Shown here piece after piece: positions 1 through 64,000 of a stretch of DNA of 64,000 nt. Each line of letters starts with the position of its first letter. The first letter of the stretch is position 1. The notes below the pieces were generated by a model. That model was not told the DNA's origin. It saw nothing but the letters and a program-made list of their open reading frames with translations, and made no database searches. The position numbers and the translations under genes were made by a program. This DNA is from an uncultured Clostridia bacterium (GTDB taxonomy: Bacteria; Bacillota; Clostridia; UMGS1883), in contig CAKSNY010000002.1 of assembly GCA_934476455.1 (NCBI GenBank), forward strand, positions 10,689 to 74,688. Reading direction: 5' to 3'.

Positions 1-287
1 GGTGGCTTTTGCCCGGCGAAATGATAGAGCTTTACGAAAAAGGCGTAAAAAACATAGTTTGCACACAGCCCTTCGGCTGTTTGCCGAACCATATTTTCGG
101 AAAAGGTATGATGAAGCCGCTTAAAGATAAAATGCCCGATCTTAATATCGTGGCAATAGATTACGACCCCGGCGCAACGCGCGTAAATCAGGAAAACAGA
201 ATTAAACTGATGCTTTCGGCGGCGCGCCCTCTGTTTGAAAAAGAAATCGGTGAAACAGAGAAAAAAACTGTAAAAACAGCAAAATAG
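1..287 (+). CDS. C-terminal fragment (truncated by window edge) of a 2-hydroxyacyl-CoA dehydratase / CoA-substrate-specific enzyme activase-related protein
   Basis: ORF runs off the 5' edge; motif QPFGCLPNHIFGKG typical of the C-terminus of large activase-associated (DUF2229-like) proteins. Confidence 0.4.
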   Translation, partial: WLLPGEMIELYEKGVKNIVCTQPFGCLPNHIFGKGMMKPLKDKMPDLNIVAIDYDPGATRVNQENRIKLMLSAARPLFEKEIGETEKKTVKTAK

Positions 288-290
288 ATA

Positions 291-319
291 TTTACTATTT
301 TTGTCACTTATAGTATAAT
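291..319 (+). promoter_or_regulatory. putative sigma70-type promoter of hpf (-35 TTTACT, 17-nt spacer, -10 TATAAT)
   Basis: hexamers read directly at 291-296 and 314-319, ~80 nt upstream of hpf start. Confidence 0.3.
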
Positions 320-399
320 TAAGTTGAAAAGGGAGAACCTTTTTCGGGGAGGGTGAGAGGTATCTTGTCCGACACGCAACATTTTAAGGAGGGGCACAT

Positions 400-921
400 A
401 TGAAGACCAACATTTATTCAAGAAAAGTGGAACTCAGCGAAGAAAAGAAAAACGCACTGACGAAGAAAATCGAAAAGCTGGGAAAGTTTTTTGACGATGA
501 TGTTACGGCTGACATCTCGGTATCAACGCAGCGCGACAAGGTGATTGTAGAGGTAACGGTTCGCACCCCGGATATGATTTTCCGTGCGGAAGAGCGCGAC
601 GACATACTCCTTAATGCGGCGGATGAGATTGTAGAATCCATTCAGCGCCAGATTCGCAAAAATAAAACACGCCTTGCAAAAAGACTTCGCCAGGGAGATG
701 TAAAGGCATTCGAAAGCTTTACGGCGGACGAGCCGGAAAGCGAAATAAAAATCGTAAAAACAAAAACACACCATATTAAGCCGATGAGCGCCGAAGAAGC
801 GGTGCTTCAGATGAATATGCTCGGACATTCGTTTTTTGTATTTTTGGATGCCGCAACGGATGAAACAAGAATAGTATACCGCAGAAAAGACGGAAATTAC
901 GGACTTATCGAAACTGAATGA
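400..921 (+). CDS. hpf: ribosome hibernation promoting factor, long form (RaiA/HPF family)
   Basis: 173 aa; N-terminal S30AE-type domain (MKTNIYSRKVELSEE...) plus C-terminal dimerisation extension; GGAGG RBS. Confidence 0.85.
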   Translation: MKTNIYSRKVELSEEKKNALTKKIEKLGKFFDDDVTADISVSTQRDKVIVEVTVRTPDMIFRAEERDDILLNAADEIVESIQRQIRKNKTRLAKRLRQGDVKAFESFTADEPESEIKIVKTKTHHIKPMSAEEAVLQMNMLGHSFFVFLDAATDETRIVYRRKDGNYGLIETE

Positions 922-1511
922 TAACCGTAAATGAAGTCATTATTGTAGAAGGTAAGTATGATAAAGCCGCAATAGAGCGCGTGTGCAGCAGCCCCGTTTT
1001 CACAACGGAGGGGTTTAGGATTTTCTCGGACAGGCAAAAGGTACGTTTTCTGAGAGAAATGGCAAAAAAACGCGGGCTTTTGGTTCTGACGGATTCGGAC
1101 AGAGCGGGTTTTATGATAAGAAACCGCATAAAGGCGGTTGTAAAAGAGGGTATTGTGCACCATGCATATATTCCGGAGGTTTTCGGAAAGGAGCGGCGCA
1201 AAAAATCCCCGTCAAAGGAGGGTAAAATAGGGGTTGAAGGTTTTGATGACGCAGCGCTTTTGGCTGTGCTTGAAAAATATGCAGCCCCGCGTAGAGAAGA
1301 TGAGGCCGAAATAACGAAAAAAGATCTTTACGCATGCGGACTGTACGGCGGCGCGAACTGCGCCGCCGTGCGCTCTGAGCTTTGCAAAAAGCTGGGAATA
1401 CCGCAGGCAATATCGGTAAACGCTTTGGTACAGGCGCTTAGCGTGCTTTTAACAAAAGATGAACTATATGATTTTGCGGAGAGATTTCAATGTACGACGG
1501 ACACAGATTAA
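918..1511 (+). CDS. rnmV: ribonuclease M5 (Toprim domain)
   Basis: N-terminal VIIVEGKYDKAAI...LVLTDSDRAG Toprim motifs; 4-nt overlap with hpf stop. Confidence 0.8.
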   Translation: MITVNEVIIVEGKYDKAAIERVCSSPVFTTEGFRIFSDRQKVRFLREMAKKRGLLVLTDSDRAGFMIRNRIKAVVKEGIVHHAYIPEVFGKERRKKSPSKEGKIGVEGFDDAALLAVLEKYAAPRREDEAEITKKDLYACGLYGGANCAAVRSELCKKLGIPQAISVNALVQALSVLLTKDELYDFAERFQCTTDTD

Positions 1512-2164
1512 GGGTGAAAAAACGATTTGCTTCCGAGGGTTTTTCCTCCTTTCAGGATTATGAGGTATTGGAGCTTCTTTTATTTTACGCCATACCCCAA
1601 GGGGATGTTAAGCCGCTGGCAAAAAAGCTTTTAGCACATTTTCATACGCTTCGGGCAGTTTTTGACGCGGATATTGAGAGTTTAAAGAAAGTAAGCGGAA
1701 TCGGTGAGCATACCGCCACGCTGATAACAATGATTCCGCAGCTTTCGCAGTTTTACGTGTCGCTTGCTTCGCGCGACAAAAAGACTATTTCAAGCACAGC
1801 CGAGGCGGGGCGGTATGTTTGTGATATGATAGGGGCAAATGCGGTGGAGGTTTTCTCTGTTATATGCCTCGATTCAAAAAGGCGCGTGCTTGCGTTTAAA
1901 AATATTGAAACAGGCACGGTAACGCAGGCAAATGTACATCCGAGAAAGGTTGTGGAATTTGCCATAAGGCATAATGCCGCAGCGGTTATACTGGCGCATA
2001 ATCACCCATCGGGAACGATGCAGGCATCCGAAAACGACAGGATGATTACAAGGCAGCTGTGCGATTTGTTTGAGGGACTGGGCATACATGTGATAGATCA
2101 TATAATAGCCGCAGGTCCGACAAGATTTTTGAGTATGAGTGATAACGGCATTATGCCGAATTAG
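1490..2164 (+). CDS. radC: RadC/UPF0758 JAB-domain protein
   Basis: HHH N-terminus (LELLLFYAIPQGDVKPLAKKLL) and JAMM motif (ILAHNHPSG). Confidence 0.85.
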   Translation: MYDGHRLRVKKRFASEGFSSFQDYEVLELLLFYAIPQGDVKPLAKKLLAHFHTLRAVFDADIESLKKVSGIGEHTATLITMIPQLSQFYVSLASRDKKTISSTAEAGRYVCDMIGANAVEVFSVICLDSKRRVLAFKNIETGTVTQANVHPRKVVEFAIRHNAAAVILAHNHPSGTMQASENDRMITRQLCDLFEGLGIHVIDHIIAAGPTRFLSMSDNGIMPN

Positions 2165-2180
2165 AAAGGATTTGATTGTT

Positions 2181-2618
2181 ATGACGCTTGCCAATCTTCA
2201 AAAGGATATGATTGCAGCGATGAAATCGCAGGACAAGGTAAGAAAGGGTGTAATATCTTCACTTATTGCAGCGGTAAAAAAATACGGAATAGACAACGGT
2301 GTAAGAAACGATATTACAGAGGAAATGACAGACAGCGTTATTTTAAAAGAGCTTAAAAGCGCGAAAGAGCAGCTTGACACATGCCCGCCCGAGCGTACAG
2401 AGCTTTTGTCAGAATATAAAACGAATTACGAAATAATAAAAGAGTATGCCCCAGAGCTTATGTCGGAGGAGGAAATCAGAAACTTTATACAAAAAAACTG
2501 TGCAGACGTTATCGCAACGAAAAACAAAGGAATGATTATGAAAACCGTTATGGCTTCACTTCGCGGTAAGGCAGACGGCAAGGTTATAAACGCGGTTGTT
2601 GCGGAGCTTTGCAAATAA
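2181..2618 (+). CDS. GatB/YqeY domain protein
   Basis: MTLANLQKDMIAAMKSQDK... typical YqeY N-terminus; ORF track start 2139 probably too far upstream. Confidence 0.75.
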   Translation: MTLANLQKDMIAAMKSQDKVRKGVISSLIAAVKKYGIDNGVRNDITEEMTDSVILKELKSAKEQLDTCPPERTELLSEYKTNYEIIKEYAPELMSEEEIRNFIQKNCADVIATKNKGMIMKTVMASLRGKADGKVINAVVAELCK

Positions 2619-2666
2619 AAAATCCGCGTTTACTTTAGGCGTGCCGGCTTTATCGGCGCGCTTAAT

Positions 2667-2700
2667 CCGCAAGTTTTTGCTTGCGGAGTATTTTATGTTT
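2667..2700 (+). terminator. putative intrinsic terminator (ccgcaag-loop-cttgcgg then U-rich)
   Basis: hairpin read at 2667-2686 followed by agtattttatgttt. Confidence 0.35.
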
Positions 2701-2714
2701 AGAGAAGTGATAAA

Positions 2715-3908
2715 ATGGATTACGGTGTTTTTAAAGATTTGGCAATTATAATAGTAGCGGCTAAGCTTATGGGGCTTTTGGCGCGTAAAATAAATGTGCC
2801 GCAGGTTGTTGGCGAAATACTTGCGGGGCTTTTGATAGGACCAAGCATTTTGGGATTTGTGGATCAGTCTGACTTTCTTTCCCAAATGGCTGAGATAGGC
2901 GTTATTTTACTTATGTTTTCAGCCGGATTGGGGACAAACCTGCGCGATATGGTACGCACGGGTCCTACAGCGTGCCTTATAGCGCTTTCCGGCGTATGTG
3001 TGCCGCTTTTGTGCGGAACGCTTCTTTATATGGCGTTTTACGGGTTTGACGCCGTAGGCTCACCCGAGTTTTTTAAGGCATTGTTTGTAGGTACAATTCT
3101 TACGGCAACGTCTGTAAGCATAACGGTTAAGGCGCTGAGCGAAATGGGCAAGCTTAAAAGCGAAATAGGAACAATGCTTGTAAGCGCAGCCATTATAGAC
3201 GATGTTATGGGCATAATCGTGCTTACGGTTGTAATAGGTCTTGGCACGGGAAAGGGCGGCGGCTCTGCCGTTTTGCCGGTTATATTGCGCACGGCGATGT
3301 TTTTTGTCTTTGCCGGCGTATTGGGAGTTGTTATCTATAAAATATTTAAAAGGCTGGACAGTGCATACAAACACACTCAGCGTATACCGATTTTGGGTCT
3401 GGCGCTGTGTATGTATATGTCATACGCGGCGGAACGGTATTTCGGTGTTGCGGATATTACGGGCGCATTTGTTGCGGGAATTATACTTTGCAACATAAAA
3501 GACGCCGGCTACATAGAAGAAAAAATGAATATAAATTCATATATGCTTTTCGGACCGGTATTTTTTGCGGGTATAGGGCTTAAAACGGATATTTCGCATC
3601 TGTCCGGCGGTATAATACTGTTTGGGGTTTTCTTTGTTATAGTGGCGCTTCTTTCAAAAATTATAGGCTGCGGGCTTATGGCAAAAGTGTGCGGCTACAG
3701 CTTATCGGACGCGCTTAAGGTGGGAGTAGGTATGATGACGCGCGGCGAGGTTGCGCTTATTGTTGCCCAGAAGGGGCTTTCGGTAAAAATCATAGGAGCC
3801 GATATGTTTACGCCCGTAATTTTACTTATAATAATCTCGTCAATACTTACACCTATAGTTCTTAAGTTTTTATATTCGCGCGGGGGTGAGGAAGCTGTCA
3901 CTGCCTGA
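2715..3908 (+). CDS. cation:proton antiporter (CPA2/Kef-type Na+/H+ exchanger)
   Basis: 397-aa polytopic membrane protein, N-terminus MDYGVFKDLAIIIVAAKLMGLLARKINVPQVVGEILAGLLIGPSILG typical of the CPA2 family. Confidence 0.8.
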   Translation: MDYGVFKDLAIIIVAAKLMGLLARKINVPQVVGEILAGLLIGPSILGFVDQSDFLSQMAEIGVILLMFSAGLGTNLRDMVRTGPTACLIALSGVCVPLLCGTLLYMAFYGFDAVGSPEFFKALFVGTILTATSVSITVKALSEMGKLKSEIGTMLVSAAIIDDVMGIIVLTVVIGLGTGKGGGSAVLPVILRTAMFFVFAGVLGVVIYKIFKRLDSAYKHTQRIPILGLALCMYMSYAAERYFGVADITGAFVAGIILCNIKDAGYIEEKMNINSYMLFGPVFFAGIGLKTDISHLSGGIILFGVFFVIVALLSKIIGCGLMAKVCGYSLSDALKVGVGMMTRGEVALIVAQKGLSVKIIGADMFTPVILLIIISSILTPIVLKFLYSRGGEEAVTA

Positions 3909-4590
3909 TATAGATTTATTTTTAACGCCGCGGCTTAAAATGGTGGCAGATGCCGTGCCCGAAAGCCGCGTTGTATGTGACATCGGCACAGACCATGCGT
4001 ATGTGCCGATTTATCTTATAAAAAACAAAATCTGCCGAAGCTGTATAGCTGCCGACATAAGGAAAGGCCCTTTAAAAGCGGCGCAGGAAAATATAAAAAA
4101 ATTCGGCGTTGAAAATGATGTTAAGCCGCGTTTATCCGATGGGTTTTGCGCACTTTCGCAATTTGAAGCGGAAACCGCAATAATTGCGGGAATGGGCGGC
4201 GAAACAATAGCAAAAATTTTGGAAAAAGATACAGGCGTGAAAAATTTTGTGCTTCAGCCGCAGACGGCAAAGGCTTTTTTGCGCTTGTTTTTACAGCAGA
4301 ACGGATACCTTATAAAAAAAGAATATCTGTGCAGAGAGGGCGAAAAAATGTATGTGTGCATTTTTGCCGTGCGCGGAAAAATGCCCCCTCTTTCTGAAAC
4401 GGAGGCACAAATAGGACCGATGCTTATAAAAGAGCGTCCGCCGCTTTTTAAAGAGTATGTACGTTACAGAAAGCGCGAGATAGACTGTGCGCTTGAAAAA
4501 ATGCGCTTTGCAGGCAGCGCTTGGCATAGACGTGAAGAATTTGAAAATCTGAAAGCCGAGTATGAAAGGCTTATTGATGAAAGGGTGTGA
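3886..4590 (+). CDS. trmK: tRNA (adenine22-N1)-methyltransferase TrmK family
   Basis: YqfN/TrmK-like SAM-MTase motifs (VCDIGTDHAYVPIYL); true start possibly at 3940 (MVADAV). Confidence 0.7.
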   Translation: MRKLSLPDIDLFLTPRLKMVADAVPESRVVCDIGTDHAYVPIYLIKNKICRSCIAADIRKGPLKAAQENIKKFGVENDVKPRLSDGFCALSQFEAETAIIAGMGGETIAKILEKDTGVKNFVLQPQTAKAFLRLFLQQNGYLIKKEYLCREGEKMYVCIFAVRGKMPPLSETEAQIGPMLIKERPPLFKEYVRYRKREIDCALEKMRFAGSAWHRREEFENLKAEYERLIDERV

Positions 4591-4594
4591 AAGT

Positions 4595-5383
4595 ATGGTT
4601 TCGCTTAAAGAGATTGAAGCATTTTTGGAGGAAAGATTTCCGCCGCAGTATAAAGAAGATTACGACAATATCGGGCATCTGGCGGGATTTTCGGATATAC
4701 GGACGGAGAATGTGCTTTTATGCCTTGACGTAACGGCAGACGTTGTGCGCGAAGCGGCGGCACGCGGCGCCCGTATTATAATTTCGCACCACCCCGTAAT
4801 TTTTTCGGGGGTAAAAAGCATTACAGATGAAACACCGGCAGGGGAGGCGCTGCTGCTTAGTGCAAAGCTTGGAATGGGTATTTACAGCGCACACACAAAT
4901 GCAGACAGCGCGCCGAACGGATTAACGGATTTTATTGTGAAAAAGCTGGGGCTTAAAACTGTCGGTACGCTTACGGGTTCATTGGGAAGAATATGCGTGC
5001 CGAATACAAAAATGTCCGCCTCACAGCTTTGCAGCCGCATAAAAAAAGAATTTTTTGTAAAACATCTTTACTCCACGTTAAAAGAAGATCGCCCCGTAGA
5101 AAAAATAGCCGTTGTAAACGGCGGCGGGGGCGGCGATACGGCGCTGCTTGCAGCAGAGTGCGGAGCGGATATATACATATCGGGTGACTTAAAGCACCAC
5201 GAACATATGCTTTTCTCTTCGCTTCAAGGTATTGATTTTATAGAAATGCGGCATTATGACAGTGAGTTTTGCATAACGCAGCTTTTAAAAGAGGAGTTAA
5301 AATCCCGCTTTAAGGATGACCTCGGTGTGTTTATTTCCGAGAAAAACAAAAATCCTTTAATTGACACAGATAATATATTGTGA
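4595..5383 (+). CDS. Nif3-like dinuclear metal centre protein (YqfO family)
   Basis: MVSLKEIEAFLEERFP...NIG N-terminus and C-terminal HH motif; start moved to ATG 4595 directly after trmK stop. Confidence 0.8.
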   Translation: MVSLKEIEAFLEERFPPQYKEDYDNIGHLAGFSDIRTENVLLCLDVTADVVREAAARGARIIISHHPVIFSGVKSITDETPAGEALLLSAKLGMGIYSAHTNADSAPNGLTDFIVKKLGLKTVGTLTGSLGRICVPNTKMSASQLCSRIKKEFFVKHLYSTLKEDRPVEKIAVVNGGGGGDTALLAAECGADIYISGDLKHHEHMLFSSLQGIDFIEMRHYDSEFCITQLLKEELKSRFKDDLGVFISEKNKNPLIDTDNIL

Positions 5384-5389
5384 TAGAAT
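5361..5389 (+). promoter_or_regulatory. putative rnpB promoter (-35 TTGACA, 17 nt, -10 TAGAAT)
   Basis: hexamers at 5361-5366 and 5384-5389, 7 nt upstream of the RNase P RNA 5' end; overlaps end of Nif3 gene. Confidence 0.4.
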
Positions 5390-5395
5390 AACAGG

Positions 5396-5768
5396 GGTTA
5401 TAAGCAGCCTGAACGGTCGCGGCAGCGTATAAGCTGATGAGGAAAGTCCGAGCTACGCAGGACAGGATGCCGGAGAAATCCCGGTGAAGGCGACTTTAAG
5501 GAAAGTGCAACAGAAATAAACCGCCGCACCTTGTGCGGTAAGGGTGGAAAGGCGGGGTAAGAGCCCACCGACATTGCGGTAACGCAGTGTGCCATGTAAA
5601 CCCCATCCGTAGCAACGCCGACAGGATTGGCTTGTCCGGCCTATAATCCGAAGGGCGGCTGGAGCTGTGCAGAGATGCACAGCGTAGACAGATGACCGTT
5701 TCGGGGGTAAGGTGCAGAAAACATCAAGCCCCTATGACAGAACTCGGCTTACAGGGCAGCTTATAACA
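5396..5768 (+). ncRNA. rnpB: RNase P RNA (bacterial)
   Basis: universal P4 strands GAGGAAAGTCCGAGC (5'-side) and ACAGAACTCGGCTTACAG (3'-side); P1 pairing between gttataagcagcctg (5397-5411) and cagggcagcttataac (5752-5767). Confidence 0.85.
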
Positions 5769-5775
5769 TAAAAAG

Positions 5776-5818
5776 GGCGTGCGGCAAAGTGCTTTTATTT
5801 TGCCGCGCGCCTTTTTGC
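5776..5818 (+). terminator. intrinsic terminator downstream of rnpB
   Basis: GC-rich imperfect hairpin ggcgtgcggcaaa...tttgccgcgcgcc followed by ttttt. Confidence 0.55.
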
Positions 5819-5846
5819 ATTCCGGATTTTTTTAACACCCCTTTTA
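5810..5846 (+). repeat. partial copy (3' module) of the multi-copy intergenic repeat element
   Basis: cctttttgcattccggatttttttaacacccctttt matches the 3' module of the copies at 17366-17404, 47887-47923 and 53259-53300. Confidence 0.5.
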
Positions 5847-5938
5847 CGGTAAAATCTTTTAATTTCAGGCATATATTGACTTTTTCTTTGTTGTGTGGTA
5901 TACATAATAGTAGATAAAACTGCAAGGGAGAATAAATT

Positions 5939-7039
5939 ATGAAAAGGATTATTTCCTTTTTTGCAATTTTTATATTTATTTTTGGAGTAAATGCTTTTGC
6001 GTATGAGGATACGTTTGTTTCTCTTTCGGTAAACGGTATTTCGCAGGCACCGGACGGAAGCGTTTTTATACGCGACGGTATAACATATGCCGACGCCCGC
6101 GCCCTTTCGGAGGCTATGAACTATAGCTTTAAGGAATATTCAACGCATGACAGCGCGCTGATAAACAGCGGCAACTTGTCTGTGTGCATCACGCCCGAAA
6201 CAGATTATATAACGGTTGCAGACCTTACGGGAACTTCTATTTACGAATATGTTTTTCATAAGCTTTCGGCGCCGTGCCTTTATGCAAACGACAAATTTTA
6301 CATACCTGTGCGCGACTTTGCAAAGATTTTTAACTACTCGCTTAATTTCAGCCAGGAGCTTTTGACGGTATATCTTGACCGCAGCCAAAAGACATTTACC
6401 GCCGCACCTGTGGAGGATATTATAGGAGAGGCGCAGACGGAGGCATTGTTTATATTCGAGGGCAGCCAGCTGCCGGACGGGCATACGTACTTTTTCCAAA
6501 ACCAGGCGGAATTTGCACTGCCGAATTTTGGAAGCGGATATTGCTGGGCGTGTTCGTATGCAATGCTTTTGTCAAACGTTACCTTCTCGCGCATAACGCC
6601 TGCCGATGTTGCACAGATAAACCTGCGCCGTACAAAGAGCGGGGCGTATTGCTACCACTATGATATTATTTCGGAATACAATGTAAGTTTTGTTTCGGCG
6701 CTGCCGGAAAGCAGCCGCTATTACGGCGGGCGCGATATGGTGTCGGGCGGAACGTTTATAAAAAACCCCGAAAAAAGCGATACCGTTGTAATTGCCGCTC
6801 TCAGAGAGGCGCTGTCGCTGCACCCCGAGGGGATAATGGTGCGTTATGCGGGCTATCCGCATACAATGGTTGCGGTGGGCTTTGACCACGATAAAATAAT
6901 ATTTTACGACCCCGCGCCGACATCTTCTTCCGAGTACAGCGAAACGGGAAGATATATGGGCGTAGGGTTTGAGGAAACCTGCGTCGGCAAAAAAGGTTTT
7001 TCACTGTCTGATGTTACGTTTATACAGGCGATAAAATAG
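5939..7039 (+). CDS. secreted protein: signal peptide, copper-amine-oxidase-N-like stalk domains, C-terminal C39-like (BtrH_N-type) cysteine peptidase domain
   Basis: N-terminal signal MKRIISFFAIFIFIFGVNAFA; two stalk-like repeats; Cys motif GYCWACSYAMLLS and His motif HTMVAVGFDHD. Confidence 0.5.
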   Translation: MKRIISFFAIFIFIFGVNAFAYEDTFVSLSVNGISQAPDGSVFIRDGITYADARALSEAMNYSFKEYSTHDSALINSGNLSVCITPETDYITVADLTGTSIYEYVFHKLSAPCLYANDKFYIPVRDFAKIFNYSLNFSQELLTVYLDRSQKTFTAAPVEDIIGEAQTEALFIFEGSQLPDGHTYFFQNQAEFALPNFGSGYCWACSYAMLLSNVTFSRITPADVAQINLRRTKSGAYCYHYDIISEYNVSFVSALPESSRYYGGRDMVSGGTFIKNPEKSDTVVIAALREALSLHPEGIMVRYAGYPHTMVAVGFDHDKIIFYDPAPTSSSEYSETGRYMGVGFEETCVGKKGFSLSDVTFIQAIK

Positions 7040-7056
7040 TTTTTGGAGATGATTGT

Positions 7057-8082
7057 ATGAGTATTGAAAGAAAGGCGTTCGGAACGCTTGACAACAAAGA
7101 TATTTATTTATTTGTGCTTGATAACGGCTGCGGGCTTAGCGCCGAAATTATAAACTACGGCGGAATTGTGCGCGCGCTTACGTTTAAAGGGACGGATGTT
7201 GTACTCGGGCGCGACACACTGGAGGAGTATCTTGAAAATAACGGCTGCTTCGGCGCGCTTATCGGCAGAAATTCAAACAGAATAGCGGGAGCGTCGTTTG
7301 TTTTAAACGGAAAAAAATATGCGCTGGCGGTAAACAACATAAAGGCAAACCTGCACGGCGGCAATGTGGGCTTTAATAAAAAAGTGTGGGATGCGTCCGC
7401 GCTTGACGGGGACGAACCCTCGCTTGTGCTTACACTTAAAAGCCCGGACGGGGAGGAGGGCTTCCCCGGGAATGCCGACATTAAGGTTACATATACGCTT
7501 ACGCGTGACAATGCGCTTAAAATACATTATGAAGGCGTTTGCGACCAAGACAGTATAATAAATCTTACAAACCACACGTATTTTAACCTTAACGGGCATA
7601 AAAGCGGCACAGTAGACAATCATACGCTTAAATTGCTCAGTGATTTTTACACGCCGAACACACCCGAATGTTACCCCACGGGAGAAGTTCTTAAGACAGA
7701 GGGTACGCCGTTTGATTTGCGCCAGGGAAAGCTGCTTGGCGATGTATTTAATTCGGACTGTGAGCAGATAAGGCTGTTTAACGGGTTTGACCATAATTTT
7801 GCGCTCAGCGGGTTCGGTATGCGTTTGTGCGGAACTCTTAAGGGCGATAAAACAGGTATAGAAATGGAGCTTTTGACAGACCGCCCCGCAGTACAGATTT
7901 ACACGGGCAACAGCATACAGCAGGGAAGAATTTGCAAAAACGGGGCGGTGTACCCCGTACACGGCGGCGTTTGCCTTGAAACACAGGTGTTCCCGAATTT
8001 TACGGCAAACTCGCATTTCCCGGGCGGATTTGTAAAAAGCGGTGAAAAGTACGATACAGTGACGGAATATAGGTTTAAGTAA
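7057..8082 (+). CDS. galM: aldose 1-epimerase (galactose mutarotase)
   Basis: 341 aa with conserved mutarotase motifs (NLHGG, NHTYFNL, ETQ...PN). Confidence 0.85.
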   Translation: MSIERKAFGTLDNKDIYLFVLDNGCGLSAEIINYGGIVRALTFKGTDVVLGRDTLEEYLENNGCFGALIGRNSNRIAGASFVLNGKKYALAVNNIKANLHGGNVGFNKKVWDASALDGDEPSLVLTLKSPDGEEGFPGNADIKVTYTLTRDNALKIHYEGVCDQDSIINLTNHTYFNLNGHKSGTVDNHTLKLLSDFYTPNTPECYPTGEVLKTEGTPFDLRQGKLLGDVFNSDCEQIRLFNGFDHNFALSGFGMRLCGTLKGDKTGIEMELLTDRPAVQIYTGNSIQQGRICKNGAVYPVHGGVCLETQVFPNFTANSHFPGGFVKSGEKYDTVTEYRFK

Positions 8083-8091
8083 ATAAGCATA

Positions 8092-8135
8092 AAAAACAGC
8101 CGCAACAAAATCATTTTGTTGCGGCTGTTTTTGTG
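8092..8135. terminator. bidirectional intrinsic terminator between convergent galM and glnA
   Basis: hairpin cagccgcaacaaaa-tca-ttttgttgcggctg flanked by A-run and T-run. Confidence 0.55.
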
Positions 8136-8160
8136 CTTATTTGAACGATATACAGGCGAT

Positions 8161-10263
8161 TTATTTTACACTGTAGAGAATGTCGCTGTAATCCGGGTAC
8201 GGCCAAAAGTCGCGGCGCGTAATTGTTTCAAGCTCGTCCGCAGCATAGCGGAGAACGTTCATATCGTTAAGCACGGTATTGCAGAAAAACTGAGCCTCTT
8301 TAAGTGCGTCGCCCGAAAGCCCGGCAGCGGTAACAACAGATTCTTCAAGGCGGGCTGTGCGTTCGGACATTTCGTTAAGAAGCAGCGAGGCTCTGCGTGC
8401 GGTTTTTTCTTCGTACTCGCACGGAATATCCTTTATTATTGCCCTGCGTGAGGAAACGGTGTCGGTAAGGCTTTTAATAAACAACGAAACTGCGGGCATA
8501 ATATCCTTTTTTGCCATTTCAATCATCGTGAGAGCCTCTATATTTACAACCTTGCAGTAGTTTTCAAGCATTATTTCATAGCGCGAGTGTATCTCAGCCT
8601 CGGAATAAATGCGGTGTGTTCTGAAAAGCTCTATATTTTTTTCATCGAGCATATGCGGCAGGCAGTCGGGTGTTGTCGGAAGATTTGCAAGACCGCGTTT
8701 TTTAGCTTCTGCAAGCCATTTGTCATCATAGCCGTTGCCGTTAAATATAATGCTCTTATGTTCTTTGATTGTGCGCACTATAAGGTCATGCAGCGCGCCT
8801 TCAAAGTTCGGGGCGGACTCAAGCTCGTCTGCAAAAAGGCGCAGGCTTTCCGCAACAGCGGCATTTATTACAACATTTGCGTCGGATATTGACGCCGTAG
8901 AGCCAAGCATACGAAATTCAAACTTGTTTCCCGTAAAGGCAAACGGGCTTGTGCGGTTTCGGTCGGTGGTATCTTTCGGAAAACGCGGAATTACGTGTAC
9001 GCCTATTTTCATCTGTACCTTTTCCTTTGCGTCATATGCACGGTCGGTTTCTATGGCTTCTAAAATCTCGCTTAATTCATCGCCCAAAAACATAGAAACA
9101 ACGGCGGGCGGCGCTTCATTAGCGCCAAGGCGGTGGTCGTTTCCGGCGCTTGCAACAGATATGCGCAAAAGCTCCTGATAATCGTCAACAGCCTTTATAA
9201 CCGCGCATAGAAACAGCAAAAACTGTGCGTTTTCGTACGGAGTTTCGCCCGGGTCAAGCAAATTCTTACCTGTGTTTGTGGACATAGACCAGTTGTTATG
9301 CTTGCCGCTGCCGTTTACCCCCTCAAAGGGTTTTTCGTGAAGAAGGCACACCATACCATGGCGCCTGGCAACCTTTTGCATCATTTCCATTGTAAGCTGG
9401 TTATGGTCGGTTGCTATGTTTGTTGTTGAAAATATGGGTGCAAGCTCATGCTGTGCGGGCGCTACCTCGTTATGCTCCGTCTTTGCAAGCACGCCGAGCG
9501 CCCACAGCTCCTCGTCAAGATCTTTCATAAAGTCGGCAACGCGTGATTTTATGCTGCCGTAGTAATGGTCCTCCATCTCCTGCCCTTTGGGCGGCTTTGC
9601 GCCAAAGAGGGTGCGCCCGGCAGAGATTAGGTCGGGGCGTTTTTGATACACGCTTTCATCTATAAGAAAGTATTCCTGTTCGGGACCTACGGTGGTTTTT
9701 ACGCTTGTAACCTCGGTATTGCCGAAAAGCCGCAAAATACGAACCGCCTGGCGGTCTATTGCCTCCATAGAACGAAGAAGAGGCGTTTTTTTATCAAGCG
9801 CTTCGCCGCCGTAGGCACAAAACGCCGTAGGAATACAAAGTGTTTTTCCTTTTATAAAGGCATAACTTGTGGGGTCCCACGCGGTGTAGCCGCGTGCCTC
9901 AAACGTTGCCCTAAGCCCGCCCGACGGAAAAGAAGACGCGTCCGACTCTCCCTGAACAAGTTCCTTGCCGGAAAATTCCATAATAACGCTTCCGTCGTCA
10001 TTGGGCGAGATAAAGCTGTCGTGCTTTTCTGCCGTAATACCCGTCATAGGCTGGAACCAATGCGTGTAATGCGTTGCGCCTTTTTCAATAGCCCAGTCGC
10101 GCATGGAATTGGCGACTACGTTTGCAACGTTTATATCAAGGCGCTTGCCATCCTTTATGGCTTTTTGCATCGCCTTGTAGATGTCCTTGGGCAAACGCTC
10201 TCTCATCACGCTTGCATTAAATACTTTACAGCCGAAAAGCTCCGTCACAGTACTCATACGCAT
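8161..10263 (-). CDS. glnA: glutamine synthetase type III (GlnN-like)
   Basis: ~700-aa GS with N-terminus [27 protein letters not shown] typical of GSIII; start set at MRMS (10263) with GGTTGTG RBS; ORF track N-extension rejected. Confidence 0.85.
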
Positions 10264-10379
10264 CACAACCTTTGCATTTAATAAAAAAGCAAAGGTACTG
10301 TCCGGCACCCTTGCCTTCCATACGATTATAACATTGTAAAGGCACTTTGTCAAACACTTACTGCCTGCTGCGTAAAAAA

Positions 10380-11312
10380 TCAGTCCAATATTTCAAGCGA
10401 ATATTTTTTTTCAAAGCCGTCCGTGGTTAAAACGGTGCGCTTATTCGTAATTATAAGCGCGTCGGTATCGGGAAACGCCCTGCAAAGCTCCAGCCCCTTT
10501 TCGCCCGTTACAAAAATTGCGGTCGACAGGCAGTCTGCCGCGGCGGAGGATGGGGAAATAACCGTTACGGAGGAAACAGAGCCGCCGCTTTGCGCACATT
10601 CGCCCGTTTTGGGGTCTAATATGTGGTGATAACGCACTCCGCCGTATTCAAAAAATCTCTGGTACGAGCCGCTTGTTACCGCGCTTTTGTCTTTTAGGGT
10701 AAAGCGGCAGAAAAGCTTGTCGGGGCTTTGCGGGTCACGCACGCCGACGCGTGCCGTGCCAAGCACATAAACATTGCCGCCGAGATCCAGTATAGCTTTT
10801 TTTACGCCGCTTTTATAAAGCGCGTCTGCGGCTTTGTCTGCAATATATCCCTTTGCGCACGCGCCGAAGTCAAGCTGTGTGCCGCCGAGTGACAAGGGGC
10901 TTAGGCTTATTTTATCAAACCCCGTTTTGTTAAGCGCCGATGCAATTTCCTCCTTTGTCGGCGGAACGGTGCGCTCTTTTATGTTCCACAGGTCGGAAAG
11001 GGCGCCAAGGGTACAATCAAACGCACCGCCCGTTATATTATACATTTTTTCGCAAAGGCTTAAAAGCGCGCGGATGTCCTCTCCCGCGGTTTTCTTTGCG
11101 CCCGAATTTATTAAGTACAGCTCGCTTTCGGGGTCGGTACGGCTGAAAATTTTTTCGTATTTTCTGCACAGCTCATATGTTTTTTCGCAAGCGTCCTTCG
11201 GAGCGGTGACGGTAATTTGCGTATCCAGCGCAAAAAAACGACGCGTTTCGTCTTTCCTTGCGCAGGCGCAAAAAATAAGCGGTATCAATATAAAAAAAAG
11301 AAACTTTTTCAC
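10380..11312 (-). CDS. apbE: FAD:protein FMN transferase (ApbE family) lipoprotein
   Basis: lipoprotein signal + ApbE motifs ([19 protein letters not shown]). Confidence 0.85.
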
Positions 11313-11315
11313 AAA

Positions 11316-11879
11316 TCAACCCTCCGCAGCATTCGGATATAAAAGCTTGTAAATCCTTATGTAACGCTTGGTTTTTTGAACGTGTCTTTTTGTTTCGCCG
11401 AATGGGATAATATAAGGCTCTATGCCGTCTTTTGAAAGGCTTTCGTCTTTAAGCCATTTGTCAACGTTTGAAGAACCTGCGTTGTATGCCGCCACCGCGT
11501 TTGTAACGCTTCCGTTATATTTGTCAAGCAGATATGAAAGATACCACACGCCGGCGTTGATATTGTCCTCAGGCGACAAAATGTCGGCATTTTCGCTATT
11601 CAGCTTCTTGCAGCAGTGTAAAAAGGTTTCCTCCGTAAGCTGCATAAGCCCCTTTGCGCCGGCACAGCTTACGGCATTTTGGTTAAAATTGCTTTCCGCT
11701 TTTATAAGCGCCAGAACAAGGTATATATCGGTATTGTTGTTTGTGCAGGCTTTCCTTATAAGCGCGCCGTATTTTACGGGAAAAACGGTGCGGCACACGG
11801 AAAGTGACGCAAAAATCATTGCTGCGGCCGTAATTATGCATATAATAACCTTAAGTAAAACCACGGATTTTTTATTCAT
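11316..11879 (-). CDS. lytic transglycosylase (SLT domain), membrane-anchored
   Basis: catalytic motif AESNFNQNAVSCAGAKGLMQL and AYNAG. Confidence 0.8.
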   Translation of the reverse strand: MNKKSVVLLKVIICIITAAAMIFASLSVCRTVFPVKYGALIRKACTNNNTDIYLVLALIKAESNFNQNAVSCAGAKGLMQLTEETFLHCCKKLNSENADILSPEDNINAGVWYLSYLLDKYNGSVTNAVAAYNAGSSNVDKWLKDESLSKDGIEPYIIPFGETKRHVQKTKRYIRIYKLLYPNAAEG

Positions 11880-12453
11880 TCTTAACCTCCGTTATATAGG
11901 CATACGCTTTGTCAAGCTCGGCGTAAAGCTCTTTTAAGCCGTGTTCGTTTAAAATATGTATTGCTTTTTTTGAATACGGCGTTTGCGCGTTTATTCTGGA
12001 AAGCGCGCGCTGCGCACTTATTCCGTCGCGCCGCATAATTCTTTCAAGGCGTGTTTCTTTGCTTGCTTCTATCACTATTACGGCATCGCATTTTTTGTAA
12101 AGCCCGCTCGACTCTATCTCGGAGCCGTCCGCTATACATATTTCGCGGTCGGACCTTTGGTAAAGCTCTGAAATAACGTTTACCACATACGGGTGGATTA
12201 TTTTGTTAAGCACTGCAAGCTTTCCCTTGTCGGAAAACACAATCGTGCCTAAAGCACGGCGGTCAATTTCACCGCCGCATAAAACGCCGTCCCCGAAAAA
12301 ATCGGTAATCTGTTTTTTTATATCTTTGTCAAAAAGGGCGCGGTGGGCTATGGCGTCACAGTCAAAACAGGCACAGCCGAGCTTTTCAAAATACTCTGCC
12401 GCGGCGCTTTTTCCGCTGCCGCTAAGCCCCGTAAGCCCTATCAGCTTTTTCAT
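11872..12453 (-). CDS. coaE: dephospho-CoA kinase
   Basis: Walker A GLTGLSGSGKS, CoaE family length 193 aa. Confidence 0.85.
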   Translation of the reverse strand: MKKLIGLTGLSGSGKSAAAEYFEKLGCACFDCDAIAHRALFDKDIKKQITDFFGDGVLCGGEIDRRALGTIVFSDKGKLAVLNKIIHPYVVNVISELYQRSDREICIADGSEIESSGLYKKCDAVIVIEASKETRLERIMRRDGISAQRALSRINAQTPYSKKAIHILNEHGLKELYAELDKAYAYITEVKNE

Positions 12454-12465
12454 TTACAAATGACC

Positions 12466-14964
12466 TCACTTTTTTGTTTCGTACCAGCTTTTGCCTATGT
12501 TTACATCTGCGCGCAGCGGAACGGACAGGTTTGCCGCGTTTTCCATTTCGCGCTTTAGTATGCCGGCGGCTTTTTCCGCGCAGTGCACCGGCACCTCGCA
12601 TATAAGTTCATCGTGAACCTGAAGTATAAGGGAGGCCTCAGGGCATTCTTTCTTAAGCGCATCGTAAACCTTAACCATTGCAATTTTAATAATGTCCGCA
12701 GCTGTTCCCTGAATAGGGGTATTCATTGCGGCACGTTCACCGAAAGAGCGCATATTAAAGTTTTTTGCCTTAAGCTCGGGAATATAGCGCCTGCGCCCGA
12801 AAAGGGTGGTTACAAAGCCGTTTTCGGCTGCATCATTTACTGTTTTTTCCATATATTCTCTTACACCGCTGTAATTTTTGAAGTAGTTTTCTATATACTC
12901 CTTTGCTTCACGGCGCGTTATCTTTAATTCGGAGGAAAGCGAAAATTCGCTTTGTCCGTAAATTATGCCGAAATTTACCGTTTTTGCCCTTTGGCGCATT
13001 GTGTCGGTAACCATAAACGGGGCAACGCCGAACACCTGCGAGGCGGTAAGGGTGTGAATATCCTCATCATTTTTAAATGCGGAAATCATTTTTTCGTCGC
13101 CGGACATATGCGCAAGCACCCTAAGCTCTATCTGCGAATAGTCTGCGCCTGCAAGCACACATCCCTCGCGCGCGACAAATATTTTCCTAAATTCGCGCCC
13201 GATGTCCGTACGAACGGGTATGTTTTGCAGATTCGGCTCGGCAGAGCTTATCCGCCCCGTAGCCGTAACCGTTTGATTAAGCGTGGAATGTATTCGGTCA
13301 TTTTCGTCCAAAAGCGGCAAAAATGCGTCTGCGTAGGTGCTTTTAAGCTTTGAAAGATGGCGGTATTCTATAATGCAGTCTATTATTTCGTGCTTTGACC
13401 TAAGCTTTTCCAAAACGCCCGAATCGGTGGAGTAACCGGTTTTCGTTTTCTTAATGGCAGGAAGACCCATATCCTCAAACAAAAGCTTTCCGAGCTGCTT
13501 GGGAGAGTTAATGTTAAAAGGCGCGCCCGCCATAAAATATATGCTTTGTTCAAGGGCAGATATTCTTTCGCCAAGCTTTTGTGAAAGATTTGTAAGCTCG
13601 CCGCGGTCTATCTTAAAGCCTGCCTGCTCCATTGAAAAAAGCACCTTTTCAAGCGGCAGCTCAATATCAAAAAGAAGGCTGTGCTGCCCGCGGCTGTCTA
13701 TAAGCTTAAGCAAAATATCCGCAAGGCGCGGCAAAGACTGCGCCCCGCACAAAAGCGAGTTTTCCGCGCACAAATCAAAAAAGTTATAGTCGGAACGCGT
13801 CGGGTCGGCAAGATATGCCGCAACAGCTGCGTCATAAAAGCTGCCGCGTACGGTTATGCCGCTTTTTAAAAGGTCGGTGCAAGCCTCTTTATACCCGCAG
13901 GTAACTTTTTCTATGCGCTCGTCCCCAAGTATATCTGCGGCGTCTTTTTTTGCACAGGAATAGGTTTTATCGTTTAAGGCAAATTCTATATTTTCGCCGC
14001 TTAATATAAAGAAAAAACTGTCTTTTTCCCGCGCTGCTTTAAGTGCGTTTTCATCGGCAGGGAGAACGGACGCCTCCTTTGGTACGGCATTTTCGCTTTC
14101 GCAAAGCCTGCCGGAAAGCTTTTTAAGCTCCAGAAAATCCAAAAGCTCTTTAAGCTTGGGAATATCGCATTTTGCGCGCTTTGCATCCTCCGGACAAAAA
14201 TCAACCGGTACAAAGCGGTCTATCGTGCAAAGCTTAAGGCACATATAAGCGTCCTCACGCCCGCAGGACAGCTTTTCGCGCGCCGCTTTTTTTATAGCAG
14301 GGCTGCCGATATTTTCGTACAGACCGTCCAGCGTATGAAAATTTTTAATTATTTCAAATGCCGTTTTTTCACCTATGCCGCGCACACCGGGAATATTGTC
14401 GGACGAATCGCCCATAAGCGCCTTAACGCTTATAAATTCCGTCGGGGTAACGCCGTATTTTTCAAAAACGCCGTCTTCGTCCAAAACCTCTGTCGAGGTT
14501 TGCCCCATACGCGACGTTGTAAGAAGCACGCTTGTATTTTTGCTTGCAAGCTGCAAATCGTCCTTATCACCTGTTATAATTCCGCACCACACGCCTTTTT
14601 CGTCGCATATACGGCTTACGGTGCCTATTATGTCGTCCGCCTCATATCCTTCAAGGGAGAGCTGCTTTATGTTCATCGCGGATAAAATGTCTTTAAGGTA
14701 TGGCATTTGCGCCGCAAGGTCGTCGGGCATACCCTTTCTTTGCGCCTTATATTCCGCATACATTTTATGGCGGAAGGTGGGTGCTTTAAGGTCGAACGCA
14801 ACCAAAAGATATTCGGGGGAATATTCGTCAATGTACTTTTGCATTATGTTTATAAAGCCGTAAATTGCGTTTGTGGGTATTCCGCTTTTGGTAGAAAGCG
14901 GGCGCACACCGTAGTATGCACGGTTTACAATGCTGTTACCGTCTATTACAAGTAGTTTTTCCAT
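12466..14964 (-). CDS. polA: DNA polymerase I
   Basis: 5'-nuclease N-terminus (LLVIDGNSIVNRAYYG), polymerase motifs A/B/C (DYSQIELR, RRRAKTVNFGIIYG, QVHDEL). Confidence 0.9.
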   Translation of the reverse strand: MEKLLVIDGNSIVNRAYYGVRPLSTKSGIPTNAIYGFINIMQKYIDEYSPEYLLVAFDLKAPTFRHKMYAEYKAQRKGMPDDLAAQMPYLKDILSAMNIKQLSLEGYEADDIIGTVSRICDEKGVWCGIITGDKDDLQLASKNTSVLLTTSRMGQTSTEVLDEDGVFEKYGVTPTEFISVKALMGDSSDNIPGVRGIGEKTAFEIIKNFHTLDGLYENIGSPAIKKAAREKLSCGREDAYMCLKLCTIDRFVPVDFCPEDAKRAKCDIPKLKELLDFLELKKLSGRLCESENAVPKEASVLPADENALKAAREKDSFFFILSGENIEFALNDKTYSCAKKDAADILGDERIEKVTCGYKEACTDLLKSGITVRGSFYDAAVAAYLADPTRSDYNFFDLCAENSLLCGAQSLPRLADILLKLIDSRGQHSLLFDIELPLEKVLFSMEQAGFKIDRGELTNLSQKLGERISALEQSIYFMAGAPFNINSPKQLGKLLFEDMGLPAIKKTKTGYSTDSGVLEKLRSKHEIIDCIIEYRHLSKLKSTYADAFLPLLDENDRIHSTLNQTVTATGRISSAEPNLQNIPVRTDIGREFRKIFVAREGCVLAGADYSQIELRVLAHMSGDEKMISAFKNDEDIHTLTASQVFGVAPFMVTDTMRQRAKTVNFGIIYGQSEFSLSSELKITRREAKEYIENYFKNYSGVREYMEKTVNDAAENGFVTTLFGRRRYIPELKAKNFNMRSFGERAAMNTPIQGTAADIIKIAMVKVYDALKKECPEASLILQVHDELICEVPVHCAEKAAGILKREMENAANLSVPLRADVNIGKSWYETKK

Positions 14965-14979
14965 TTGTTTTGTCCTTTT

Positions 14980-16332
14980 CTAATATATTCTTACGGCGTC
15001 CTTGCTGCCTTTTTTTATTACAAATATTTTCCCGTCGGGCGAGGCAATGTCGCTTCCTGTATAAATCCACGGGAAAAGCTTTGTAAGCTTTTCGTTTTCA
15101 TAGCAAAAGTAGCCGTCGTTTGCGGCGGAAACCTCATACGTTTCGATAGGGGGGATGTCGTTATTTGCCCATTCGCACTTAAGGTAAAGCTTGTTTTGGG
15201 CTGCGCCGATAAGCTTCATCGAGCCGTAATCGGGGAATAAATCGTTAATACACATAACGCTGCCATCGGCAGAAATTTTGTAAAGCTTTTCTCCGCTTGT
15301 TGCCATTCCTTTCCAATGTATGTAGCGGATTGCATTTACGTATATATCATCTCCGAGCGCGGTACAGTTTGTAAAATAGGCGTCCTCCTGCACAAAAACG
15401 TATTTGCCGCCGAGGATTAAAAAGCCGTAGCGCTCAAACGGGGTGTACGGCGGGGGGATTTCATCTGGTGTAGATGTATATATAACAACGTTAAGAAATT
15501 TTATGCCGTTCATTTCTTCAACCGAGGCATATCCCGATAAATCCGACGCGCTGCCGCCGTTTTCAAGGTGCTTTACCGTGCCGAGCTTTACCCCGCCCAC
15601 AAGGTAGGAGGTGCCGTCAAACGTAACGTCCTCCGATTTTTCATATTTTGGGTATGTCGTTTGATAAAGCGCATCATAAGAGGCAAAGCCCTCGCTCTCA
15701 AGGGTGGTTTTTGTAAGCTGCCCGGTTTTATAATTAAGCCTGAAATACTCGTCCTCGTAATCGGACGGCGCCTGACGGTGTAAAAGCGCATTTTCGCTGT
15801 CCAGCGAAAAAAGGCGGCTTAGAAAATCTTTAGTATCTTCACGGTAGGTTAAAAGGGTAAAGGTGTTGTTTTCCCACGAAACCGTCCAGTTAAACTCCTC
15901 GGCGGCAAAACGCCACGTCATGGGAAAATATGTTACGCCGCGGAAATTTAAGAGCGGGTACTCCTCTTTTTGATTGTCGATAAGCTTTCCGTTTATATAT
16001 ATGGGGTAAGAGGGAAGAGATGCGTTATACGCAGCAGCGTTTTTCTGCGTGTCATACACGGGAAGACTGCCGGTTGAACGGTTGTAGGCAATATAAAGCT
16101 CGCTTCCCGTCCAGGTGGAGGTAAGGTTAAGCGCGCGGCAGTAATCGTACGTCATAGGAAAATACGTTATGTCTTTATACGAAATAAGCGGATATTGTGA
16201 GTCGGCATAATACACATCGCAGTCTCCGATTATACATTTGTAGGTTGGTATAACCACCCTGACGTTTTGTGCATTTGCACTGCCTGTATACAGCGCCAAA
16301 GCAAAAAGCATTGCCACAAGAATACGTTTCAT
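14980..16332 (-). CDS. secreted hypothetical protein with repeated copper-amine-oxidase-N-like (stalk) domains
   Basis: signal peptide MKRILVAMLFALALYTGSANA; repeats ITYFPMTYDYCRALNL / VTYFPMTWRFAAEEFN; GGGAGG RBS before ATG 16332. Confidence 0.5.
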   Translation of the reverse strand: MKRILVAMLFALALYTGSANAQNVRVVIPTYKCIIGDCDVYYADSQYPLISYKDITYFPMTYDYCRALNLTSTWTGSELYIAYNRSTGSLPVYDTQKNAAAYNASLPSYPIYINGKLIDNQKEEYPLLNFRGVTYFPMTWRFAAEEFNWTVSWENNTFTLLTYREDTKDFLSRLFSLDSENALLHRQAPSDYEDEYFRLNYKTGQLTKTTLESEGFASYDALYQTTYPKYEKSEDVTFDGTSYLVGGVKLGTVKHLENGGSASDLSGYASVEEMNGIKFLNVVIYTSTPDEIPPPYTPFERYGFLILGGKYVFVQEDAYFTNCTALGDDIYVNAIRYIHWKGMATSGEKLYKISADGSVMCINDLFPDYGSMKLIGAAQNKLYLKCEWANNDIPPIETYEVSAANDGYFCYENEKLTKLFPWIYTGSDIASPDGKIFVIKKGSKDAVRIY

Positions 16333-16436
16333 AAAATCGCCTCCCATTCTTGTTTTTAATTATCGCATAAACAGACGGAAAAATCAAGGCATATGTGAAT
16401 ATACGTGCATAAAATACAAAAAATATAAAAAAATAC

Positions 16437-16465
16437 TTGCATTTTTACGCCCTTTCTGTTACAAT
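16437..16465 (+). promoter_or_regulatory. rpmB promoter (-35 TTGCAT, 17 nt, -10 TACAAT)
   Basis: hexamers at 16437-16442 and 16460-16465. Confidence 0.45.
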
Positions 16466-16510
16466 GTTAAATGCACGTTATGAAATGAATCCTAAGGAGG
16501 TAAAATAGAT

Positions 16511-16699
16511 ATGGCTAAATGTGATGTATGCGGCAAGGGCGTAACCTTTGGTATAAAGGTAAGCCACTCGCACAGAAGATCTAACCGTTCTTGGAAGCCC
16601 AACGTTAAAACAGTAAAGGCTGTTGTAAACGGCACACCCAAGACAATACACGTTTGCTCCCGTTGCTTAAGAAGCGGAAAAGTAGTAAGAGCTATATAA
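16511..16699 (+). CDS. rpmB: 50S ribosomal protein L28
   Basis: 62 aa, MAKCDVCGKG...SHSHRRSNRSWKPN signature. Confidence 0.9.
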   Translation: MAKCDVCGKGVTFGIKVSHSHRRSNRSWKPNVKTVKAVVNGTPKTIHVCSRCLRSGKVVRAI

Positions 16700-16725
16700 C
16701 CACCTCTTAGATAGGGAACAATCAT

Positions 16726-16752
16726 AGGCAGCCCGTTTGGGGTGCCTTTTTG
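16726..16752 (+). terminator. putative rpmB terminator
   Basis: aggcagccc-gttt-ggggtgcct then ttttt. Confidence 0.4.
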
Positions 16753-16761
16753 TGTTGCAAA

Positions 16762-17084
16762 AAGGAGTTGTTTAAAAAGCCACAACCCGATAAGGAAGTA
16801 TTGGTTTTGAAAGCCGTTCTTTAAGTTTATACTTCGTAAACAGGCAGCCGTATACGTCAGTATTACGACTGCCTGTTTACTTGTCTAAATCTTAAATTCC
16901 GACCTTCAAAACTGCTTTGCACCCTGTAAACAATATTTTTTGATGAAGTTCAAGGCAAAAAAGCGAGTAATCCTGTCGGATTTCGAGCCTTTTTTAACGC
17001 TGAAATTCGCAAAAAAGATGTTTAGCAGGGCAATACTTCCTTGCCGGGCTGTGGCTAAAGCCATTGACTTTTAAACAACTCCTT
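16762..17084. repeat. ~320-nt intergenic segment closed by inverted repeats with nested internal helices (candidate structured ncRNA or miniature element)
   Basis: outer IR aggagttgtttaaaaag (16762-16778) / cttttaaacaactcct (17066-17082); inner IR aggaagtattg (16790-16800) / caatacttcct (17029-17039); perfect 12-bp hairpin 16836-16880. Confidence 0.35.
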
Positions 17085-17091
17085 CGCTCAA

Positions 17092-17404
17092 GGGGATAGG
17101 AAAAAAAGATTCGGAACGGACAAACTTCAGGCATATTGGATTCTGTTGTATTATGCCACGCCCGAAGGTGTACATAACAGGGCATCCCGAAAACCAAAGG
17201 TTTTTGGGAAAAAGGAGATACAGCGCTGATTTCGACGCCCGAGAGGTGAAGTTTGTTCGTAGCAAAAAGGCTTATAAATACGGGAAAATCGGATATAATG
17301 AGATTTTTCTGCCAAAATCGAGTTTTTAAACTGTTTTTATGGTTGCAAGCTCTTTATTATAATCGCCTTTTTGCGTTCCGGACTTTTTTAACATCCCCTT
17401 TTTA
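17092..17404 (+). repeat. multi-copy intergenic repeat element, copy A (carries ~208-nt insertion at 17158-17365)
   Basis: 5' module ggggataggaaaaaaagattcggaacggacaaacttcagg + hairpin GGCATA..TATGCC, 3' module cctttttgcgttccggacttttttaacatcccctttttatt; 3' T-run overlaps pyrR stop codon. Confidence 0.6.
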
Positions 17405-17941
17405 TTCGCACAAATCAACCTTATCCACACCGTCTGTTTCGGCAAGTTGTACGCGCACAATTTCGCTTTTTGACGTGGGTATGTTTTTCCCGACATAGTC
17501 GGCGCGTATCGGAAGCTCCCTGTGCCCGCGGTCAACAAGCACCGCAAGCTGAACCTTTGCGGCTCTGCCGCAGCTCATCACGGCGTCAAGCGCAGCGCGC
17601 ACCGTGCGCCCGGTATAAATAACATCGTCTACCAATATTACGTTTTTTCCCGTAACGTCAAAATCTATTGCGGCGCAGTTAACATTCGGTTCACCGGAAA
17701 TATGCGTTAAATCATCACGGTAAAAGGTTATATCAATTGTTGCCGTAGGAACGCTTTTCCCTTCAATCGACATAATGCAGTCGGCAATGCGGCGGGCAAT
17801 GGGTACGCCGCGTGTTTTTATTCCGATAAGGCAAAGCGCGGATAAATCGTCGTTTTTTTCGATTATTTCGTGTGAAATTCTTTTTATTGTACGGGAAATG
17901 GCGCTTGCGTCGAATAAGTCTGCCTTTTTTATTTTAAGCAT
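17402..17941 (-). CDS. pyrR: bifunctional pyrimidine regulatory protein PyrR / uracil phosphoribosyltransferase
   Basis: PRTase motif VILVDDVIYTGRT and PyrR N-terminus; start set at MLKIKK (17941) with AGAGAGGTGG RBS. Confidence 0.85.
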   Translation of the reverse strand: MLKIKKADLFDASAISRTIKRISHEIIEKNDDLSALCLIGIKTRGVPIARRIADCIMSIEGKSVPTATIDITFYRDDLTHISGEPNVNCAAIDFDVTGKNVILVDDVIYTGRTVRAALDAVMSCGRAAKVQLAVLVDRGHRELPIRADYVGKNIPTSKSEIVRVQLAETDGVDKVDLCE

Positions 17942-18172
17942 TGTAAAAGCCACCTCTCTTTTGTTATCTTAATATAACACAGCATCCCGAAAAAGTAAAT
18001 ATTTATTAAAAAAATAGCGGCTGTTTTCACGATATTTTATTTTTTTGCCCCGTCCCTGCAAAAAATCTGCGGTAAAGCTAAAAAAATGTAACCTGCCGCG
18101 CGCAGGAACACGGAAAAATTTTCTTTACTACTGTTAAAATTTGTGCTATAATCAAACGAAGAGGTGATATGT

Positions 18173-18454
18173 ATGGAGGAAAAGACAATCCTCAGCTACA
18201 AGGGAAAACCCATGGTTCGCCGCGGTGATGTTATCTATTACGGCGATATGAACGAGCGCTATATAATAATATTTACAATTAAATCGAAAAAGAAGGTCGG
18301 CGATATGGAGGTTGCCGACAGCGTTTCCATAGACCTTTGCACAAACAGGGGAACAGGTAAAGAAAAGGTAATAAAAAAAGCAAACCGCGAAAGCCTGTAC
18401 GAAGCCATAGATATTGCAGAATTTTGGCTTGAGGACGCGCTTGAAAACGGCTGA
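18173..18454 (+). CDS. hypothetical small protein (94 aa)
   Basis: ORF with GAGGTG RBS and TGnTATAAT-like -10 upstream (18141-18152); no recognisable family. Confidence 0.45.
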   Translation: MEEKTILSYKGKPMVRRGDVIYYGDMNERYIIIFTIKSKKKVGDMEVADSVSIDLCTNRGTGKEKVIKKANRESLYEAIDIAEFWLEDALENG

Positions 18455-18477
18455 TTTTTAAAAAAGGGGCCAAAAAT

Positions 18478-19923
18478 ATGCTTAATGAAAGAGAAAACCT
18501 TACCATGCTTGCAGACTTTTACGAGTTTACAATGGCAAACGGGTATTTTATAAACAATGTCGGCGACAGGATATGCTATTTTGATTTATATTTCCGCACA
18601 GTTCCCGATAACGGGGGCTTTGCAATTATGGCGGGAACGCAGCAGGCTATAGAATATATGAAAAGCCTTGCTTTTGATGAAGAGGATATAGAGTATCTGC
18701 GCAGTAAAGGCATTTTTGACGAAAGGTTTTTGGATTACCTTCGCAATTTTAAGTTTTCGTGCGATGTTTGGGCAATTCCCGAGGGTACGCCAGTTTTTCC
18801 GCACGAGCCGCTTATTACCGTTCGCGGGCCGGCAATTCAGGCGCAGCTTTTGGAAACAATGCTGCTGCTTACAATAAACCACCAAACGCTTATTGCGACA
18901 AAGGCAAACCGCATTGTGCGCGCGGCACAGGGGCGCAGCGTGATGGAGTTTGGCTCGCGCAGGGCACACGGTACAAACAGCGCCGTTTTGGGCGCGCGAG
19001 CGGCATACATTGCCGGCTGCGTGGGAACCGCCTGTGCTTTGAGCGACGAGCTTTATTCCATACCGGCGCTCGGTACGATGGCGCACAGCTGGGTGCAGAT
19101 GTTTCCGACAGAGTATGACGCATTCAAGGCATACGCCGAGGCATATCCCGACGGCTGCACGCTTCTTATAGATACGTACAATGTTTTAAAAAGCGGGCTT
19201 CCGAATGCTATAAAGGTATTTAACGAGTGCGTAGTTCCGCGCGGATACCGCCCGAAGGGCGTTCGCATAGACAGCGGCGATATTACCTACCTTACCGTAA
19301 AAATAAGAAAAGAGCTTGACCGCGCCGGGTTTGAGGATTGCGCAATTGTTGTGTCAAACTCGCTTGACGAATATATTATAACAGATACGCTTGCGCAGGG
19401 CGCAAAGATAGATTCTTTCGGCGTGGGAGAAAGGCTTATCACGGCAAAAAGCTCGCCGGTGTTCGGCGGTGTGTACAAGCTTGTGGGGGTTGAAGAAAAC
19501 GGCAAAGTGGTGCCGAAAATAAAAATAAGCGAAAACCCCGCAAAAATTACAATTCCCGATTTCAAGCAGGTTTACAGGCTGTACGATAATCAAACAGGTA
19601 AAGCAATAGCAGATGTGATGACGCTTCATAATGAAGAGATTGATTCTTCAAAGCCGTACGAGATATTTGACCCCGTTCATACATGGAAGAAAAAAACCGT
19701 TACGGACTTTACGGCGCGTAAGCTGCTGGTTAAAATTTTTGAAAACGGAAACTGTGTTTACGATTCGCCCCCGCTTGCAAAAATAAGAGAGTACTGCGCG
19801 CAGCAGATAGATACAATCTGGGACGAGGTAAAGCGGTTTGAAAATCCTCACAGATATTATGTTGATTTGTCGCAGAAGCTGTGGGATGTTCGCCGGGATT
19901 TACTGGAAAAATACTCTAAATAA
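18478..19923 (+). CDS. pncB: nicotinate phosphoribosyltransferase
   Basis: 481 aa; motifs LADFYEFTMANGYF, MEFGSRRAHG, GTMAHSWVQMF. Confidence 0.85.
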   Translation: MLNERENLTMLADFYEFTMANGYFINNVGDRICYFDLYFRTVPDNGGFAIMAGTQQAIEYMKSLAFDEEDIEYLRSKGIFDERFLDYLRNFKFSCDVWAIPEGTPVFPHEPLITVRGPAIQAQLLETMLLLTINHQTLIATKANRIVRAAQGRSVMEFGSRRAHGTNSAVLGARAAYIAGCVGTACALSDELYSIPALGTMAHSWVQMFPTEYDAFKAYAEAYPDGCTLLIDTYNVLKSGLPNAIKVFNECVVPRGYRPKGVRIDSGDITYLTVKIRKELDRAGFEDCAIVVSNSLDEYIITDTLAQGAKIDSFGVGERLITAKSSPVFGGVYKLVGVEENGKVVPKIKISENPAKITIPDFKQVYRLYDNQTGKAIADVMTLHNEEIDSSKPYEIFDPVHTWKKKTVTDFTARKLLVKIFENGNCVYDSPPLAKIREYCAQQIDTIWDEVKRFENPHRYYVDLSQKLWDVRRDLLEKYSK

Positions 19924-19983
19924 AAAAGGGGCGTACGGCAAAAAAAACGCTTTGCCGTGCGCTCTGTTTGATTTTTCGGGGGG

Positions 19984-20643
19984 GTGTTTTATATGAATAT
20001 TGATTTTGACGCGGCAATTTTTGACCTTGACGGCACGCTTGCCGATTCACTGGACGTATGGGACAAGATAGATTACGAATTTCTGGAAAAAAAGAGGGGA
20101 ATACGCGTTCCCGACGATTATGTACATAAAATAGCCGCGATGAGTTTTTCCGAAACTGCGGAGTATACGAAAAGGCGCTTTAACCTCCCCGATACAACAG
20201 AGGAATTAAAAAACGAATGGCGTGAAATGGCGCTTTACGAGTACAAGAACAACATAAAGCTGAAAAAAGGCGCGGGCGAATATTTGAAAATGCTTCAGCG
20301 GCGCGGCAAGAAAATTGTTCTTTGCACAAGCTCGCCGAGGTTTTTGTACGAGCCGTTCCTTAAAAATAACGGCGTATACAATCTGTTTGACGGTTTCGCC
20401 GATACCTGCGCCGCCAAGTGCGGAAAAACCGCTCCGGACGTGTTTTTGCTTGCCGCACAAAAAGCGCAGGCCGCCCCCGTGCGGTGCCTTGTTTTTGAGG
20501 ATGTTTTGTCCGCCGCGCAGTGCGCAAAAAGCACGGGAATGGCGGTTTGCGGTGTTTTCGATAAAAGAAGCGCCCGCAATAAAGAGAAAATGCAGGCGCT
20601 GTGCGATATGTATATAACAGAGTTTGCGGAAATTTCGGATTGA
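19984..20643 (+). CDS. HAD-superfamily hydrolase (subfamily IA)
   Basis: motif I FDLDGTLADS, motif IV-like FEDV. Confidence 0.7.
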   Translation: MFYMNIDFDAAIFDLDGTLADSLDVWDKIDYEFLEKKRGIRVPDDYVHKIAAMSFSETAEYTKRRFNLPDTTEELKNEWREMALYEYKNNIKLKKGAGEYLKMLQRRGKKIVLCTSSPRFLYEPFLKNNGVYNLFDGFADTCAAKCGKTAPDVFLLAAQKAQAAPVRCLVFEDVLSAAQCAKSTGMAVCGVFDKRSARNKEKMQALCDMYITEFAEISD

Positions 20644-20648
20644 GCAGA

Positions 20649-21548
20649 TTAAGATTTTTTCTTTCCGGTAAACGGCAGCGCGGGCTGCACCTCTGAAATG
20701 ATTATGGCAAGAAATATTACGGCGAAGCCTGCAAAAAGCCTGGGCGTAACCGTTTCGGAGGTGAATATTACGGAAAATATTACGCCGAATACCGCCTCCA
20801 ACGACAGTATGAGAGATGCTGTTGCCGGGGGCGTAAATTTTTGCCCCGTGTTTTGAAGAATATAGCATATGCACGTTGCAAAAACCGCAAGATAAAGTAC
20901 AGACAAAATGTCGCGCGGGGCAAGCGTGCCCGGCAGCGATTCAAAAAGCAGCGCCGGCACAAGCGCAATTATGCCCGCAAAAACAAATTGCAGCATTGTT
21001 AAAACAAGAATGTTTTTATTCTTTGAAAATATTGACACCGAAACCATATGCAGCGCGTAAAACAGCCCGCCCAAAAGCGTAAGCGCGTCACCGCGGCATA
21101 TAGAATTAAAGTCGCCCCCGCTCATAGATACAAGCGTTATTCCGAAAATACACAAAAATGCCGCCAAAATGTTATAAAGCGACGGGCGAATCTTTGATAC
21201 ACCCCAAAATATAAACGGAACCAAAATACAGTAAACGGCGGTTAAAAATGCGTTTTTACCGGGTGTTGTGGCAGGGTCGGACAAGCCGAACGTCTGCGCT
21301 ATGTAAGCCGAAACAACAAGCGCCCCCATAACGGCGCCCTGCAAAATATAGCTTTTATCTATTATTTTTAAATATTTAAAAAGTATCGCGCAAAGTAGCA
21401 CACCAGCTATCAAAAACCTTGCCGCAAGCAGCGTAAAAATACCGATATTTTCTATTGTGCCCTCCATAATAAAAAACGTGCTGCCCCATATAACCGTTGC
21501 CAAAAGCAGCGCAAGCTTTGCCAAAATTGATGTGGACTTTTTTGTCAT
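20649..21548 (-). CDS. DMT-superfamily (EamA) transporter
   Basis: 10-TM duplicated EamA architecture, 299 aa. Confidence 0.75.
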   Translation of the reverse strand: MTKKSTSILAKLALLLATVIWGSTFFIMEGTIENIGIFTLLAARFLIAGVLLCAILFKYLKIIDKSYILQGAVMGALVVSAYIAQTFGLSDPATTPGKNAFLTAVYCILVPFIFWGVSKIRPSLYNILAAFLCIFGITLVSMSGGDFNSICRGDALTLLGGLFYALHMVSVSIFSKNKNILVLTMLQFVFAGIIALVPALLFESLPGTLAPRDILSVLYLAVFATCICYILQNTGQKFTPPATASLILSLEAVFGVIFSVIFTSETVTPRLFAGFAVIFLAIIISEVQPALPFTGKKKS

Positions 21549-21550
21549 TT

Positions 21551-22039
21551 TTAAATTCCTTCTTTCGTTTGCAATATAAGGTCGGCATATTTTGCACCCA
21601 CAAAGTCTGACAAAAGCTTAGGCTCTGTTATAATTTGCAGACCGCGTGCGCCGCCGCTTACATAAATTTTTTCCAAATCAAGCGCGGAAGAGTGTATATA
21701 TGTGGGAAAATGCTTTTTCATACCTATCGGGCTGCACCCGCCGCGCACATATCCGGTTGTGGGCAAAAGCTGCTTAAGGGGCAAAAGCTCCACCCTTTTT
21801 TCACCGCAGGCGGCAGCCGCTTTTTTTAAGTCCACCTCTTCGGAAACGGGAATACAAAACACAACGCAGCCGTGCTTCTCGCCGCGCGCAACAAGCGTTT
21901 TAAACACACACTTTTCATCAGCACCGATTTTGCGCGCAATGGCGGCTCCGGAAAGGTCTGCCTCATCCACCTCGTACTGTGCTGTGTCAAACGGAATTTT
22001 TGCCTTTTCAAGCATACGAACAGCGTTTGTTTTCTGCAT
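21551..22039 (-). CDS. ybaK: Cys-tRNA(Pro)/Cys-tRNA(Cys) deacylase YbaK
   Basis: 162 aa, YbaK/ProX deacylase motifs (KTLV, GGCSPIG). Confidence 0.8.
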   Translation of the reverse strand: MQKTNAVRMLEKAKIPFDTAQYEVDEADLSGAAIARKIGADEKCVFKTLVARGEKHGCVVFCIPVSEEVDLKKAAAACGEKRVELLPLKQLLPTTGYVRGGCSPIGMKKHFPTYIHSSALDLEKIYVSGGARGLQIITEPKLLSDFVGAKYADLILQTKEGI

Positions 22040-22138
22040 AAAAAATCCCCCTTGTATTGAAAAAAATGTCGAATGATGATATTATATAACAACAGCCGAC
22101 CGATTTCAACATTATTTATATGTTAAGGATGTGATTTT

Positions 22139-22783
22139 TTGCGGAATTTTATTCTTTTTGATTTGGACGGAACGCTTACAGACCCTAAAGAGGGCATTAC
22201 AAAAAGCGTGTGCTATGCACTGCATTTTTTTAATATCGAAAAAAATCCGGATGATGTGGTATCGTTTATCGGTCCGCCCCTTAAACAGCAGTTTAAAGAG
22301 TTCGCCGCCCTTTCGGATAAGCAGGCGGAAAAAGCCGTTGAGGTTTACAGAGAACGCTTTGCGCCGATAGGAATTTACGAAAACAAGCTTATTGACGGTA
22401 TAATTCCGATGCTTGACGAGCTTTGCAAAAGGGGCGCGAAAATGGCAATTGCCACAAGCAAGCCCACGGTTTTTGCAAAGAAAATAGCCGACAGGTTTGG
22501 CATTTCCCGCTTTATGGAGGGGGTATTCGGCAGCGAACTTGACGGAACCGATACCGACAAGGCATGCGTTATTAAAAAAGCGATGAAAAAGCTGGGCGCA
22601 CTGCCTCAAAATACGGTTATGGTCGGCGACAGAATACACGATATAACAGGGGCGGAGAAAAACAAAATTCCCGCAATAGGCGTAACGTTCGGCTATGCCC
22701 CGCCGGGAGAACTTGAAAAAAGCAATGCCGCCGCGGTATGCGCCTCCCCGGAGGAGCTGCTTAAAATTTTAATTTCAATGTGA
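22139..22783 (+). CDS. HAD-superfamily hydrolase (phosphatase, subfamily IA)
   Basis: FDLDGTLTDP, ATSKP, GDRIHDI motifs. Confidence 0.7.
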   Translation: MRNFILFDLDGTLTDPKEGITKSVCYALHFFNIEKNPDDVVSFIGPPLKQQFKEFAALSDKQAEKAVEVYRERFAPIGIYENKLIDGIIPMLDELCKRGAKMAIATSKPTVFAKKIADRFGISRFMEGVFGSELDGTDTDKACVIKKAMKKLGALPQNTVMVGDRIHDITGAEKNKIPAIGVTFGYAPPGELEKSNAAAVCASPEELLKILISM

Positions 22784-22808
22784 ATAATCCCGCTCGGACA
22801 GGCATAGT

Positions 22809-23366
22809 ATGAAATATCAATTGTCTGTTTTTTGGGGAGGGTTTGGCTTGAAATTTTGCGGCAGCGGAAAAAACGTGCTATGCGCGGCAATATATTTTAC
22901 GCTCGGAACAGCTGCGGGAATCGTTCTTTTTTACGGTACGGGTGCCGCAGCCGAATTTTCGGCAAAGCTTTCACCCGTTACGCCGATCTTGTTTGCGCGG
23001 CTTGTGTGGAACGATATTTTATGGCTGCTTTCGGTGTATATGGCGGGTATTATGTTCCCGTTTTACGGCGCACATCCTGTTTTGGCGGTGCGCGGCGTTG
23101 TAAACGGATATTCGCTTTCGTGTATGCTTAAGTCAAGCGGGGTAAAATACGCGGCGGCAGCGGCAATTCCGCAATGCCTTTCAATCCTCCCGATGCTTTT
23201 GGTGCTGTCGGCACACACGCACGTAAGAAGAAAATATCTGACAGAGCAAAATAAAGACCCCTCCGTTATGCGAAAAAGCGAAACACTTACAATTTTTGCA
23301 TATGCCATTTCCACGGCGGCGGCGGAAACGCTTTTTTACACACTTTTTTGTAAAATTTTGTTCTAA
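22809..23366 (+). CDS. putative stage II sporulation protein M-like membrane protein
   Basis: 185-aa polytopic membrane protein of SpoIIM-like size/topology immediately upstream of xerD-like gene, echoing the Bacillus spoIIM-xerD neighbourhood. Confidence 0.35.
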   Translation: MKYQLSVFWGGFGLKFCGSGKNVLCAAIYFTLGTAAGIVLFYGTGAAAEFSAKLSPVTPILFARLVWNDILWLLSVYMAGIMFPFYGAHPVLAVRGVVNGYSLSCMLKSSGVKYAAAAAIPQCLSILPMLLVLSAHTHVRRKYLTEQNKDPSVMRKSETLTIFAYAISTAAAETLFYTLFCKILF

Positions 23367-23460
23367 TATACCGAAAATTATTTTAAATTATGTGCAAAAT
23401 GGTGATATACATTTTTTTTTGTATGCTGTAAAATAGAAACACTATATTATGTAAACTGCG

Positions 23461-24351
23461 GTGAAGAGAATGGAAAAAACCTTAGAGGAATACGGGGCAT
23501 ACCTGAAAACACAGGGAATGTCCGAAAATACGCGTCTTTCATACATACGGGATTTGCGTGCATTTTGCGCTTTTGCCGAGGTAAACGGTATTGAGGATAT
23601 TTTTTCGGCAACGCAAAAAACGCTGCAGGACTATGCAGACAGCCTGAAGGAGGCGGGAAGGGCAAATTCCACCGCGGCAAGGCAGATTGCCGCGCTGCGA
23701 AAATTTTATTCGTATGCGTTTCAAACGGGGCGCTGCAGCCTAAACCCCGCAATAAACATAAAGCTGCCGCATATTGAAAAAAAGCTTCCGGAGGCGATAA
23801 CCCCGCGTGAGGTTGTAAAGCTTTTAAATCAGCCCAAATGCACAGACCTTAAGGGCTACCGCGATAAGGCAATGCTTGAGCTTGTGTACGCAACGGGAAT
23901 AAAGGTGTCGGAGCTGATAAACCTCACGGTGCATGATGTTGATATAAAAAGGGAAATGCTCTCGTGCAGCTCATCGGGGCAGAGACGCTTTATACCCATA
24001 GGAAAAGCCGCTGCGGAGGCGCTTGATAACTACATAAAAAAAGCAAGGGCGCTTATGGTGTCCGACGGGCATATGAAAACGCTTTTTGTAAATTGTTCGG
24101 GTACGCCGCTTACAAGGCAGGGCTTTTGGAAAATACTGCGCCGCTATGCCGATATGGCGGGAATAAAGGCAGATATTAACGCGCAGACAATACGCAATTC
24201 GTTTGCCGTGCATCTTCTTCAAAACGGCGCGGATATAAACGCCGTGTCGGAAATGCTGGGGCATATGGATGTTGTGACAACGCGTGTGTACAATCAGGTT
24301 TTGAAAAACAATATAAAAAAGATATATAAAAAGGCGCATCCGCGCGCATAG
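23461..24351 (+). CDS. xerD: tyrosine recombinase XerD-like, with substitutions at catalytic positions
   Basis: aligns end to end with E. coli XerD (DKAMLELVYATGIKVSEL; ...LGHMDVVTTRVYNQV...AHPRA) but Arg-I is Lys (ATGIKVSE) and the HxxR His is Gln (QTIRNSF). Confidence 0.75.
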   Translation: MKRMEKTLEEYGAYLKTQGMSENTRLSYIRDLRAFCAFAEVNGIEDIFSATQKTLQDYADSLKEAGRANSTAARQIAALRKFYSYAFQTGRCSLNPAINIKLPHIEKKLPEAITPREVVKLLNQPKCTDLKGYRDKAMLELVYATGIKVSELINLTVHDVDIKREMLSCSSSGQRRFIPIGKAAAEALDNYIKKARALMVSDGHMKTLFVNCSGTPLTRQGFWKILRRYADMAGIKADINAQTIRNSFAVHLLQNGADINAVSEMLGHMDVVTTRVYNQVLKNNIKKIYKKAHPRA

Positions 24352-24489
24352 GCAGATGCTGACACATCTGCTCAGACAGGCTGATTCCCCATATCAAAAA
24401 ATTTTTTTATTTTGGTAAAAAAAACTTGCAATTTAAGGGAATATATGCTACAATACATTTTGTTTCATTATGTTTTGGAGGTGAAAGTT

Positions 24490-24753
24490 ATGCCTAACAT
24501 AAAATCAGCTAAGAAAAGAGTACTTGTTATTGACAAGAAAACCCTGCAGAATCGCATGGTTAAGTCTGAAATAAAAACCGAGCTTAAGAAATTTGAAGCT
24601 GCTGTTTCCGCAGGTAATAAGGCTCAGGCACAGGAAATGCTCGATTTCTGCGTGAAGAAGCTTGATCAGGCAGCTGCAAAGGGTGTTTATCATAAAAATA
24701 CCGTAAGCCGCAAAAAAAGCCAGCTTGCAAAGGCTTTTGCAGCACTCGCATAA
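24490..24753 (+). CDS. rpsT: 30S ribosomal protein S20
   Basis: MPNIKSAKKRV... 87 aa; GGAGGTG RBS; ORF track start 24412 is an upstream extension. Confidence 0.9.
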   Translation: MPNIKSAKKRVLVIDKKTLQNRMVKSEIKTELKKFEAAVSAGNKAQAQEMLDFCVKKLDQAAAKGVYHKNTVSRKKSQLAKAFAALA

Positions 24754-24774
24754 ATCAGGAAAATGTGCTTATCG

Positions 24775-24804
24775 GCCACTGCCGTGTCAGGCGGTGGCTT
24801 TTTG
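24775..24804 (+). terminator. rpsT intrinsic terminator
   Basis: gccactgcc-gtgtca-ggcggtggc followed by tttttgc. Confidence 0.5.
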
Positions 24805-24841
24805 CATGCCGTTTTGTTTTTAATTTGGGGAGGATTTACAT

Positions 24842-26281
24842 ATGAAAAACTGCAAAAAAAGGGCTTGTTCTCTTTTTTTATCGCTTTTAATTGCGCTTTC
24901 ATTTAATATAACGTCGTTTTCGGCAGCAACTGAAGATGTCTGCCTTTCAATGGCGCTTAACGATACCCGCGCGTATATCGGAAATACGCAAATAACGGTA
25001 AACGCGCCGCTTACGGCGCTCGGAAGAATGTATGTGGATTTGTACGAAACGGCGCCGCTTTTGGGTGTGGAGCTTGCATGGGTAGATGCAGATATTCCAT
25101 ACTATACCGCTTCATACGGCGCAAAGACGACAGAGCTTCACATTACGGATTTTTATGATAATCTGCCGAAAGAAAATATGCTTTTTGTCAAAAATGACCG
25201 CGTGTTTGTTGCCGCGCGCGACCTTGCCGCAATAGCAAACGCAACGCTTGATTTTGATTCGTGGGTTATAACCTTTCACCGCGGGGAGAAAAGCGCGCAA
25301 AAGCCCGCTTACGGCACAATAAGCTTAAAAAGTGTGGATTCGTATATATACGAAACATACTGCTACCCTGTTGTTCATCCCGTTTACCCGTACCAGGCGT
25401 ATTCGCACGGGTTTATGGTGTCGGACGCACAAAAGCTTCAAAAAATATATCCCGACCTTATAAGAATAGGCTCTATAGGAAAATCTGTCGAGGGGCGCGA
25501 CCTTACCCTTATAGAATTCGGCAAGGGCAGCAAAAAGATTTTTGTATGTGCAGCGCACCATGCGCGCGAATATATATCGACAACGTACGTTATGTACGCG
25601 ATAGACCGCTATGCCGCAATGTACAGAACAGGCGCAAACACTACGGAATATAATATACGCGATATACTTGACAATGTTACGTTTTGCATTGTTCCGATGG
25701 TTAATCCGGACGGGGTAAATCTTGTGCAAAACGGCGTATCGGCGGTTAAAAATCCGCAGTATGTGTCGTCTATGGCTATAAGCGAGGGGGCAAAGTACGG
25801 CTACAGCGCGTGGAAAGCAAATGTGAACGGCGTGGACGTAAACTGGAACTATAACCGTGACTGGTCGCTTTCCAAAAACCGCTATCCGCGCGGCTCGATA
25901 GGTTTTAACGGAACGCAGCCCGAAACAGAGCCCGAAACGTGCGCGGTTACAAATTATGTAAATTCTATGCCGTTCGAAGCGTTTGTTTCCATGCACACGC
26001 AGGGGAAAATGCTCTACTGGGCGGATGATGTGACAAATCCGACATACATCGGCGAAACCGTAAATGCAAAGAACGGCTTTACGCTTAAATATGAAAAAGA
26101 AACAGGCGTCGGCGGCTCGTTTTTTGACTATGTATACCGTAACTACGGTAAGGCAACCCTTACTGTGGAGCTTTGCAGCTACATAGGACCGCACCCGTAT
26201 CCGGATTCTGATTTTGACAGCGTTTGGAAAAGCGCGGAGGACGTGCTTCTGATAGTCGGAAATATAATAAAAAACAGGTAA
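24842..26281 (+). CDS. secreted M14-family zinc carboxypeptidase (gamma-D-glutamyl-diamino acid peptidase-like) with N-terminal stalk domain
   Basis: signal peptide; HxxE zinc motif AAHHAREYIS, downstream His in SMHTQG; N-terminal copper-amine-oxidase-N-like domain. Confidence 0.7.
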   Translation: MKNCKKRACSLFLSLLIALSFNITSFSAATEDVCLSMALNDTRAYIGNTQITVNAPLTALGRMYVDLYETAPLLGVELAWVDADIPYYTASYGAKTTELHITDFYDNLPKENMLFVKNDRVFVAARDLAAIANATLDFDSWVITFHRGEKSAQKPAYGTISLKSVDSYIYETYCYPVVHPVYPYQAYSHGFMVSDAQKLQKIYPDLIRIGSIGKSVEGRDLTLIEFGKGSKKIFVCAAHHAREYISTTYVMYAIDRYAAMYRTGANTTEYNIRDILDNVTFCIVPMVNPDGVNLVQNGVSAVKNPQYVSSMAISEGAKYGYSAWKANVNGVDVNWNYNRDWSLSKNRYPRGSIGFNGTQPETEPETCAVTNYVNSMPFEAFVSMHTQGKMLYWADDVTNPTYIGETVNAKNGFTLKYEKETGVGGSFFDYVYRNYGKATLTVELCSYIGPHPYPDSDFDSVWKSAEDVLLIVGNIIKNR

Positions 26282-26491
26282 AAAACAGAGGTTCTGCCAC
26301 CGGACAGGGATGTTAAAGGGCATTCGTTTACACATAGTCAGGGTTTTGAAAATGTGTATGCGGATGCTTTTTTTACGTGTTTATTTAACGGAGGAAAATG
26401 AAAAAAAAACAAAGCCTGTAAAATAAAAGTTGACACTTTCTTTTGATTGTAATAAACTTAGAGAAGTGTTGATTAAAGGTGAGGTGCATTT

Positions 26492-27205
26492 ATGAGATTG
26501 CAAAAATATATTGCGCTGTGCGGTGTTTCTTCGCGCCGTAAGGCTGAAGAAATTATACAAAGCGGGCGCGTGCGCGTAAACGGCGAGATTATAAATTTTA
26601 TGGGATTTACCGTAGACGAGAAAAAGGATGTTGTAGAGCTTGATGCGCGCGTTATAAAACCGGAACAGAAAAAGTACTACATTATGCTTAATAAGCCGAA
26701 AAACTACGTAACAACCGTGTCGGACGATTTGGGCCGCCCCACCGTTATGCAGCTGACAAGCGAAATAGGCGCAAGAATATACCCCGTCGGCAGACTTGAT
26801 TTTGACACAACAGGGCTTTTGATTATGACAAACGACGGCGATTTTGCAAATAAGCTGACGCATCCGTCGCATATCGTGAACAAAGTTTACATAGCGCGTG
26901 TGGACAAAATGCCCGAAGGCACACAGCTTGAAATTTTAAAAAACGGCGTAGAACTTGACGACGGAAAAACCGCGCCCGCCGCAGCAGAGGTTTTGAAAAG
27001 ACCAAAACGCGGGATTGAGGTTAAAATAACCATACACGAAGGCAAAAACCGTCAGGTAAGACGAATGCTTGAAAAGGTGGGGCTTAACGTAATTTCTTTA
27101 AAACGCATAGCGGTAGGCTCTCTTGCGCTGGGCAATCTTCCCGAGGGCAGATGGCGCCACCTTTCCGAAGCCGAGGTTAATAAGCTGAAAGGAAGAAGAA
27201 AATGA
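26492..27205 (+). CDS. rRNA pseudouridine synthase (RsuA/RluB family) with S4 domain
   Basis: S4 N-terminus (LQKYIALCGVSSRRKAEEII), catalytic motif PVGRLDFDTTGLLIMTNDG. Confidence 0.8.
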   Translation: MRLQKYIALCGVSSRRKAEEIIQSGRVRVNGEIINFMGFTVDEKKDVVELDARVIKPEQKKYYIMLNKPKNYVTTVSDDLGRPTVMQLTSEIGARIYPVGRLDFDTTGLLIMTNDGDFANKLTHPSHIVNKVYIARVDKMPEGTQLEILKNGVELDDGKTAPAAAEVLKRPKRGIEVKITIHEGKNRQVRRMLEKVGLNVISLKRIAVGSLALGNLPEGRWRHLSEAEVNKLKGRRK

Positions 27206-27552
27206 TACGCGTAAATATAGTGGACGATGAGAGGATAATATCCTCGCTGATGGAAATAAAAAATGAAAATACCTGTCTTGCATGGGCGCAGGAGGGCGCA
27301 CAGCCGCGCGGCTGGTGCGCCTTTACTGCGGGCGGAGAGCTTATTTGTGCCGACGCCCGGGACGAATATTTTGAGCTTGTTATACGTGCGGCGCTGAACA
27401 AGCTGGATTTAAGCGGCGTAAAATACGCCGTGTGCAAAAACAAAACGCTTGCGGACAGGCTTATTCCCTTCGGCTTTCAAAAGTGCACAGGCGGTGTGAA
27501 AATTGATATTCCCGCTTTTTTTAAGCCGTGCGGCGGCTGCACAAAAAATTAA
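27202..27552 (+). CDS. hypothetical protein (116 aa) with Cys-rich C-terminus, translationally coupled to pseudouridine synthase
   Basis: ATGA overlap with upstream stop; C-terminal KPCGGCTKN; no family recognised. Confidence 0.35.
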   Translation: MIRVNIVDDERIISSLMEIKNENTCLAWAQEGAQPRGWCAFTAGGELICADARDEYFELVIRAALNKLDLSGVKYAVCKNKTLADRLIPFGFQKCTGGVKIDIPAFFKPCGGCTKN

Positions 27553-27571
27553 AATATTTTTAAAATTGATA

Positions 27572-27600
27572 TTGAAAAATCGAATTATCGGATGTATAAT
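27572..27600 (+). promoter_or_regulatory. promoter of decarboxylase operon (-35 TTGAAA, 17 nt, extended -10 TGtATAAT)
   Basis: hexamers at 27572-27577 and 27595-27600. Confidence 0.45.
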
Positions 27601-27658
27601 TATGATATAATGGGAAAAATTTGAATGTTGTTTTTTTAACAGGCAGGAGGAACTGAGT

Positions 27659-29137
27659 ATGAATTCCATTGAAAAGGTTTCCGAGCTTATGTCAAAGAAA
27701 GCAGAAATTGCTCTCGGCGGCGGCAAGGAAAAGCTTGAAAAGCAAAAACAGGGCGGCTTAATGACTTCCCGCGAGAGGATTGCAGCGCTTTTGGACGAGG
27801 GAAGCTTTGTCGAAATCGGCGCATTCGTAAGCGCGCGCGCGGAAGAAACCGCGGCAGACGGCGTTTCTACCGGCTATGGTACGGTTGACGGCAGGCTTGT
27901 GTATGTGTACTCGCAGGACAATACGGTTTGCGGCGGCGCTATGGGTGAAAACTACGGCAAAAAAATCGTCAACATATTTGAAATGGCGATGAAGATGGGT
28001 GCCCCCGTTGTAGGTATGCTCGATTCGGACGGTGTACGCCTTAAGGAGGGCGTGTATGCGCAGTCCGCTATGGGCGCTGTGTTAAGCGCGGCAGCTAAGG
28101 CAAGCGGCATTATTCCGAACATAAGCATTGTTTTCGGAAACTGTGCCGGCGGCAGTGCGATAGGCGCTGCAATGAGCGATTTCGTTATCGTAAGCGAGAA
28201 AAAGGGCAGGGTTTTTGTAAACGGGCCCTCTGTCATAGAGGCAACCACCGGTAAGAAAGCTTTGTCGGACGCTTCCTACAGCGCATCGGTAAGCGGTGCG
28301 GCACACCTTACGGGTGAGGACGACGCACAGTGCATAGAACTTGCACGCTTGCTTATATCCTACATTCCGTCAAACAATCTTTGCGATGCGTTTGACCTTG
28401 AAACGGCGGATGATGTAAACAGAACAAGCGAGACGCTTCAAAATGCGGACGCTGTTGAAGATGTAAGAATAATTATATCTGAAATTGCGGACGATAAGGC
28501 ATTTTTTGAAATACATAAGGACTATGCCGACGAGGTAAGCGTGGGTTTTGTACGCCTTAACGGCGCAAGCGTGGGCGTTGCTGCAACAAACGGAAAGCCC
28601 CTGGGCGGCTGCGCAATGGAAAAAACGGCACGCTTTGTTCGTTTTTGCGATTGCTTTAATATTCCCGTGCTTACATTTACAAACACAGACGGCTTTGCGG
28701 TAAATGCGGACGAGGAAAAGTACGGTCTTGCAAGAAAGGGCGCAGAGCTTTCGTATGCCTTTACGGGGGCAACGGTTCCCAAGGTAAACGTAATAGTTTC
28801 AAAGGCTTACGGTACGGCATATACAATATTTAACTCGAAACAGACAGGCGCGGATATTGTAATGGCATATCCCTTTGCACAGGCTGCACCGCTTGACCCT
28901 GCGGCAGGCGTCGGTATGCTTTATTCGGACAGGCTTAAAAACGGCGAGAGCCGCGACGCGCTTATGACAGAGTATGTAGAAAAGGAAGCAAATATTTACA
29001 GCGCTGCAAAGGCGGGCTATGTGGACGATATAATAGACCCCGCACAGACGCGGCAGAGGGTAATTGCGGCATTTGAAATGCTTGCGGGCAAGCGCGTTTT
29101 GTCAATCCCGCGCAAGCACGACAATATGCCCTTTTAA
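27659..29137 (+). CDS. acyl-CoA carboxyltransferase, 12S type (methylmalonyl-CoA decarboxylase alpha / propionyl-CoA carboxylase beta family)
   Basis: GGGKEKLEKQKQGGLMTSRERIAALLDEGSFVE and VVGMLDSDGVRL motifs of the AccD/PccB/MmdA family. Confidence 0.8.
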   Translation: MNSIEKVSELMSKKAEIALGGGKEKLEKQKQGGLMTSRERIAALLDEGSFVEIGAFVSARAEETAADGVSTGYGTVDGRLVYVYSQDNTVCGGAMGENYGKKIVNIFEMAMKMGAPVVGMLDSDGVRLKEGVYAQSAMGAVLSAAAKASGIIPNISIVFGNCAGGSAIGAAMSDFVIVSEKKGRVFVNGPSVIEATTGKKALSDASYSASVSGAAHLTGEDDAQCIELARLLISYIPSNNLCDAFDLETADDVNRTSETLQNADAVEDVRIIISEIADDKAFFEIHKDYADEVSVGFVRLNGASVGVAATNGKPLGGCAMEKTARFVRFCDCFNIPVLTFTNTDGFAVNADEEKYGLARKGAELSYAFTGATVPKVNVIVSKAYGTAYTIFNSKQTGADIVMAYPFAQAAPLDPAAGVGMLYSDRLKNGESRDALMTEYVEKEANIYSAAKAGYVDDIIDPAQTRQRVIAAFEMLAGKRVLSIPRKHDNMPF

Positions 29138-29140
29138 GAG

Positions 29141-29509
29141 GTGATAGATATGTTTGATACAAAGGATCTTATTTTTGAGGGTCTTGCTTACACGGTTATG
29201 GGTATTACCATAGTGTTTTTAATGCTTGTAATCATTATGTACGTTATAAAGGCAATGGCGCTTTTCAGCAATGAAAAGGAAAGCGCACAAAAAGCAGCGC
29301 CCGCACCCGCGCCGGCGCCGGCGCCGCAGGCGGAAAATACCGCAGTGCAGAAAACCGATGATTCGGAGCTTGTTGCGGTAATAACGGCTGCCGTATGTGC
29401 GGCTATGGGGAAAAGCGCTTCGGAGCTTGTTGTGCGTTCGTACAAAAAGCTTTCACAAAATGCGTGGAACAAAGCAGGGCGCAGAGAAACACTTGATAAC
29501 AGATTTTAA
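29141..29509 (+). CDS. Na+-transporting decarboxylase gamma subunit (OadG-like) with Ala-Pro linker
   Basis: N-terminal TM helix (LAYTVMGITIVFLMLVIIMYVI) followed by APAPAPAPAP linker, size 122 aa, operon position. Confidence 0.55.
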   Translation: MIDMFDTKDLIFEGLAYTVMGITIVFLMLVIIMYVIKAMALFSNEKESAQKAAPAPAPAPAPQAENTAVQKTDDSELVAVITAAVCAAMGKSASELVVRSYKKLSQNAWNKAGRRETLDNRF

Positions 29510-29523
29510 GGAGGATATATGTC

Positions 29524-29904
29524 ATGAGAAAATTTATTGTAAATGTAAACGGTAATTCGTATGAGGTTGAGGTTGACGAGGTTGCGGCAAACGGCTCAGC
29601 CGCAGCAGCACCGAAAGCAGCACCGGCACCCGCAGCGGCTGCTCCCGCACAAAAGGCTGCCCCCGCTCCCGCGCCCGCGGCAGCACCTGCCGGCGGCACA
29701 CCCGTTAAGGCGCCTATGCCGGGAAATGTTGTTGATATAAAGGTAGCAAACGGCGCTTCCGTAAAGAAGGGTGACGTTGTGGTTATACTCGAAGCTATGA
29801 AGATGGAAAACGAAATCTTCGCTCCGTGCGACGGTGTTGCAACGGTTGTTGCATCTAAGGGCGCAACGGTAAACAGCGGCGATGTACTTATCACTCTTTC
29901 CTGA
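29524..29904 (+). CDS. biotin carboxyl carrier subunit (MmdC/GcdC/1.3S-like)
   Basis: biotinyl motif EAMKMENEI near C-terminus, Ala/Pro-rich linker, 126 aa. Confidence 0.8.
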   Translation: MRKFIVNVNGNSYEVEVDEVAANGSAAAAPKAAPAPAAAAPAQKAAPAPAPAAAPAGGTPVKAPMPGNVVDIKVANGASVKKGDVVVILEAMKMENEIFAPCDGVATVVASKGATVNSGDVLITLS

Positions 29905-29938
29905 TTAACCATAACGTTTTGAATTGGAGTGATTTAAG

Positions 29939-31174
29939 TTGTTGGAAAAAATAACCAGTGGATTTTTAAAATTCTTTGCCAACACCGGTATAACGGAAAT
30001 GTTTTTCGGCAGCGGTACGGTATGGTGGAAAACGGCTATAATGATTACAATCGCGTGCGTGCTTTTGTACCTTGCCATTGTAAAGCAGTTTGAGCCGCTG
30101 CTTCTGCTTCCGATAGCATTCGGTATGCTGTTGGCAAACCTTCCCTTAGGCGGCGTAATGCACCCCGAGCTGTTTATGGGAAAAGAGATAGACTACGGCA
30201 GGGTGCTTCACGAGGGCGGACTGTTGGATATGCTGTACTTAGGCGTTAAGCTTGGCATATACCCGCCGCTTATATTCCTCGGAATAGGATGTATGACGGA
30301 TTTCGGCCCGCTTATAGCAAATCCCAAAAGCATACTTTTGGGCGCTGCCGCACAGCTTGGCGTGTTCATTACATTTATGGGCGCGGTTACGCTCGGCGCG
30401 TTTAAAATCGGCGGATTCGGCGCAGACGGCACAATAGAAACCATCTTCCGCGAGGCAGCCGCAATAGGCATTATCGGCGGTGCGGACGGTCCTACGGCTA
30501 TATACGTAACAAAAACGCTTGCCCCCACGCTTTTAAGTGCGATTGCGATTGCGGCGTATTCATATATGGCGCTTATACCTATTATTCAGCCGCCGATTAT
30601 GAAAGCGCTTACTACGCCTGAGGAACGCAAAATAGTGATGGAGCAGCTTCGCCCCGTTACGCAGAAAGAAAAAATACTTTTTCCTATAATAGTTACGATT
30701 GTTGTAACGCTTCTCGTTCCCGATGCGGCACCGCTTGTAGGTATGCTTATGCTCGGAAATCTGTTTAAGGAAAGCGGCGTCGTTGACAGAATTTGCAAAG
30801 CTGCCCAAAACGAGTTGATGAATATTGTTACAATATTCCTCGGAATGACGGTAGGCGCAACGGCAACCGCAGATAATTTCCTTACCCCGAAAACAATACT
30901 TATTATATGTCTGGGTCTTATAGCGTTTTCCGTAAGTACAGCAGGCGGCGTAATTTTCGGACGTATTATGTGCAAGGTGTCCGGCGGCAAGGTTAATCCC
31001 CTTATCGGCAGCGCCGGCGTAAGCGCAGTTCCCATGGCAGCGCGTGTGTCGCAGGTTGTCGGGCAGAAAGAAAACCCCTCAAACTTTTTGCTTATGCACG
31101 CTATGGGACCGAACGTTGCCGGCGTTATCGGCAGCGCCGTTGCGGCAGGCGTGTTCCTGGCACTGTTTAAGTAA
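29939..31174 (+). CDS. oadB: Na+-translocating decarboxylase beta subunit (OadB/MmdB/GcdB family)
   Basis: high identity to OadB signatures ([71 protein letters not shown]). Confidence 0.85.
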
Positions 31175-31192
31175 ATAGAAAGGAAGATTACA

Positions 31193-32599
31193 ATGGAGAA
31201 TAAAAAACCCGTTAAAATAACCGAAACCGTTCTTCGTGACGCGCACCAGTCGTTGATTGCAACGCGTATGACGACGGAGGAAATCCTCGGCGCTGTTGAA
31301 ATGCTTGATAAGGTCGGCTACAATGCGCTTGAGGCATGGGGCGGCGCAACATTTGACAGCTGCCTGCGCTTCTTAAAGGAAGACCCGTGGGAAAGGCTGC
31401 GCAAGATAAAGGCAAAAGCAAAAAACACACCTATACAAATGCTTTTCCGCGGTCAGAATATTTTGGGCTACCGCCATTACGGCGACGATGTGGTTGAATA
31501 TTTTGTTCAGAAATCGATTGCAAACGGCGTTGATATTATAAGAATTTTCGATGCACTTAACGATGTGCGTAACCTTAAAACCGCAATTAACGCAACAATA
31601 AAGGAAAAAGGACACGTTCAGGCGGCAATATCCTATACGATAAGCCCCGTTCATACAAACGAAACCTTTATCAAGCTTGCAAAGCAGCTTGAAGAGATGG
31701 GCGCAAGCTCTATCTGCATAAAGGATATGGCAGGTCTTTTGACGCCGTACAATGCGTACGAGCTTGTAACGGGAATGAAAAAGGCGGTTAAAGTTCCGAT
31801 AGAGCTTCACACGCATTATACAAGCGGTGTTGCGTCTATGACATATCTTAAGGCAATCGAGGCAGGCGTGGATATAATAGACTGTGCAATATCGCCCTTT
31901 GCAATGGGGACAAGCCAGCCCGCTACAGAACCTATGGTTGCAACGCTTCAAAATACACCTTACGATACAGGGCTTGACCTCGGGCTGCTCAGTGAAATTG
32001 CAGATTATTTCCGCCCGATACGTGAGAAGTATATTGCAAACGGAACGCTTAACCCGAAGGCGCTTGCGGTGGATGTAAACACGCTTAAATATCAGGTTCC
32101 CGGCGGAATGTTGTCAAACCTTATATCACAGCTTAAGCAGCTTGGTGCAGAGGATAAATTCCAGGAGGTTCTGCGCGAGGTTCCCCGTGTGCGTGAGGAT
32201 GCAGGCTTCCCGCCGCTTGTAACGCCGTCAAGCCAGATTGTCGGAACGCAGGCAGTGTTTAACGTTGTTTTGGGCGAACGCTACAAAAACGTTACAAAGG
32301 AATTCCGCGGTCTTATCCGCGGAGAGTACGGTAAAACCCCCGTTGACATAAAGCCTGATTTTGCAAAGAAGATTTTAGGCGACGAGGAGCGCATAACCTG
32401 CCGTCCGGCGGATAATATCCCCAATGAGCTTGACAAGTTCAGAAGCGAAATAAGCGAATATATCGAACAGGACGAGGATGTATTAAGCTACGCACTGTTC
32501 GGACAGGTTGCCACAAAGTTTTTTGAGTACCGCCAGGGTCAGAAATATAAAATAGACCCCGAGCTCGCGGACAAGGAAAACAAGGTTCATCCTATGTAA
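31193..32599 (+). CDS. oxaloacetate decarboxylase alpha / pyruvate carboxylase subunit B-like 5S carboxyltransferase (no biotinyl domain)
   Basis: HMGL-like TIM barrel with VKITETVLRDAHQSL, LHTHYTSG motifs plus conserved C-terminal carboxyltransferase domain; 468 aa lacks C-terminal biotin domain. Confidence 0.8.
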   Translation: MENKKPVKITETVLRDAHQSLIATRMTTEEILGAVEMLDKVGYNALEAWGGATFDSCLRFLKEDPWERLRKIKAKAKNTPIQMLFRGQNILGYRHYGDDVVEYFVQKSIANGVDIIRIFDALNDVRNLKTAINATIKEKGHVQAAISYTISPVHTNETFIKLAKQLEEMGASSICIKDMAGLLTPYNAYELVTGMKKAVKVPIELHTHYTSGVASMTYLKAIEAGVDIIDCAISPFAMGTSQPATEPMVATLQNTPYDTGLDLGLLSEIADYFRPIREKYIANGTLNPKALAVDVNTLKYQVPGGMLSNLISQLKQLGAEDKFQEVLREVPRVREDAGFPPLVTPSSQIVGTQAVFNVVLGERYKNVTKEFRGLIRGEYGKTPVDIKPDFAKKILGDEERITCRPADNIPNELDKFRSEISEYIEQDEDVLSYALFGQVATKFFEYRQGQKYKIDPELADKENKVHPM

Positions 32600-32606
32600 A
32601 AATTAC

Positions 32607-32652
32607 AGCCCCCTCGGCGCAGATTACTGTCGAGGGGGCTTGGTATTTTATT
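32607..32652 (+). terminator. operon terminator
   Basis: agccccctcg...cgagggggct hairpin followed by U-rich tggtattttattt. Confidence 0.5.
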
Positions 32653-32670
32653 TAAGAGGGGTGGCAGGAA

Positions 32671-33462
32671 ATGAAGAGCGAGGAAATAAAGCTGAAAGCA
32701 GACGAAAGCTATATGAATGTAATTCGTTTCGGAAACGGCAGCAAAAATTTAATTATTATATCCGGCGTCAGCCTTACGGGTCTGGAGGGGCAGGGGGAAG
32801 CAGTAGCCGAAGCATACAGCACTTTTTGCGGGGAATATACCGTCTGTCTGTTTGAACGAAAAAAGGTTCTGAGGGAAAAATACAAAATTTTTGATATGGC
32901 AGAGGATGTTAGAAAGGCTATGGATATGCTTTCGATAGACAAAGCGTTTGTTTACGGTGTTTCGCAGGGCGGTATGATAGCACAGGTGCTTGCAATAAAT
33001 TATCCCGAAAGAGTGGAAAAAATGGCGCTTTGTTCGACAATGTGCCGCCCCACCGAAACGCTGAAAGGCGTGGCGGGAAGATGGATGCGCCTCGCCGCAG
33101 AGCATAACGTTACGGAGCTTAACAAATGCTTTTTTAAGGATGTTTATTCCGCTTCCTTTTTGGAAAGCGTCAAAGAAAAGCTGCCGATGCTTGAAAAAGA
33201 GGGAACAGCGCAGGACTGCGAACGTTTTTGTATTTTGGTTAAGGCTCTTTACGATTTTGACGTGTATGACAAGCTCAGCCAGATAAAATGCCCCGTGTTT
33301 GTCATAGGGGATGAGGACGACTGTACGATAGGCGCGGAAGGCTCGTATGAAATAATAAAAAAGCTTAATTGCAGCAGATATATGTACAGCGGCTACGGAC
33401 ACGCGGTGTATGACGAAGCCCCCGATATTAAAGAAAAAATAAAAACATTTTTTGAAATGTAA
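32671..33462 (+). CDS. alpha/beta-fold hydrolase
   Basis: nucleophile elbow GVSQGG, 263 aa. Confidence 0.7.
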   Translation: MKSEEIKLKADESYMNVIRFGNGSKNLIIISGVSLTGLEGQGEAVAEAYSTFCGEYTVCLFERKKVLREKYKIFDMAEDVRKAMDMLSIDKAFVYGVSQGGMIAQVLAINYPERVEKMALCSTMCRPTETLKGVAGRWMRLAAEHNVTELNKCFFKDVYSASFLESVKEKLPMLEKEGTAQDCERFCILVKALYDFDVYDKLSQIKCPVFVIGDEDDCTIGAEGSYEIIKKLNCSRYMYSGYGHAVYDEAPDIKEKIKTFFEM

Positions 33463-33506
33463 ATAAAAAAGCAGCACCAACCTAAAGGTTGATACTGCTT
33501 TTTTGG
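33458..33506. repeat. 49-nt perfect direct repeat, copy 1 (contains bidirectional terminator hairpin)
   Basis: tgtaaataaaaaagcagcaccaacctaaaggttgatactgcttttttgg identical to 33871-33919. Confidence 0.7.
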
Positions 33507-33670
33507 CAATGCCGAACCATAGAGATATTTGCGCCGCAGGCGCATCTCGCAAAAAGGTGGTAGCGACTGTGAGCCGTTGTGAGTGCGTTTACAAGCGAAC
33601 AGGCGAGCCGAGCGTGCCTTTTTGCGAAAGAGGAGGAACGACGGCGCGTGTGACTGATTTTTCTGTAAAG

Positions 33671-33721
33671 AAAAATCGGAACGGAGCAAAGTCCGTTCCG
33701 ACGTGGTCGGAGTGGCGGGAC
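33671..33721. repeat. fragment related to the repeat-element 5' module plus 18-nt duplicate of tRNA-Pro 3' end
   Basis: aaaaatcggaacggagcaaagtccgttccg (33671-33700) then tggtcggagtggcgggac (33704-33721) identical to tRNA 3' end at 33917-33934. Confidence 0.55.
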
Positions 33722-33870
33722 ACAGTCGCATTTTATGCGCCTGACCTGCTTGACGACCGAAATGCTTTTTCATTTCGGTACCCGTCTGCGCACCAAAAAG
33801 CTAAAAAACCCGCCACAGGCGGCTTTTTATGCCGCTTTTTGCCCTCTTAGGGTTCAAGTTCCGCCATTTT

Positions 33871-33919
33871 TGTAAATAAAAAAGCAGCACCAACCTAAAG
33901 GTTGATACTGCTTTTTTGG
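33871..33919. repeat. 49-nt perfect direct repeat, copy 2 (overlaps tRNA-Pro CCA end)
   Basis: identical to 33458-33506. Confidence 0.7.
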
Positions 33920-33993
33920 TCGGAGTGGCGGGACTTGAACCCGCGGCCTCTTGGTCCCGAACCAAGCACGCTACCAAACTGCGCTACACCCCG
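33917..33993 (-). tRNA. tRNA-Pro (anticodon CGG)
   Basis: reverse complement gives CGGGGTGTAGCGCAGTTTGGTAGCGTGCTTGGTTCGGGACCAAGAGGCCGCGGGTTCAAGTCCCGCCACTCCGACCA; anticodon loop TTCGGGA, T-loop GGTTCAAGTCC, encoded CCA. Confidence 0.85.
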
Positions 33994-34083
33994 AAAACAC
34001 TGAAATAACATCAGCAAAAGATATTATAATATAAAATCGCGGTAAATGCAAGAAAAATTTTAAAAATTTTACACACACGGGGC

Positions 34084-34893
34084 TTAAAGGCTGATTTCAA
34101 TGCTTTTACGTTCTTTATAATATACGGTGCTTTTAAAACCAAACTCCTTTAAAAGCGCCTTTGCGCGCAAAAAGCCGTGTCCCACGTTTTCGGGCAGATG
34201 CGCGTCACTGCCGGTCGAAATAAGCGTGCCGCCCATATTGCGGTAAAGCTTCAGCACCTCTTTTGACGGCATAAAATCAAAAAGCTGGCGGTCAAGCTCT
34301 GAAGTATTAATCTCCAGAGCCTTTTTTTTGTCTATAATAACGCCGAGAATACGCTCTATATCCTTTGTAAAAGGCACAAGGGAAATCCCCTTGTGATAAA
34401 CGCCGTTTATATACCTCAGCGGCAGCGTTAAATGTGCGCATATGTCAAAATCAAAAGAAGAAAGGGTTTTAAAAAGGTCGTTAAAATAAATATGTGCAAT
34501 TTCTTCGGTGCGCTGCATGCTGAGCGCGCCGAAATCTATATGTGACAAGCCGTGGTGCATACACCCGTCAAAAATGCGGTGTACGGAAATGAGAACACAG
34601 TCAAGCGGAATATTTTTTAGTATTCTTTCAAAATAATCTGCCTTATAAAGCACGCCTGAAAACTCGGCGCCGCGCGTAACCGTAAGCGACGGGAACGCCG
34701 CGCTTTGCTCCTTTGCATATTCGGATGAATTTAAAACCGTTCTGTAGGCATTGTCCGTAACACAGGTTAAAAGGCTGCAATGGTCCGTAAAGCAAATTCC
34801 GTCAAGCGGTATGTTTTGCGCAGCAAGGCACAGTTCCTTGCCGTCTGCATTGCTGTCCTTTGAAAATTTTGTGTGAATATGTGAATCAAACAC
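34084..34893 (-). CDS. PHP-family phosphoesterase (histidinol-phosphatase HisJ-like)
   Basis: N-terminal MFDSHIHTKFS metal-binding motif, further His/Asp motifs (GSDAHL). Confidence 0.7.
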   Translation of the reverse strand: MFDSHIHTKFSKDSNADGKELCLAAQNIPLDGICFTDHCSLLTCVTDNAYRTVLNSSEYAKEQSAAFPSLTVTRGAEFSGVLYKADYFERILKNIPLDCVLISVHRIFDGCMHHGLSHIDFGALSMQRTEEIAHIYFNDLFKTLSSFDFDICAHLTLPLRYINGVYHKGISLVPFTKDIERILGVIIDKKKALEINTSELDRQLFDFMPSKEVLKLYRNMGGTLISTGSDAHLPENVGHGFLRAKALLKEFGFKSTVYYKERKSIEISL

Positions 34894-35163
34894 TGTGTGC
34901 CACCTCTTTGGCGTGATTATACTATTTATTTAAGACAAAGTCAACGGAAAAAGAAACATAACAGGGAAAATTTAACAAAAATTAAATACTTTTTTAATAA
35001 AAATTAAAAGATAAAAATTTTTGTACACAAAATATAGTGGCACTTAGCGGGCAAAAACATAAATATTGTGGGCGTTTTCATCATATTAAAAAAAATAAAG
35101 CGTTATGAAAAAAATTTTAAAAAAGTATTGAAATCCTGCCAAAACTATAGTAGAATATATCTG

Positions 35164-35206
35164 TGGTGCACGAAAGTGCATAAAAGTGACGGAAAGTGTA
35201 GGTGAT
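35164..35206 (+). promoter_or_regulatory. putative MraZ operator: GTG-pentamer repeats with 10-bp periodicity in mraZ 5' region
   Basis: GTGGT(35164) GTGCA(35176) GTGAC(35186) GTGTA(35196) GTGAT(35202); additional GTGGC/GCGGG/GTGGG boxes at 35034-35075. Confidence 0.3.
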
Positions 35207-35211
35207 ACAAG

Positions 35212-35646
35212 TTGTTCGTAGGCGAATATTCACATAATATTGACGCGAAGGGCAGAATTACAATGCCGGCGAAGTTCCGCGAACAGCTTGGCAATTGCTT
35301 TATGGTTACAAAGGGCTTTGAGGGCTGCTTGTTTGTGTACCCTATGGATGCGTGGACAGAGCTTGCCGAAAACCTCAGTAAGCTTCCGTCAAACCAAAAA
35401 AGCGCCAGATATTTGCAAAGAACCTTCCTTTCAGGCGCGGCAGAGGCAGAGCCCGATAAACAGGGCAAGGTGCTTATAACACCGCCGCATCGTGAATATG
35501 CAGGTCTTGAAAAAGAGGTTGTCATAATCGGTGTAAGCAAGCGTGTGGAGATATGGTCTGCCGCAAGGTGGAAGGAATATTCCGAAAGCGAGAACGAAAT
35601 GTCTCTTGACGAGGCAGCAGAAAGCATTGACGAAATATGCTTCTGA
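35212..35646 (+). CDS. mraZ: transcriptional regulator MraZ
   Basis: TTG start, MFVGEYSHNIDAKGRITMPAKFRE... duplicated SpoVT/AbrB-like domains. Confidence 0.85.
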   Translation: MFVGEYSHNIDAKGRITMPAKFREQLGNCFMVTKGFEGCLFVYPMDAWTELAENLSKLPSNQKSARYLQRTFLSGAAEAEPDKQGKVLITPPHREYAGLEKEVVIIGVSKRVEIWSAARWKEYSESENEMSLDEAAESIDEICF

Positions 35647-35661
35647 TAACGGGGGTATAGT

Positions 35662-36585
35662 ATGGCTTTCAATCACGTAACGGTGCTGCTTAAAGAAACA
35701 GTGGACAGCCTTAATGTAAAAAAGGGCGGTGTGTATGCCGATATGACGCTTGGCGGCGGCGGACATACAGCGCTGATACTTGAGCGCGGCGGCCGCGTTT
35801 TCGGATTTGACCGCGATATTGCGGCAATTGAAAATGCGAAAAAACGTTTTTCGGGAATGGATTTTGTTGCGGTACACTCAAACTTTTCACGTATAAAGGA
35901 GGAGACGCAGCGTCTCGGAATAGAAAAGTTTGACGGTATTATTGCGGATTTGGGCGTTTCATCACCGCAGCTTGACGATGCACAGCGCGGTTTTTCCTAT
36001 ATGCAGAACGCACCGCTCGATATGCGTATGGACAGGCGGGACAAGCTGTCCGCGCGCGATGTTGTAAATTCTTACAGCGAGGAAGAGCTTTTCAGGGTTA
36101 TATCCGCTTACGGAGAAGAGCGCTGGGCAAGCAGAATAGCAAAGTTTATAGTAAACGAAAGAGAAAAAGCAAGCATTGACACAACGTTTCAGCTTGTTGA
36201 GATAATTAAAGCGGCAATTCCGCTTTCCGCCCGAAAGGACGGACCGCATCCCGCAAAGAGAACGTTTCAGGCTATAAGGATTGAGGTAAACGGGGAGCTT
36301 AAAATATTGCACGATGCCGTAATAAACGGCGTGGATTTGTTAAAAAAAGGCGGCAGAATGTCTGTAATAACGTTTCACAGCCTTGAGGACAGGGCAGTGA
36401 AAAACGCATTTGCCGAGCTTAAAAAGGGCTGTATATGCCCGAAGGATTTTCCCGTGTGCGTGTGCGGCAGAAAACCGCAAATCCGCTACATAACACAAAA
36501 ACCCATTACCCCCTCTGAAGAGGAGCTGGAGCGCAACCCACGGGCAAGAAGCAGTAAACTGAGAACAGTAGAAAAGACGGTTTAA
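35662..36585 (+). CDS. rsmH: 16S rRNA (cytosine1402-N4)-methyltransferase
   Basis: LKETVDSLN...[12 protein letters not shown] signature. Confidence 0.9.
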
Positions 36586-36597
36586 CGGAGGGTTTAG

Positions 36598-37083
36598 ATG
36601 TATACGAGAGGTTCAAACGCTTATAAAGATGATTTTTATACACACGAGAAAGCCGCGCCGCGTTCTTACAGTGCAGACAAGGTAAAAACGGCGGTCAGGG
36701 CAAAGAAAAGAATAAATAAGAGAGTGCTTTTAAAAAAACGCATTGCGGCGTCTGTGGGGGCGCTTGCGGTAATGGCATTTGCAGTGCTGTCACGCCATGC
36801 GGCAGTTGCGCAGGAGTTCGGAACGCTGGCCGAGGCGCGCAGCGAGCTTGAAACCGTAAACGCACAGATTATTGAAACACAGGTTAAGGCAGAGGGTAAC
36901 GTAGACCCGAAAAAGATTGAAGCGGAGGCGCAGCGCCTCGGATTAAGACAGCCTATGAAGAATCAGATCAAGTATATTTCCCTGGGAAATACTGATAACG
37001 GAGAGGTTCTTAAAACTGAAAAAACGAGTAGTTTTAATGCGTTTATAAACCGTATATCGGTCATACTGGAATACTTGTATTAG
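36598..37083 (+). CDS. ftsL: cell division protein FtsL-like (single TM + coiled coil)
   Basis: position between rsmH and PBP, TM helix IAASVGALAVMAFAVL followed by coiled coil. Confidence 0.5.
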   Translation: MYTRGSNAYKDDFYTHEKAAPRSYSADKVKTAVRAKKRINKRVLLKKRIAASVGALAVMAFAVLSRHAAVAQEFGTLAEARSELETVNAQIIETQVKAEGNVDPKKIEAEAQRLGLRQPMKNQIKYISLGNTDNGEVLKTEKTSSFNAFINRISVILEYLY

Positions 37084-37163
37084 TATAATGAAAGGGAAGT
37101 GGCAATTTAATCCGAATGCCATTGTCCCTTTTTGCGTTTTATTGTAGTATGGAGGAAGAAAAA

Positions 37164-39356
37164 ATGCCAAAAACGCCCTTTTCCACAAAAAAAAGAATAC
37201 GAATGATGGCAATAATGTTTATGGTTGGCGTAACGGTGCTTGTGTTAAAGCTTGTGTGGATTCAGTTTGTGCGCGGCGGAGAATATAAGACGATGGCGGC
37301 GCAGCAGCAAACGCGCGACAGTACCATAACGGCAAAGCGCGGCACGATATACGACAGAAATATGAAGGTTCTTGCACAAAGCGCAACCTCTGAAAGGGTT
37401 ATAATAGACCCAAAAGAAATTGCCGATAAGGAAAATTCGGCAGAGGTTATAAAGGCGCTTAAAAAAATTCTCGGCTGCGACCGTGACGATCTTAAAAAGA
37501 AGCTTGCGCGTACAGACCGCCGAAGCGTAATTGTGGCAAAGCAGGTTGAAAAAAGTACGGCAGACAGGCTGCGTAAACTTAACCTTACGGGTATACATTT
37601 TGAAGAGGATGCAAAAAGATATTATCCCTACGGCTCTTTGGCGGCACAGGTCATAGGCTTTACCGGCAGCGACAGCCAGGGGCTGGAGGGGCTTGAAAAC
37701 GTACTTGACGAACAGCTAAAGGGTGTTGACGGGCGTGTTGTAAAAGCGCGTGACGCGGCAAACCGCGATATGCCCTTTAAGTATGAAAAGTACATACAGC
37801 CGCAGGACGGCAAGGGCGTTGTTTTAACCATTGACGAGGTAATTCAAAGATATACCGAAAAGCATTTGCAGCAGGCTTACGAGGAAAACCTGATAGGAAA
37901 CGGTGCGGCTGCAATTGTAATGGACCCGAAAACAAGCGAAATTCTGGCAATGGCGGTTGCGCCCGGCTATGACCTTAACGACCCGCGCACAATAACCGAC
38001 CAGCTTACGTTAGACAGGCTTGACGCCCTTGAACTGGAGGGCGACGCATACAAAAAGGCATACAGCGAGGCTGTAACCAAAATGTGGAGAAACAAGGCTG
38101 TGGTAGACTCTTACGAGCCGGGCTCCACATTTAAAACGATAGTTGCGGCGTCGGCGCTTGAAGAGGGCGTTGCCACAGTGCAGGATCACTTTGTGTGCAC
38201 GGGGGTGCGGCACGTTGCAAACCGCGACATACACTGCTGGAAAACCGCGGGACACGGGGAGGAGTCCTTCGAGCAGGGCGTTATGAACTCGTGCAACCCG
38301 GTATTTATGGAGCTTGGCTCGCGCTTGGGGGCAGAGGGCTTTAGGAAATACTTTACCGCATTCGGTCTGACGGAAAAAACAGGGTTTAAAATCCCCGGGG
38401 AATCGGCGGGGTCTTTCCACCGGACACTCGGCGCGGTAGATTTGGCAACATCGTCATTCGGGCAGACCTTTACCGTTACGCCGCTTCAGCTTATAAGCGC
38501 AGTTTCTGCCGTAATAAACGGCGGAAATCTGATGAAGCCGCACATTATTAAAGCATATACAGACCCAAACGGCAAGGTTATCGAAAATACGGAACCCGAA
38601 ACGGTGCGGAATGTAGTTTCGGAGCAAACAAGCAGCCAGATGCGCTCGATACTTGAACAGGTTGTTGCAAACGGTACGGGCAAGGGCGCTTATATAAACG
38701 GCTTCCGCATAGGCGGAAAAACCGGTACAAGTGAAAAGCTGCCGCGCGGCAGCGGAAAATACATAGCGTCATTTGTGGGGTTTGCCCCGGCGGACGACCC
38801 GCAGATAGTGTGCCTGCTCCTTCTTGACGAGCCGAATGCAGGTCCGCACGGCGGCGGCGCCATAGCTGCACCCGCAGTTGGAAAAATAATACAGGATGTA
38901 TTGCCGTACCTCGGGTATGACGCACAGTATACAGAGGAAACGGCGGAGGAAATTTCCGTAGCCGTTCCCAATATAGAGGGCTGCACCACGGCAGAAGCAC
39001 AGGAAAAGCTTGAAAAGGTTGGGCTTAAAATAAACCTTAAGGGCAGCGGAAGCAAGGTTAAAAATCAAATACCCAAAGGCGGGGCAAGGCTTCACAAGGG
39101 CTCGCTTGTGCTTGCATATACGCAAAAGGACAAAAGCGACGTTACGGCAATCGTACCGGATGTTCGCGGTATGACATATGAAAACGCCAAGACGGCTATA
39201 GAAAACAGCGGTCTTGCAATAAAGATAGACGGAAAAGAAACGGCGGGAGCGCTTAATACGGATTATATAGCCGTATCGCAAAGCCCCGAAGCAAAAACGG
39301 AGGTTGCGCAGAAAACGGCAATATACGTAAAATTTGTTCAAAGAGACGCCGATTGA
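37164..39356 (+). CDS. class B penicillin-binding protein (FtsI/SpoVD-like) with two C-terminal PASTA domains
   Basis: transpeptidase motifs STFK (SxxK), SCN (SxN) and KTGT (KTGT); two PASTA repeats at C-terminus; start set to ATG 37164 after GGAGGAAG RBS. Confidence 0.85.
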   Translation: MPKTPFSTKKRIRMMAIMFMVGVTVLVLKLVWIQFVRGGEYKTMAAQQQTRDSTITAKRGTIYDRNMKVLAQSATSERVIIDPKEIADKENSAEVIKALKKILGCDRDDLKKKLARTDRRSVIVAKQVEKSTADRLRKLNLTGIHFEEDAKRYYPYGSLAAQVIGFTGSDSQGLEGLENVLDEQLKGVDGRVVKARDAANRDMPFKYEKYIQPQDGKGVVLTIDEVIQRYTEKHLQQAYEENLIGNGAAAIVMDPKTSEILAMAVAPGYDLNDPRTITDQLTLDRLDALELEGDAYKKAYSEAVTKMWRNKAVVDSYEPGSTFKTIVAASALEEGVATVQDHFVCTGVRHVANRDIHCWKTAGHGEESFEQGVMNSCNPVFMELGSRLGAEGFRKYFTAFGLTEKTGFKIPGESAGSFHRTLGAVDLATSSFGQTFTVTPLQLISAVSAVINGGNLMKPHIIKAYTDPNGKVIENTEPETVRNVVSEQTSSQMRSILEQVVANGTGKGAYINGFRIGGKTGTSEKLPRGSGKYIASFVGFAPADDPQIVCLLLLDEPNAGPHGGGAIAAPAVGKIIQDVLPYLGYDAQYTEETAEEISVAVPNIEGCTTAEAQEKLEKVGLKINLKGSGSKVKNQIPKGGARLHKGSLVLAYTQKDKSDVTAIVPDVRGMTYENAKTAIENSGLAIKIDGKETAGALNTDYIAVSQSPEAKTEVAQKTAIYVKFVQRDAD

Positions 39357-39368
39357 CGGAGGGTATTT

Positions 39369-40796
39369 ATGAAGCTTAAAGAATTAACAGCCGCACTCGA
39401 ATGTGACATAGAAGGCAGCGGTGAAACGGAAATAAAGGGTATTGCGTATGATTCGCGCAAGGTAAAAGAGGGTTATCTTTTCGTCGCGATAAGCGGATTT
39501 GAAACAGACGGACACAAATATATAGACGCCGCGCAAAAGCTTGGCGCGGCGGCAGTGATAGGTGAAAAGGAAATTTCCTGCAAATGTCCGTATATAAGGG
39601 TGCCGTCCTCACGCAGGGCGCTGGCACTTGCGGCGGCGGCGTTTTACCGCCATCCGGAGCGCAGGCTTAAAATAATAGGCATTACGGGTACAAACGGAAA
39701 AACGACAACAACGTACCTTATAAGGCAGATACTAAACCTGAAGGGAATACGCTGCGACCTTATCGGCACAAACCAGATAATAATAGCGGATAACGCGCAG
39801 GACAGCGTACACACAACGCCCGAATCGCTTGAAATGTACGAAATATTTTCAAAAATTGTGCAAAGCGGGGGTGAGTATGTCGTTATGGAGGTGTCGAGCC
39901 ATTCTTTGGTGCTTGACAGAGTGTACGGCATAAACTTTGAAACCGCAGTGCTTACAAATATTACGCAGGACCATCTCGATTTTCATAAAACGATGGACAA
40001 TTACGCCCTTGCAAAAGCAAAGCTTTTTGAAATGAGCAAGTCCGCCGCAATAAACGAGGATTCTGCCTATGCGGACTTAATGAAAAAAAGCGCCGCAGGA
40101 AAGGTACTAACGTATTCCATAGATAAAAAATCGGACATACGCGCCGAAAATTTACGAATGAGCGAGCGCGGCGTTATATTCGATATAAACGATGAAAGAG
40201 GTTTGTGCGAAATGCGCCTGGGCATTCCCGGAAGATTTTCGGTTTACAATGCGCTTGCGGCAATCTGCGCGTGCAAAAACGTAGGCATTGATGACGAGGA
40301 TATAGAAAAAGGGCTTGTTTTGGCAAAGCCCGTAAAGGGAAGAATAGAGGTTTTACACACAAACACGCCGTACACCGTTATTATAGACTATGCGCATACG
40401 CCCGACGGACTGGAAAACATAATAAGCGCCGTTCGCGGATTTGCAAAGAAACGTGTTATAACGCTTTTCGGCTGCGGCGGAAACCGCGACGATAAAAAGC
40501 GCCCGAAAATGGGAAAAATCGCGGAGGATTTGTCCGACCTTGTAATAGTTACAAGCGATAACCCGCGTATGGAAAAGCCGATGGATATTATAAATGATAT
40601 TTTAAAGGGTATGAAAAAGGATAACCATATTGTAATAGAAAACAGGCGCGAGGCTATAGCCTACGCCACAAAAATTGCCGAGGACGGCGATATAGTAATC
40701 CTTGCGGGAAAAGGGCACGAAACATATCAGGAGATTGAGCACGTAAAGCACGATTTTGACGAACGCACCGTTATAAAGGAAATACTTGCAAAATAA
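39369..40796 (+). CDS. murE: UDP-N-acetylmuramoyl-L-alanyl-D-glutamate--2,6-diaminopimelate ligase
   Basis: GITGTNGKTTTT Walker motif, DNPR motif of DAP-adding MurE. Confidence 0.9.
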   Translation: MKLKELTAALECDIEGSGETEIKGIAYDSRKVKEGYLFVAISGFETDGHKYIDAAQKLGAAAVIGEKEISCKCPYIRVPSSRRALALAAAAFYRHPERRLKIIGITGTNGKTTTTYLIRQILNLKGIRCDLIGTNQIIIADNAQDSVHTTPESLEMYEIFSKIVQSGGEYVVMEVSSHSLVLDRVYGINFETAVLTNITQDHLDFHKTMDNYALAKAKLFEMSKSAAINEDSAYADLMKKSAAGKVLTYSIDKKSDIRAENLRMSERGVIFDINDERGLCEMRLGIPGRFSVYNALAAICACKNVGIDDEDIEKGLVLAKPVKGRIEVLHTNTPYTVIIDYAHTPDGLENIISAVRGFAKKRVITLFGCGGNRDDKKRPKMGKIAEDLSDLVIVTSDNPRMEKPMDIINDILKGMKKDNHIVIENRREAIAYATKIAEDGDIVILAGKGHETYQEIEHVKHDFDERTVIKEILAK

Positions 40797-40825
40797 GAAA
40801 ACGTGTACCGAAAGGATGAAGAAAA

Positions 40826-41764
40826 GTGTGGCTTAAAGCGCTTATAATAAGCTTTGCCGTTACGGCGGCTTTTGAACCGATACTTATTCCGTTTTTACAC
40901 AGGCTTAAATTCGGGCAGACAATATTGGAGGACGGTCCCGTATGGCATAAAAAAAAGCAGGGAACGCCGACAATGGGCGGAATAGGCTTTATATTGGCAG
41001 TAACCGTTGCGTCGATGTTTTTTCTGCGTGACGTGCACGACGCGATTATGCTTTTGTGCGGTGTGCTGTTCGGGCTTGTCGGCTTTTTTGACGATTACAT
41101 AAAGGTTATAAAAAAGCATAATCAGGGCTTTACCGCAAAGCAGAAATTTACGTTGCAAACAATTGTAAGCCTTTTGTATGCGATTTATATGTACCTTTTC
41201 GTGGGGCAAACAAAAACCCTTGTGCCTTTTTTGGGCGCAAGAATAGATTTGGGGCTTTTGTATGTGCCGTTTATAATGCTTGTGCTTTTGGCAACGACAA
41301 ACAGCGCAAATCTTACAGACGGGCTTGACGGGCTTGCCTCGGGCGTGGGGGCAACGGTGGCGTTGTTTTTCTGCGCAGCATGCACAAAAACGGGCTTTTT
41401 CGGCGCGGGCGTTGTATCGGCTGCGCTTTGCGGCGGTCTTTTGGGCTTTTTAATCTACAATGCGTACCCCGCAAAGGTGTTTATGGGCGACACCGGCAGC
41501 CTTTTTATAGGCGGCATTATCGCTGCCGTTGCCGTGCGTGCGGGGCTGGAGCTTTTTATAATAATAAGCGCATTTGTATTTTTGTTCGAGGCATTAAGCG
41601 TTATCATACAGGTAACGGTTTATAAAAAAACGAAAAAAAGGGTGTTTAAAATGGCACCCATACACCATCACTTTGAAAAATGCGGGTGGAAGGAAACAAA
41701 GGTCGTTTTGGTGTTTTGCATTGTTACGGCGCTTTTGTGCCTGCTTGGCTACGCGGCGCTTTAG
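40826..41764 (+). CDS. mraY: phospho-N-acetylmuramoyl-pentapeptide transferase
   Basis: NLTDGLDGLA and MGDTGSLFIGG motifs; GTG start. Confidence 0.9.
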   Translation: MWLKALIISFAVTAAFEPILIPFLHRLKFGQTILEDGPVWHKKKQGTPTMGGIGFILAVTVASMFFLRDVHDAIMLLCGVLFGLVGFFDDYIKVIKKHNQGFTAKQKFTLQTIVSLLYAIYMYLFVGQTKTLVPFLGARIDLGLLYVPFIMLVLLATTNSANLTDGLDGLASGVGATVALFFCAACTKTGFFGAGVVSAALCGGLLGFLIYNAYPAKVFMGDTGSLFIGGIIAAVAVRAGLELFIIISAFVFLFEALSVIIQVTVYKKTKKRVFKMAPIHHHFEKCGWKETKVVLVFCIVTALLCLLGYAAL

Positions 41765-41776
41765 AAAGGAGCATTT

Positions 41777-42895
41777 ATGGCAGACAGAAAAAAAAGCTAC
41801 GAAAGAAAAGGTCAGGTTGATTTTATATTGCTTATGGTTATAGTATGTCTGCTTTTGTTCGGGCTGATTATGCTTTTTTCGGCAAGCTCGCCGAAGGCGC
41901 TTCGCGAGGGCAATATATATTCAATTATAATAAAACAGGGCGGTATTTCGCTTTTGGGCTGCTTTTTAATGGCGGCAGCATCCGAGATTGATTATCACAG
42001 GTATAAAAAATACGCGCGTGTTATAATTATACTTACGGGTATTGTTATGTATGTTGTTCCTCTGTTCGGGTTTGCATCGCACGGGGCGCGGCGGCAGATT
42101 GCCGTGGGTCCTATCAGCTTTCAGCCGTCGGAGGTTGCAAAGTTTGCCCTTGTAATATATTATTCGGCGCGTCTTTCGGACAGAAAAACCTCTGACCTGA
42201 AAAATTTAAAAAACCTTGCAAAATATTTCGGAATTTTGGGCATTTATCTGCTTGCCTGCGTTTTGCAAAGCCATATGTCGGCGGCGGTTGTGCTTGCAAT
42301 AATAAGCGTAATGCTTTTATTTGCGGCGGGGCTGTCGGGTAAGCTTATGGGCACTGTTTTTGTTGTTATGCTGCCGCTCGCAACGTGGCTTGTTATGTCG
42401 GAGGAATACCGCCTTAACAGAATTAGGGCGCTGTTTCGCCCGTTTGATTACAGCCGCGATATAGGCTGGCAGATAATACAATCGCTTTATGCGGTTGGCT
42501 CGGGCGGGCTGTTCGGGCTTGGGCTTGGGCAGTCGCGCCAGAAATACCAATACCTGCCCGAGGCGCATAATGACTATATATACGCAATAGCGTGCGAGGA
42601 GCTGGGCTTTATCGGCGGAATAACGATAATTGCGCTGTTTGTGCTTTTCGTATGGCGCGGAATTTCAATAGCGCTTAACGCGCGCGACCGTTTCGGTATG
42701 CTGATGGCATTCGGCATTACGTCAATCGTAGGCGTGCAGATGCTTATAAATATCGGGGTTGTGCTGTCGGTGCTTCCATCTACGGGAATGCAGCTTCCGT
42801 TTTTCAGCGCGGGCGGTACATCAATGCTTATAATGCTTGCGGGAATGGGCGTGCTTTTAAACATTTCCAGAACAAGCAGAGTTAAAAAAATATAG
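41777..42895 (+). CDS. ftsW: SEDS-family peptidoglycan glycosyltransferase (FtsW/SpoVE)
   Basis: 10-TM SEDS protein; QPSE(V/F)AK and downstream conserved loop. Confidence 0.8.
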   Translation: MADRKKSYERKGQVDFILLMVIVCLLLFGLIMLFSASSPKALREGNIYSIIIKQGGISLLGCFLMAAASEIDYHRYKKYARVIIILTGIVMYVVPLFGFASHGARRQIAVGPISFQPSEVAKFALVIYYSARLSDRKTSDLKNLKNLAKYFGILGIYLLACVLQSHMSAAVVLAIISVMLLFAAGLSGKLMGTVFVVMLPLATWLVMSEEYRLNRIRALFRPFDYSRDIGWQIIQSLYAVGSGGLFGLGLGQSRQKYQYLPEAHNDYIYAIACEELGFIGGITIIALFVLFVWRGISIALNARDRFGMLMAFGITSIVGVQMLINIGVVLSVLPSTGMQLPFFSAGGTSMLIMLAGMGVLLNISRTSRVKKI

Positions 42896-42911
42896 CGAGG
42901 TAAAATAATAT

Positions 42912-44012
42912 ATGAAGGTACTTCTCACAGGGGGCGGTACGGCGGGGCATATAAACCCGGCGATTGCCGTTGCAAACTATATAAAGGAAAAAGAAAAAAA
43001 CGCACAATTTCTTTTTGTGGGAACAAAGCACGGGCTGGAGAAAGAGCTTGTCCCGAAAAGCGGGTACGATATAAAATATATCGACGTTATGGGGCTTAGG
43101 CGAAAGCTTACGGCAGAGAATATAGCTGTGTTTTTTAAATACATAAAAAGTATGGGCGACGCGGGAAAAATAATAAATTCCTTTAAGCCCGACATAGTGA
43201 TAGGAACGGGCGGCTATGTTTGTGCCCCCGTTATTAAAGCGGCGCACAGGAAAAAAATACCCACGCTTATTCACGAACAAAACGTTTTTCCCGGCCTTGC
43301 CGTAAAAATGCTTGCAAAGGATGCCGACGTTACGGCGGTAAGCTTTAAAGAAACAATGAATATGATACGCGCAAAAAAAATGATACTTACGGGAAACCCG
43401 CTGCGCCCCGATTTGTTTTTGCCGGTTGATAAAAAAGACATTGCACGCGGCTTCGGGTTTGACGATAAGCCCATTGCACTGATGTTCGGCGGGTCGCTCG
43501 GCTCGGCAAAAATGAACGACGCGCTTGTAGAGCTTTTGTCCCACGGGATAGAGCGCTGCAACCTGATTGCGGCAACCGGTGAAAGATATTACGACGAGGT
43601 AGCCGCCCGCCTTAAAAAGAGAGGGCTTAATGTTAAAGAACTTAATAATGCGGCTGTTTTGCCGTATATTTACAATATGGAAAAAATTTTCGGAGCTGCC
43701 GATATAATAATCGGTCGTGCAGGCGCTATAACGGTAAGTGAAATTACGGCAATGGGAAAGGCGGCAGTGCTTATACCAAGTCCGAATGTGGCACACAATC
43801 ACCAGGAATACAACGCGCGCTATCTTGAAAAGAACGGTGCCGCTGCGGTAATTTCCGAATCGGAATTAAGCGGCGAAAAGCTGCTTTTAAAAACGGCAGA
43901 AATACTAAAAAACGAAAACTCACTTGAAAAAATGCGTGCGGCGTCAAAGGCTCTCGGAATAAAAGATGCCTGCGAAACGATATATAAAACGATAAAGGGA
44001 CTTGTACGGTAA
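42912..44012 (+). CDS. murG: UDP-GlcNAc:undecaprenyl-PP-MurNAc-pentapeptide GlcNAc transferase
   Basis: MKVLLTGGGTAGHINPAIAVA N-terminus. Confidence 0.9.
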   Translation: MKVLLTGGGTAGHINPAIAVANYIKEKEKNAQFLFVGTKHGLEKELVPKSGYDIKYIDVMGLRRKLTAENIAVFFKYIKSMGDAGKIINSFKPDIVIGTGGYVCAPVIKAAHRKKIPTLIHEQNVFPGLAVKMLAKDADVTAVSFKETMNMIRAKKMILTGNPLRPDLFLPVDKKDIARGFGFDDKPIALMFGGSLGSAKMNDALVELLSHGIERCNLIAATGERYYDEVAARLKKRGLNVKELNNAAVLPYIYNMEKIFGAADIIIGRAGAITVSEITAMGKAAVLIPSPNVAHNHQEYNARYLEKNGAAAVISESELSGEKLLLKTAEILKNENSLEKMRAASKALGIKDACETIYKTIKGLVR

Positions 44013-44088
44013 GAATCGTTTATGGACAGTATAATCATTTATTTTCGAAAATTCGTATTTGTAACCGCCCGCACCCTATGGGCATAGT

Positions 44089-45390
44089 ATGTTATTAGAA
44101 AACATCGGAAACGGTGGCACAGCTTGTTTTGGGGGTGTGGTTTTGGGAAAATACATAATTAACGGCAGAAAAAAACTGTCGGGTACGGCGCGCGTTCACG
44201 GTGCAAAGAACGCTGTTTTGCCGATTATGGCGGCTACCGTGCTTTCGGGGGATATGTGCCGCATATACGATTGCCCGAACCTTAGCGACGTAAGACATAC
44301 AATGCGCATTTTAGAGATGCTGGGGTGCAGCGTTAGCCTTGAAAACTCTGTTCTTACGATAAATTCAGCTTCGCTTTGTTCCTCCGACATCCCGGAGGAG
44401 CTTATGAGTGAAATGCGCAGCTCGATAATATTTTTGGGCGCGCTTACGTCGGCAATGGGCAGGGCGTGTCTTTCGGCGCCCGGCGGCTGCGAGCTTGGAA
44501 ACAGACCCATAGATTTGCACATAAAGGCTCTGCGCGAAATGGGTATGACAATAAAAGAGGAAAACGGATACCTTCTTTCCGACGCCTCCCAAATGCACAG
44601 CGCGGATATTCATTTAAGCTTTCCGAGCGTCGGTGCAACGGAAAACATTATTCTTTCCGCCGTAAAGCTGAGCGGTATTACAACAATAAGCAATGCCGCC
44701 AAAGAGCCGGAAATAGTAGACCTGTGCGACTTTTTAAATACAATGGGTGCGGATATAACGGGCGCTGGAACACCGATTATAACAATACACGGCAGGGCGT
44801 ATCTGCACGGCACGGATTATAAAATAATTCCCGACAGAATTGCCGCAGCTACGCTGATGTGTGCGGCGATGACGACAAAAAGCGAAATAGAGCTTGAAAA
44901 CGTGCGCAGCGACCATCTTGATGCCGTTGTATACGCTCTTCGGGAGAGCGGCGCGCGGATAGAATTTTTCCGTGACAGAATGTACATAGCGCCGCCGCGG
45001 AAAATTCTTCCGGTAAGCATAATAAAAACACAGGTGTACCCGGGCTTTCCGACAGACGCGCAATCGGTTGCAATGGCGTACCTTTGCGGTGCGTGCGGAA
45101 CAAGCGTAATTGTTGAAAACCTGTTTGACAGCCGCTATAAAATAATCCCCGAGCTTATAAAAATGGGCGCGGATATTTTACAGGACGGCAGGGTATGCGT
45201 TGTAAAAGGCACACCCATACACGGCGCACACGTGCGTGCAATGGATTTGCGCGGCGGCGCGGCGCTTACGATTGCGGCGCTCGGCGCGGACGGGGAAAGC
45301 ACGGTAGAAAATGTTCACTATATAGAGCGCGGGTATGACGGCTTTCACAAAACGCTTGCGCTTTTGGGTGCAGATATAAAAAAGGTGTGA
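44089..45390 (+). CDS. murA: UDP-N-acetylglucosamine 1-carboxyvinyltransferase
   Basis: RVHGAKNAVLPIMAAT ... active-site Cys region LSAPGGCELGNRPIDLH; ATG 44089 lacks an RBS, TTG 44143 (after GGGGGTG) may be the true start. Confidence 0.85.
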   Translation: MLLENIGNGGTACFGGVVLGKYIINGRKKLSGTARVHGAKNAVLPIMAATVLSGDMCRIYDCPNLSDVRHTMRILEMLGCSVSLENSVLTINSASLCSSDIPEELMSEMRSSIIFLGALTSAMGRACLSAPGGCELGNRPIDLHIKALREMGMTIKEENGYLLSDASQMHSADIHLSFPSVGATENIILSAVKLSGITTISNAAKEPEIVDLCDFLNTMGADITGAGTPIITIHGRAYLHGTDYKIIPDRIAAATLMCAAMTTKSEIELENVRSDHLDAVVYALRESGARIEFFRDRMYIAPPRKILPVSIIKTQVYPGFPTDAQSVAMAYLCGACGTSVIVENLFDSRYKIIPELIKMGADILQDGRVCVVKGTPIHGAHVRAMDLRGGAALTIAALGADGESTVENVHYIERGYDGFHKTLALLGADIKKV

Positions 45391-45395
45391 GAAAA

Positions 45396-46160
45396 ATGGC
45401 ACAAAAGAGATTTGTTCTTAAAAGAAAACAAAAAAAGCAGGTCGCGGCGCTGTCTGTAATTATACTGGCGGCGGCGATTGCGGCAATTATTATGCTTACG
45501 CCTGCATTTAACATACAGAAAATAACGGTTATGGGAAATTCCGTGCTTGATAAAAAAGACATTATACAAAGCTCGGGAATAGTTACGGGTGTAAACATTT
45601 TCGGCATAAGCACAAGGGAAGCCGAAAAAAACATTGAAGAAATGGGCTATGTTGACGGTGCAAAGGTAAAGCGCCGTCTGCCGGGAACGGTTGAAATTAC
45701 CATAGAGGAGGCGGTAGGCGTTGCAAAGCTTTCCGCCAAGGACGGGTTTCTTATAATTACTGCCGACGGCAGAGCCGTGGAGCTTATAACCGATACAAAA
45801 AAACAAAAGGATAAACAAAACGATAAACAAAACGTTCCTGTTATAAAAGGACTGAAAAATGTTAAATATAAGATAGGCAAAAAGATTACATCGGATGACA
45901 CGGAAAAGCTTGACACCCTTTTTACCTGCCTGCGTGAGTTTTCAAAAAATTCGGTAATATTTAATATGACACAGATTGATATATCGCAAAGCTCCGCCGT
46001 TAAATTTTTATATAACGGCGGCAAGCTTACGGTAAACTGCGGCTCTGTGGAAAAGCTTGATTATAAAATGGAGTGCTTTGCACCCATTTTGGAGCAGATA
46101 GGCGACAATCCCGAAGGATATGTTGACCTTGAAAGGCTTATTTACCGCAGCAAACAATAA
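45396..46160 (+). CDS. ftsQ: cell division protein FtsQ/DivIB (POTRA domain)
   Basis: single N-terminal TM then POTRA (IQKITVMGNSVLDKKDI) ; position in dcw cluster. Confidence 0.6.
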   Translation: MAQKRFVLKRKQKKQVAALSVIILAAAIAAIIMLTPAFNIQKITVMGNSVLDKKDIIQSSGIVTGVNIFGISTREAEKNIEEMGYVDGAKVKRRLPGTVEITIEEAVGVAKLSAKDGFLIITADGRAVELITDTKKQKDKQNDKQNVPVIKGLKNVKYKIGKKITSDDTEKLDTLFTCLREFSKNSVIFNMTQIDISQSSAVKFLYNGGKLTVNCGSVEKLDYKMECFAPILEQIGDNPEGYVDLERLIYRSKQ

Positions 46161-46187
46161 TAATTTGTAAACAAATAAAAATTTTTC

Positions 46188-46216
46188 TTGAAAGTGCGCC
46201 CGTTTCGGTGTATTAT
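46188..46216 (+). promoter_or_regulatory. ftsZ-proximal promoter (-35 TTGAAA, 17 nt, -10 TATTAT)
   Basis: hexamers at 46188-46193 and 46211-46216. Confidence 0.45.
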
Positions 46217-46269
46217 ATAATATATATCTTTAGATTTATAATTATATTACACATAGAGGAGGATTTCCG

Positions 46270-47325
46270 ATGAGAATGGAATATGCTGACGAGCTGGGCG
46301 CAGCTCAGAAAATTAAAGTCGTGGGTGTCGGCGGCGGCGGAAACAACGCCGTAAACCGAATGGTTGAGGCAGGAATTAAGGGCGTGGAGTTCATCGCCAT
46401 AAATACCGATAAACAGGCGCTTACAAAGAGCCAGGCAAGCCAGAAAATACAAATAGGCGATAAGCTGACAAAGGGTCAGGGTGCAGGCGGCAAGGCGGAA
46501 ATCGGCAAAAAAGCGGCAGAGGAAAGCCGCGGCGAGATTGAGCAGGTTTTAAAGGATGCCGATATGGTATTTGTAACGGCAGGTATGGGCGGCGGCACAG
46601 GTACGGGCGCTGCACCTATCGTTGCGGGTATTGCAAAGGAGCTTGGCGTGCTTACCGTGTCTATAGTTACAAAGCCGTTCGGCTTTGAAGGACGCCGCCG
46701 TATGATTCAGGCGGAGGAAGGCATAGAGCAGCTTAAGGGCAATGTTGATACGCTTGTTGTTATTCCCAATGACAGGCTGCTTGACATCAGCAACAACAAG
46801 ACAAGCCTGATAGACGCCTTTAAGGACGCGGACGAGGTTTTGCGCCAGGGCGTGCAGGGTATTTCCGATTTGATTGTCGGCGCAGGTCTTATAAATGTAG
46901 ACTTTGCCGACGTTACCACCGTTATGAAAGACGCAGGGCTTGCGCATATGGGTATCGGCCGTGCAAGCGGCGAAAACCGTGCGGAGGAGGCTGCGCGTAT
47001 GGCAATAGAAAGCGCGCTTCTTGAAACAACGATTGACGGCGCTACGGGCGTTCTTATAAATATTATCGGCGGTGCTAACCTTAATCTTCACGAAACGAAC
47101 GCAGCAGCACAGCTTATCGGTGATTGTGTCGATGAAGACGCAAACGTTATTTTCGGTGCGGCAATTGACGAAAGCCTTGAGGATGACATTATAATAACCG
47201 TTATCGCAACAGGGTTGGACTCCTCCAAAAAAGAAAAAAAGGATGATGCCTTTTTCGGGAATATATCTGCTGCTGATGATGATTTAGACGTTCCCAGCTT
47301 TTTGCAGAAAAACAATTTTGATTGA
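46270..47325 (+). CDS. ftsZ: cell division GTPase FtsZ
   Basis: [23 protein letters not shown] tubulin signature; AGAGGAGG RBS. Confidence 0.95.
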
Positions 47326-47342
47326 TAGGAGTTATGATTGAG

Positions 47343-47750
47343 ATGGAGTTTTTCGATAAGGTAAAAACCATTGCGTCCGACGCTTACGAAACAGCGGGAA
47401 AAAAAGGTAAGGAGCTTTATACGACGGCGAAAATAAGGCTTGAAATTGCCGAAAAGCAAAAGGACGTTAAAAACCTTTATAAGGAAATTGGGTTTGAGGC
47501 GTACAAGGCATACCGTGCCGAGGTTGACGTGTTGGAGCATATAACACCCAAATTTAAGCGTATAGACGCGCTTGAAGAGGAGATTGCGGCACTTCGCGAA
47601 AGGGCGGAAAGCATTAAAAACACCGAGGAGGCAGGTATTGACGATACTGTCCCCGACGCCCCCATAGAGGATGCAGAGCCCACAGAGGAAAGCGCACCGC
47701 AGCAGGACGACGAAGAAGCAGAAAGCGAGCCTATAGAGCCGATAGAATAA
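47343..47750 (+). CDS. hypothetical coiled-coil protein with acidic C-terminal tail, translationally coupled to ftsZ
   Basis: AGGAG RBS overlapping ftsZ stop; predicted helical N-terminus, DDTVPDAPIEDAEPTEESAPQQDDEEAESEPIE tail. Confidence 0.45.
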   Translation: MEFFDKVKTIASDAYETAGKKGKELYTTAKIRLEIAEKQKDVKNLYKEIGFEAYKAYRAEVDVLEHITPKFKRIDALEEEIAALRERAESIKNTEEAGIDDTVPDAPIEDAEPTEESAPQQDDEEAESEPIEPIE

Positions 47751-47777
47751 TAAGGGCATTAAAACCAAAATTTAAAA

Positions 47778-47820
47778 GGAGCGGTTTAACGTCAATTGAC
47801 GTTAAACCGCTCCTTCATTT
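47778..47820 (+). terminator. intrinsic terminator (perfect 16-bp stem)
   Basis: ggagcggtttaacgtc-aatt-gacgttaaaccgctcc followed by ttcatttt. Confidence 0.6.
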
Positions 47821-47822
47821 TA

Positions 47823-47923
47823 GGGGATAGGGAAAAAAGCTACGGAACGGACAAATTTCAGGGATAGTGCAATAGAACTCAATATACCTTTTTGCGGTCC
47901 GGACTTTTTTACAGCCCCTTTTT
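47823..47923 (+). repeat. multi-copy intergenic repeat element, copy B (compact ~100-nt form)
   Basis: ggggatagggaaaaaagctacggaacggacaaatttcaggg...cctttttgcggtccggacttttttacagcccctttttat; 3' end supplies the last codons and stop of the convergent gene 47909-48595. Confidence 0.6.
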
Positions 47924-48595
47924 ATAATGCTCCTGCCAGTACAGGTTATCTATTTCCCACATTTTATTATTTAAATGAAGGAAAGAAAACATTTTGTAAA
48001 GAAACTGTACTTTCAGCGACGGCTTCGGGTTTTTTGCGTTTCTGCAAATTTTTGCCGCCGTTTTTTCAAGCTTCTTTTTAAAAGTTTTTTTAAATTTATC
48101 GGGCATATCACTCCAAAAATATTGCCATACGGGCTGTGTAACAATGTGCGTTTTTGCAATGCCCCAATAGTCTAAGCTGTCTTTAATATCGCGTGCGGCT
48201 TTTTTCAGCCCGCCGCCGCCCGCAGTTGCTATAACTGCGGCCTGCTTGTTTATCATATCAAAATCCGGGCGGTGAACAAGCCATCTGTAGCCGTAATGGT
48301 CCAGAAAGGTTTTTATTTGCCCCGGCGCGTGATAGCACCAAACGGGGCAGCAAAAAATAATAAGCTGTGACTGAAAAAACGCCTCGTTTATCGGTTTTAG
48401 ATATTCATAGCCTCCGCACTTGTCCTCGCTGCCGTGCATACAGGCATAGCACCCGCGGCATATGTGGGGCATATCGCGCGGAAGGGTAAACTCGAAAACA
48501 TTGTTTACATTTTTAAGCTTTGATATAAGGTATTTTGCGCCGTTGTATGTACTGCTGTTTTTTCTGTCCGTTGCTTTAATAATTGTAATGTTCAT
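47909..48595 (-). CDS. flavodoxin-like fold NAD(P)H-dependent FMN reductase family protein
   Basis: 228 aa; flavodoxin-like N-terminus (MNITIIKATDRKNSSTY), CxxC...C cluster (CRGCYACMHGSEDKC). Confidence 0.5.
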   Translation of the reverse strand: MNITIIKATDRKNSSTYNGAKYLISKLKNVNNVFEFTLPRDMPHICRGCYACMHGSEDKCGGYEYLKPINEAFFQSQLIIFCCPVWCYHAPGQIKTFLDHYGYRWLVHRPDFDMINKQAAVIATAGGGGLKKAARDIKDSLDYWGIAKTHIVTQPVWQYFWSDMPDKFKKTFKKKLEKTAAKICRNAKNPKPSLKVQFLYKMFSFLHLNNKMWEIDNLYWQEHYKKGL

Positions 48596-48657
48596 AATAT
48601 CACTCGCCGCCTGACTAACGTTTGTCAGCTAAATTATATCGCGCCCGCTTTTTCTTG

Positions 48658-49485
48658 TCAATACTTCGTCGGCTGCAAAATATCTGCACTGTGCATATTT
48701 CGGTACGATGCGGGGGTTGTGCCCGTGTGCTTCTTAAATCTGTGCGAAAAGTAGCTGTGGTCAGAAAAACCGCAGCGCTGCGCAATTTCCGAAATACCCG
48801 TGTTCGTTTCCGAAAGAAGCTGTATGGCATTAAAAATGCGTTCCTTTTCCACATATTCAAGCGGGGTTATGCCCGTGACCTCTTTAAAAATATGGCAAAA
48901 CCGCCCAACGCTTAAATTAACCGTTTGAGAAAGCCTTTCTGCGGACAAGTTTTCAGAAAGATTGTCTTTTACATAATACATTGCTTTTGTTACGGCGGTG
49001 CAGGATGTACTGCGCCCTTTTTTCGCTCTTTCGGATATTCCGTGGCGCATATATTTTTTCAGCAAAACGGCTAAAAGCGCATATATGTCGGAGGCATACA
49101 AAAATTCCAAAAAGCTTTTCTCCGAAAAGGCGGCTTTTATATCTTCAAAAATACGGTGTATTTTTTCATCGTTTTCTATGTAATTTTCAAAAGCAACGCC
49201 GCAGTAACTGCCCAAAATATCGGCGTCTGCGGTTATACAGCAAACCTCTGCCGCACCGAAATTTTCGCACGCGTGCACCTCGGCGGAATTGGCAATAACC
49301 AAGCCGCCGCTTTTTACGTTAAAAAAGGTATCGCGGCAGCTGTATACACAGCCGTCCGTTTTGTAAAAATACATCAGCTCTAACTGTGTATGCCAGTGTG
49401 CATACATTTTTTCGGGCTTACGTGATATTTGTACCTTAAACGGAAAGTGCGGGTTATACACGTGCTTTTCCTCGTAACAGTTCAT
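48658..49485 (-). CDS. AraC-family transcriptional regulator (cupin + HTH)
   Basis: C-terminal AraC HTH (GISEIAQRCGFSDHSYFSHRFKKHTG). Confidence 0.8.
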   Translation of the reverse strand: MNCYEEKHVYNPHFPFKVQISRKPEKMYAHWHTQLELMYFYKTDGCVYSCRDTFFNVKSGGLVIANSAEVHACENFGAAEVCCITADADILGSYCGVAFENYIENDEKIHRIFEDIKAAFSEKSFLEFLYASDIYALLAVLLKKYMRHGISERAKKGRSTSCTAVTKAMYYVKDNLSENLSAERLSQTVNLSVGRFCHIFKEVTGITPLEYVEKERIFNAIQLLSETNTGISEIAQRCGFSDHSYFSHRFKKHTGTTPASYRNMHSADILQPTKY

Positions 49486-49604
49486 ATAAACCTCCGTAAA
49501 ACAGCAGAATAATTATAATTATTATCCGAAAAATAATAGCTTTAGGCGTGCTATTTGTTTATAATTATAGCATAATTGCAATAGTATGTCAAAGGGGCGG
49601 TTTT

Positions 49605-50825
49605 ATGAAAAATGTAAAAGATTACGGTGCGGCGGGCGACGGAAAAACCTTAGACACCGCCGCAATACAAAAAGCGGTTGACAGCGGGGGGATGGTGTAT
49701 ATCCCAAAAGGGGTATATATTACGGGAACAATATATTTAAAAAGCAACGGCGGGCTGCACCTTGCACCCGGTGCGGTGCTTAAAGGAAGCAGCGACAGGG
49801 CGCATTATAACAAAGACGTTTTCTGCCCGCAAAACGAGGTGTTTGCAGCCGAAAGAGTATCGGGGGCGCACCTTATAGCTGCAGTACAGCAGGAAAATAT
49901 TGTAATAGAGGGCGCGGGAACAATAGACGGCAGCGGGCGTTATTGGCTTAACGAAAAGCATCTAATTCCGAAAACAGAGGACTACTATCCCTATCTTTCG
50001 GAACGCCCCGGGCAAATGATGTATTTTTGCGAATGCAAAAATGTACACATAAACGGCGTTAATATTAAAAATGCACCATATTGGCATTTGTTTTTTCACG
50101 GCTGCGAAGAGGTTTTTGCAAGCGGCTTGACAATAAAGGGCGACCGCACACGTTGGACAAACGACGGAATTGATATAGATTGCTGCAAGCGCGTTACCAT
50201 AAGCGACTGCATTATCGACGTCGGCGACGATGCAATTACATTGCGCGCAAATAAGGGCAGGCTGTTAAACAGCGACGGCATTTGCGAAAATGTAACAATT
50301 ACAAATTGCAGCCTGTACTCGTACAACGACTACGGCATACGCGTAGGTGTGGGCGGTGGTGAGATACGCCGCTGCTTAGTATCAAACGTAAGCATAGAGG
50401 CGGCGCACCGCAGCGCCGTAGGTATTATGAGCCGCTGGTCAAAAACAAGCGTAAACGCCGTGACGGTACACGGCATTTTGTTTCAGAATATTATTGCTGC
50501 TGCCCCGCGCCCGATAGAAATAATTACATCTTTCGGGGAAAAGCACATAGACGGGGAATACGGCATAGAAAACATAAGCTTTAACAGTTGTATTTTTAAA
50601 ACGTACGAAAACAATGTTATCTGCGGGTTTGAGGGGCGGCTTAAAAACATTTTTTTAAACAACAGCGTTATATGCCTTGAAAAAACACCGCATAAAAACA
50701 AAATAGAAATATTTAGGGATATAAAAAGGGGAACGCCGCTTTTTATAAAGGATGCGGAAAACGTGTTTTTAAACAATATTTTTGCGGAGGATGAAGGCAG
50801 CGAAGCCGTATTGCTGAAAAAATGA
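49605..50825 (+). CDS. glycoside hydrolase family 28-like (polygalacturonase-type parallel beta-helix)
   Basis: VKDYGAAGDGKTLDT N-terminus, NDGIDID / DDAITL catalytic motifs; divergently oriented from AraC regulator. Confidence 0.7.
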   Translation: MKNVKDYGAAGDGKTLDTAAIQKAVDSGGMVYIPKGVYITGTIYLKSNGGLHLAPGAVLKGSSDRAHYNKDVFCPQNEVFAAERVSGAHLIAAVQQENIVIEGAGTIDGSGRYWLNEKHLIPKTEDYYPYLSERPGQMMYFCECKNVHINGVNIKNAPYWHLFFHGCEEVFASGLTIKGDRTRWTNDGIDIDCCKRVTISDCIIDVGDDAITLRANKGRLLNSDGICENVTITNCSLYSYNDYGIRVGVGGGEIRRCLVSNVSIEAAHRSAVGIMSRWSKTSVNAVTVHGILFQNIIAAAPRPIEIITSFGEKHIDGEYGIENISFNSCIFKTYENNVICGFEGRLKNIFLNNSVICLEKTPHKNKIEIFRDIKRGTPLFIKDAENVFLNNIFAEDEGSEAVLLKK

Positions 50826-50832
50826 ACATAAA

Positions 50833-50880
50833 AAAGGGAGTGCGGCAAAACAAAAGCATTTTGCCGCACTCTCCGCGGTT
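50833..50880. terminator. bidirectional terminator between GH28 gene and ftsH
   Basis: gagtgcggcaaaa...ttttgccgcactc hairpin with flanking A/T runs. Confidence 0.55.
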
Positions 50881-52692
50881 TTATTTTTCAAGTATAGACA
50901 TAAACTCTTCGCCTGTAATTGTTTCGTGCTCGTACAAATATTTGGCAAGCTCGTCCAGCTTTTGCCGGTTTTCCTTAAGCAGCGCAGCTGCCTTTTCGTG
51001 CTGCCTTTTTACAAGAGCAACAACCTGTTCGTCAATTTTCGTTTGTGTTTCGCCGCTGCAGGCAAGCGCCGCGTCGCCGCCGAGGTATTGGTTTGTTACG
51101 GTTTCCATTGCCACCATATCAAAATTATCGCTCATACCGTAGCGCGTAATCATTGCACGGGCAAGCTTTGTTGCCTGCTCTATATCGTTTGAAGCGCCGG
51201 TTGTAACAGAGCCGAACACAACCTCCTCTGCGGCGCGGCCGCCCGTAAAGGTTGCGATTTTGTTTTCGATTTCTTCCTTACTCATAAGGTAATGGTTGCC
51301 GTTTTCAACCTGCATTGTATAGCCCAGTGCGCCCGACGTTCTGGGAATAATCGTAATTTTTTGCACCGGTGCGGAATTTGTTTGCTTCGCCGCAACAAGG
51401 GCGTGCCCTATTTCGTGGTACGAAACAATAAGCTTTTCCTTTTCGGTAAGGATAGCATTTTTCTTTTGGTAACCCGCAATAACAACCTCTATGCTTTCTT
51501 CAAGGTCGGCTTGGGTAACGGCGGCTCTTTTATCCCTTACGGCGCGCAGCGCGGCTTCGTTTACGATATTTGCAAGCTCTGCACCCGACGCACCCGACGC
51601 CATTTTTGCAACCTGTGAATAATCTATACCGGGCATTGTTCTTACCTTTTTGGCGTGTACCTTTAAAATTTCCTCTCTGCCCTTGAGGTCCGGCAATTCT
51701 ACGGGAACGCGCCTGTCAAAGCGCCCGGGGCGCGTAAGCGCAGGGTCTAAGGATTCCGGGCGGTTTGTTGCGGCAAGTATAATAACGCCGGTGTTTCCTT
51801 CAAAGCCGTCCATCTCGGTTAAAAGCTGGTTTAAGGTTTGCTCGCGCTCGTCATTGCCGCTTATGTTGCCGTCGCGCTTTTTGCCGATGGCGTCAATTTC
51901 GTCTATAAAAACAATACAGGGGGCTTTATCCTTTGCCTGCTTGAAAAGGTCGCGCACCTTTGACGCACCCATACCTACAAACATTTCCACAAATTCCGAG
52001 CCGGACATTGAGAAAAACGGCACATTGGCCTCACCTGCAACGGCTTTTGCAAGCATTGTTTTACCTGTTCCGGGAGGACCCACCAGCAAAATACCCTTCG
52101 GCATAGAGGCGCCTATTTCGGAATATTTGTGAGGATTGTGCAAATAGTCCACAATTTCCGTAAGGTTTTCCTTTGCTTCATCCTCGCCGGCAACGTCGGA
52201 AAACTTTATTCCGTTTGAGGATTTTACATAGATTTTTGCGTTGCTTTTACCCATATTAAACATCATAGAGTCTGCCCCGCCCATTTTTTTCATCATCTGG
52301 CGGGAAAGAAGCTGCCCTATGCCCACAAACAAAAGAATGGGAAATACCCACGAAAGCAAAAACGACATAAGGGGCGAGGCTTCCTTTACGATTTCCTTTG
52401 AAAATTTCGCGCCCGAGCCATACAGCCTTTCCGTCATACCGGGATCTGTGAGAAGCCCTGTTTTATAAAAGTTTTTTTCTGCTTTGTCTGTAAAAATTAT
52501 CTGATTATCCTGCACCTCTACAAGCCCGATTTGCTTGTCCTCGGTCATTTTCATAAATGTGCCGTAATCCACCTCTTTTATTTGCCGCTGCAAAAAAAAC
52601 GGCATTGCAAAGATGTTAAGCAGCATTAAAAGCGCCATTGCGATTGCATAGTAAAACAAAAGCGGCTTTTTTGGTTTTTTTACTTCGTTCAT
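50881..52692 (-). CDS. ftsH: ATP-dependent zinc metalloprotease FtsH
   Basis: Walker [12 protein letters not shown], zinc motif HEIGHAL. Confidence 0.9.
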
Positions 52693-52709
52693 TTAAAGCA
52701 CCTCGTTTG

Positions 52710-53186
52710 TTAAAGGATTTTTTCCATACCTATTTTCTGTATGTGAAGCCCTATTTTTTCGTAAAATTTTACGGCGGACGTGTTATCTGCCCAAACGTTT
52801 AAGGTTACGTTATAGCAGCCGCAATTTTTTGCATATTCAAGCACATATTCGTAAAGGCTTTTCCCTATATGGCAGCCGCGTGCGTTTTCATCTACGCAAA
52901 GGTCGTCTATATAAAGCGTTTTTATATCCGTCATATTATTGTCGTTTACAAATTGCTTGTGAATACAAAAGGCATAGCCCAAAATGCGCCCCTCTCTTTC
53001 GGCGACAAACACGGGTGTTTGGTCATCTGCAAGTATTTTTTCAAGCTCTGCGTCCGTATATTTTTTTGCGCCGCGTTTAAAAATATCGGGGCGTGCGTCA
53101 CTGTGTACCTTATGCACCTGATACAAAAGCTTGTCTATAGTTAAAATATCTCCCTTTGATGCTCTTCTTATAACCGGTTTTTCCAT
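52710..53186 (-). CDS. GNAT-family N-acetyltransferase
   Basis: 158 aa, motif A region (NARGCHIGKSLYEYV). Confidence 0.75.
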   Translation of the reverse strand: MEKPVIRRASKGDILTIDKLLYQVHKVHSDARPDIFKRGAKKYTDAELEKILADDQTPVFVAEREGRILGYAFCIHKQFVNDNNMTDIKTLYIDDLCVDENARGCHIGKSLYEYVLEYAKNCGCYNVTLNVWADNTSAVKFYEKIGLHIQKIGMEKIL

Positions 53187-53258
53187 TTTTTACACCTCAC
53201 CGTAAAAATAAGTATAGCACAAACCGCCGCGGGGGGCAAGAAAATACAAAAATTATTC

Positions 53259-53363
53259 ACAAAAAAGGGGATGTAAAAAAAAGCTCAGAACGCAAAAAGG
53301 CATATTGGGCTTTATTACATTATGCCTGAAGTTTGTCCGTTCCGAAGCTTTTTCCCTATCCCC
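53259..53363 (-). repeat. multi-copy intergenic repeat element, copy C (minus strand)
   Basis: reverse complement reads gaggggatagggaaaaagcttcggaacggacaaacttcaggcataatgtaataaagcccaatatgcctttttgcgttctgagcttttttttacatccccttttttgt. Confidence 0.6.
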
Positions 53364-53527
53364 TCGAAGAAACGAAATTCGAGAATTTGGGGAGTTGTCA
53401 GAGGGGATTTCCCCTCTGACGTAAAAAAACGCGGTTTTCGCGGGCGTGCAGTGCCGGCCCTTGTTCTCAAGCCGAAAGCTCGCTTTCGGAGCTTTCGGCT
53501 TGAAACGTGTCGGTATAGCCGACACGC

Positions 53528-54940
53528 TCAAAGGGTTTCCACACGTATTGTCCCCGTCTTTCCGCTGCCTGCGGGCGACATACCCTCTGTCATAACTATT
53601 GTATCGCCGCTTGTAAGCCCCAAATGCTCCCGCGCGGCACGTGCGGCATGGTAAAACAGCACGTCGCCCGATGTGAACTGTTCGCACATAACGGGTACAA
53701 CCCCCCAAGAAAGAGCAAGCTTATACCAAACCTTTTTGTCGGGCGTCATACCGATAATATCCATCGGCGCACGGAAGCGCGATACCATACGAACTGTTTT
53801 CCCGGAAAGAGAGCATGCAACAATTCCCTTTGCGGATATATCTATCGCCATACCGCACGTAGCGTGGGAAACGGCGTCCACCTGGTTTGTTATGGGAAAT
53901 TCCGCATTTCTGAAGCGTTTGGCAAAGTTTATATGCCGCTCGGTTTCTTCCACAATTTCGCTCATTGTGCGCACCGTTTCAACGGGGTATTTGCCCGCAG
54001 CGGATTCACCCGAAAGCATAACCGCGCTTGTGCCGTCATACACGGCGTTTGCAACGTCGGATATTTCCGCACGTGTCGGGCGGGGGTTGTGAATCATAGA
54101 TTCCAGCATTTCGGTTGCGGTTATAACGCGCTTGCCCAAAAGGCGGCATTTTGTAATAATGTATTTTTGCAGCGCCGGAAGCTCTGTAAACGGAACCTCT
54201 ACACCCAAATCGCCGCGGCCTATCATTATTCCGTCGCACTCGGTGCATATATCGTCTATATTATCAATTCCGGCACGGTTTTCTATTTTTGCTATTATGG
54301 CAATGTCGCCGCCGCCGTTTTCGCGGAGAAAGCCTTTAAGGTCAAGAATATCCTGTTTGGTGGAAACAAACGAAGCCGCAACGTAATCCACCCCGTTTTC
54401 TATACCGAAAAGAAGGTCACACTTGTCCTGCTCACTTAAATATACCTGGTGCAAAAGCTTATTCGGAAAGCTCATACTTTTTCTGTCGGAAAGCTCGCCC
54501 CCGGCAATAACGGTGCATACGATGTCCTCGCCGGTAATTTCCTTTACCTCGAAAATAACAAGCCCGTTATTTACAAGCACCCTGTCGCCCTTTAAAAGAT
54601 CCTTGCAAAGCCCTTTATAATTTACGGAAACGATTTCTTTGTTTCCCACACATTCACGCGTGGTAAAGGTGAAGGTGTCGCCGTCCTCCAGGCGGATTTT
54701 CCCGTTTTCAAAGGTACCTATTCTGTATTCGGGACCCTTGGTATCAAGCATTATGGCAATCGGCATATCAAGCGTTTCGCGCACCTTTTTTATCATATCA
54801 AACTTCTTTTTATGCTCCTCGTGCGAGCCGTGTGAAAAATTAAGCCGTGCAACGTTAAGCCCCGCAAGACACATTTTTGTGAACACCTTTTCAGAGCTGC
54901 TTGCAGGCCCTATTGTACATACTATTTTTGTTTTGCGCAT
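53528..54940 (-). CDS. pyk: pyruvate kinase
   Basis: MRKTKIVCTIGPAS N-terminus and conserved PK motifs; start set at 54940 behind GAGAGGGTG RBS. Confidence 0.9.
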   Translation of the reverse strand: MRKTKIVCTIGPASSSEKVFTKMCLAGLNVARLNFSHGSHEEHKKKFDMIKKVRETLDMPIAIMLDTKGPEYRIGTFENGKIRLEDGDTFTFTTRECVGNKEIVSVNYKGLCKDLLKGDRVLVNNGLVIFEVKEITGEDIVCTVIAGGELSDRKSMSFPNKLLHQVYLSEQDKCDLLFGIENGVDYVAASFVSTKQDILDLKGFLRENGGGDIAIIAKIENRAGIDNIDDICTECDGIMIGRGDLGVEVPFTELPALQKYIITKCRLLGKRVITATEMLESMIHNPRPTRAEISDVANAVYDGTSAVMLSGESAAGKYPVETVRTMSEIVEETERHINFAKRFRNAEFPITNQVDAVSHATCGMAIDISAKGIVACSLSGKTVRMVSRFRAPMDIIGMTPDKKVWYKLALSWGVVPVMCEQFTSGDVLFYHAARAAREHLGLTSGDTIVMTEGMSPAGSGKTGTIRVETL

Positions 54941-55091
54941 ATGCTGACACCCTCTCATTACAAAATCTTTCTTATTATATATTATATATGCAAAAAAACA
55001 TTTGTCAAGATTTTGCTTGCGGCAATTTACGTATTTTTATCACAGGGGGCATTATTTTATGTATGAAAATAATCACAACAAAAAAACACTA

Positions 55092-55120
55092 TTGACAAAG
55101 CGCGAAAAATGTTTTATTAT
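55092..55120 (+). promoter_or_regulatory. promoter of leader ORF / BCAA-related operon (-35 TTGACA, 17 nt, -10 TATTAT)
   Basis: hexamers at 55092-55097 and 55115-55120. Confidence 0.5.
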
Positions 55121-55151
55121 AGTAGCATACTTTGTGAAAGGAAAAAAGACG

Positions 55152-55265
55152 ATGAACACTGTATTTTATGTGATTAACATAATTGTCATTAACGCTATTA
55201 TTCTAATTGCCGTTACAGCAAAAAAGAATAGCGCTGTTTGTCGTGTGTGCAGAAAGGCGGCATAA
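55152..55265 (+). CDS. 37-codon Ile/Val-rich leader peptide (candidate attenuation leader) or small membrane peptide
   Basis: MNTVFYVINIIVINAIILIAVTAKKNSAVCRVCRKAA: 7 Ile + 6 Val in 37 residues; AAGGA RBS 9 nt upstream; followed 25 nt later by strong terminator. Confidence 0.5.
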   Translation: MNTVFYVINIIVINAIILIAVTAKKNSAVCRVCRKAA

Positions 55266-55289
55266 TCCGTTTTTTTGATATAAGGTTAT

Positions 55290-55325
55290 AACGCCTGCGG
55301 CAATTAGCGCCGCAGGCGTTTTTTA
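55290..55325 (+). terminator. intrinsic terminator/attenuator between leader ORF and operon
   Basis: perfect 12-bp stem aacgcctgcggc / gccgcaggcgtt with 7-nt loop, followed by tttttt. Confidence 0.65.
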
Positions 55326-55349
55326 ATAATTATGAAAGGATGAGCATAA

Positions 55350-56723
55350 ATGCGAAAAATCGGAATTTCGGACATTACACTGGCAACGGCAGGTGCAAGA
55401 GAGCTAAGCTTTAAGGAAAAGGTAGAAACGGCAAAGCAGCTAAGCCGTGCCGAAACGGATTGTATAGAGATGATGCCGCTTACAGGCTCAAAGGCAGACA
55501 TTATCTTTTATCATACTGTGTCCGGACTTACCGACAGGGAAATATGCTGCCCGATTTCTACGGAGGAGGGGCAGACACAGAAAGCTGCGGAGGCGCTTAA
55601 AAATGCGAAAAACGCTTCTGTAAATGTTTGCGTGCCGTCCTCCACCGTGCAGATGGAATATATAGGAAAGAAAAAGCCCGCGGCAATGCTTGCCGCTATG
55701 GAAAGTACCCTCGCAGAGGCGGCAGCGTGCTTTAAAACCACAGAGGTTACTTTTACGGACGCAACACGTGCCGATATAGGGTTTTTAACGCAGATGACAA
55801 AGAAGGCTGCGGAGGCGGGCGCATCGCGCATAACCGTGTGCGATGATGCGGGCGATATGCTGCCGAAAGAATTTAAAGAGCTTGTGAAGCTTGTTAAAGA
55901 GGCTGCGGGAAAAACGCCGGTAGGGGTGAAATGCTCTAACGAGTGCCATATGGCGGCAGCCTTTATGGCAGAGGCGATAGAAGAAGGTGCAGACTATGTA
56001 AAGACAACGGCGCTCGGGAAAGAGGCGGTTTCCCTTAGAACGGCGGCGGGGCTTATAAGCTCTAAGGGGAGCGCACTGGACTGCTTTTGCGGCGTTAATA
56101 TGACGGTGCTTTCGGATTGCAGCGACAAGATATTGCAGGCTGCCGAGGGTAAGGTAACCCCCAAAGCCTCTTTGAACGCGGGAAGCTTTTTTACCGGCAG
56201 TGAGGATATAACAGCCGTTTCACAGGCGGTAAAGGATTTGGGCTATGACCTTAGCGGCAACGATATTGCGGCGGTATACAGCGAATTTTTAAAGACCGCC
56301 GAAAAGAAGAAGGTTTCGCTGCGCGACCTTGACGCGATAGTTGCCGGCTGTGCAATGCAGGCGCCGCCGACCTTCAGCGTACAAAGCTTTGTTGTTACAA
56401 ACGGAAATCTTATAACACCGATGGCAAATATGACCATTGTAAAAAACGGCGAGGCGCTTTCCGGCTGCAGCGTGGGCGACGGACCGATTGACGCGGCGTT
56501 TCGCGCTATTGAGCAGATTGTAGGGCACCATACGGAACTGGACGATTTTCAGGTACAAGCCGTAACGCGCGGGCGCGAGGCGCTCGGCTCGGCAATTGTT
56601 AAGCTGCGTTCGGGCGGTGTTTTGTATTCGGGCAAGGGCATATCAACCGATATAGTGGAAGCGAGCATAGCTGCGTACATAAGCGCACTTAACAAAATAT
56701 ATTACGAGGAGGAAACAAAATGA
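55350..56723 (+). CDS. LeuA/homocitrate-synthase-family protein with degenerate catalytic barrel and intact C-terminal LeuA regulatory (dimerisation) domain
   Basis: C-terminal GDGPIDAAFRAIEQI...GKGISTDIVEASIAAYISALNKI matches LeuA allosteric domain; catalytic motifs replaced: LRDGEQ -> LATAGARE, HxHNDxG -> KCSNECH. Confidence 0.65.
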   Translation: MRKIGISDITLATAGARELSFKEKVETAKQLSRAETDCIEMMPLTGSKADIIFYHTVSGLTDREICCPISTEEGQTQKAAEALKNAKNASVNVCVPSSTVQMEYIGKKKPAAMLAAMESTLAEAAACFKTTEVTFTDATRADIGFLTQMTKKAAEAGASRITVCDDAGDMLPKEFKELVKLVKEAAGKTPVGVKCSNECHMAAAFMAEAIEEGADYVKTTALGKEAVSLRTAAGLISSKGSALDCFCGVNMTVLSDCSDKILQAAEGKVTPKASLNAGSFFTGSEDITAVSQAVKDLGYDLSGNDIAAVYSEFLKTAEKKKVSLRDLDAIVAGCAMQAPPTFSVQSFVVTNGNLITPMANMTIVKNGEALSGCSVGDGPIDAAFRAIEQIVGHHTELDDFQVQAVTRGREALGSAIVKLRSGGVLYSGKGISTDIVEASIAAYISALNKIYYEEETK

Positions 56724-59179
56724 AGCTTTCCTTTTCAACAAACTATCAAAAAACAGACGTAATGCAGGCGCTTGCCGCCGCGAACGAATACGGGTTTCAG
56801 GGGGTGGAAATTCACGATATAAGCGAAACCGAGAATTATGAAATTTCCGACGTGCGGCAAAAAACGGCACAGTACCGCGTGCATATATCGTGCATAGATA
56901 CCGCGGCGGATATATCGAAAGATTTTGACAAGGCATACGCGGAAGCGGTCTGTGCGATAAATAAGGCGGCAGAGCTGCACTGCCCGTACGTAAGGCTGCA
57001 TGCAGAGAGTGAGGATAATGTTTCAGCCTTTTTGCAAAAAACGCTTCCCGATGCCGAAAAAAATAAAATTGTGCTTCTGATAGAATCGTGCGGGGTATAC
57101 GGCGACACGTCAAAGCTGAGAGGGCTTTTGGAGCATTTCGCGTCGGACAGTTTAGGCGCTTTGTGGGATTTTTACCACCCGTACAGAAGCGCGGGCGAAA
57201 CGCCGGACGTCACCGTTAAAAATCTGGGTGCGTACATAAAGCACGTTCATATAAAAGATTCGGATGAAACGGGCGCGTATACCCTTATAGGCGAGGGCAC
57301 AGCCCCTATGGAGGATTTTTTCGGCGCGCTGAGGTCTGTTAATTACGACGGCTATATATCCCTTGAATGGAACGAAAAATGGGCAGACGAGGTAGGCGCC
57401 TGCGAGATAGCGTTTCCGCATTTTGTAAGCTTTATGAATAGGTTTGACGAAACGGCAACCGCAAAGCGCAGCCTTTATCAAAACAAGTCGCAAACGGGTA
57501 AATTTATATGGAAAAAGGACGCGCTTATCGAAAAAACCTTTTCACAGGTGCTGGATTGCTGCGTAGAGGAATTTCCCAACCAAACGGCGATAAGATATAC
57601 CACGCTTGACTATACGAGAACATACAGCCAATTCCGCGATGATGTGGATGAGTTTGCACGGGCGCTTGTTTCCGTAGGCGTTACGGCGGGCAGCCACGTT
57701 GCGGTATGGGCAACAAACGTGCCGCAGTGGTACATTGCGTTTTGGGCGGTTACGAAAATCGGCGCGGTGCTTGTCAGTATGAACACAGCCTACAAAATAC
57801 ACGAGGCAGAGTATTTGTTAAAGCAGTCGGACACGCACACGCTTATTATGACAGAGGGGTATCGGGACTCTAACTACAGAGAAATAATGCAAAAGCTTTG
57901 CCCCGAAACGGAAAACACACCTAAAAACGCCCCGCTTCACGCAAAGAGACTGCCGTTTTTAAGAAATATAATTACAGTAGGTTTTGAAATGCACGGCGCA
58001 ATGACATGGGACGAGGCGCGCGCCGGAGCCGCCGAAACACCGATAGAGGAAATTCACCGCCGCGCCGCTGCGGTAAGCGTGCACAGCGTTTGCAATATGC
58101 AGTATACAAGCGGTACGACGGGCTTTCCGAAGGGCGTAATGCTTACGCATTACAACATAGTAAACAACGGTAAATGTATAGGCGACAGAATGGATCTTTC
58201 CACAGCAGACAGAATGATGATACAGGTGCCGATGTTCCACTGTTTCGGAATGGTGCTGGCGATGACAGCCGCGATGACACATTCGGCAACAATTTTGCCG
58301 CTGCCGTACTTTTCGCCGCGTTCGGCACTTTCGTGCATTGAACACGAGCATATTACGTGCTTCCACGGCGTACCTACGATGTTTATTGCACTTTTGGAAA
58401 ATCCGGATTTTGAAAAGACGGACTTTTCATATATGCGCACCGGCATAATGGCGGGGTCGCCCTGCCCGGTGTCCGTAATGCAGGATGTTTTAAATAAAAT
58501 GAATATGCGCGAGATAACCATTGTTTACGGACAGACAGAGGCTTCGCCGGGCTGCACGATGAGCAGCACTGACGATTCCATCGAAACGCGCGTGGGAACG
58601 GTGGGAAGGGCACTTCCCGAGATAGAATGTAAAATAACAGACCCCGAAACGGGCGAGGAAATGCCCGTAGGCGAGGTTGGCGAGTTTGTGGCGCGCGGCT
58701 ACAACATTATGAAAGGCTACTACAAAATGCCGCACGAAACCGCTGCCGCAATAGATAAGGACGGCTGGCTGCATACCGGCGATTTGGCGCTTAAAACGGC
58801 GGACGGAAACTTCTGCATAACAGGGCGCCTTAAGGATATGATAATACGCGGGGGAGAAAATATTTACCCCAAGGAAATAGAGGAATTTATCTACACGCAC
58901 CCCTCTGTAAAGGACGTACAGGTTATCGGCGTGCCGGACGAGCAATACGGCGAGGAAATAATGGCATGCGTTATACTTAAAGAGGGCACCGCCCTTACCG
59001 CTGACGAGCTGAAGGGCTATATTGCGGAAAATATGGCAAAGCACAAGGTGCCGCGGTATATAGATTTTGTAGAGGAGTTCCCCATGAATGTAGCGGGCAA
59101 AATTCTTAAATATAAAATGCGCGAGGACGCAATAGAGCGCCTCGGCATAAAAAAAGCAGAAGGAATAACAGCGCAATAA
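56720..59179 (+). CDS. fusion protein: N-terminal xylose-isomerase-like TIM-barrel (sugar-phosphate isomerase/epimerase family) + C-terminal AMP-forming acyl-CoA synthetase
   Basis: N-terminal ~245 aa with WDFYHP...HVHIKD...SLEWNE motifs; C-terminal AMP-binding motifs YTSGTTGFPKGV, GYGQTE, WLHTGDLA, GRLKDMIIRGGENIYP; ATGA-coupled to upstream gene; strong GAGGAGG RBS. Confidence 0.75.
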   Translation: MKLSFSTNYQKTDVMQALAAANEYGFQGVEIHDISETENYEISDVRQKTAQYRVHISCIDTAADISKDFDKAYAEAVCAINKAAELHCPYVRLHAESEDNVSAFLQKTLPDAEKNKIVLLIESCGVYGDTSKLRGLLEHFASDSLGALWDFYHPYRSAGETPDVTVKNLGAYIKHVHIKDSDETGAYTLIGEGTAPMEDFFGALRSVNYDGYISLEWNEKWADEVGACEIAFPHFVSFMNRFDETATAKRSLYQNKSQTGKFIWKKDALIEKTFSQVLDCCVEEFPNQTAIRYTTLDYTRTYSQFRDDVDEFARALVSVGVTAGSHVAVWATNVPQWYIAFWAVTKIGAVLVSMNTAYKIHEAEYLLKQSDTHTLIMTEGYRDSNYREIMQKLCPETENTPKNAPLHAKRLPFLRNIITVGFEMHGAMTWDEARAGAAETPIEEIHRRAAAVSVHSVCNMQYTSGTTGFPKGVMLTHYNIVNNGKCIGDRMDLSTADRMMIQVPMFHCFGMVLAMTAAMTHSATILPLPYFSPRSALSCIEHEHITCFHGVPTMFIALLENPDFEKTDFSYMRTGIMAGSPCPVSVMQDVLNKMNMREITIVYGQTEASPGCTMSSTDDSIETRVGTVGRALPEIECKITDPETGEEMPVGEVGEFVARGYNIMKGYYKMPHETAAAIDKDGWLHTGDLALKTADGNFCITGRLKDMIIRGGENIYPKEIEEFIYTHPSVKDVQVIGVPDEQYGEEIMACVILKEGTALTADELKGYIAENMAKHKVPRYIDFVEEFPMNVAGKILKYKMREDAIERLGIKKAEGITAQ

Positions 59180-59200
59180 AGCTTTGAAAGGATGGTTTAG

Positions 59201-60268
59201 ATGCTTAACATTAAGGTAGAAAAAACAAAAAATCCTAAAACAAAACCGGCAAAGGGTGAAAAGCTGGGCTTCGGTAAAATTTTTACAGACCATATGTTTG
59301 AAATGGATTATACCGAGGGAAAGGGATGGCACGATGCAAGAATAGTGCCGTTTCACAATCTGGAGCTTTCGCCCGCAGCTATGGTTTTTCATTACGGACA
59401 GGAGATGTTCGAGGGGCTTAAGGCATACCGCGGGGCAGACGGAAAAGCGCGGCTTTTCCGCCCGGATATGAACGCAAAGCGTACTACAAACACAAACAAG
59501 CGCCTTTGCATACCGTATCTCCCCGAGGAGGATTTTGTGGAGGCTGTAAAGGCGGTTGTTAAGGTTGATGAGGACTGGATTCCGACAGAGGAGGGGACCT
59601 CGCTTTATATAAGACCGTTTATTATAGCTACGGACGAATTTTTGGGCGTTGCACCCGCGCAGACATACAAATTTATGGTAATTCTTTCACCGAGCGGCGC
59701 GTACTACGAAAGCGGGCTTGCACCGGTGGGCATCTGGGTAGAGGATGAATATGTGCGTGCGGTGCGCGGCGGAATGGGCTTTGCAAAAACGGGCGGTAAC
59801 TACGCCGCAAGCCTGATTGCGCAGGTGAAAGCACACGATGACGGATATTCGCAGGTTTTGTGGCTTGACGGTGTGGAGCAGAAATACATCGAAGAAGTGG
59901 GCGCAATGAACATCTTTTTCAGGATTGACGGAAAGGTTGTTACACCGAAGCTTAACGGAAGCATCCTGCCGGGGGTTACGCGTGACAGTGTGCTTCATCT
60001 TTGCAGGGCAATGGGCTTTGAAACAGAGGAGCGCCGCATAAGCATTGACGAGCTTATTGCCGCGCAAAAGGAAGGAAAGCTTGAGGAATGTTTCGGCACG
60101 GGAACGGCGGCAGTTATTTCACCTGTGGGCAAGCTGCGCTACAAAGATGACGTTATGACGATAAGCGGCAATAAAATAGGCGAGCTTACGCAAAAGCTTT
60201 ACGATAAATTAACTGGTATTCAATGGGGAAAATGTGAGGATGAGTTCGGATGGAGCGTAGTTCTTTAA
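59201..60268 (+). CDS. ilvE: branched-chain amino acid aminotransferase
   Basis: 355 aa; FGKIFTDHMF, GQEMFEGLKAYR, PLP-fold class IV motifs. Confidence 0.85.
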   Translation: MLNIKVEKTKNPKTKPAKGEKLGFGKIFTDHMFEMDYTEGKGWHDARIVPFHNLELSPAAMVFHYGQEMFEGLKAYRGADGKARLFRPDMNAKRTTNTNKRLCIPYLPEEDFVEAVKAVVKVDEDWIPTEEGTSLYIRPFIIATDEFLGVAPAQTYKFMVILSPSGAYYESGLAPVGIWVEDEYVRAVRGGMGFAKTGGNYAASLIAQVKAHDDGYSQVLWLDGVEQKYIEEVGAMNIFFRIDGKVVTPKLNGSILPGVTRDSVLHLCRAMGFETEERRISIDELIAAQKEGKLEECFGTGTAAVISPVGKLRYKDDVMTISGNKIGELTQKLYDKLTGIQWGKCEDEFGWSVVL

Positions 60269-60939
60269 AAAGAATAAATGTTTTCTGCGGGCATTACGGC
60301 AGCGGAAAAACAAACATCGCGGTAAATTACGCGCTGATGCTTAAAAAGCGCTTTGAAAGGGTTGCCATAGCAGACCTTGACATTGTAAACCCGTATTTCA
60401 GAACAAAGGACGCGGCGGATATTCTTAAGCAAAACAGTATCAGGGTTATATCATCGCCGTATGCAAACTCAAACGTAGATACGCCCGCACTTCCGGCAGA
60501 GATTTACTCCGTCACGGACGAGGGCGACCTGCACGCCGTTATAGACGTCGGCGGTGACGACCGCGGGGCACTTGCCCTCGGTCGATTTAAGGAAAACATA
60601 GAGAGAGCGGGCGGCTGCAATCTGTTTTTTGTTATAAATATGTACAGACCCTTAACAAAAACACCCGAGGAAGCCTTTTGTGTGCTGAAAGAAATCGAAG
60701 CGGCGTGCCGTATGCGCTTTGATTATATAATAAACAACTCAAACCTGGGCGAGGCAACCACCGCGCACGACATAGAACGTTCGTTTGAATATGCGCGTGC
60801 GGTGGAAAGCCTTACGGGGCTTAAAACGGCATTTACAACAGTTAAAACAGAGCTTTACCCGAAAATAAAAGGCAAAGCGGAAAATATTATACCAATTAAG
60901 CTTTTTGTAAGACAAAGCTGGGAAGAAAGGAATGAGTAA
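60250..60939 (+). CDS. P-loop NTPase of unknown function (Walker A GHYGSGKT, DVGGDD switch-like motif)
   Basis: Walker A near N-terminus, hhhhDxxG motif VIDVGGDD; 19-nt overlap with ilvE; embedded between ilvE and oxidoreductase genes. Confidence 0.5.
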   Translation: MERSSLKRINVFCGHYGSGKTNIAVNYALMLKKRFERVAIADLDIVNPYFRTKDAADILKQNSIRVISSPYANSNVDTPALPAEIYSVTDEGDLHAVIDVGGDDRGALALGRFKENIERAGGCNLFFVINMYRPLTKTPEEAFCVLKEIEAACRMRFDYIINNSNLGEATTAHDIERSFEYARAVESLTGLKTAFTTVKTELYPKIKGKAENIIPIKLFVRQSWEERNE

Positions 60940-60940
60940 T

Positions 60941-61144
60941 ATGGCAAAGGTAACGTTTGACAGCGAGCGCTGCAAGGGCTGCGGCTTGTGCGTGCACGCC
61001 TGTCCGAAAAATATTGTGGCATTGGGAAACACGCTTAACGCACGCGGGTATCACAGCGCAGAGGTAACGCAGCCCGAAAAATGCGTAGGGTGTGCGTTCT
61101 GCGCATCGATGTGTCCCGATTGCGTAATAACGGTTGAAAGATAA
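60941..61144 (+). CDS. 2-oxoacid:ferredoxin oxidoreductase delta subunit (2x[4Fe-4S] ferredoxin)
   Basis: two CxxCxxCxxxCP motifs (CKGCGLCVHACP, CVGCAFCASMCP), 68 aa. Confidence 0.7.
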   Translation: MAKVTFDSERCKGCGLCVHACPKNIVALGNTLNARGYHSAEVTQPEKCVGCAFCASMCPDCVITVER

Positions 61145-61161
61145 GGAAAGGATTGAAAAAT

Positions 61162-62223
61162 ATGGCTGAAAAAGTTTTGATGAAAGGAAACGAAGCTTTG
61201 GCAGAGGCTGCAATAATGGCAGGCTGCCGCCACTACTTCGGATATCCTATCACCCCGCAGACAGAGGTTGCGGCGTATATGGCAAAAAGAATGCCTAAAA
61301 TCGGCGGAACATTTCTTCAGGCGGAAAGCGAAATTGCCGCAATAAATATGGTTATCGGTGTGGCTTCGACGGGGAAAAGGGCGATGACGTCAAGCTCCAG
61401 CCCCGGCATAAGCCTTAAAAGCGAAGGTATATCGTATCTTGCGGGGTGCGATTTGCCCGCGCTTATTGTAAACGTTCAGCGCGGCGGTCCCGGGCTCGGC
61501 GGAATACAGCCGTCGCAGTCGGACTATTTCCAGGCAACGCGCGGCGCCGGGCATGGAGATTTTCACCTGATAGTGCTTGCACCGGCAAGCGTGCAGGAAA
61601 TGGTAGAGCTTGTTTTCCGCGGTTTTGACCTGGGCGAAAAGTACCGTATGCCCGTTATGCTTTTGTCAGACGGCACAATGGGGCAGATGATGGAACCCGT
61701 AGTGCTTGAACAAAAGGAAATCGTACAATATGATAAATCGTGGGCGCTTACGGGAACGGACGGCGTGCGCAAGCCAAACATTGTAAATTCGCTTTTCTTA
61801 AAGCCCGAAGAACTGGAAAAATTCAACTTTGCGCGGTACGAGCGTTACAAAAAAATCGAAGAAACCGAAACCATGTACGAGGAATATAAAATGGAGGACG
61901 CGGAAATTTGCGTCGTAGCGTTCGGCGTGGCGTCACGCGTTTCAAAAAATGCGATAGACGAGGCGCGTGCCATGGGCATAAAGGTAGGTATGATAAGACC
62001 CATCACCCTTTGGCCTTTCCCGAAAAAAGCTCTTTTGAAGGCTTCGGAAAAAGTTAAGAAATTTATTTCGGTAGAGCTTTCAATGGGGCAAATGACAGAG
62101 GATATTTCACTGGCTGTAAAATGCCGCCGCGAGGTGCTTCTTTGCAACCGCACCGGCGGAATGATACCCACAACGGCAGAGGTTGTGGCAAAAATAAAAG
62201 AAGCTTGCGGAGGTGCAGAGTAA
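61162..62223 (+). CDS. 2-oxoacid:ferredoxin oxidoreductase alpha subunit
   Basis: KorA/VorA/PorA-like N-terminus (LMKGNEALAEAAIMAGCRHYFGYPITPQTE). Confidence 0.8.
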   Translation: MAEKVLMKGNEALAEAAIMAGCRHYFGYPITPQTEVAAYMAKRMPKIGGTFLQAESEIAAINMVIGVASTGKRAMTSSSSPGISLKSEGISYLAGCDLPALIVNVQRGGPGLGGIQPSQSDYFQATRGAGHGDFHLIVLAPASVQEMVELVFRGFDLGEKYRMPVMLLSDGTMGQMMEPVVLEQKEIVQYDKSWALTGTDGVRKPNIVNSLFLKPEELEKFNFARYERYKKIEETETMYEEYKMEDAEICVVAFGVASRVSKNAIDEARAMGIKVGMIRPITLWPFPKKALLKASEKVKKFISVELSMGQMTEDISLAVKCRREVLLCNRTGGMIPTTAEVVAKIKEACGGAE

Positions 62224-62966
62224 TGGTAGTTTTTGAAAAGCCTAAGGCGCTTACGGACGCGCCGCTTCATTACTGCCCGGGCTGTACGCACGGCATTATA
62301 CACAGGCTTGTTGCACAGGCAATAGACGAGCTTGGCATTGCGGGGCGTACGATAGGCGTAGCGTCGGTAGGGTGCAGCGTGTTTGCATATAATTATTTTA
62401 ACTGTGATATGGTACAGGCAGCGCACGGGCGCGCACCTGCGGTGGCAACGGGCGTAAAGCGCAGCGACCCCGAAAAAAACATCGTCTTTACATATCAGGG
62501 CGACGGCGACCTTGCCGCAATAGGAACAGCGGAAACCGTACACAGTGCGGCACGCGGCGAAAACATAACGGTAATATTTGTAAACAATGCCATTTACGGT
62601 ATGACGGGCGGGCAGATGGCACCCACAACGCTGCCGGGGCAGAAAACGCAGACATCGCCGTACGGGCGTGACGTCAGTACAGTGGGCTATCCCGTAAAGG
62701 TATGCGAACTGCTTTCAAATGTGGACGGTGCGGCGTATCTCGAACGCGTGGCGGTCAACAATCCGGCAAACGTTAAAAAGGCAAAAGCGGCAATTAAAAA
62801 GGCGTTTTCAAACCAGCTTGAAAACAAGGGCTTTTCTCTTGTAGAGGTGCTTTCAACCTGCCCCACAAACTGGGGATTGGAACCGCAGAAGGCGCTTAAC
62901 TGGCTGGAAGAAAATATGATTCCGTATTACCCGTTGGGTGTTTACAAGGATAAATATGCAAAGTGA
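62223..62966 (+). CDS. 2-oxoacid:ferredoxin oxidoreductase beta subunit (TPP-binding)
   Basis: YCPGCTHG and TPP motif GDGD...N; start ATG overlaps alpha stop (TAATG). Confidence 0.8.
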   Translation: MVVFEKPKALTDAPLHYCPGCTHGIIHRLVAQAIDELGIAGRTIGVASVGCSVFAYNYFNCDMVQAAHGRAPAVATGVKRSDPEKNIVFTYQGDGDLAAIGTAETVHSAARGENITVIFVNNAIYGMTGGQMAPTTLPGQKTQTSPYGRDVSTVGYPVKVCELLSNVDGAAYLERVAVNNPANVKKAKAAIKKAFSNQLENKGFSLVEVLSTCPTNWGLEPQKALNWLEENMIPYYPLGVYKDKYAK

Positions 62967-62976
62967 GGTGCGCAGA

Positions 62977-63519
62977 ATGAATAAAGAAATACTTATAGCG
63001 GGCTTCGGCGGTCAGGGGATTTTGTTTTCGGGGAAATTTCTTGCTTACGAAGGTCTTATAGAAAACCGCAATGTAAGCTGGCTGCCGTCTTACGGACCGG
63101 AAATGCGCGGCGGCACCGCAAATTGCAGCATTATTTTAAGCGACGGCGCTATAGGCTCGCCGATTGTTACAAATCCTGACATACTTATAGCGATGAATTT
63201 ACCCTCGCTTGACAAGTACGAAGCGGAAACAAAGCCGGGCGGCGAAATATTTGCGGAAAGCTCGCTCATTGAAAGAAAGCTCAGCCGCACAGACGTTTCG
63301 GGCTATTACATTCCCGCAACGCATCTTGCCGACGAAAACGGGCTTTCGGGTCTTGCAAATATGATTATGCTGGGATATATGATTAAGAAAAGCGGCGTAA
63401 TTCCGACAGAAAATATAGACGCCGCACTCTCAAAGGTTGTGCCGCCGTCAAAGGCACACCTTATCGAAAAGAACAGGCAGGCAATAGATATAGGCTATAA
63501 CTACGGAGAGGAGAAGTAA
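62977..63519 (+). CDS. 2-oxoacid:ferredoxin oxidoreductase gamma subunit
   Basis: ILIAGFGGQG N-terminus; GTGAGGTG RBS. Confidence 0.8.
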   Translation: MNKEILIAGFGGQGILFSGKFLAYEGLIENRNVSWLPSYGPEMRGGTANCSIILSDGAIGSPIVTNPDILIAMNLPSLDKYEAETKPGGEIFAESSLIERKLSRTDVSGYYIPATHLADENGLSGLANMIMLGYMIKKSGVIPTENIDAALSKVVPPSKAHLIEKNRQAIDIGYNYGEEK

Positions 63520-63525
63520 GAAAAA

Positions 63526-64000
63526 TGAACGAGCAGCTAAAAGATATAGGTATGCGGCTTATGTCCCTGCGCGAGGACTGCGAATATACTATAGAGCAAA
63601 TGGCACAAAAGCTGAACCTTGATACGGAGGCGTACAAGGCTTACGAGGCGGGCAACCGTGATTTCTCTTTCAGCTTTGTATATAACTGTGCAAACATATT
63701 GGGCGTGGATGTGCTTGATATAATAAGCGGCGAAGCCCCCACACTTTCAAAGGCGTGTATGGTGGAATCGGGCAAGGGCTACAGCGTGAAGCGCGAGCAT
63801 GAGTATGATTACCGACATCTTGCATATACCTTCAGAAACAAAAAGGCAGAGCCGTTTTTGGTAACGGTAAACCCCGATGACGAAACACCCGTTCTTCACG
63901 GACACGAAGGGCAGGAGTTTAACTATGTTTTGTCCGGAGAGATGACTATATACATAGGCGATATTTCATATGAAATGTCTAAGGGTGACAGCATCTATTT
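63526..64000 (+). CDS. XRE-family HTH + cupin-domain transcriptional regulator (3' end beyond window)
   Basis: N-terminal HTH (MRLMSLREDCEYTIEQMAQKLNL), C-terminal cupin motif (HGHEGQEFNYVLSGEMTIYIGD). Confidence 0.65.

Follow-up and report, generated by a model that had tools for sequence, protein, structure and literature searches.

The 819-residue protein encoded at positions 56,720-59,179 on the plus strand (ATG start) of the window, the whole 64,000-nucleotide stretch of DNA analysed here, is a genuine and widespread enzyme of gut and rumen anaerobes, in which a TIM barrel is fused to an AMP-forming ligase, and its invariant partner is the upstream gene, which encodes a LeuA-like protein and went unmentioned in the original prediction. 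Because this pairing is strict and many relatives carry a leucine-starvation switch, the fusion most likely starts the pathway from isovalerate to leucine. We favour, and as a whole consider probable, the explanation that the fusion acts as the isovalerate-CoA ligase of a leucine branch, with the LeuA-like protein as a leucine-sensing subunit and the barrel as an accessory domain.

Three Pfam domains were identified in the fusion: AP_endonuc_2 at residues 18-219 (E 1.2e-26, 94 bits versus a cutoff of 31), AMP-binding at residues 282-668 (E 7e-89, 299 bits versus 29.9) and AMP-binding_C at residues 719-794 (E 9e-21, 75 bits versus 24.5). On the plus strand the protein divides into an N-terminal xylose-isomerase-like TIM barrel (residues 1-245; 56,720-57,454), a junction segment containing invariant columns (residues 246-281; 57,455-57,562), an adenylate-forming ligase N-terminal domain (residues 282-668; 57,563-58,723) and a ligase C-terminal domain (residues 719-794; 58,874-59,101), and the strand opposite the reading frame is stop-rich. 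All three domains are kept in each of the 120 best-scoring clusters at 90% identity (67-72% identity once the self-match is removed; 800-832 residues). In the genomes of 80 representative species, barrel and ligase are joined without a break on every contig that extends far enough, and the 69 complete fusion reading frames in these genomes span 689-904 residues, only one being shorter than 750. Since clusters and complete reading frames across genomes retain the fusion, we exclude the frameshift or assembly artefact for which the original prediction had suggested a check, and the fusion that it described is borne out. In a one-genome-per-species collection, the barrel alignment matched at least 598 genome stretches, and the fusion is carried by Oscillospiraceae, Ruminococcus and relatives from gut and rumen. 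The fusion is thus widespread, one half of what the original prediction had named as grounds for abandoning its interest, but not already characterised, the other half: a full-text literature search returned no characterised example and nothing relevant on the domain combination, as had been supposed, and databases name the protein only 'AMP-binding protein'.

The junction residues G260, W264, K265, K266, L269, K272 and T273 are invariant across homologs, and conservation from about residue 260 onwards (GKFxWKKDxLIEKTFSQVLD) forms part of the N-terminal end of the ligase. Residues 252-271 are of low confidence in the full-length structural model, which at pLDDT 66 and pTM 0.52 is too poor for reading domain packing.

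Judged by its domains and motifs, the C-terminal part of the fusion is an AMP-forming acyl-CoA ligase of the ANL superfamily. It carries A3 (YTSGTTGFPKG, residues 462-472), A5 (YGQTE, 603-607), TGD (686-688, within TGDLA, 686-690), the hinge GRLKD (702-706, just upstream of the C-terminal domain) and, inside the C-terminal domain, the A10 lysine K794, and the core motifs A3, A5, A7, A8 and A10 are invariant in 33 homologs. The complete adenylate-forming ligase claimed earlier, with its core motifs and both Pfam domains, is therefore present, and of the motifs then quoted only GYGQTE needs amending, the actual residues being IVYGQTE (601-607). The best curated match of the fusion is NCBIfam NF009233 (PRK12583), a generic fatty acid CoA ligase family, over residues 266-810, and since the score of 680 bits falls below the cutoff of 832, ligase specificity is not readable from the sequence.

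The gene directly upstream (55,350-56,723, plus strand) encodes a protein of 457 residues in which an HMGL-like barrel (84 bits) is followed by a LeuA allosteric (dimerisation) domain, LeuA_dimer (108 bits), the layout of LeuA and CimA, whose C-terminal domains bind leucine or isoleucine. This gene lies directly upstream of the fusion on the same strand at 79 of 79 loci with upstream DNA, and at 47 of these the stop and start codons overlap by 4 nt (ATGA); in the window, a GAGGAGG ribosome-binding site lies inside the end of the LeuA-like gene. Unlike LeuA and CimA, the partner lacks the three metal ligands, one Asp and two His, as well as the motif GEQ. The FDTTLRDGEQ motif of solved LeuA reads SDITLATAGA in the window copy and mostly D-x-T-L-R-[EKQ] in the partner family, and where LeuA has HxH, the family has E/V-C-S/N and the window copy K-C-S; across the family the motif Asp is variable and both His are replaced. 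Most orthologs still have the substrate arginine and a number of barrel motifs of LeuA, among them DATR and D-x-x-G, and conservation is highest in the C-terminal regulatory domain (mean column identity 0.7-0.8). Against the NCBIfam models for LeuA, CimA and homocitrate synthase the partner scored below every cutoff (best 231 bits versus 532), and NCBI names the family 'hypothetical protein'. Lacking the catalytic residues of the pathway enzyme of which it is a paralog, and strictly co-occurring with a ligase, the LeuA-like protein is a probable pseudoenzyme or leucine-sensing regulatory subunit. A parallel is offered by HisZ, a catalytically dead HisRS paralog that serves as the histidine-sensing subunit of the ATP phosphoribosyltransferase HisG: the logic would be shared, in that an inactivated paralog of an enzyme from the pathway is encoded alongside, and regulates, the enzyme that opens an amino-acid supply route. 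The proteins are unrelated, and the comparison is an analogy and not a claim of membership.

The strongest clue to function, likewise missing from the original prediction, comes from amino-acid-specific leaders. T-box leaders respond to uncharged tRNA, and a T-box (RF00230) precedes the pair at all ten loci scanned with Rfam (95-119 bits versus a gathering score of 93). A T-box profile located 37 T-boxes that precede the LeuA-like gene by 40-254 nt, and all 37 carry a leucine specifier (CUG in 20, CUC in 17), indicating that in these relatives expression is probably controlled by the cognate amino acid. T-boxes before nearby paralogous ligases instead specify isoleucine (AUC, 21 cases) or valine (GUC/GUA, 10 cases). 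The best curated match of these paralogs is MbcS (417-429 bits), and the ligase domain of the fusion shares only 24-26% identity with them. Purified MbcS activates 2-methylbutyrate and isobutyrate, isovalerate being a poor substrate (PMC10026030), which would leave isovalerate to a third, different ligase, the fusion. From the Leu T-boxes, the MbcS-like Ile and Val paralogs and the weakness of MbcS on isovalerate, we infer that isovalerate is the substrate of the fusion.

In the window itself no T-box was found ahead of the pair. A promoter-like site that matches the consensus at 11 of 12 positions (TTGACA, 17 nt, TATTAT; 55,092-55,120, plus strand; a pattern match only) precedes a 37-codon leader ORF (55,152-55,265, plus strand; MNTVFYVINIIVINAIILIAVTAKKNSAVCRVCRKAA) in which Ile and Val, not Leu, are abundant (7 Ile, 6 Val, 1 Leu), and an intrinsic-terminator-like hairpin of 12 pairs (9 G-C) with a following T-run (55,290-55,320, plus strand) lies 30 nt ahead of the start codon of the LeuA-like gene. 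The nucleotide block AGCGCTGTTTGTCGTG of the leader ORF is common to 11 related leaders, the ORF is a called 37-residue gene at locus L002, and the leader region folds with a z-score of -3.46. The ORF may encode an attenuator leader peptide. At many loci, including all those of Lentisphaeria and the Thermoguttaceae locus, a recognisable leader was not found.

Downstream of the fusion, and likewise on the plus strand, the window encodes the branched-chain aminotransferase IlvE (59,201-60,268; 355 residues; NCBIfam NF009897, 506 bits versus 307; Pfam Aminotran_4), a P-loop ATPase (60,250-60,939; 229 residues) that matches ParA/CbiA/Mrp-like proteins weakly and whose gene accompanies those of the oxidoreductase, a ferredoxin-like subunit with two 4Fe-4S motifs, CxxCxxCxxxCP (60,941-61,144; 67 residues), and the alpha subunit of a VorB-type 2-oxoacid:ferredoxin oxidoreductase (61,153-62,223, the gene call beginning at 61,162; NF005507, 539 bits versus 399, and Pfam). 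Next come the thiamine-diphosphate-binding beta subunit (62,223-62,966; Pfam), the gamma subunit (62,977-63,519; Pfam) and an HTH (XRE-type) and cupin protein truncated by the window end (63,525-64,000), which on the source contig is followed by an MbcS-like ligase of 561 residues. The gene set of the Allison pathway, comprising an acyl-CoA-forming enzyme, a 2-oxoisovalerate-type oxidoreductase and an aminotransferase, is thus found together in the window. The same gene order recurs at loci L011, L013-L015, L038, L057, L061 and L085, and IlvE lies directly downstream of the fusion in the window and at about 19 loci. Among the 42 loci with at least 15 kb, the fetched flank contains IlvE at 15 and the Vor alpha subunit at 18. 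With oxidoreductase genes in the flank at only those 18 loci, the docking of the oxidoreductase by the barrel, suggested in the original prediction, finds no support. IlvE and Vor genes are both missing within 9 kb at many loci, again including all those of Lentisphaeria and the one of Thermoguttaceae, and across loci no further pathway genes are conserved beside the pair.

In the pathway that we propose, the ligase domain of the fusion would convert isovalerate, ATP and CoA to isovaleryl-CoA, the VorB-type oxidoreductase would carboxylate isovaleryl-CoA reductively to 4-methyl-2-oxopentanoate (2-oxoisocaproate), and IlvE would transaminate the latter to leucine. The system would be expressed when leucine is scarce, with the LeuA-like protein, translationally coupled to the ligase and non-catalytic, sensing leucine and controlling or gating the ligase. 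That isovalerate is incorporated into leucine by ruminococci and in the rumen is long established (Allison et al. 1962, 1966, as cited in PMC7356843), and our literature search found no published assignment of genes to this pathway.

Activation of isovalerate alone requires no barrel and no LeuA-like partner, and therefore the proposed pathway does not fully account for the system. The lack of a T-box and the Ile- and Val-rich leader ORF in the window also weigh against it, as do the many loci at which IlvE and Vor genes and a recognisable leader were all missing. The barrel belongs to Pfam PF01261 (xylose isomerase-like TIM barrel) by its domain score and its eight-fold beta/alpha barrel, and by alignment and predicted strands it has the Glu-Asp-His-Glu ligand set of that family. 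In the homolog alignment E122, H177, D180 and E216 are invariant, D150 is nearly so and H175 is conserved; E122, D150, H177 and E216 stand at the ends of predicted strands (118-122, 145-150, 173-178 and 212-215), and the metal-ligand residues align with equivalents in Art22 and MJ1311. Because this site is intact and, with its surrounding residues, identical in stand-alone barrel relatives, the barrel is probably catalytic and would carry out an accessory metal-dependent reaction tied to the ligase; the second catalytic site proposed in the original prediction gains from these residues a plausible footing that falls short of proof. The models for fructoselysine 3-epimerase, IolO, hydroxypyruvate isomerase and 2-oxo-tetronate isomerase gave the barrel only 22-40 bits against cutoffs of 300-465. 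With the barrels of ketose 3-epimerase, IolI, AsbF, YcjR and Art22 it shares only 15-26% identity, its scores fall below every curated subfamily cutoff, and, in contrast to the fusion, none of those enzymes is fused to a ligase, while the fusion has no sugar-metabolism neighbours.

The best-placed alternative, which we nevertheless hold to be unlikely, is that the barrel itself is inactive and serves for structure or docking, whether with the LeuA-like partner or in oligomerisation. This would agree with the faster divergence of the barrel (40-59% identity across relatives) and the partner (35-65%) than of the ligase domain (64-81%), and with the ligases of the Ile and Val branches, which have in place of the barrel an HTH-cupin module that does not look enzymatic and so suggest a regulatory role for the N-terminal modules of such ligases. 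An invariant set of metal ligands, as in the stand-alone relatives, would however be unusual for a purely structural domain, and barrel-ligase fusions without the partner exist: the distant fusions P0180 and P0147 have no LeuA-like gene beside them and adjoin acyltransferase genes, from which it follows that the barrel-ligase architecture is not confined to leucine synthesis.

A further reading, which we regard as speculative and rather improbable, is that the disabled LeuA paralog binds leucine, and perhaps the isobutyl group of the substrate or product, and switches or proofreads the isovalerate-CoA ligase by way of an active metal barrel. If true, the gated salvage enzyme would be of a new kind and the barrel reaction new for the fold; the barrel might, for example, hydrolyse wrongly activated straight-chain acyl-adenylates, and butyrate and valerate, both plentiful gut acids, would be kept from becoming norvaline and norleucine, which are toxic analogues of leucine.

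Less probable still is a new catalytic unit formed by the LeuA-like protein and the barrel, with the ligase acting on an acid other than isovalerate, such as a 2-oxo or hydroxy acid made or consumed by the barrel, and the leucine skeleton arising by undescribed chemistry. The intact, ancestral metal site of the barrel, its weak curated matches to hydroxypyruvate isomerase and 2-oxo-tetronate isomerase, enzymes of small oxo-acids, the arginine, DATR and D-x-x-G motifs kept by most partner orthologs and the frequent occurrence of the pair without IlvE or Vor genes nearby are compatible with such a unit. Against it, the partner family as a whole has lost each of the three metal ligands of LeuA, and to our knowledge every known member of the lyase superfamily of LeuA requires them; moreover, with the MbcS-like Ile and Val ligases, the three-branch pattern fits plain activation of three branched-chain acids, and no extra pathway genes are conserved beside the pair.

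We consider it improbable that isovaleryl-CoA is chiefly a primer for iso-branched fatty acids of membrane lipids and not a precursor of leucine. Branched-chain acids double as lipid precursors in rumen bacteria, and the many loci without nearby IlvE and Vor genes would suit this use. MbcS of Staphylococcus aureus, the methylbutyryl-CoA synthetase, provides the precedent (PMC10026030) and resembles the fusion in being an AMP-forming ligase, one that activates exogenous short branched-chain acids, but it stands alone and feeds lipid synthesis, whereas the fusion has an N-terminal barrel and an obligate LeuA-like partner, and its ligase lies on another branch with PRK12583 as best match. A T-box responsive to tRNA-Leu speaks for control by amino-acid supply rather than by lipid synthesis, IlvE follows immediately at the loci noted above, and the partner bears the allosteric domain of a leucine-pathway enzyme. 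A catabolic route, in which leucine would be transaminated, oxidised to isovaleryl-CoA and released as isovalerate by the reversed ligase with conservation of energy, could draw on the reversibility of IlvE and 2-oxoacid:ferredoxin oxidoreductase and on the fermentation of branched-chain amino acids to branched-chain acids by gut Clostridia, but is very improbable, since an operon for leucine breakdown needs the reverse of induction by leucine starvation through a Leu T-box, and since AMP-forming ligases strongly favour thioester formation and fermenters normally use ADP-forming synthetases or phosphotransacylase and kinase.

The proposed isovalerate route resembles the arylacetate route of indolepyruvate ferredoxin oxidoreductase and a phenylacetate-CoA-ligase-like enzyme, in that an acid is converted by way of its acyl-CoA and 2-oxoacid to an amino acid and that a small amino-acid-binding protein, there an ACT-domain protein, is encoded alongside. 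The arylacetate route differs in its ligase family and oxidoreductase subunits, in having an ACT domain instead of a LeuA-like protein and in lacking a barrel. At locus L005, a cluster of the arylacetate type divergently adjoins the pair of fusion and LeuA-like genes. A precedent for the joining of such a barrel to another enzyme is PDB 5hmq, in which a xylose-isomerase-like barrel is fused to a domain resembling 4-hydroxyphenylpyruvate dioxygenase.

The barrel-ligase protein is encoded by one ORF of 819 residues (56720-59179, + strand), opposite which the other strand is closed by many stops. Pfam recognized three domains, all far over cutoff: AP_endonuc_2, which is a xylose-isomerase-like TIM barrel, at residues 18-219, AMP-binding at residues 282-668 and AMP-binding_C at residues 719-794. 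The ligase motifs named in the original prediction are present, although one was misquoted (IVYGQTE, not GYGQTE), and motifs and domains place the ligase in the ANL superfamily. Its best curated match is a generic model (PRK12583, 'fatty acid CoA ligase family'; 680 bits, below the cutoff of 832), and a PDB sequence search with the ligase returned generic relatives without a substrate assignment. The same three domains occur in all 120 best database clusters (800-832 aa; 67-72% identity after the self-match), across whose sources the sole name for the fusion is 'AMP-binding protein'. Used as a query for genome scans, a single barrel sequence found no relatives, its patterns being too specific, but a barrel-only alignment matched at least 598 stretches in a collection with one genome per species. 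The best 80 of these came nearly all from metagenome-assembled genomes of rumen, gut and faeces, mostly Oscillospiraceae, Acutalibacteraceae, Faecousia, Ruminococcus and other Clostridia, together with eight Lentisphaeria/Victivallales and one Thermoguttaceae genome. The barrel is continuous with the ligase in every locus long enough (69 complete ORFs of 689-904 aa), the ligase domain being much better conserved (64-81% identity) than the barrel (40-59%). Such conservation rules out a frameshift or assembly artefact, so the fusion is genuine as first read and does not resolve into two genes. Of the caveat that it might prove widespread and already characterized, only the first part held, since we found no paper that mentions the fusion or assigns genes to isovalerate activation. 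The full-length AlphaFold model (pLDDT 66, pTM 0.52) is too poor for judging domain packing, probably because the underlying alignment, 33 sequences that all closely resemble the query, lacks depth.

Each of the 79 loci with upstream DNA has a LeuA-like gene of about 460 codons immediately before the fusion, on the same strand. The stop of this gene and the fusion start overlap by 4 nt in 47 of the loci; the window pair likewise overlaps at ATGA, and a GAGGAGG ribosome-binding site lies within the 3' end of the partner gene. The partner combines an HMGL-like barrel with the LeuA allosteric (dimerization) domain, yet scores far under all LeuA, CimA and homocitrate synthase cutoffs (231 versus 532 bits). 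Where solved LeuA chains carry FDTTLRDGEQ, just ahead of the first aligned helix, the window partner reads SDITLATAGA, and its HxH motif is K-C-S. Among 76 partner orthologs the metal-binding Asp is variable, both His are substituted and the Arg is mostly retained, while the best-conserved region is the C-terminal regulatory domain, with which a PDB search detected no significant solved relative. Loss of the three metal ligands excludes the normal condensation reaction in the HMGL-like lyase superfamily, and the partner lacks the catalytic features that define LeuA. Because catalytic residues are lost, the allosteric domain is kept and co-translation is strict, we regard a leucine-sensing, non-catalytic subunit as the most likely role of the partner, at about even odds, a regulatory logic that would run parallel to HisZ-HisG. 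NCBI names the family 'hypothetical protein', and one JGI entry reads '2-isopropylmalate synthase'. One barrel-family representative (P0201, 577 aa) joins a LeuA-like fragment to part of the barrel and pieces of the ligase; a true three-part fusion would be evidence for physical association, but we judged it a probable gene-calling or assembly chimera or frameshift and excluded it.

The barrel, a member of PF01261, retains a conserved site. Residues E122, H175, H177, D180 and E216 never vary and D150 hardly does; they fall at the C-terminal ends of predicted strands and correspond in alignments to ligand positions in Art22 and MJ1311. The same set, plus E30, W149, E160, W217 and W221, occurs in stand-alone relatives of about 265 aa (32-35% identity); the gene context of three such relatives (P0169, P0206 and P0186), consisting of housekeeping genes or a glycosyltransferase, was uninformative. 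A PDB search with the barrel yielded best matches of just 28-31 bits and no substrate assignment, and a literature search on Art22, the nearest solved barrel, yielded nothing relevant. Two distant barrel-ligase fusions (P0180 and P0147) have promoter-like, non-coding upstream DNA and adjoining acyltransferase genes, with no LeuA-like gene and no T-box. Among longer barrel-family representatives examined by BLAST, several showed no match past the barrel, and each C-terminal partner that was identified is a fusion-type ligase. Taken together, the stand-alone relatives, the partner-less fusions and the ligase-only C-termini argue that the barrel's association is with the ligase, that its active site has been retained from an ancestor, and that it is older than the pairing with the partner. 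We favour an active metal enzyme, at about even odds. Every characterized relative known to us catalyzes proton abstraction beside a carbonyl or metal-assisted hydrolysis; the candidate reactions are accordingly enolization, with a 2-oxoacid as substrate, and hydrolysis, with an acyl-adenylate or a thioester as substrate. Less probably, partner and barrel might together form a new catalytic unit. A purely structural barrel is unlikely, being at odds with both the conserved site and the partner-less fusions.

Rfam placed a T-box leader directly upstream of the partner gene in 10 of 10 loci scanned, with the specifiers CUG, CUG, CUC and CUG in four alignments. A profile built from these matches detected 72 T-boxes across the loci, and all 37 located 40-254 nt upstream of the partner specify leucine (20 CUG, 17 CUC). 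T-boxes turn genes on when the cognate tRNA is uncharged, so the pair is predicted to be induced by leucine shortage. Further T-boxes in the flanks specify Trp (UGG; L007, 2244-2444, - strand) and Asn (AAC; L053, 15492-15711, + strand). The window itself has no T-box at Rfam gathering scores. In its place, a promoter close to consensus is followed by a leader (55152-55325) that has a 37-codon ORF (7 codons for Ile, 6 for Val), a stable structure and a terminator of 12 pairs, 30 nt ahead of the partner start. At ten further loci the leaders are similar, with many Leu, Ile and Val codons in their ORFs, and all eleven share the nucleotide block AGYGCTRTTTGTCGTG and replace the T-box found in other clades. 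The block lies out of the ORF frame in two of them (L005 and L020), and a CTA codon, a rare leucine codon, is conserved in at least nine of the eleven. The arrangement resembles the leader-peptide attenuation that regulates ilv operons and may represent an undescribed type of attenuator.

Downstream of the pair, the window encodes IlvE (branched-chain aminotransferase, above its cutoff), a small P-loop ATPase of 229 aa (60250-60939) with weak ParA/CbiA/Mrp-like matches, a ferredoxin with two clusters, three subunits of a 2-oxoacid:ferredoxin oxidoreductase (alpha, which is of VorB type and scores above its cutoff, then beta and gamma), and an HTH-cupin protein whose gene is truncated at the window end (63525-64000); after it the source contig encodes a 561-aa ligase. 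This order recurs in several genera; elsewhere the oxidoreductase block is divergent or missing from the fetched flank. Among 42 loci of at least 15 kb, IlvE was present in 15 and the oxidoreductase alpha subunit in 18, counts that cover flanks of about 9 kb. With the oxidoreductase genes such variable neighbours, we rejected the proposal that the barrel docks the oxidoreductase. Most loci with ferredoxin and oxidoreductase genes have the P-loop ATPase gene directly in front of them; the ATPase could serve to mature the iron-sulfur clusters of the oxidoreductase.

We consider it probable that the pair belongs to an isovalerate-to-leucine pathway. When leucine is scarce, partner and fusion would be made together; the ligase domain would convert isovalerate to isovaleryl-CoA, the oxidoreductase would use reduced ferredoxin and CO2 to form 4-methyl-2-oxopentanoate, and IlvE would yield leucine. 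A role of the ligase in supplying lipid primers is improbable, given control by a T-box, an IlvE gene next door and a partner derived from LeuA. A catabolic role, at odds with induction by leucine starvation, is very improbable.

The same loci encode one or two extra ligases, 24-26% identical to the ligase domain of the fusion and preceded by T-boxes for Ile (AUC, 21) and Val (GUC/GUA, 10). Those of L062 (2002-6889, - strand) are fusions of about 754-762 aa that combine an XRE-type HTH and a cupin with a ligase resembling MbcS, the Staphylococcus aureus methylbutyryl-CoA synthetase; ATPase and oxidoreductase genes follow the Val-controlled ligase. The window organism carries the HTH-cupin as a gene of its own, ahead of the 561-aa ligase (window 63525-64000 plus L001 14806-17086). 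The DNA-binding HTH on the Ile and Val ligases recalls BirA-type enzyme-repressors. MbcS is the best curated match of the extra ligases and of the window organism's downstream ligase, below the equivalog cutoff. Purified MbcS activates 2-methylbutyrate and isobutyrate, isovalerate and butyrate being poor substrates (PMC10026030). The evidence is consistent with three branches, in which alpha-branched acids (2-methylbutyrate, isobutyrate) would be converted to Ile and Val via MbcS-like ligases and the beta-branched isovalerate to Leu via a different ligase, the barrel fusion.

Divergent clusters with an indolepyruvate-type oxidoreductase and further ligases adjoin the pair in L005 (399-6130), L017 (about 2300-5100) and L018 (about 2100-6400), that of L005 also encoding an ACT-domain protein and, among its ligases, a phenylacetate-CoA-ligase-like enzyme. 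T-boxes before their ligases specify Tyr (UAC, L018) and Thr (ACG, L017), which suggests arylacetate-to-aromatic-amino-acid salvage under the same type of control. Outside the Firmicutes the pair occurs in Lentisphaeria/Victivallales (L023, L026, L031, L034, L036, L037, L043, L052) and Thermoguttaceae (L024), with no T-box and no IlvE or oxidoreductase genes nearby; the ligase domains are still 72-76% identical to that of the window, and such a distribution suggests that anaerobes of gut and rumen have exchanged the pair by horizontal transfer.

Fibre degraders of the rumen and gut depend on branched-chain acids, which are sold as feed additives ('isoacids'). The pathway itself is known physiologically, from 1962 onward: in the 1960s, labelling of ruminococci and of rumen contents showed leucine being made from isovalerate by carboxylation (Allison et al., cited in PMC7356843). 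Our literature search found no gene-level description of the isovalerate-activating step, nor do the fusion of barrel and ligase, its obligate pseudo-LeuA partner or the T-box-specified three-branch regulon appear to have been described. The interest lies in an old pathway becoming genetically testable and in two components being unexplained, a possible new case of a pseudoenzyme regulator and an orphan, putatively metal-dependent barrel. With its Ile and Val counterparts, the module provides each of the three branches with concrete genes and RNA switches that can be tested. Metabolic reconstructions would thereby become more accurate for hundreds of uncultured Oscillospiraceae; in such work the '2-isopropylmalate synthase' label could be taken as a sign of de novo leucine synthesis.

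The window also contains a bacterial RNase P RNA of class A (5401-5767, + strand, 271 bits), one tRNA gene (33920-33993, - strand) and, from translations read by eye only, a cell-division and cell-wall cluster (39369-47325; murE-like, mraY, ftsW, murG, murA-like, ftsQ-like, ftsZ) that fits a Clostridia-type chromosome.
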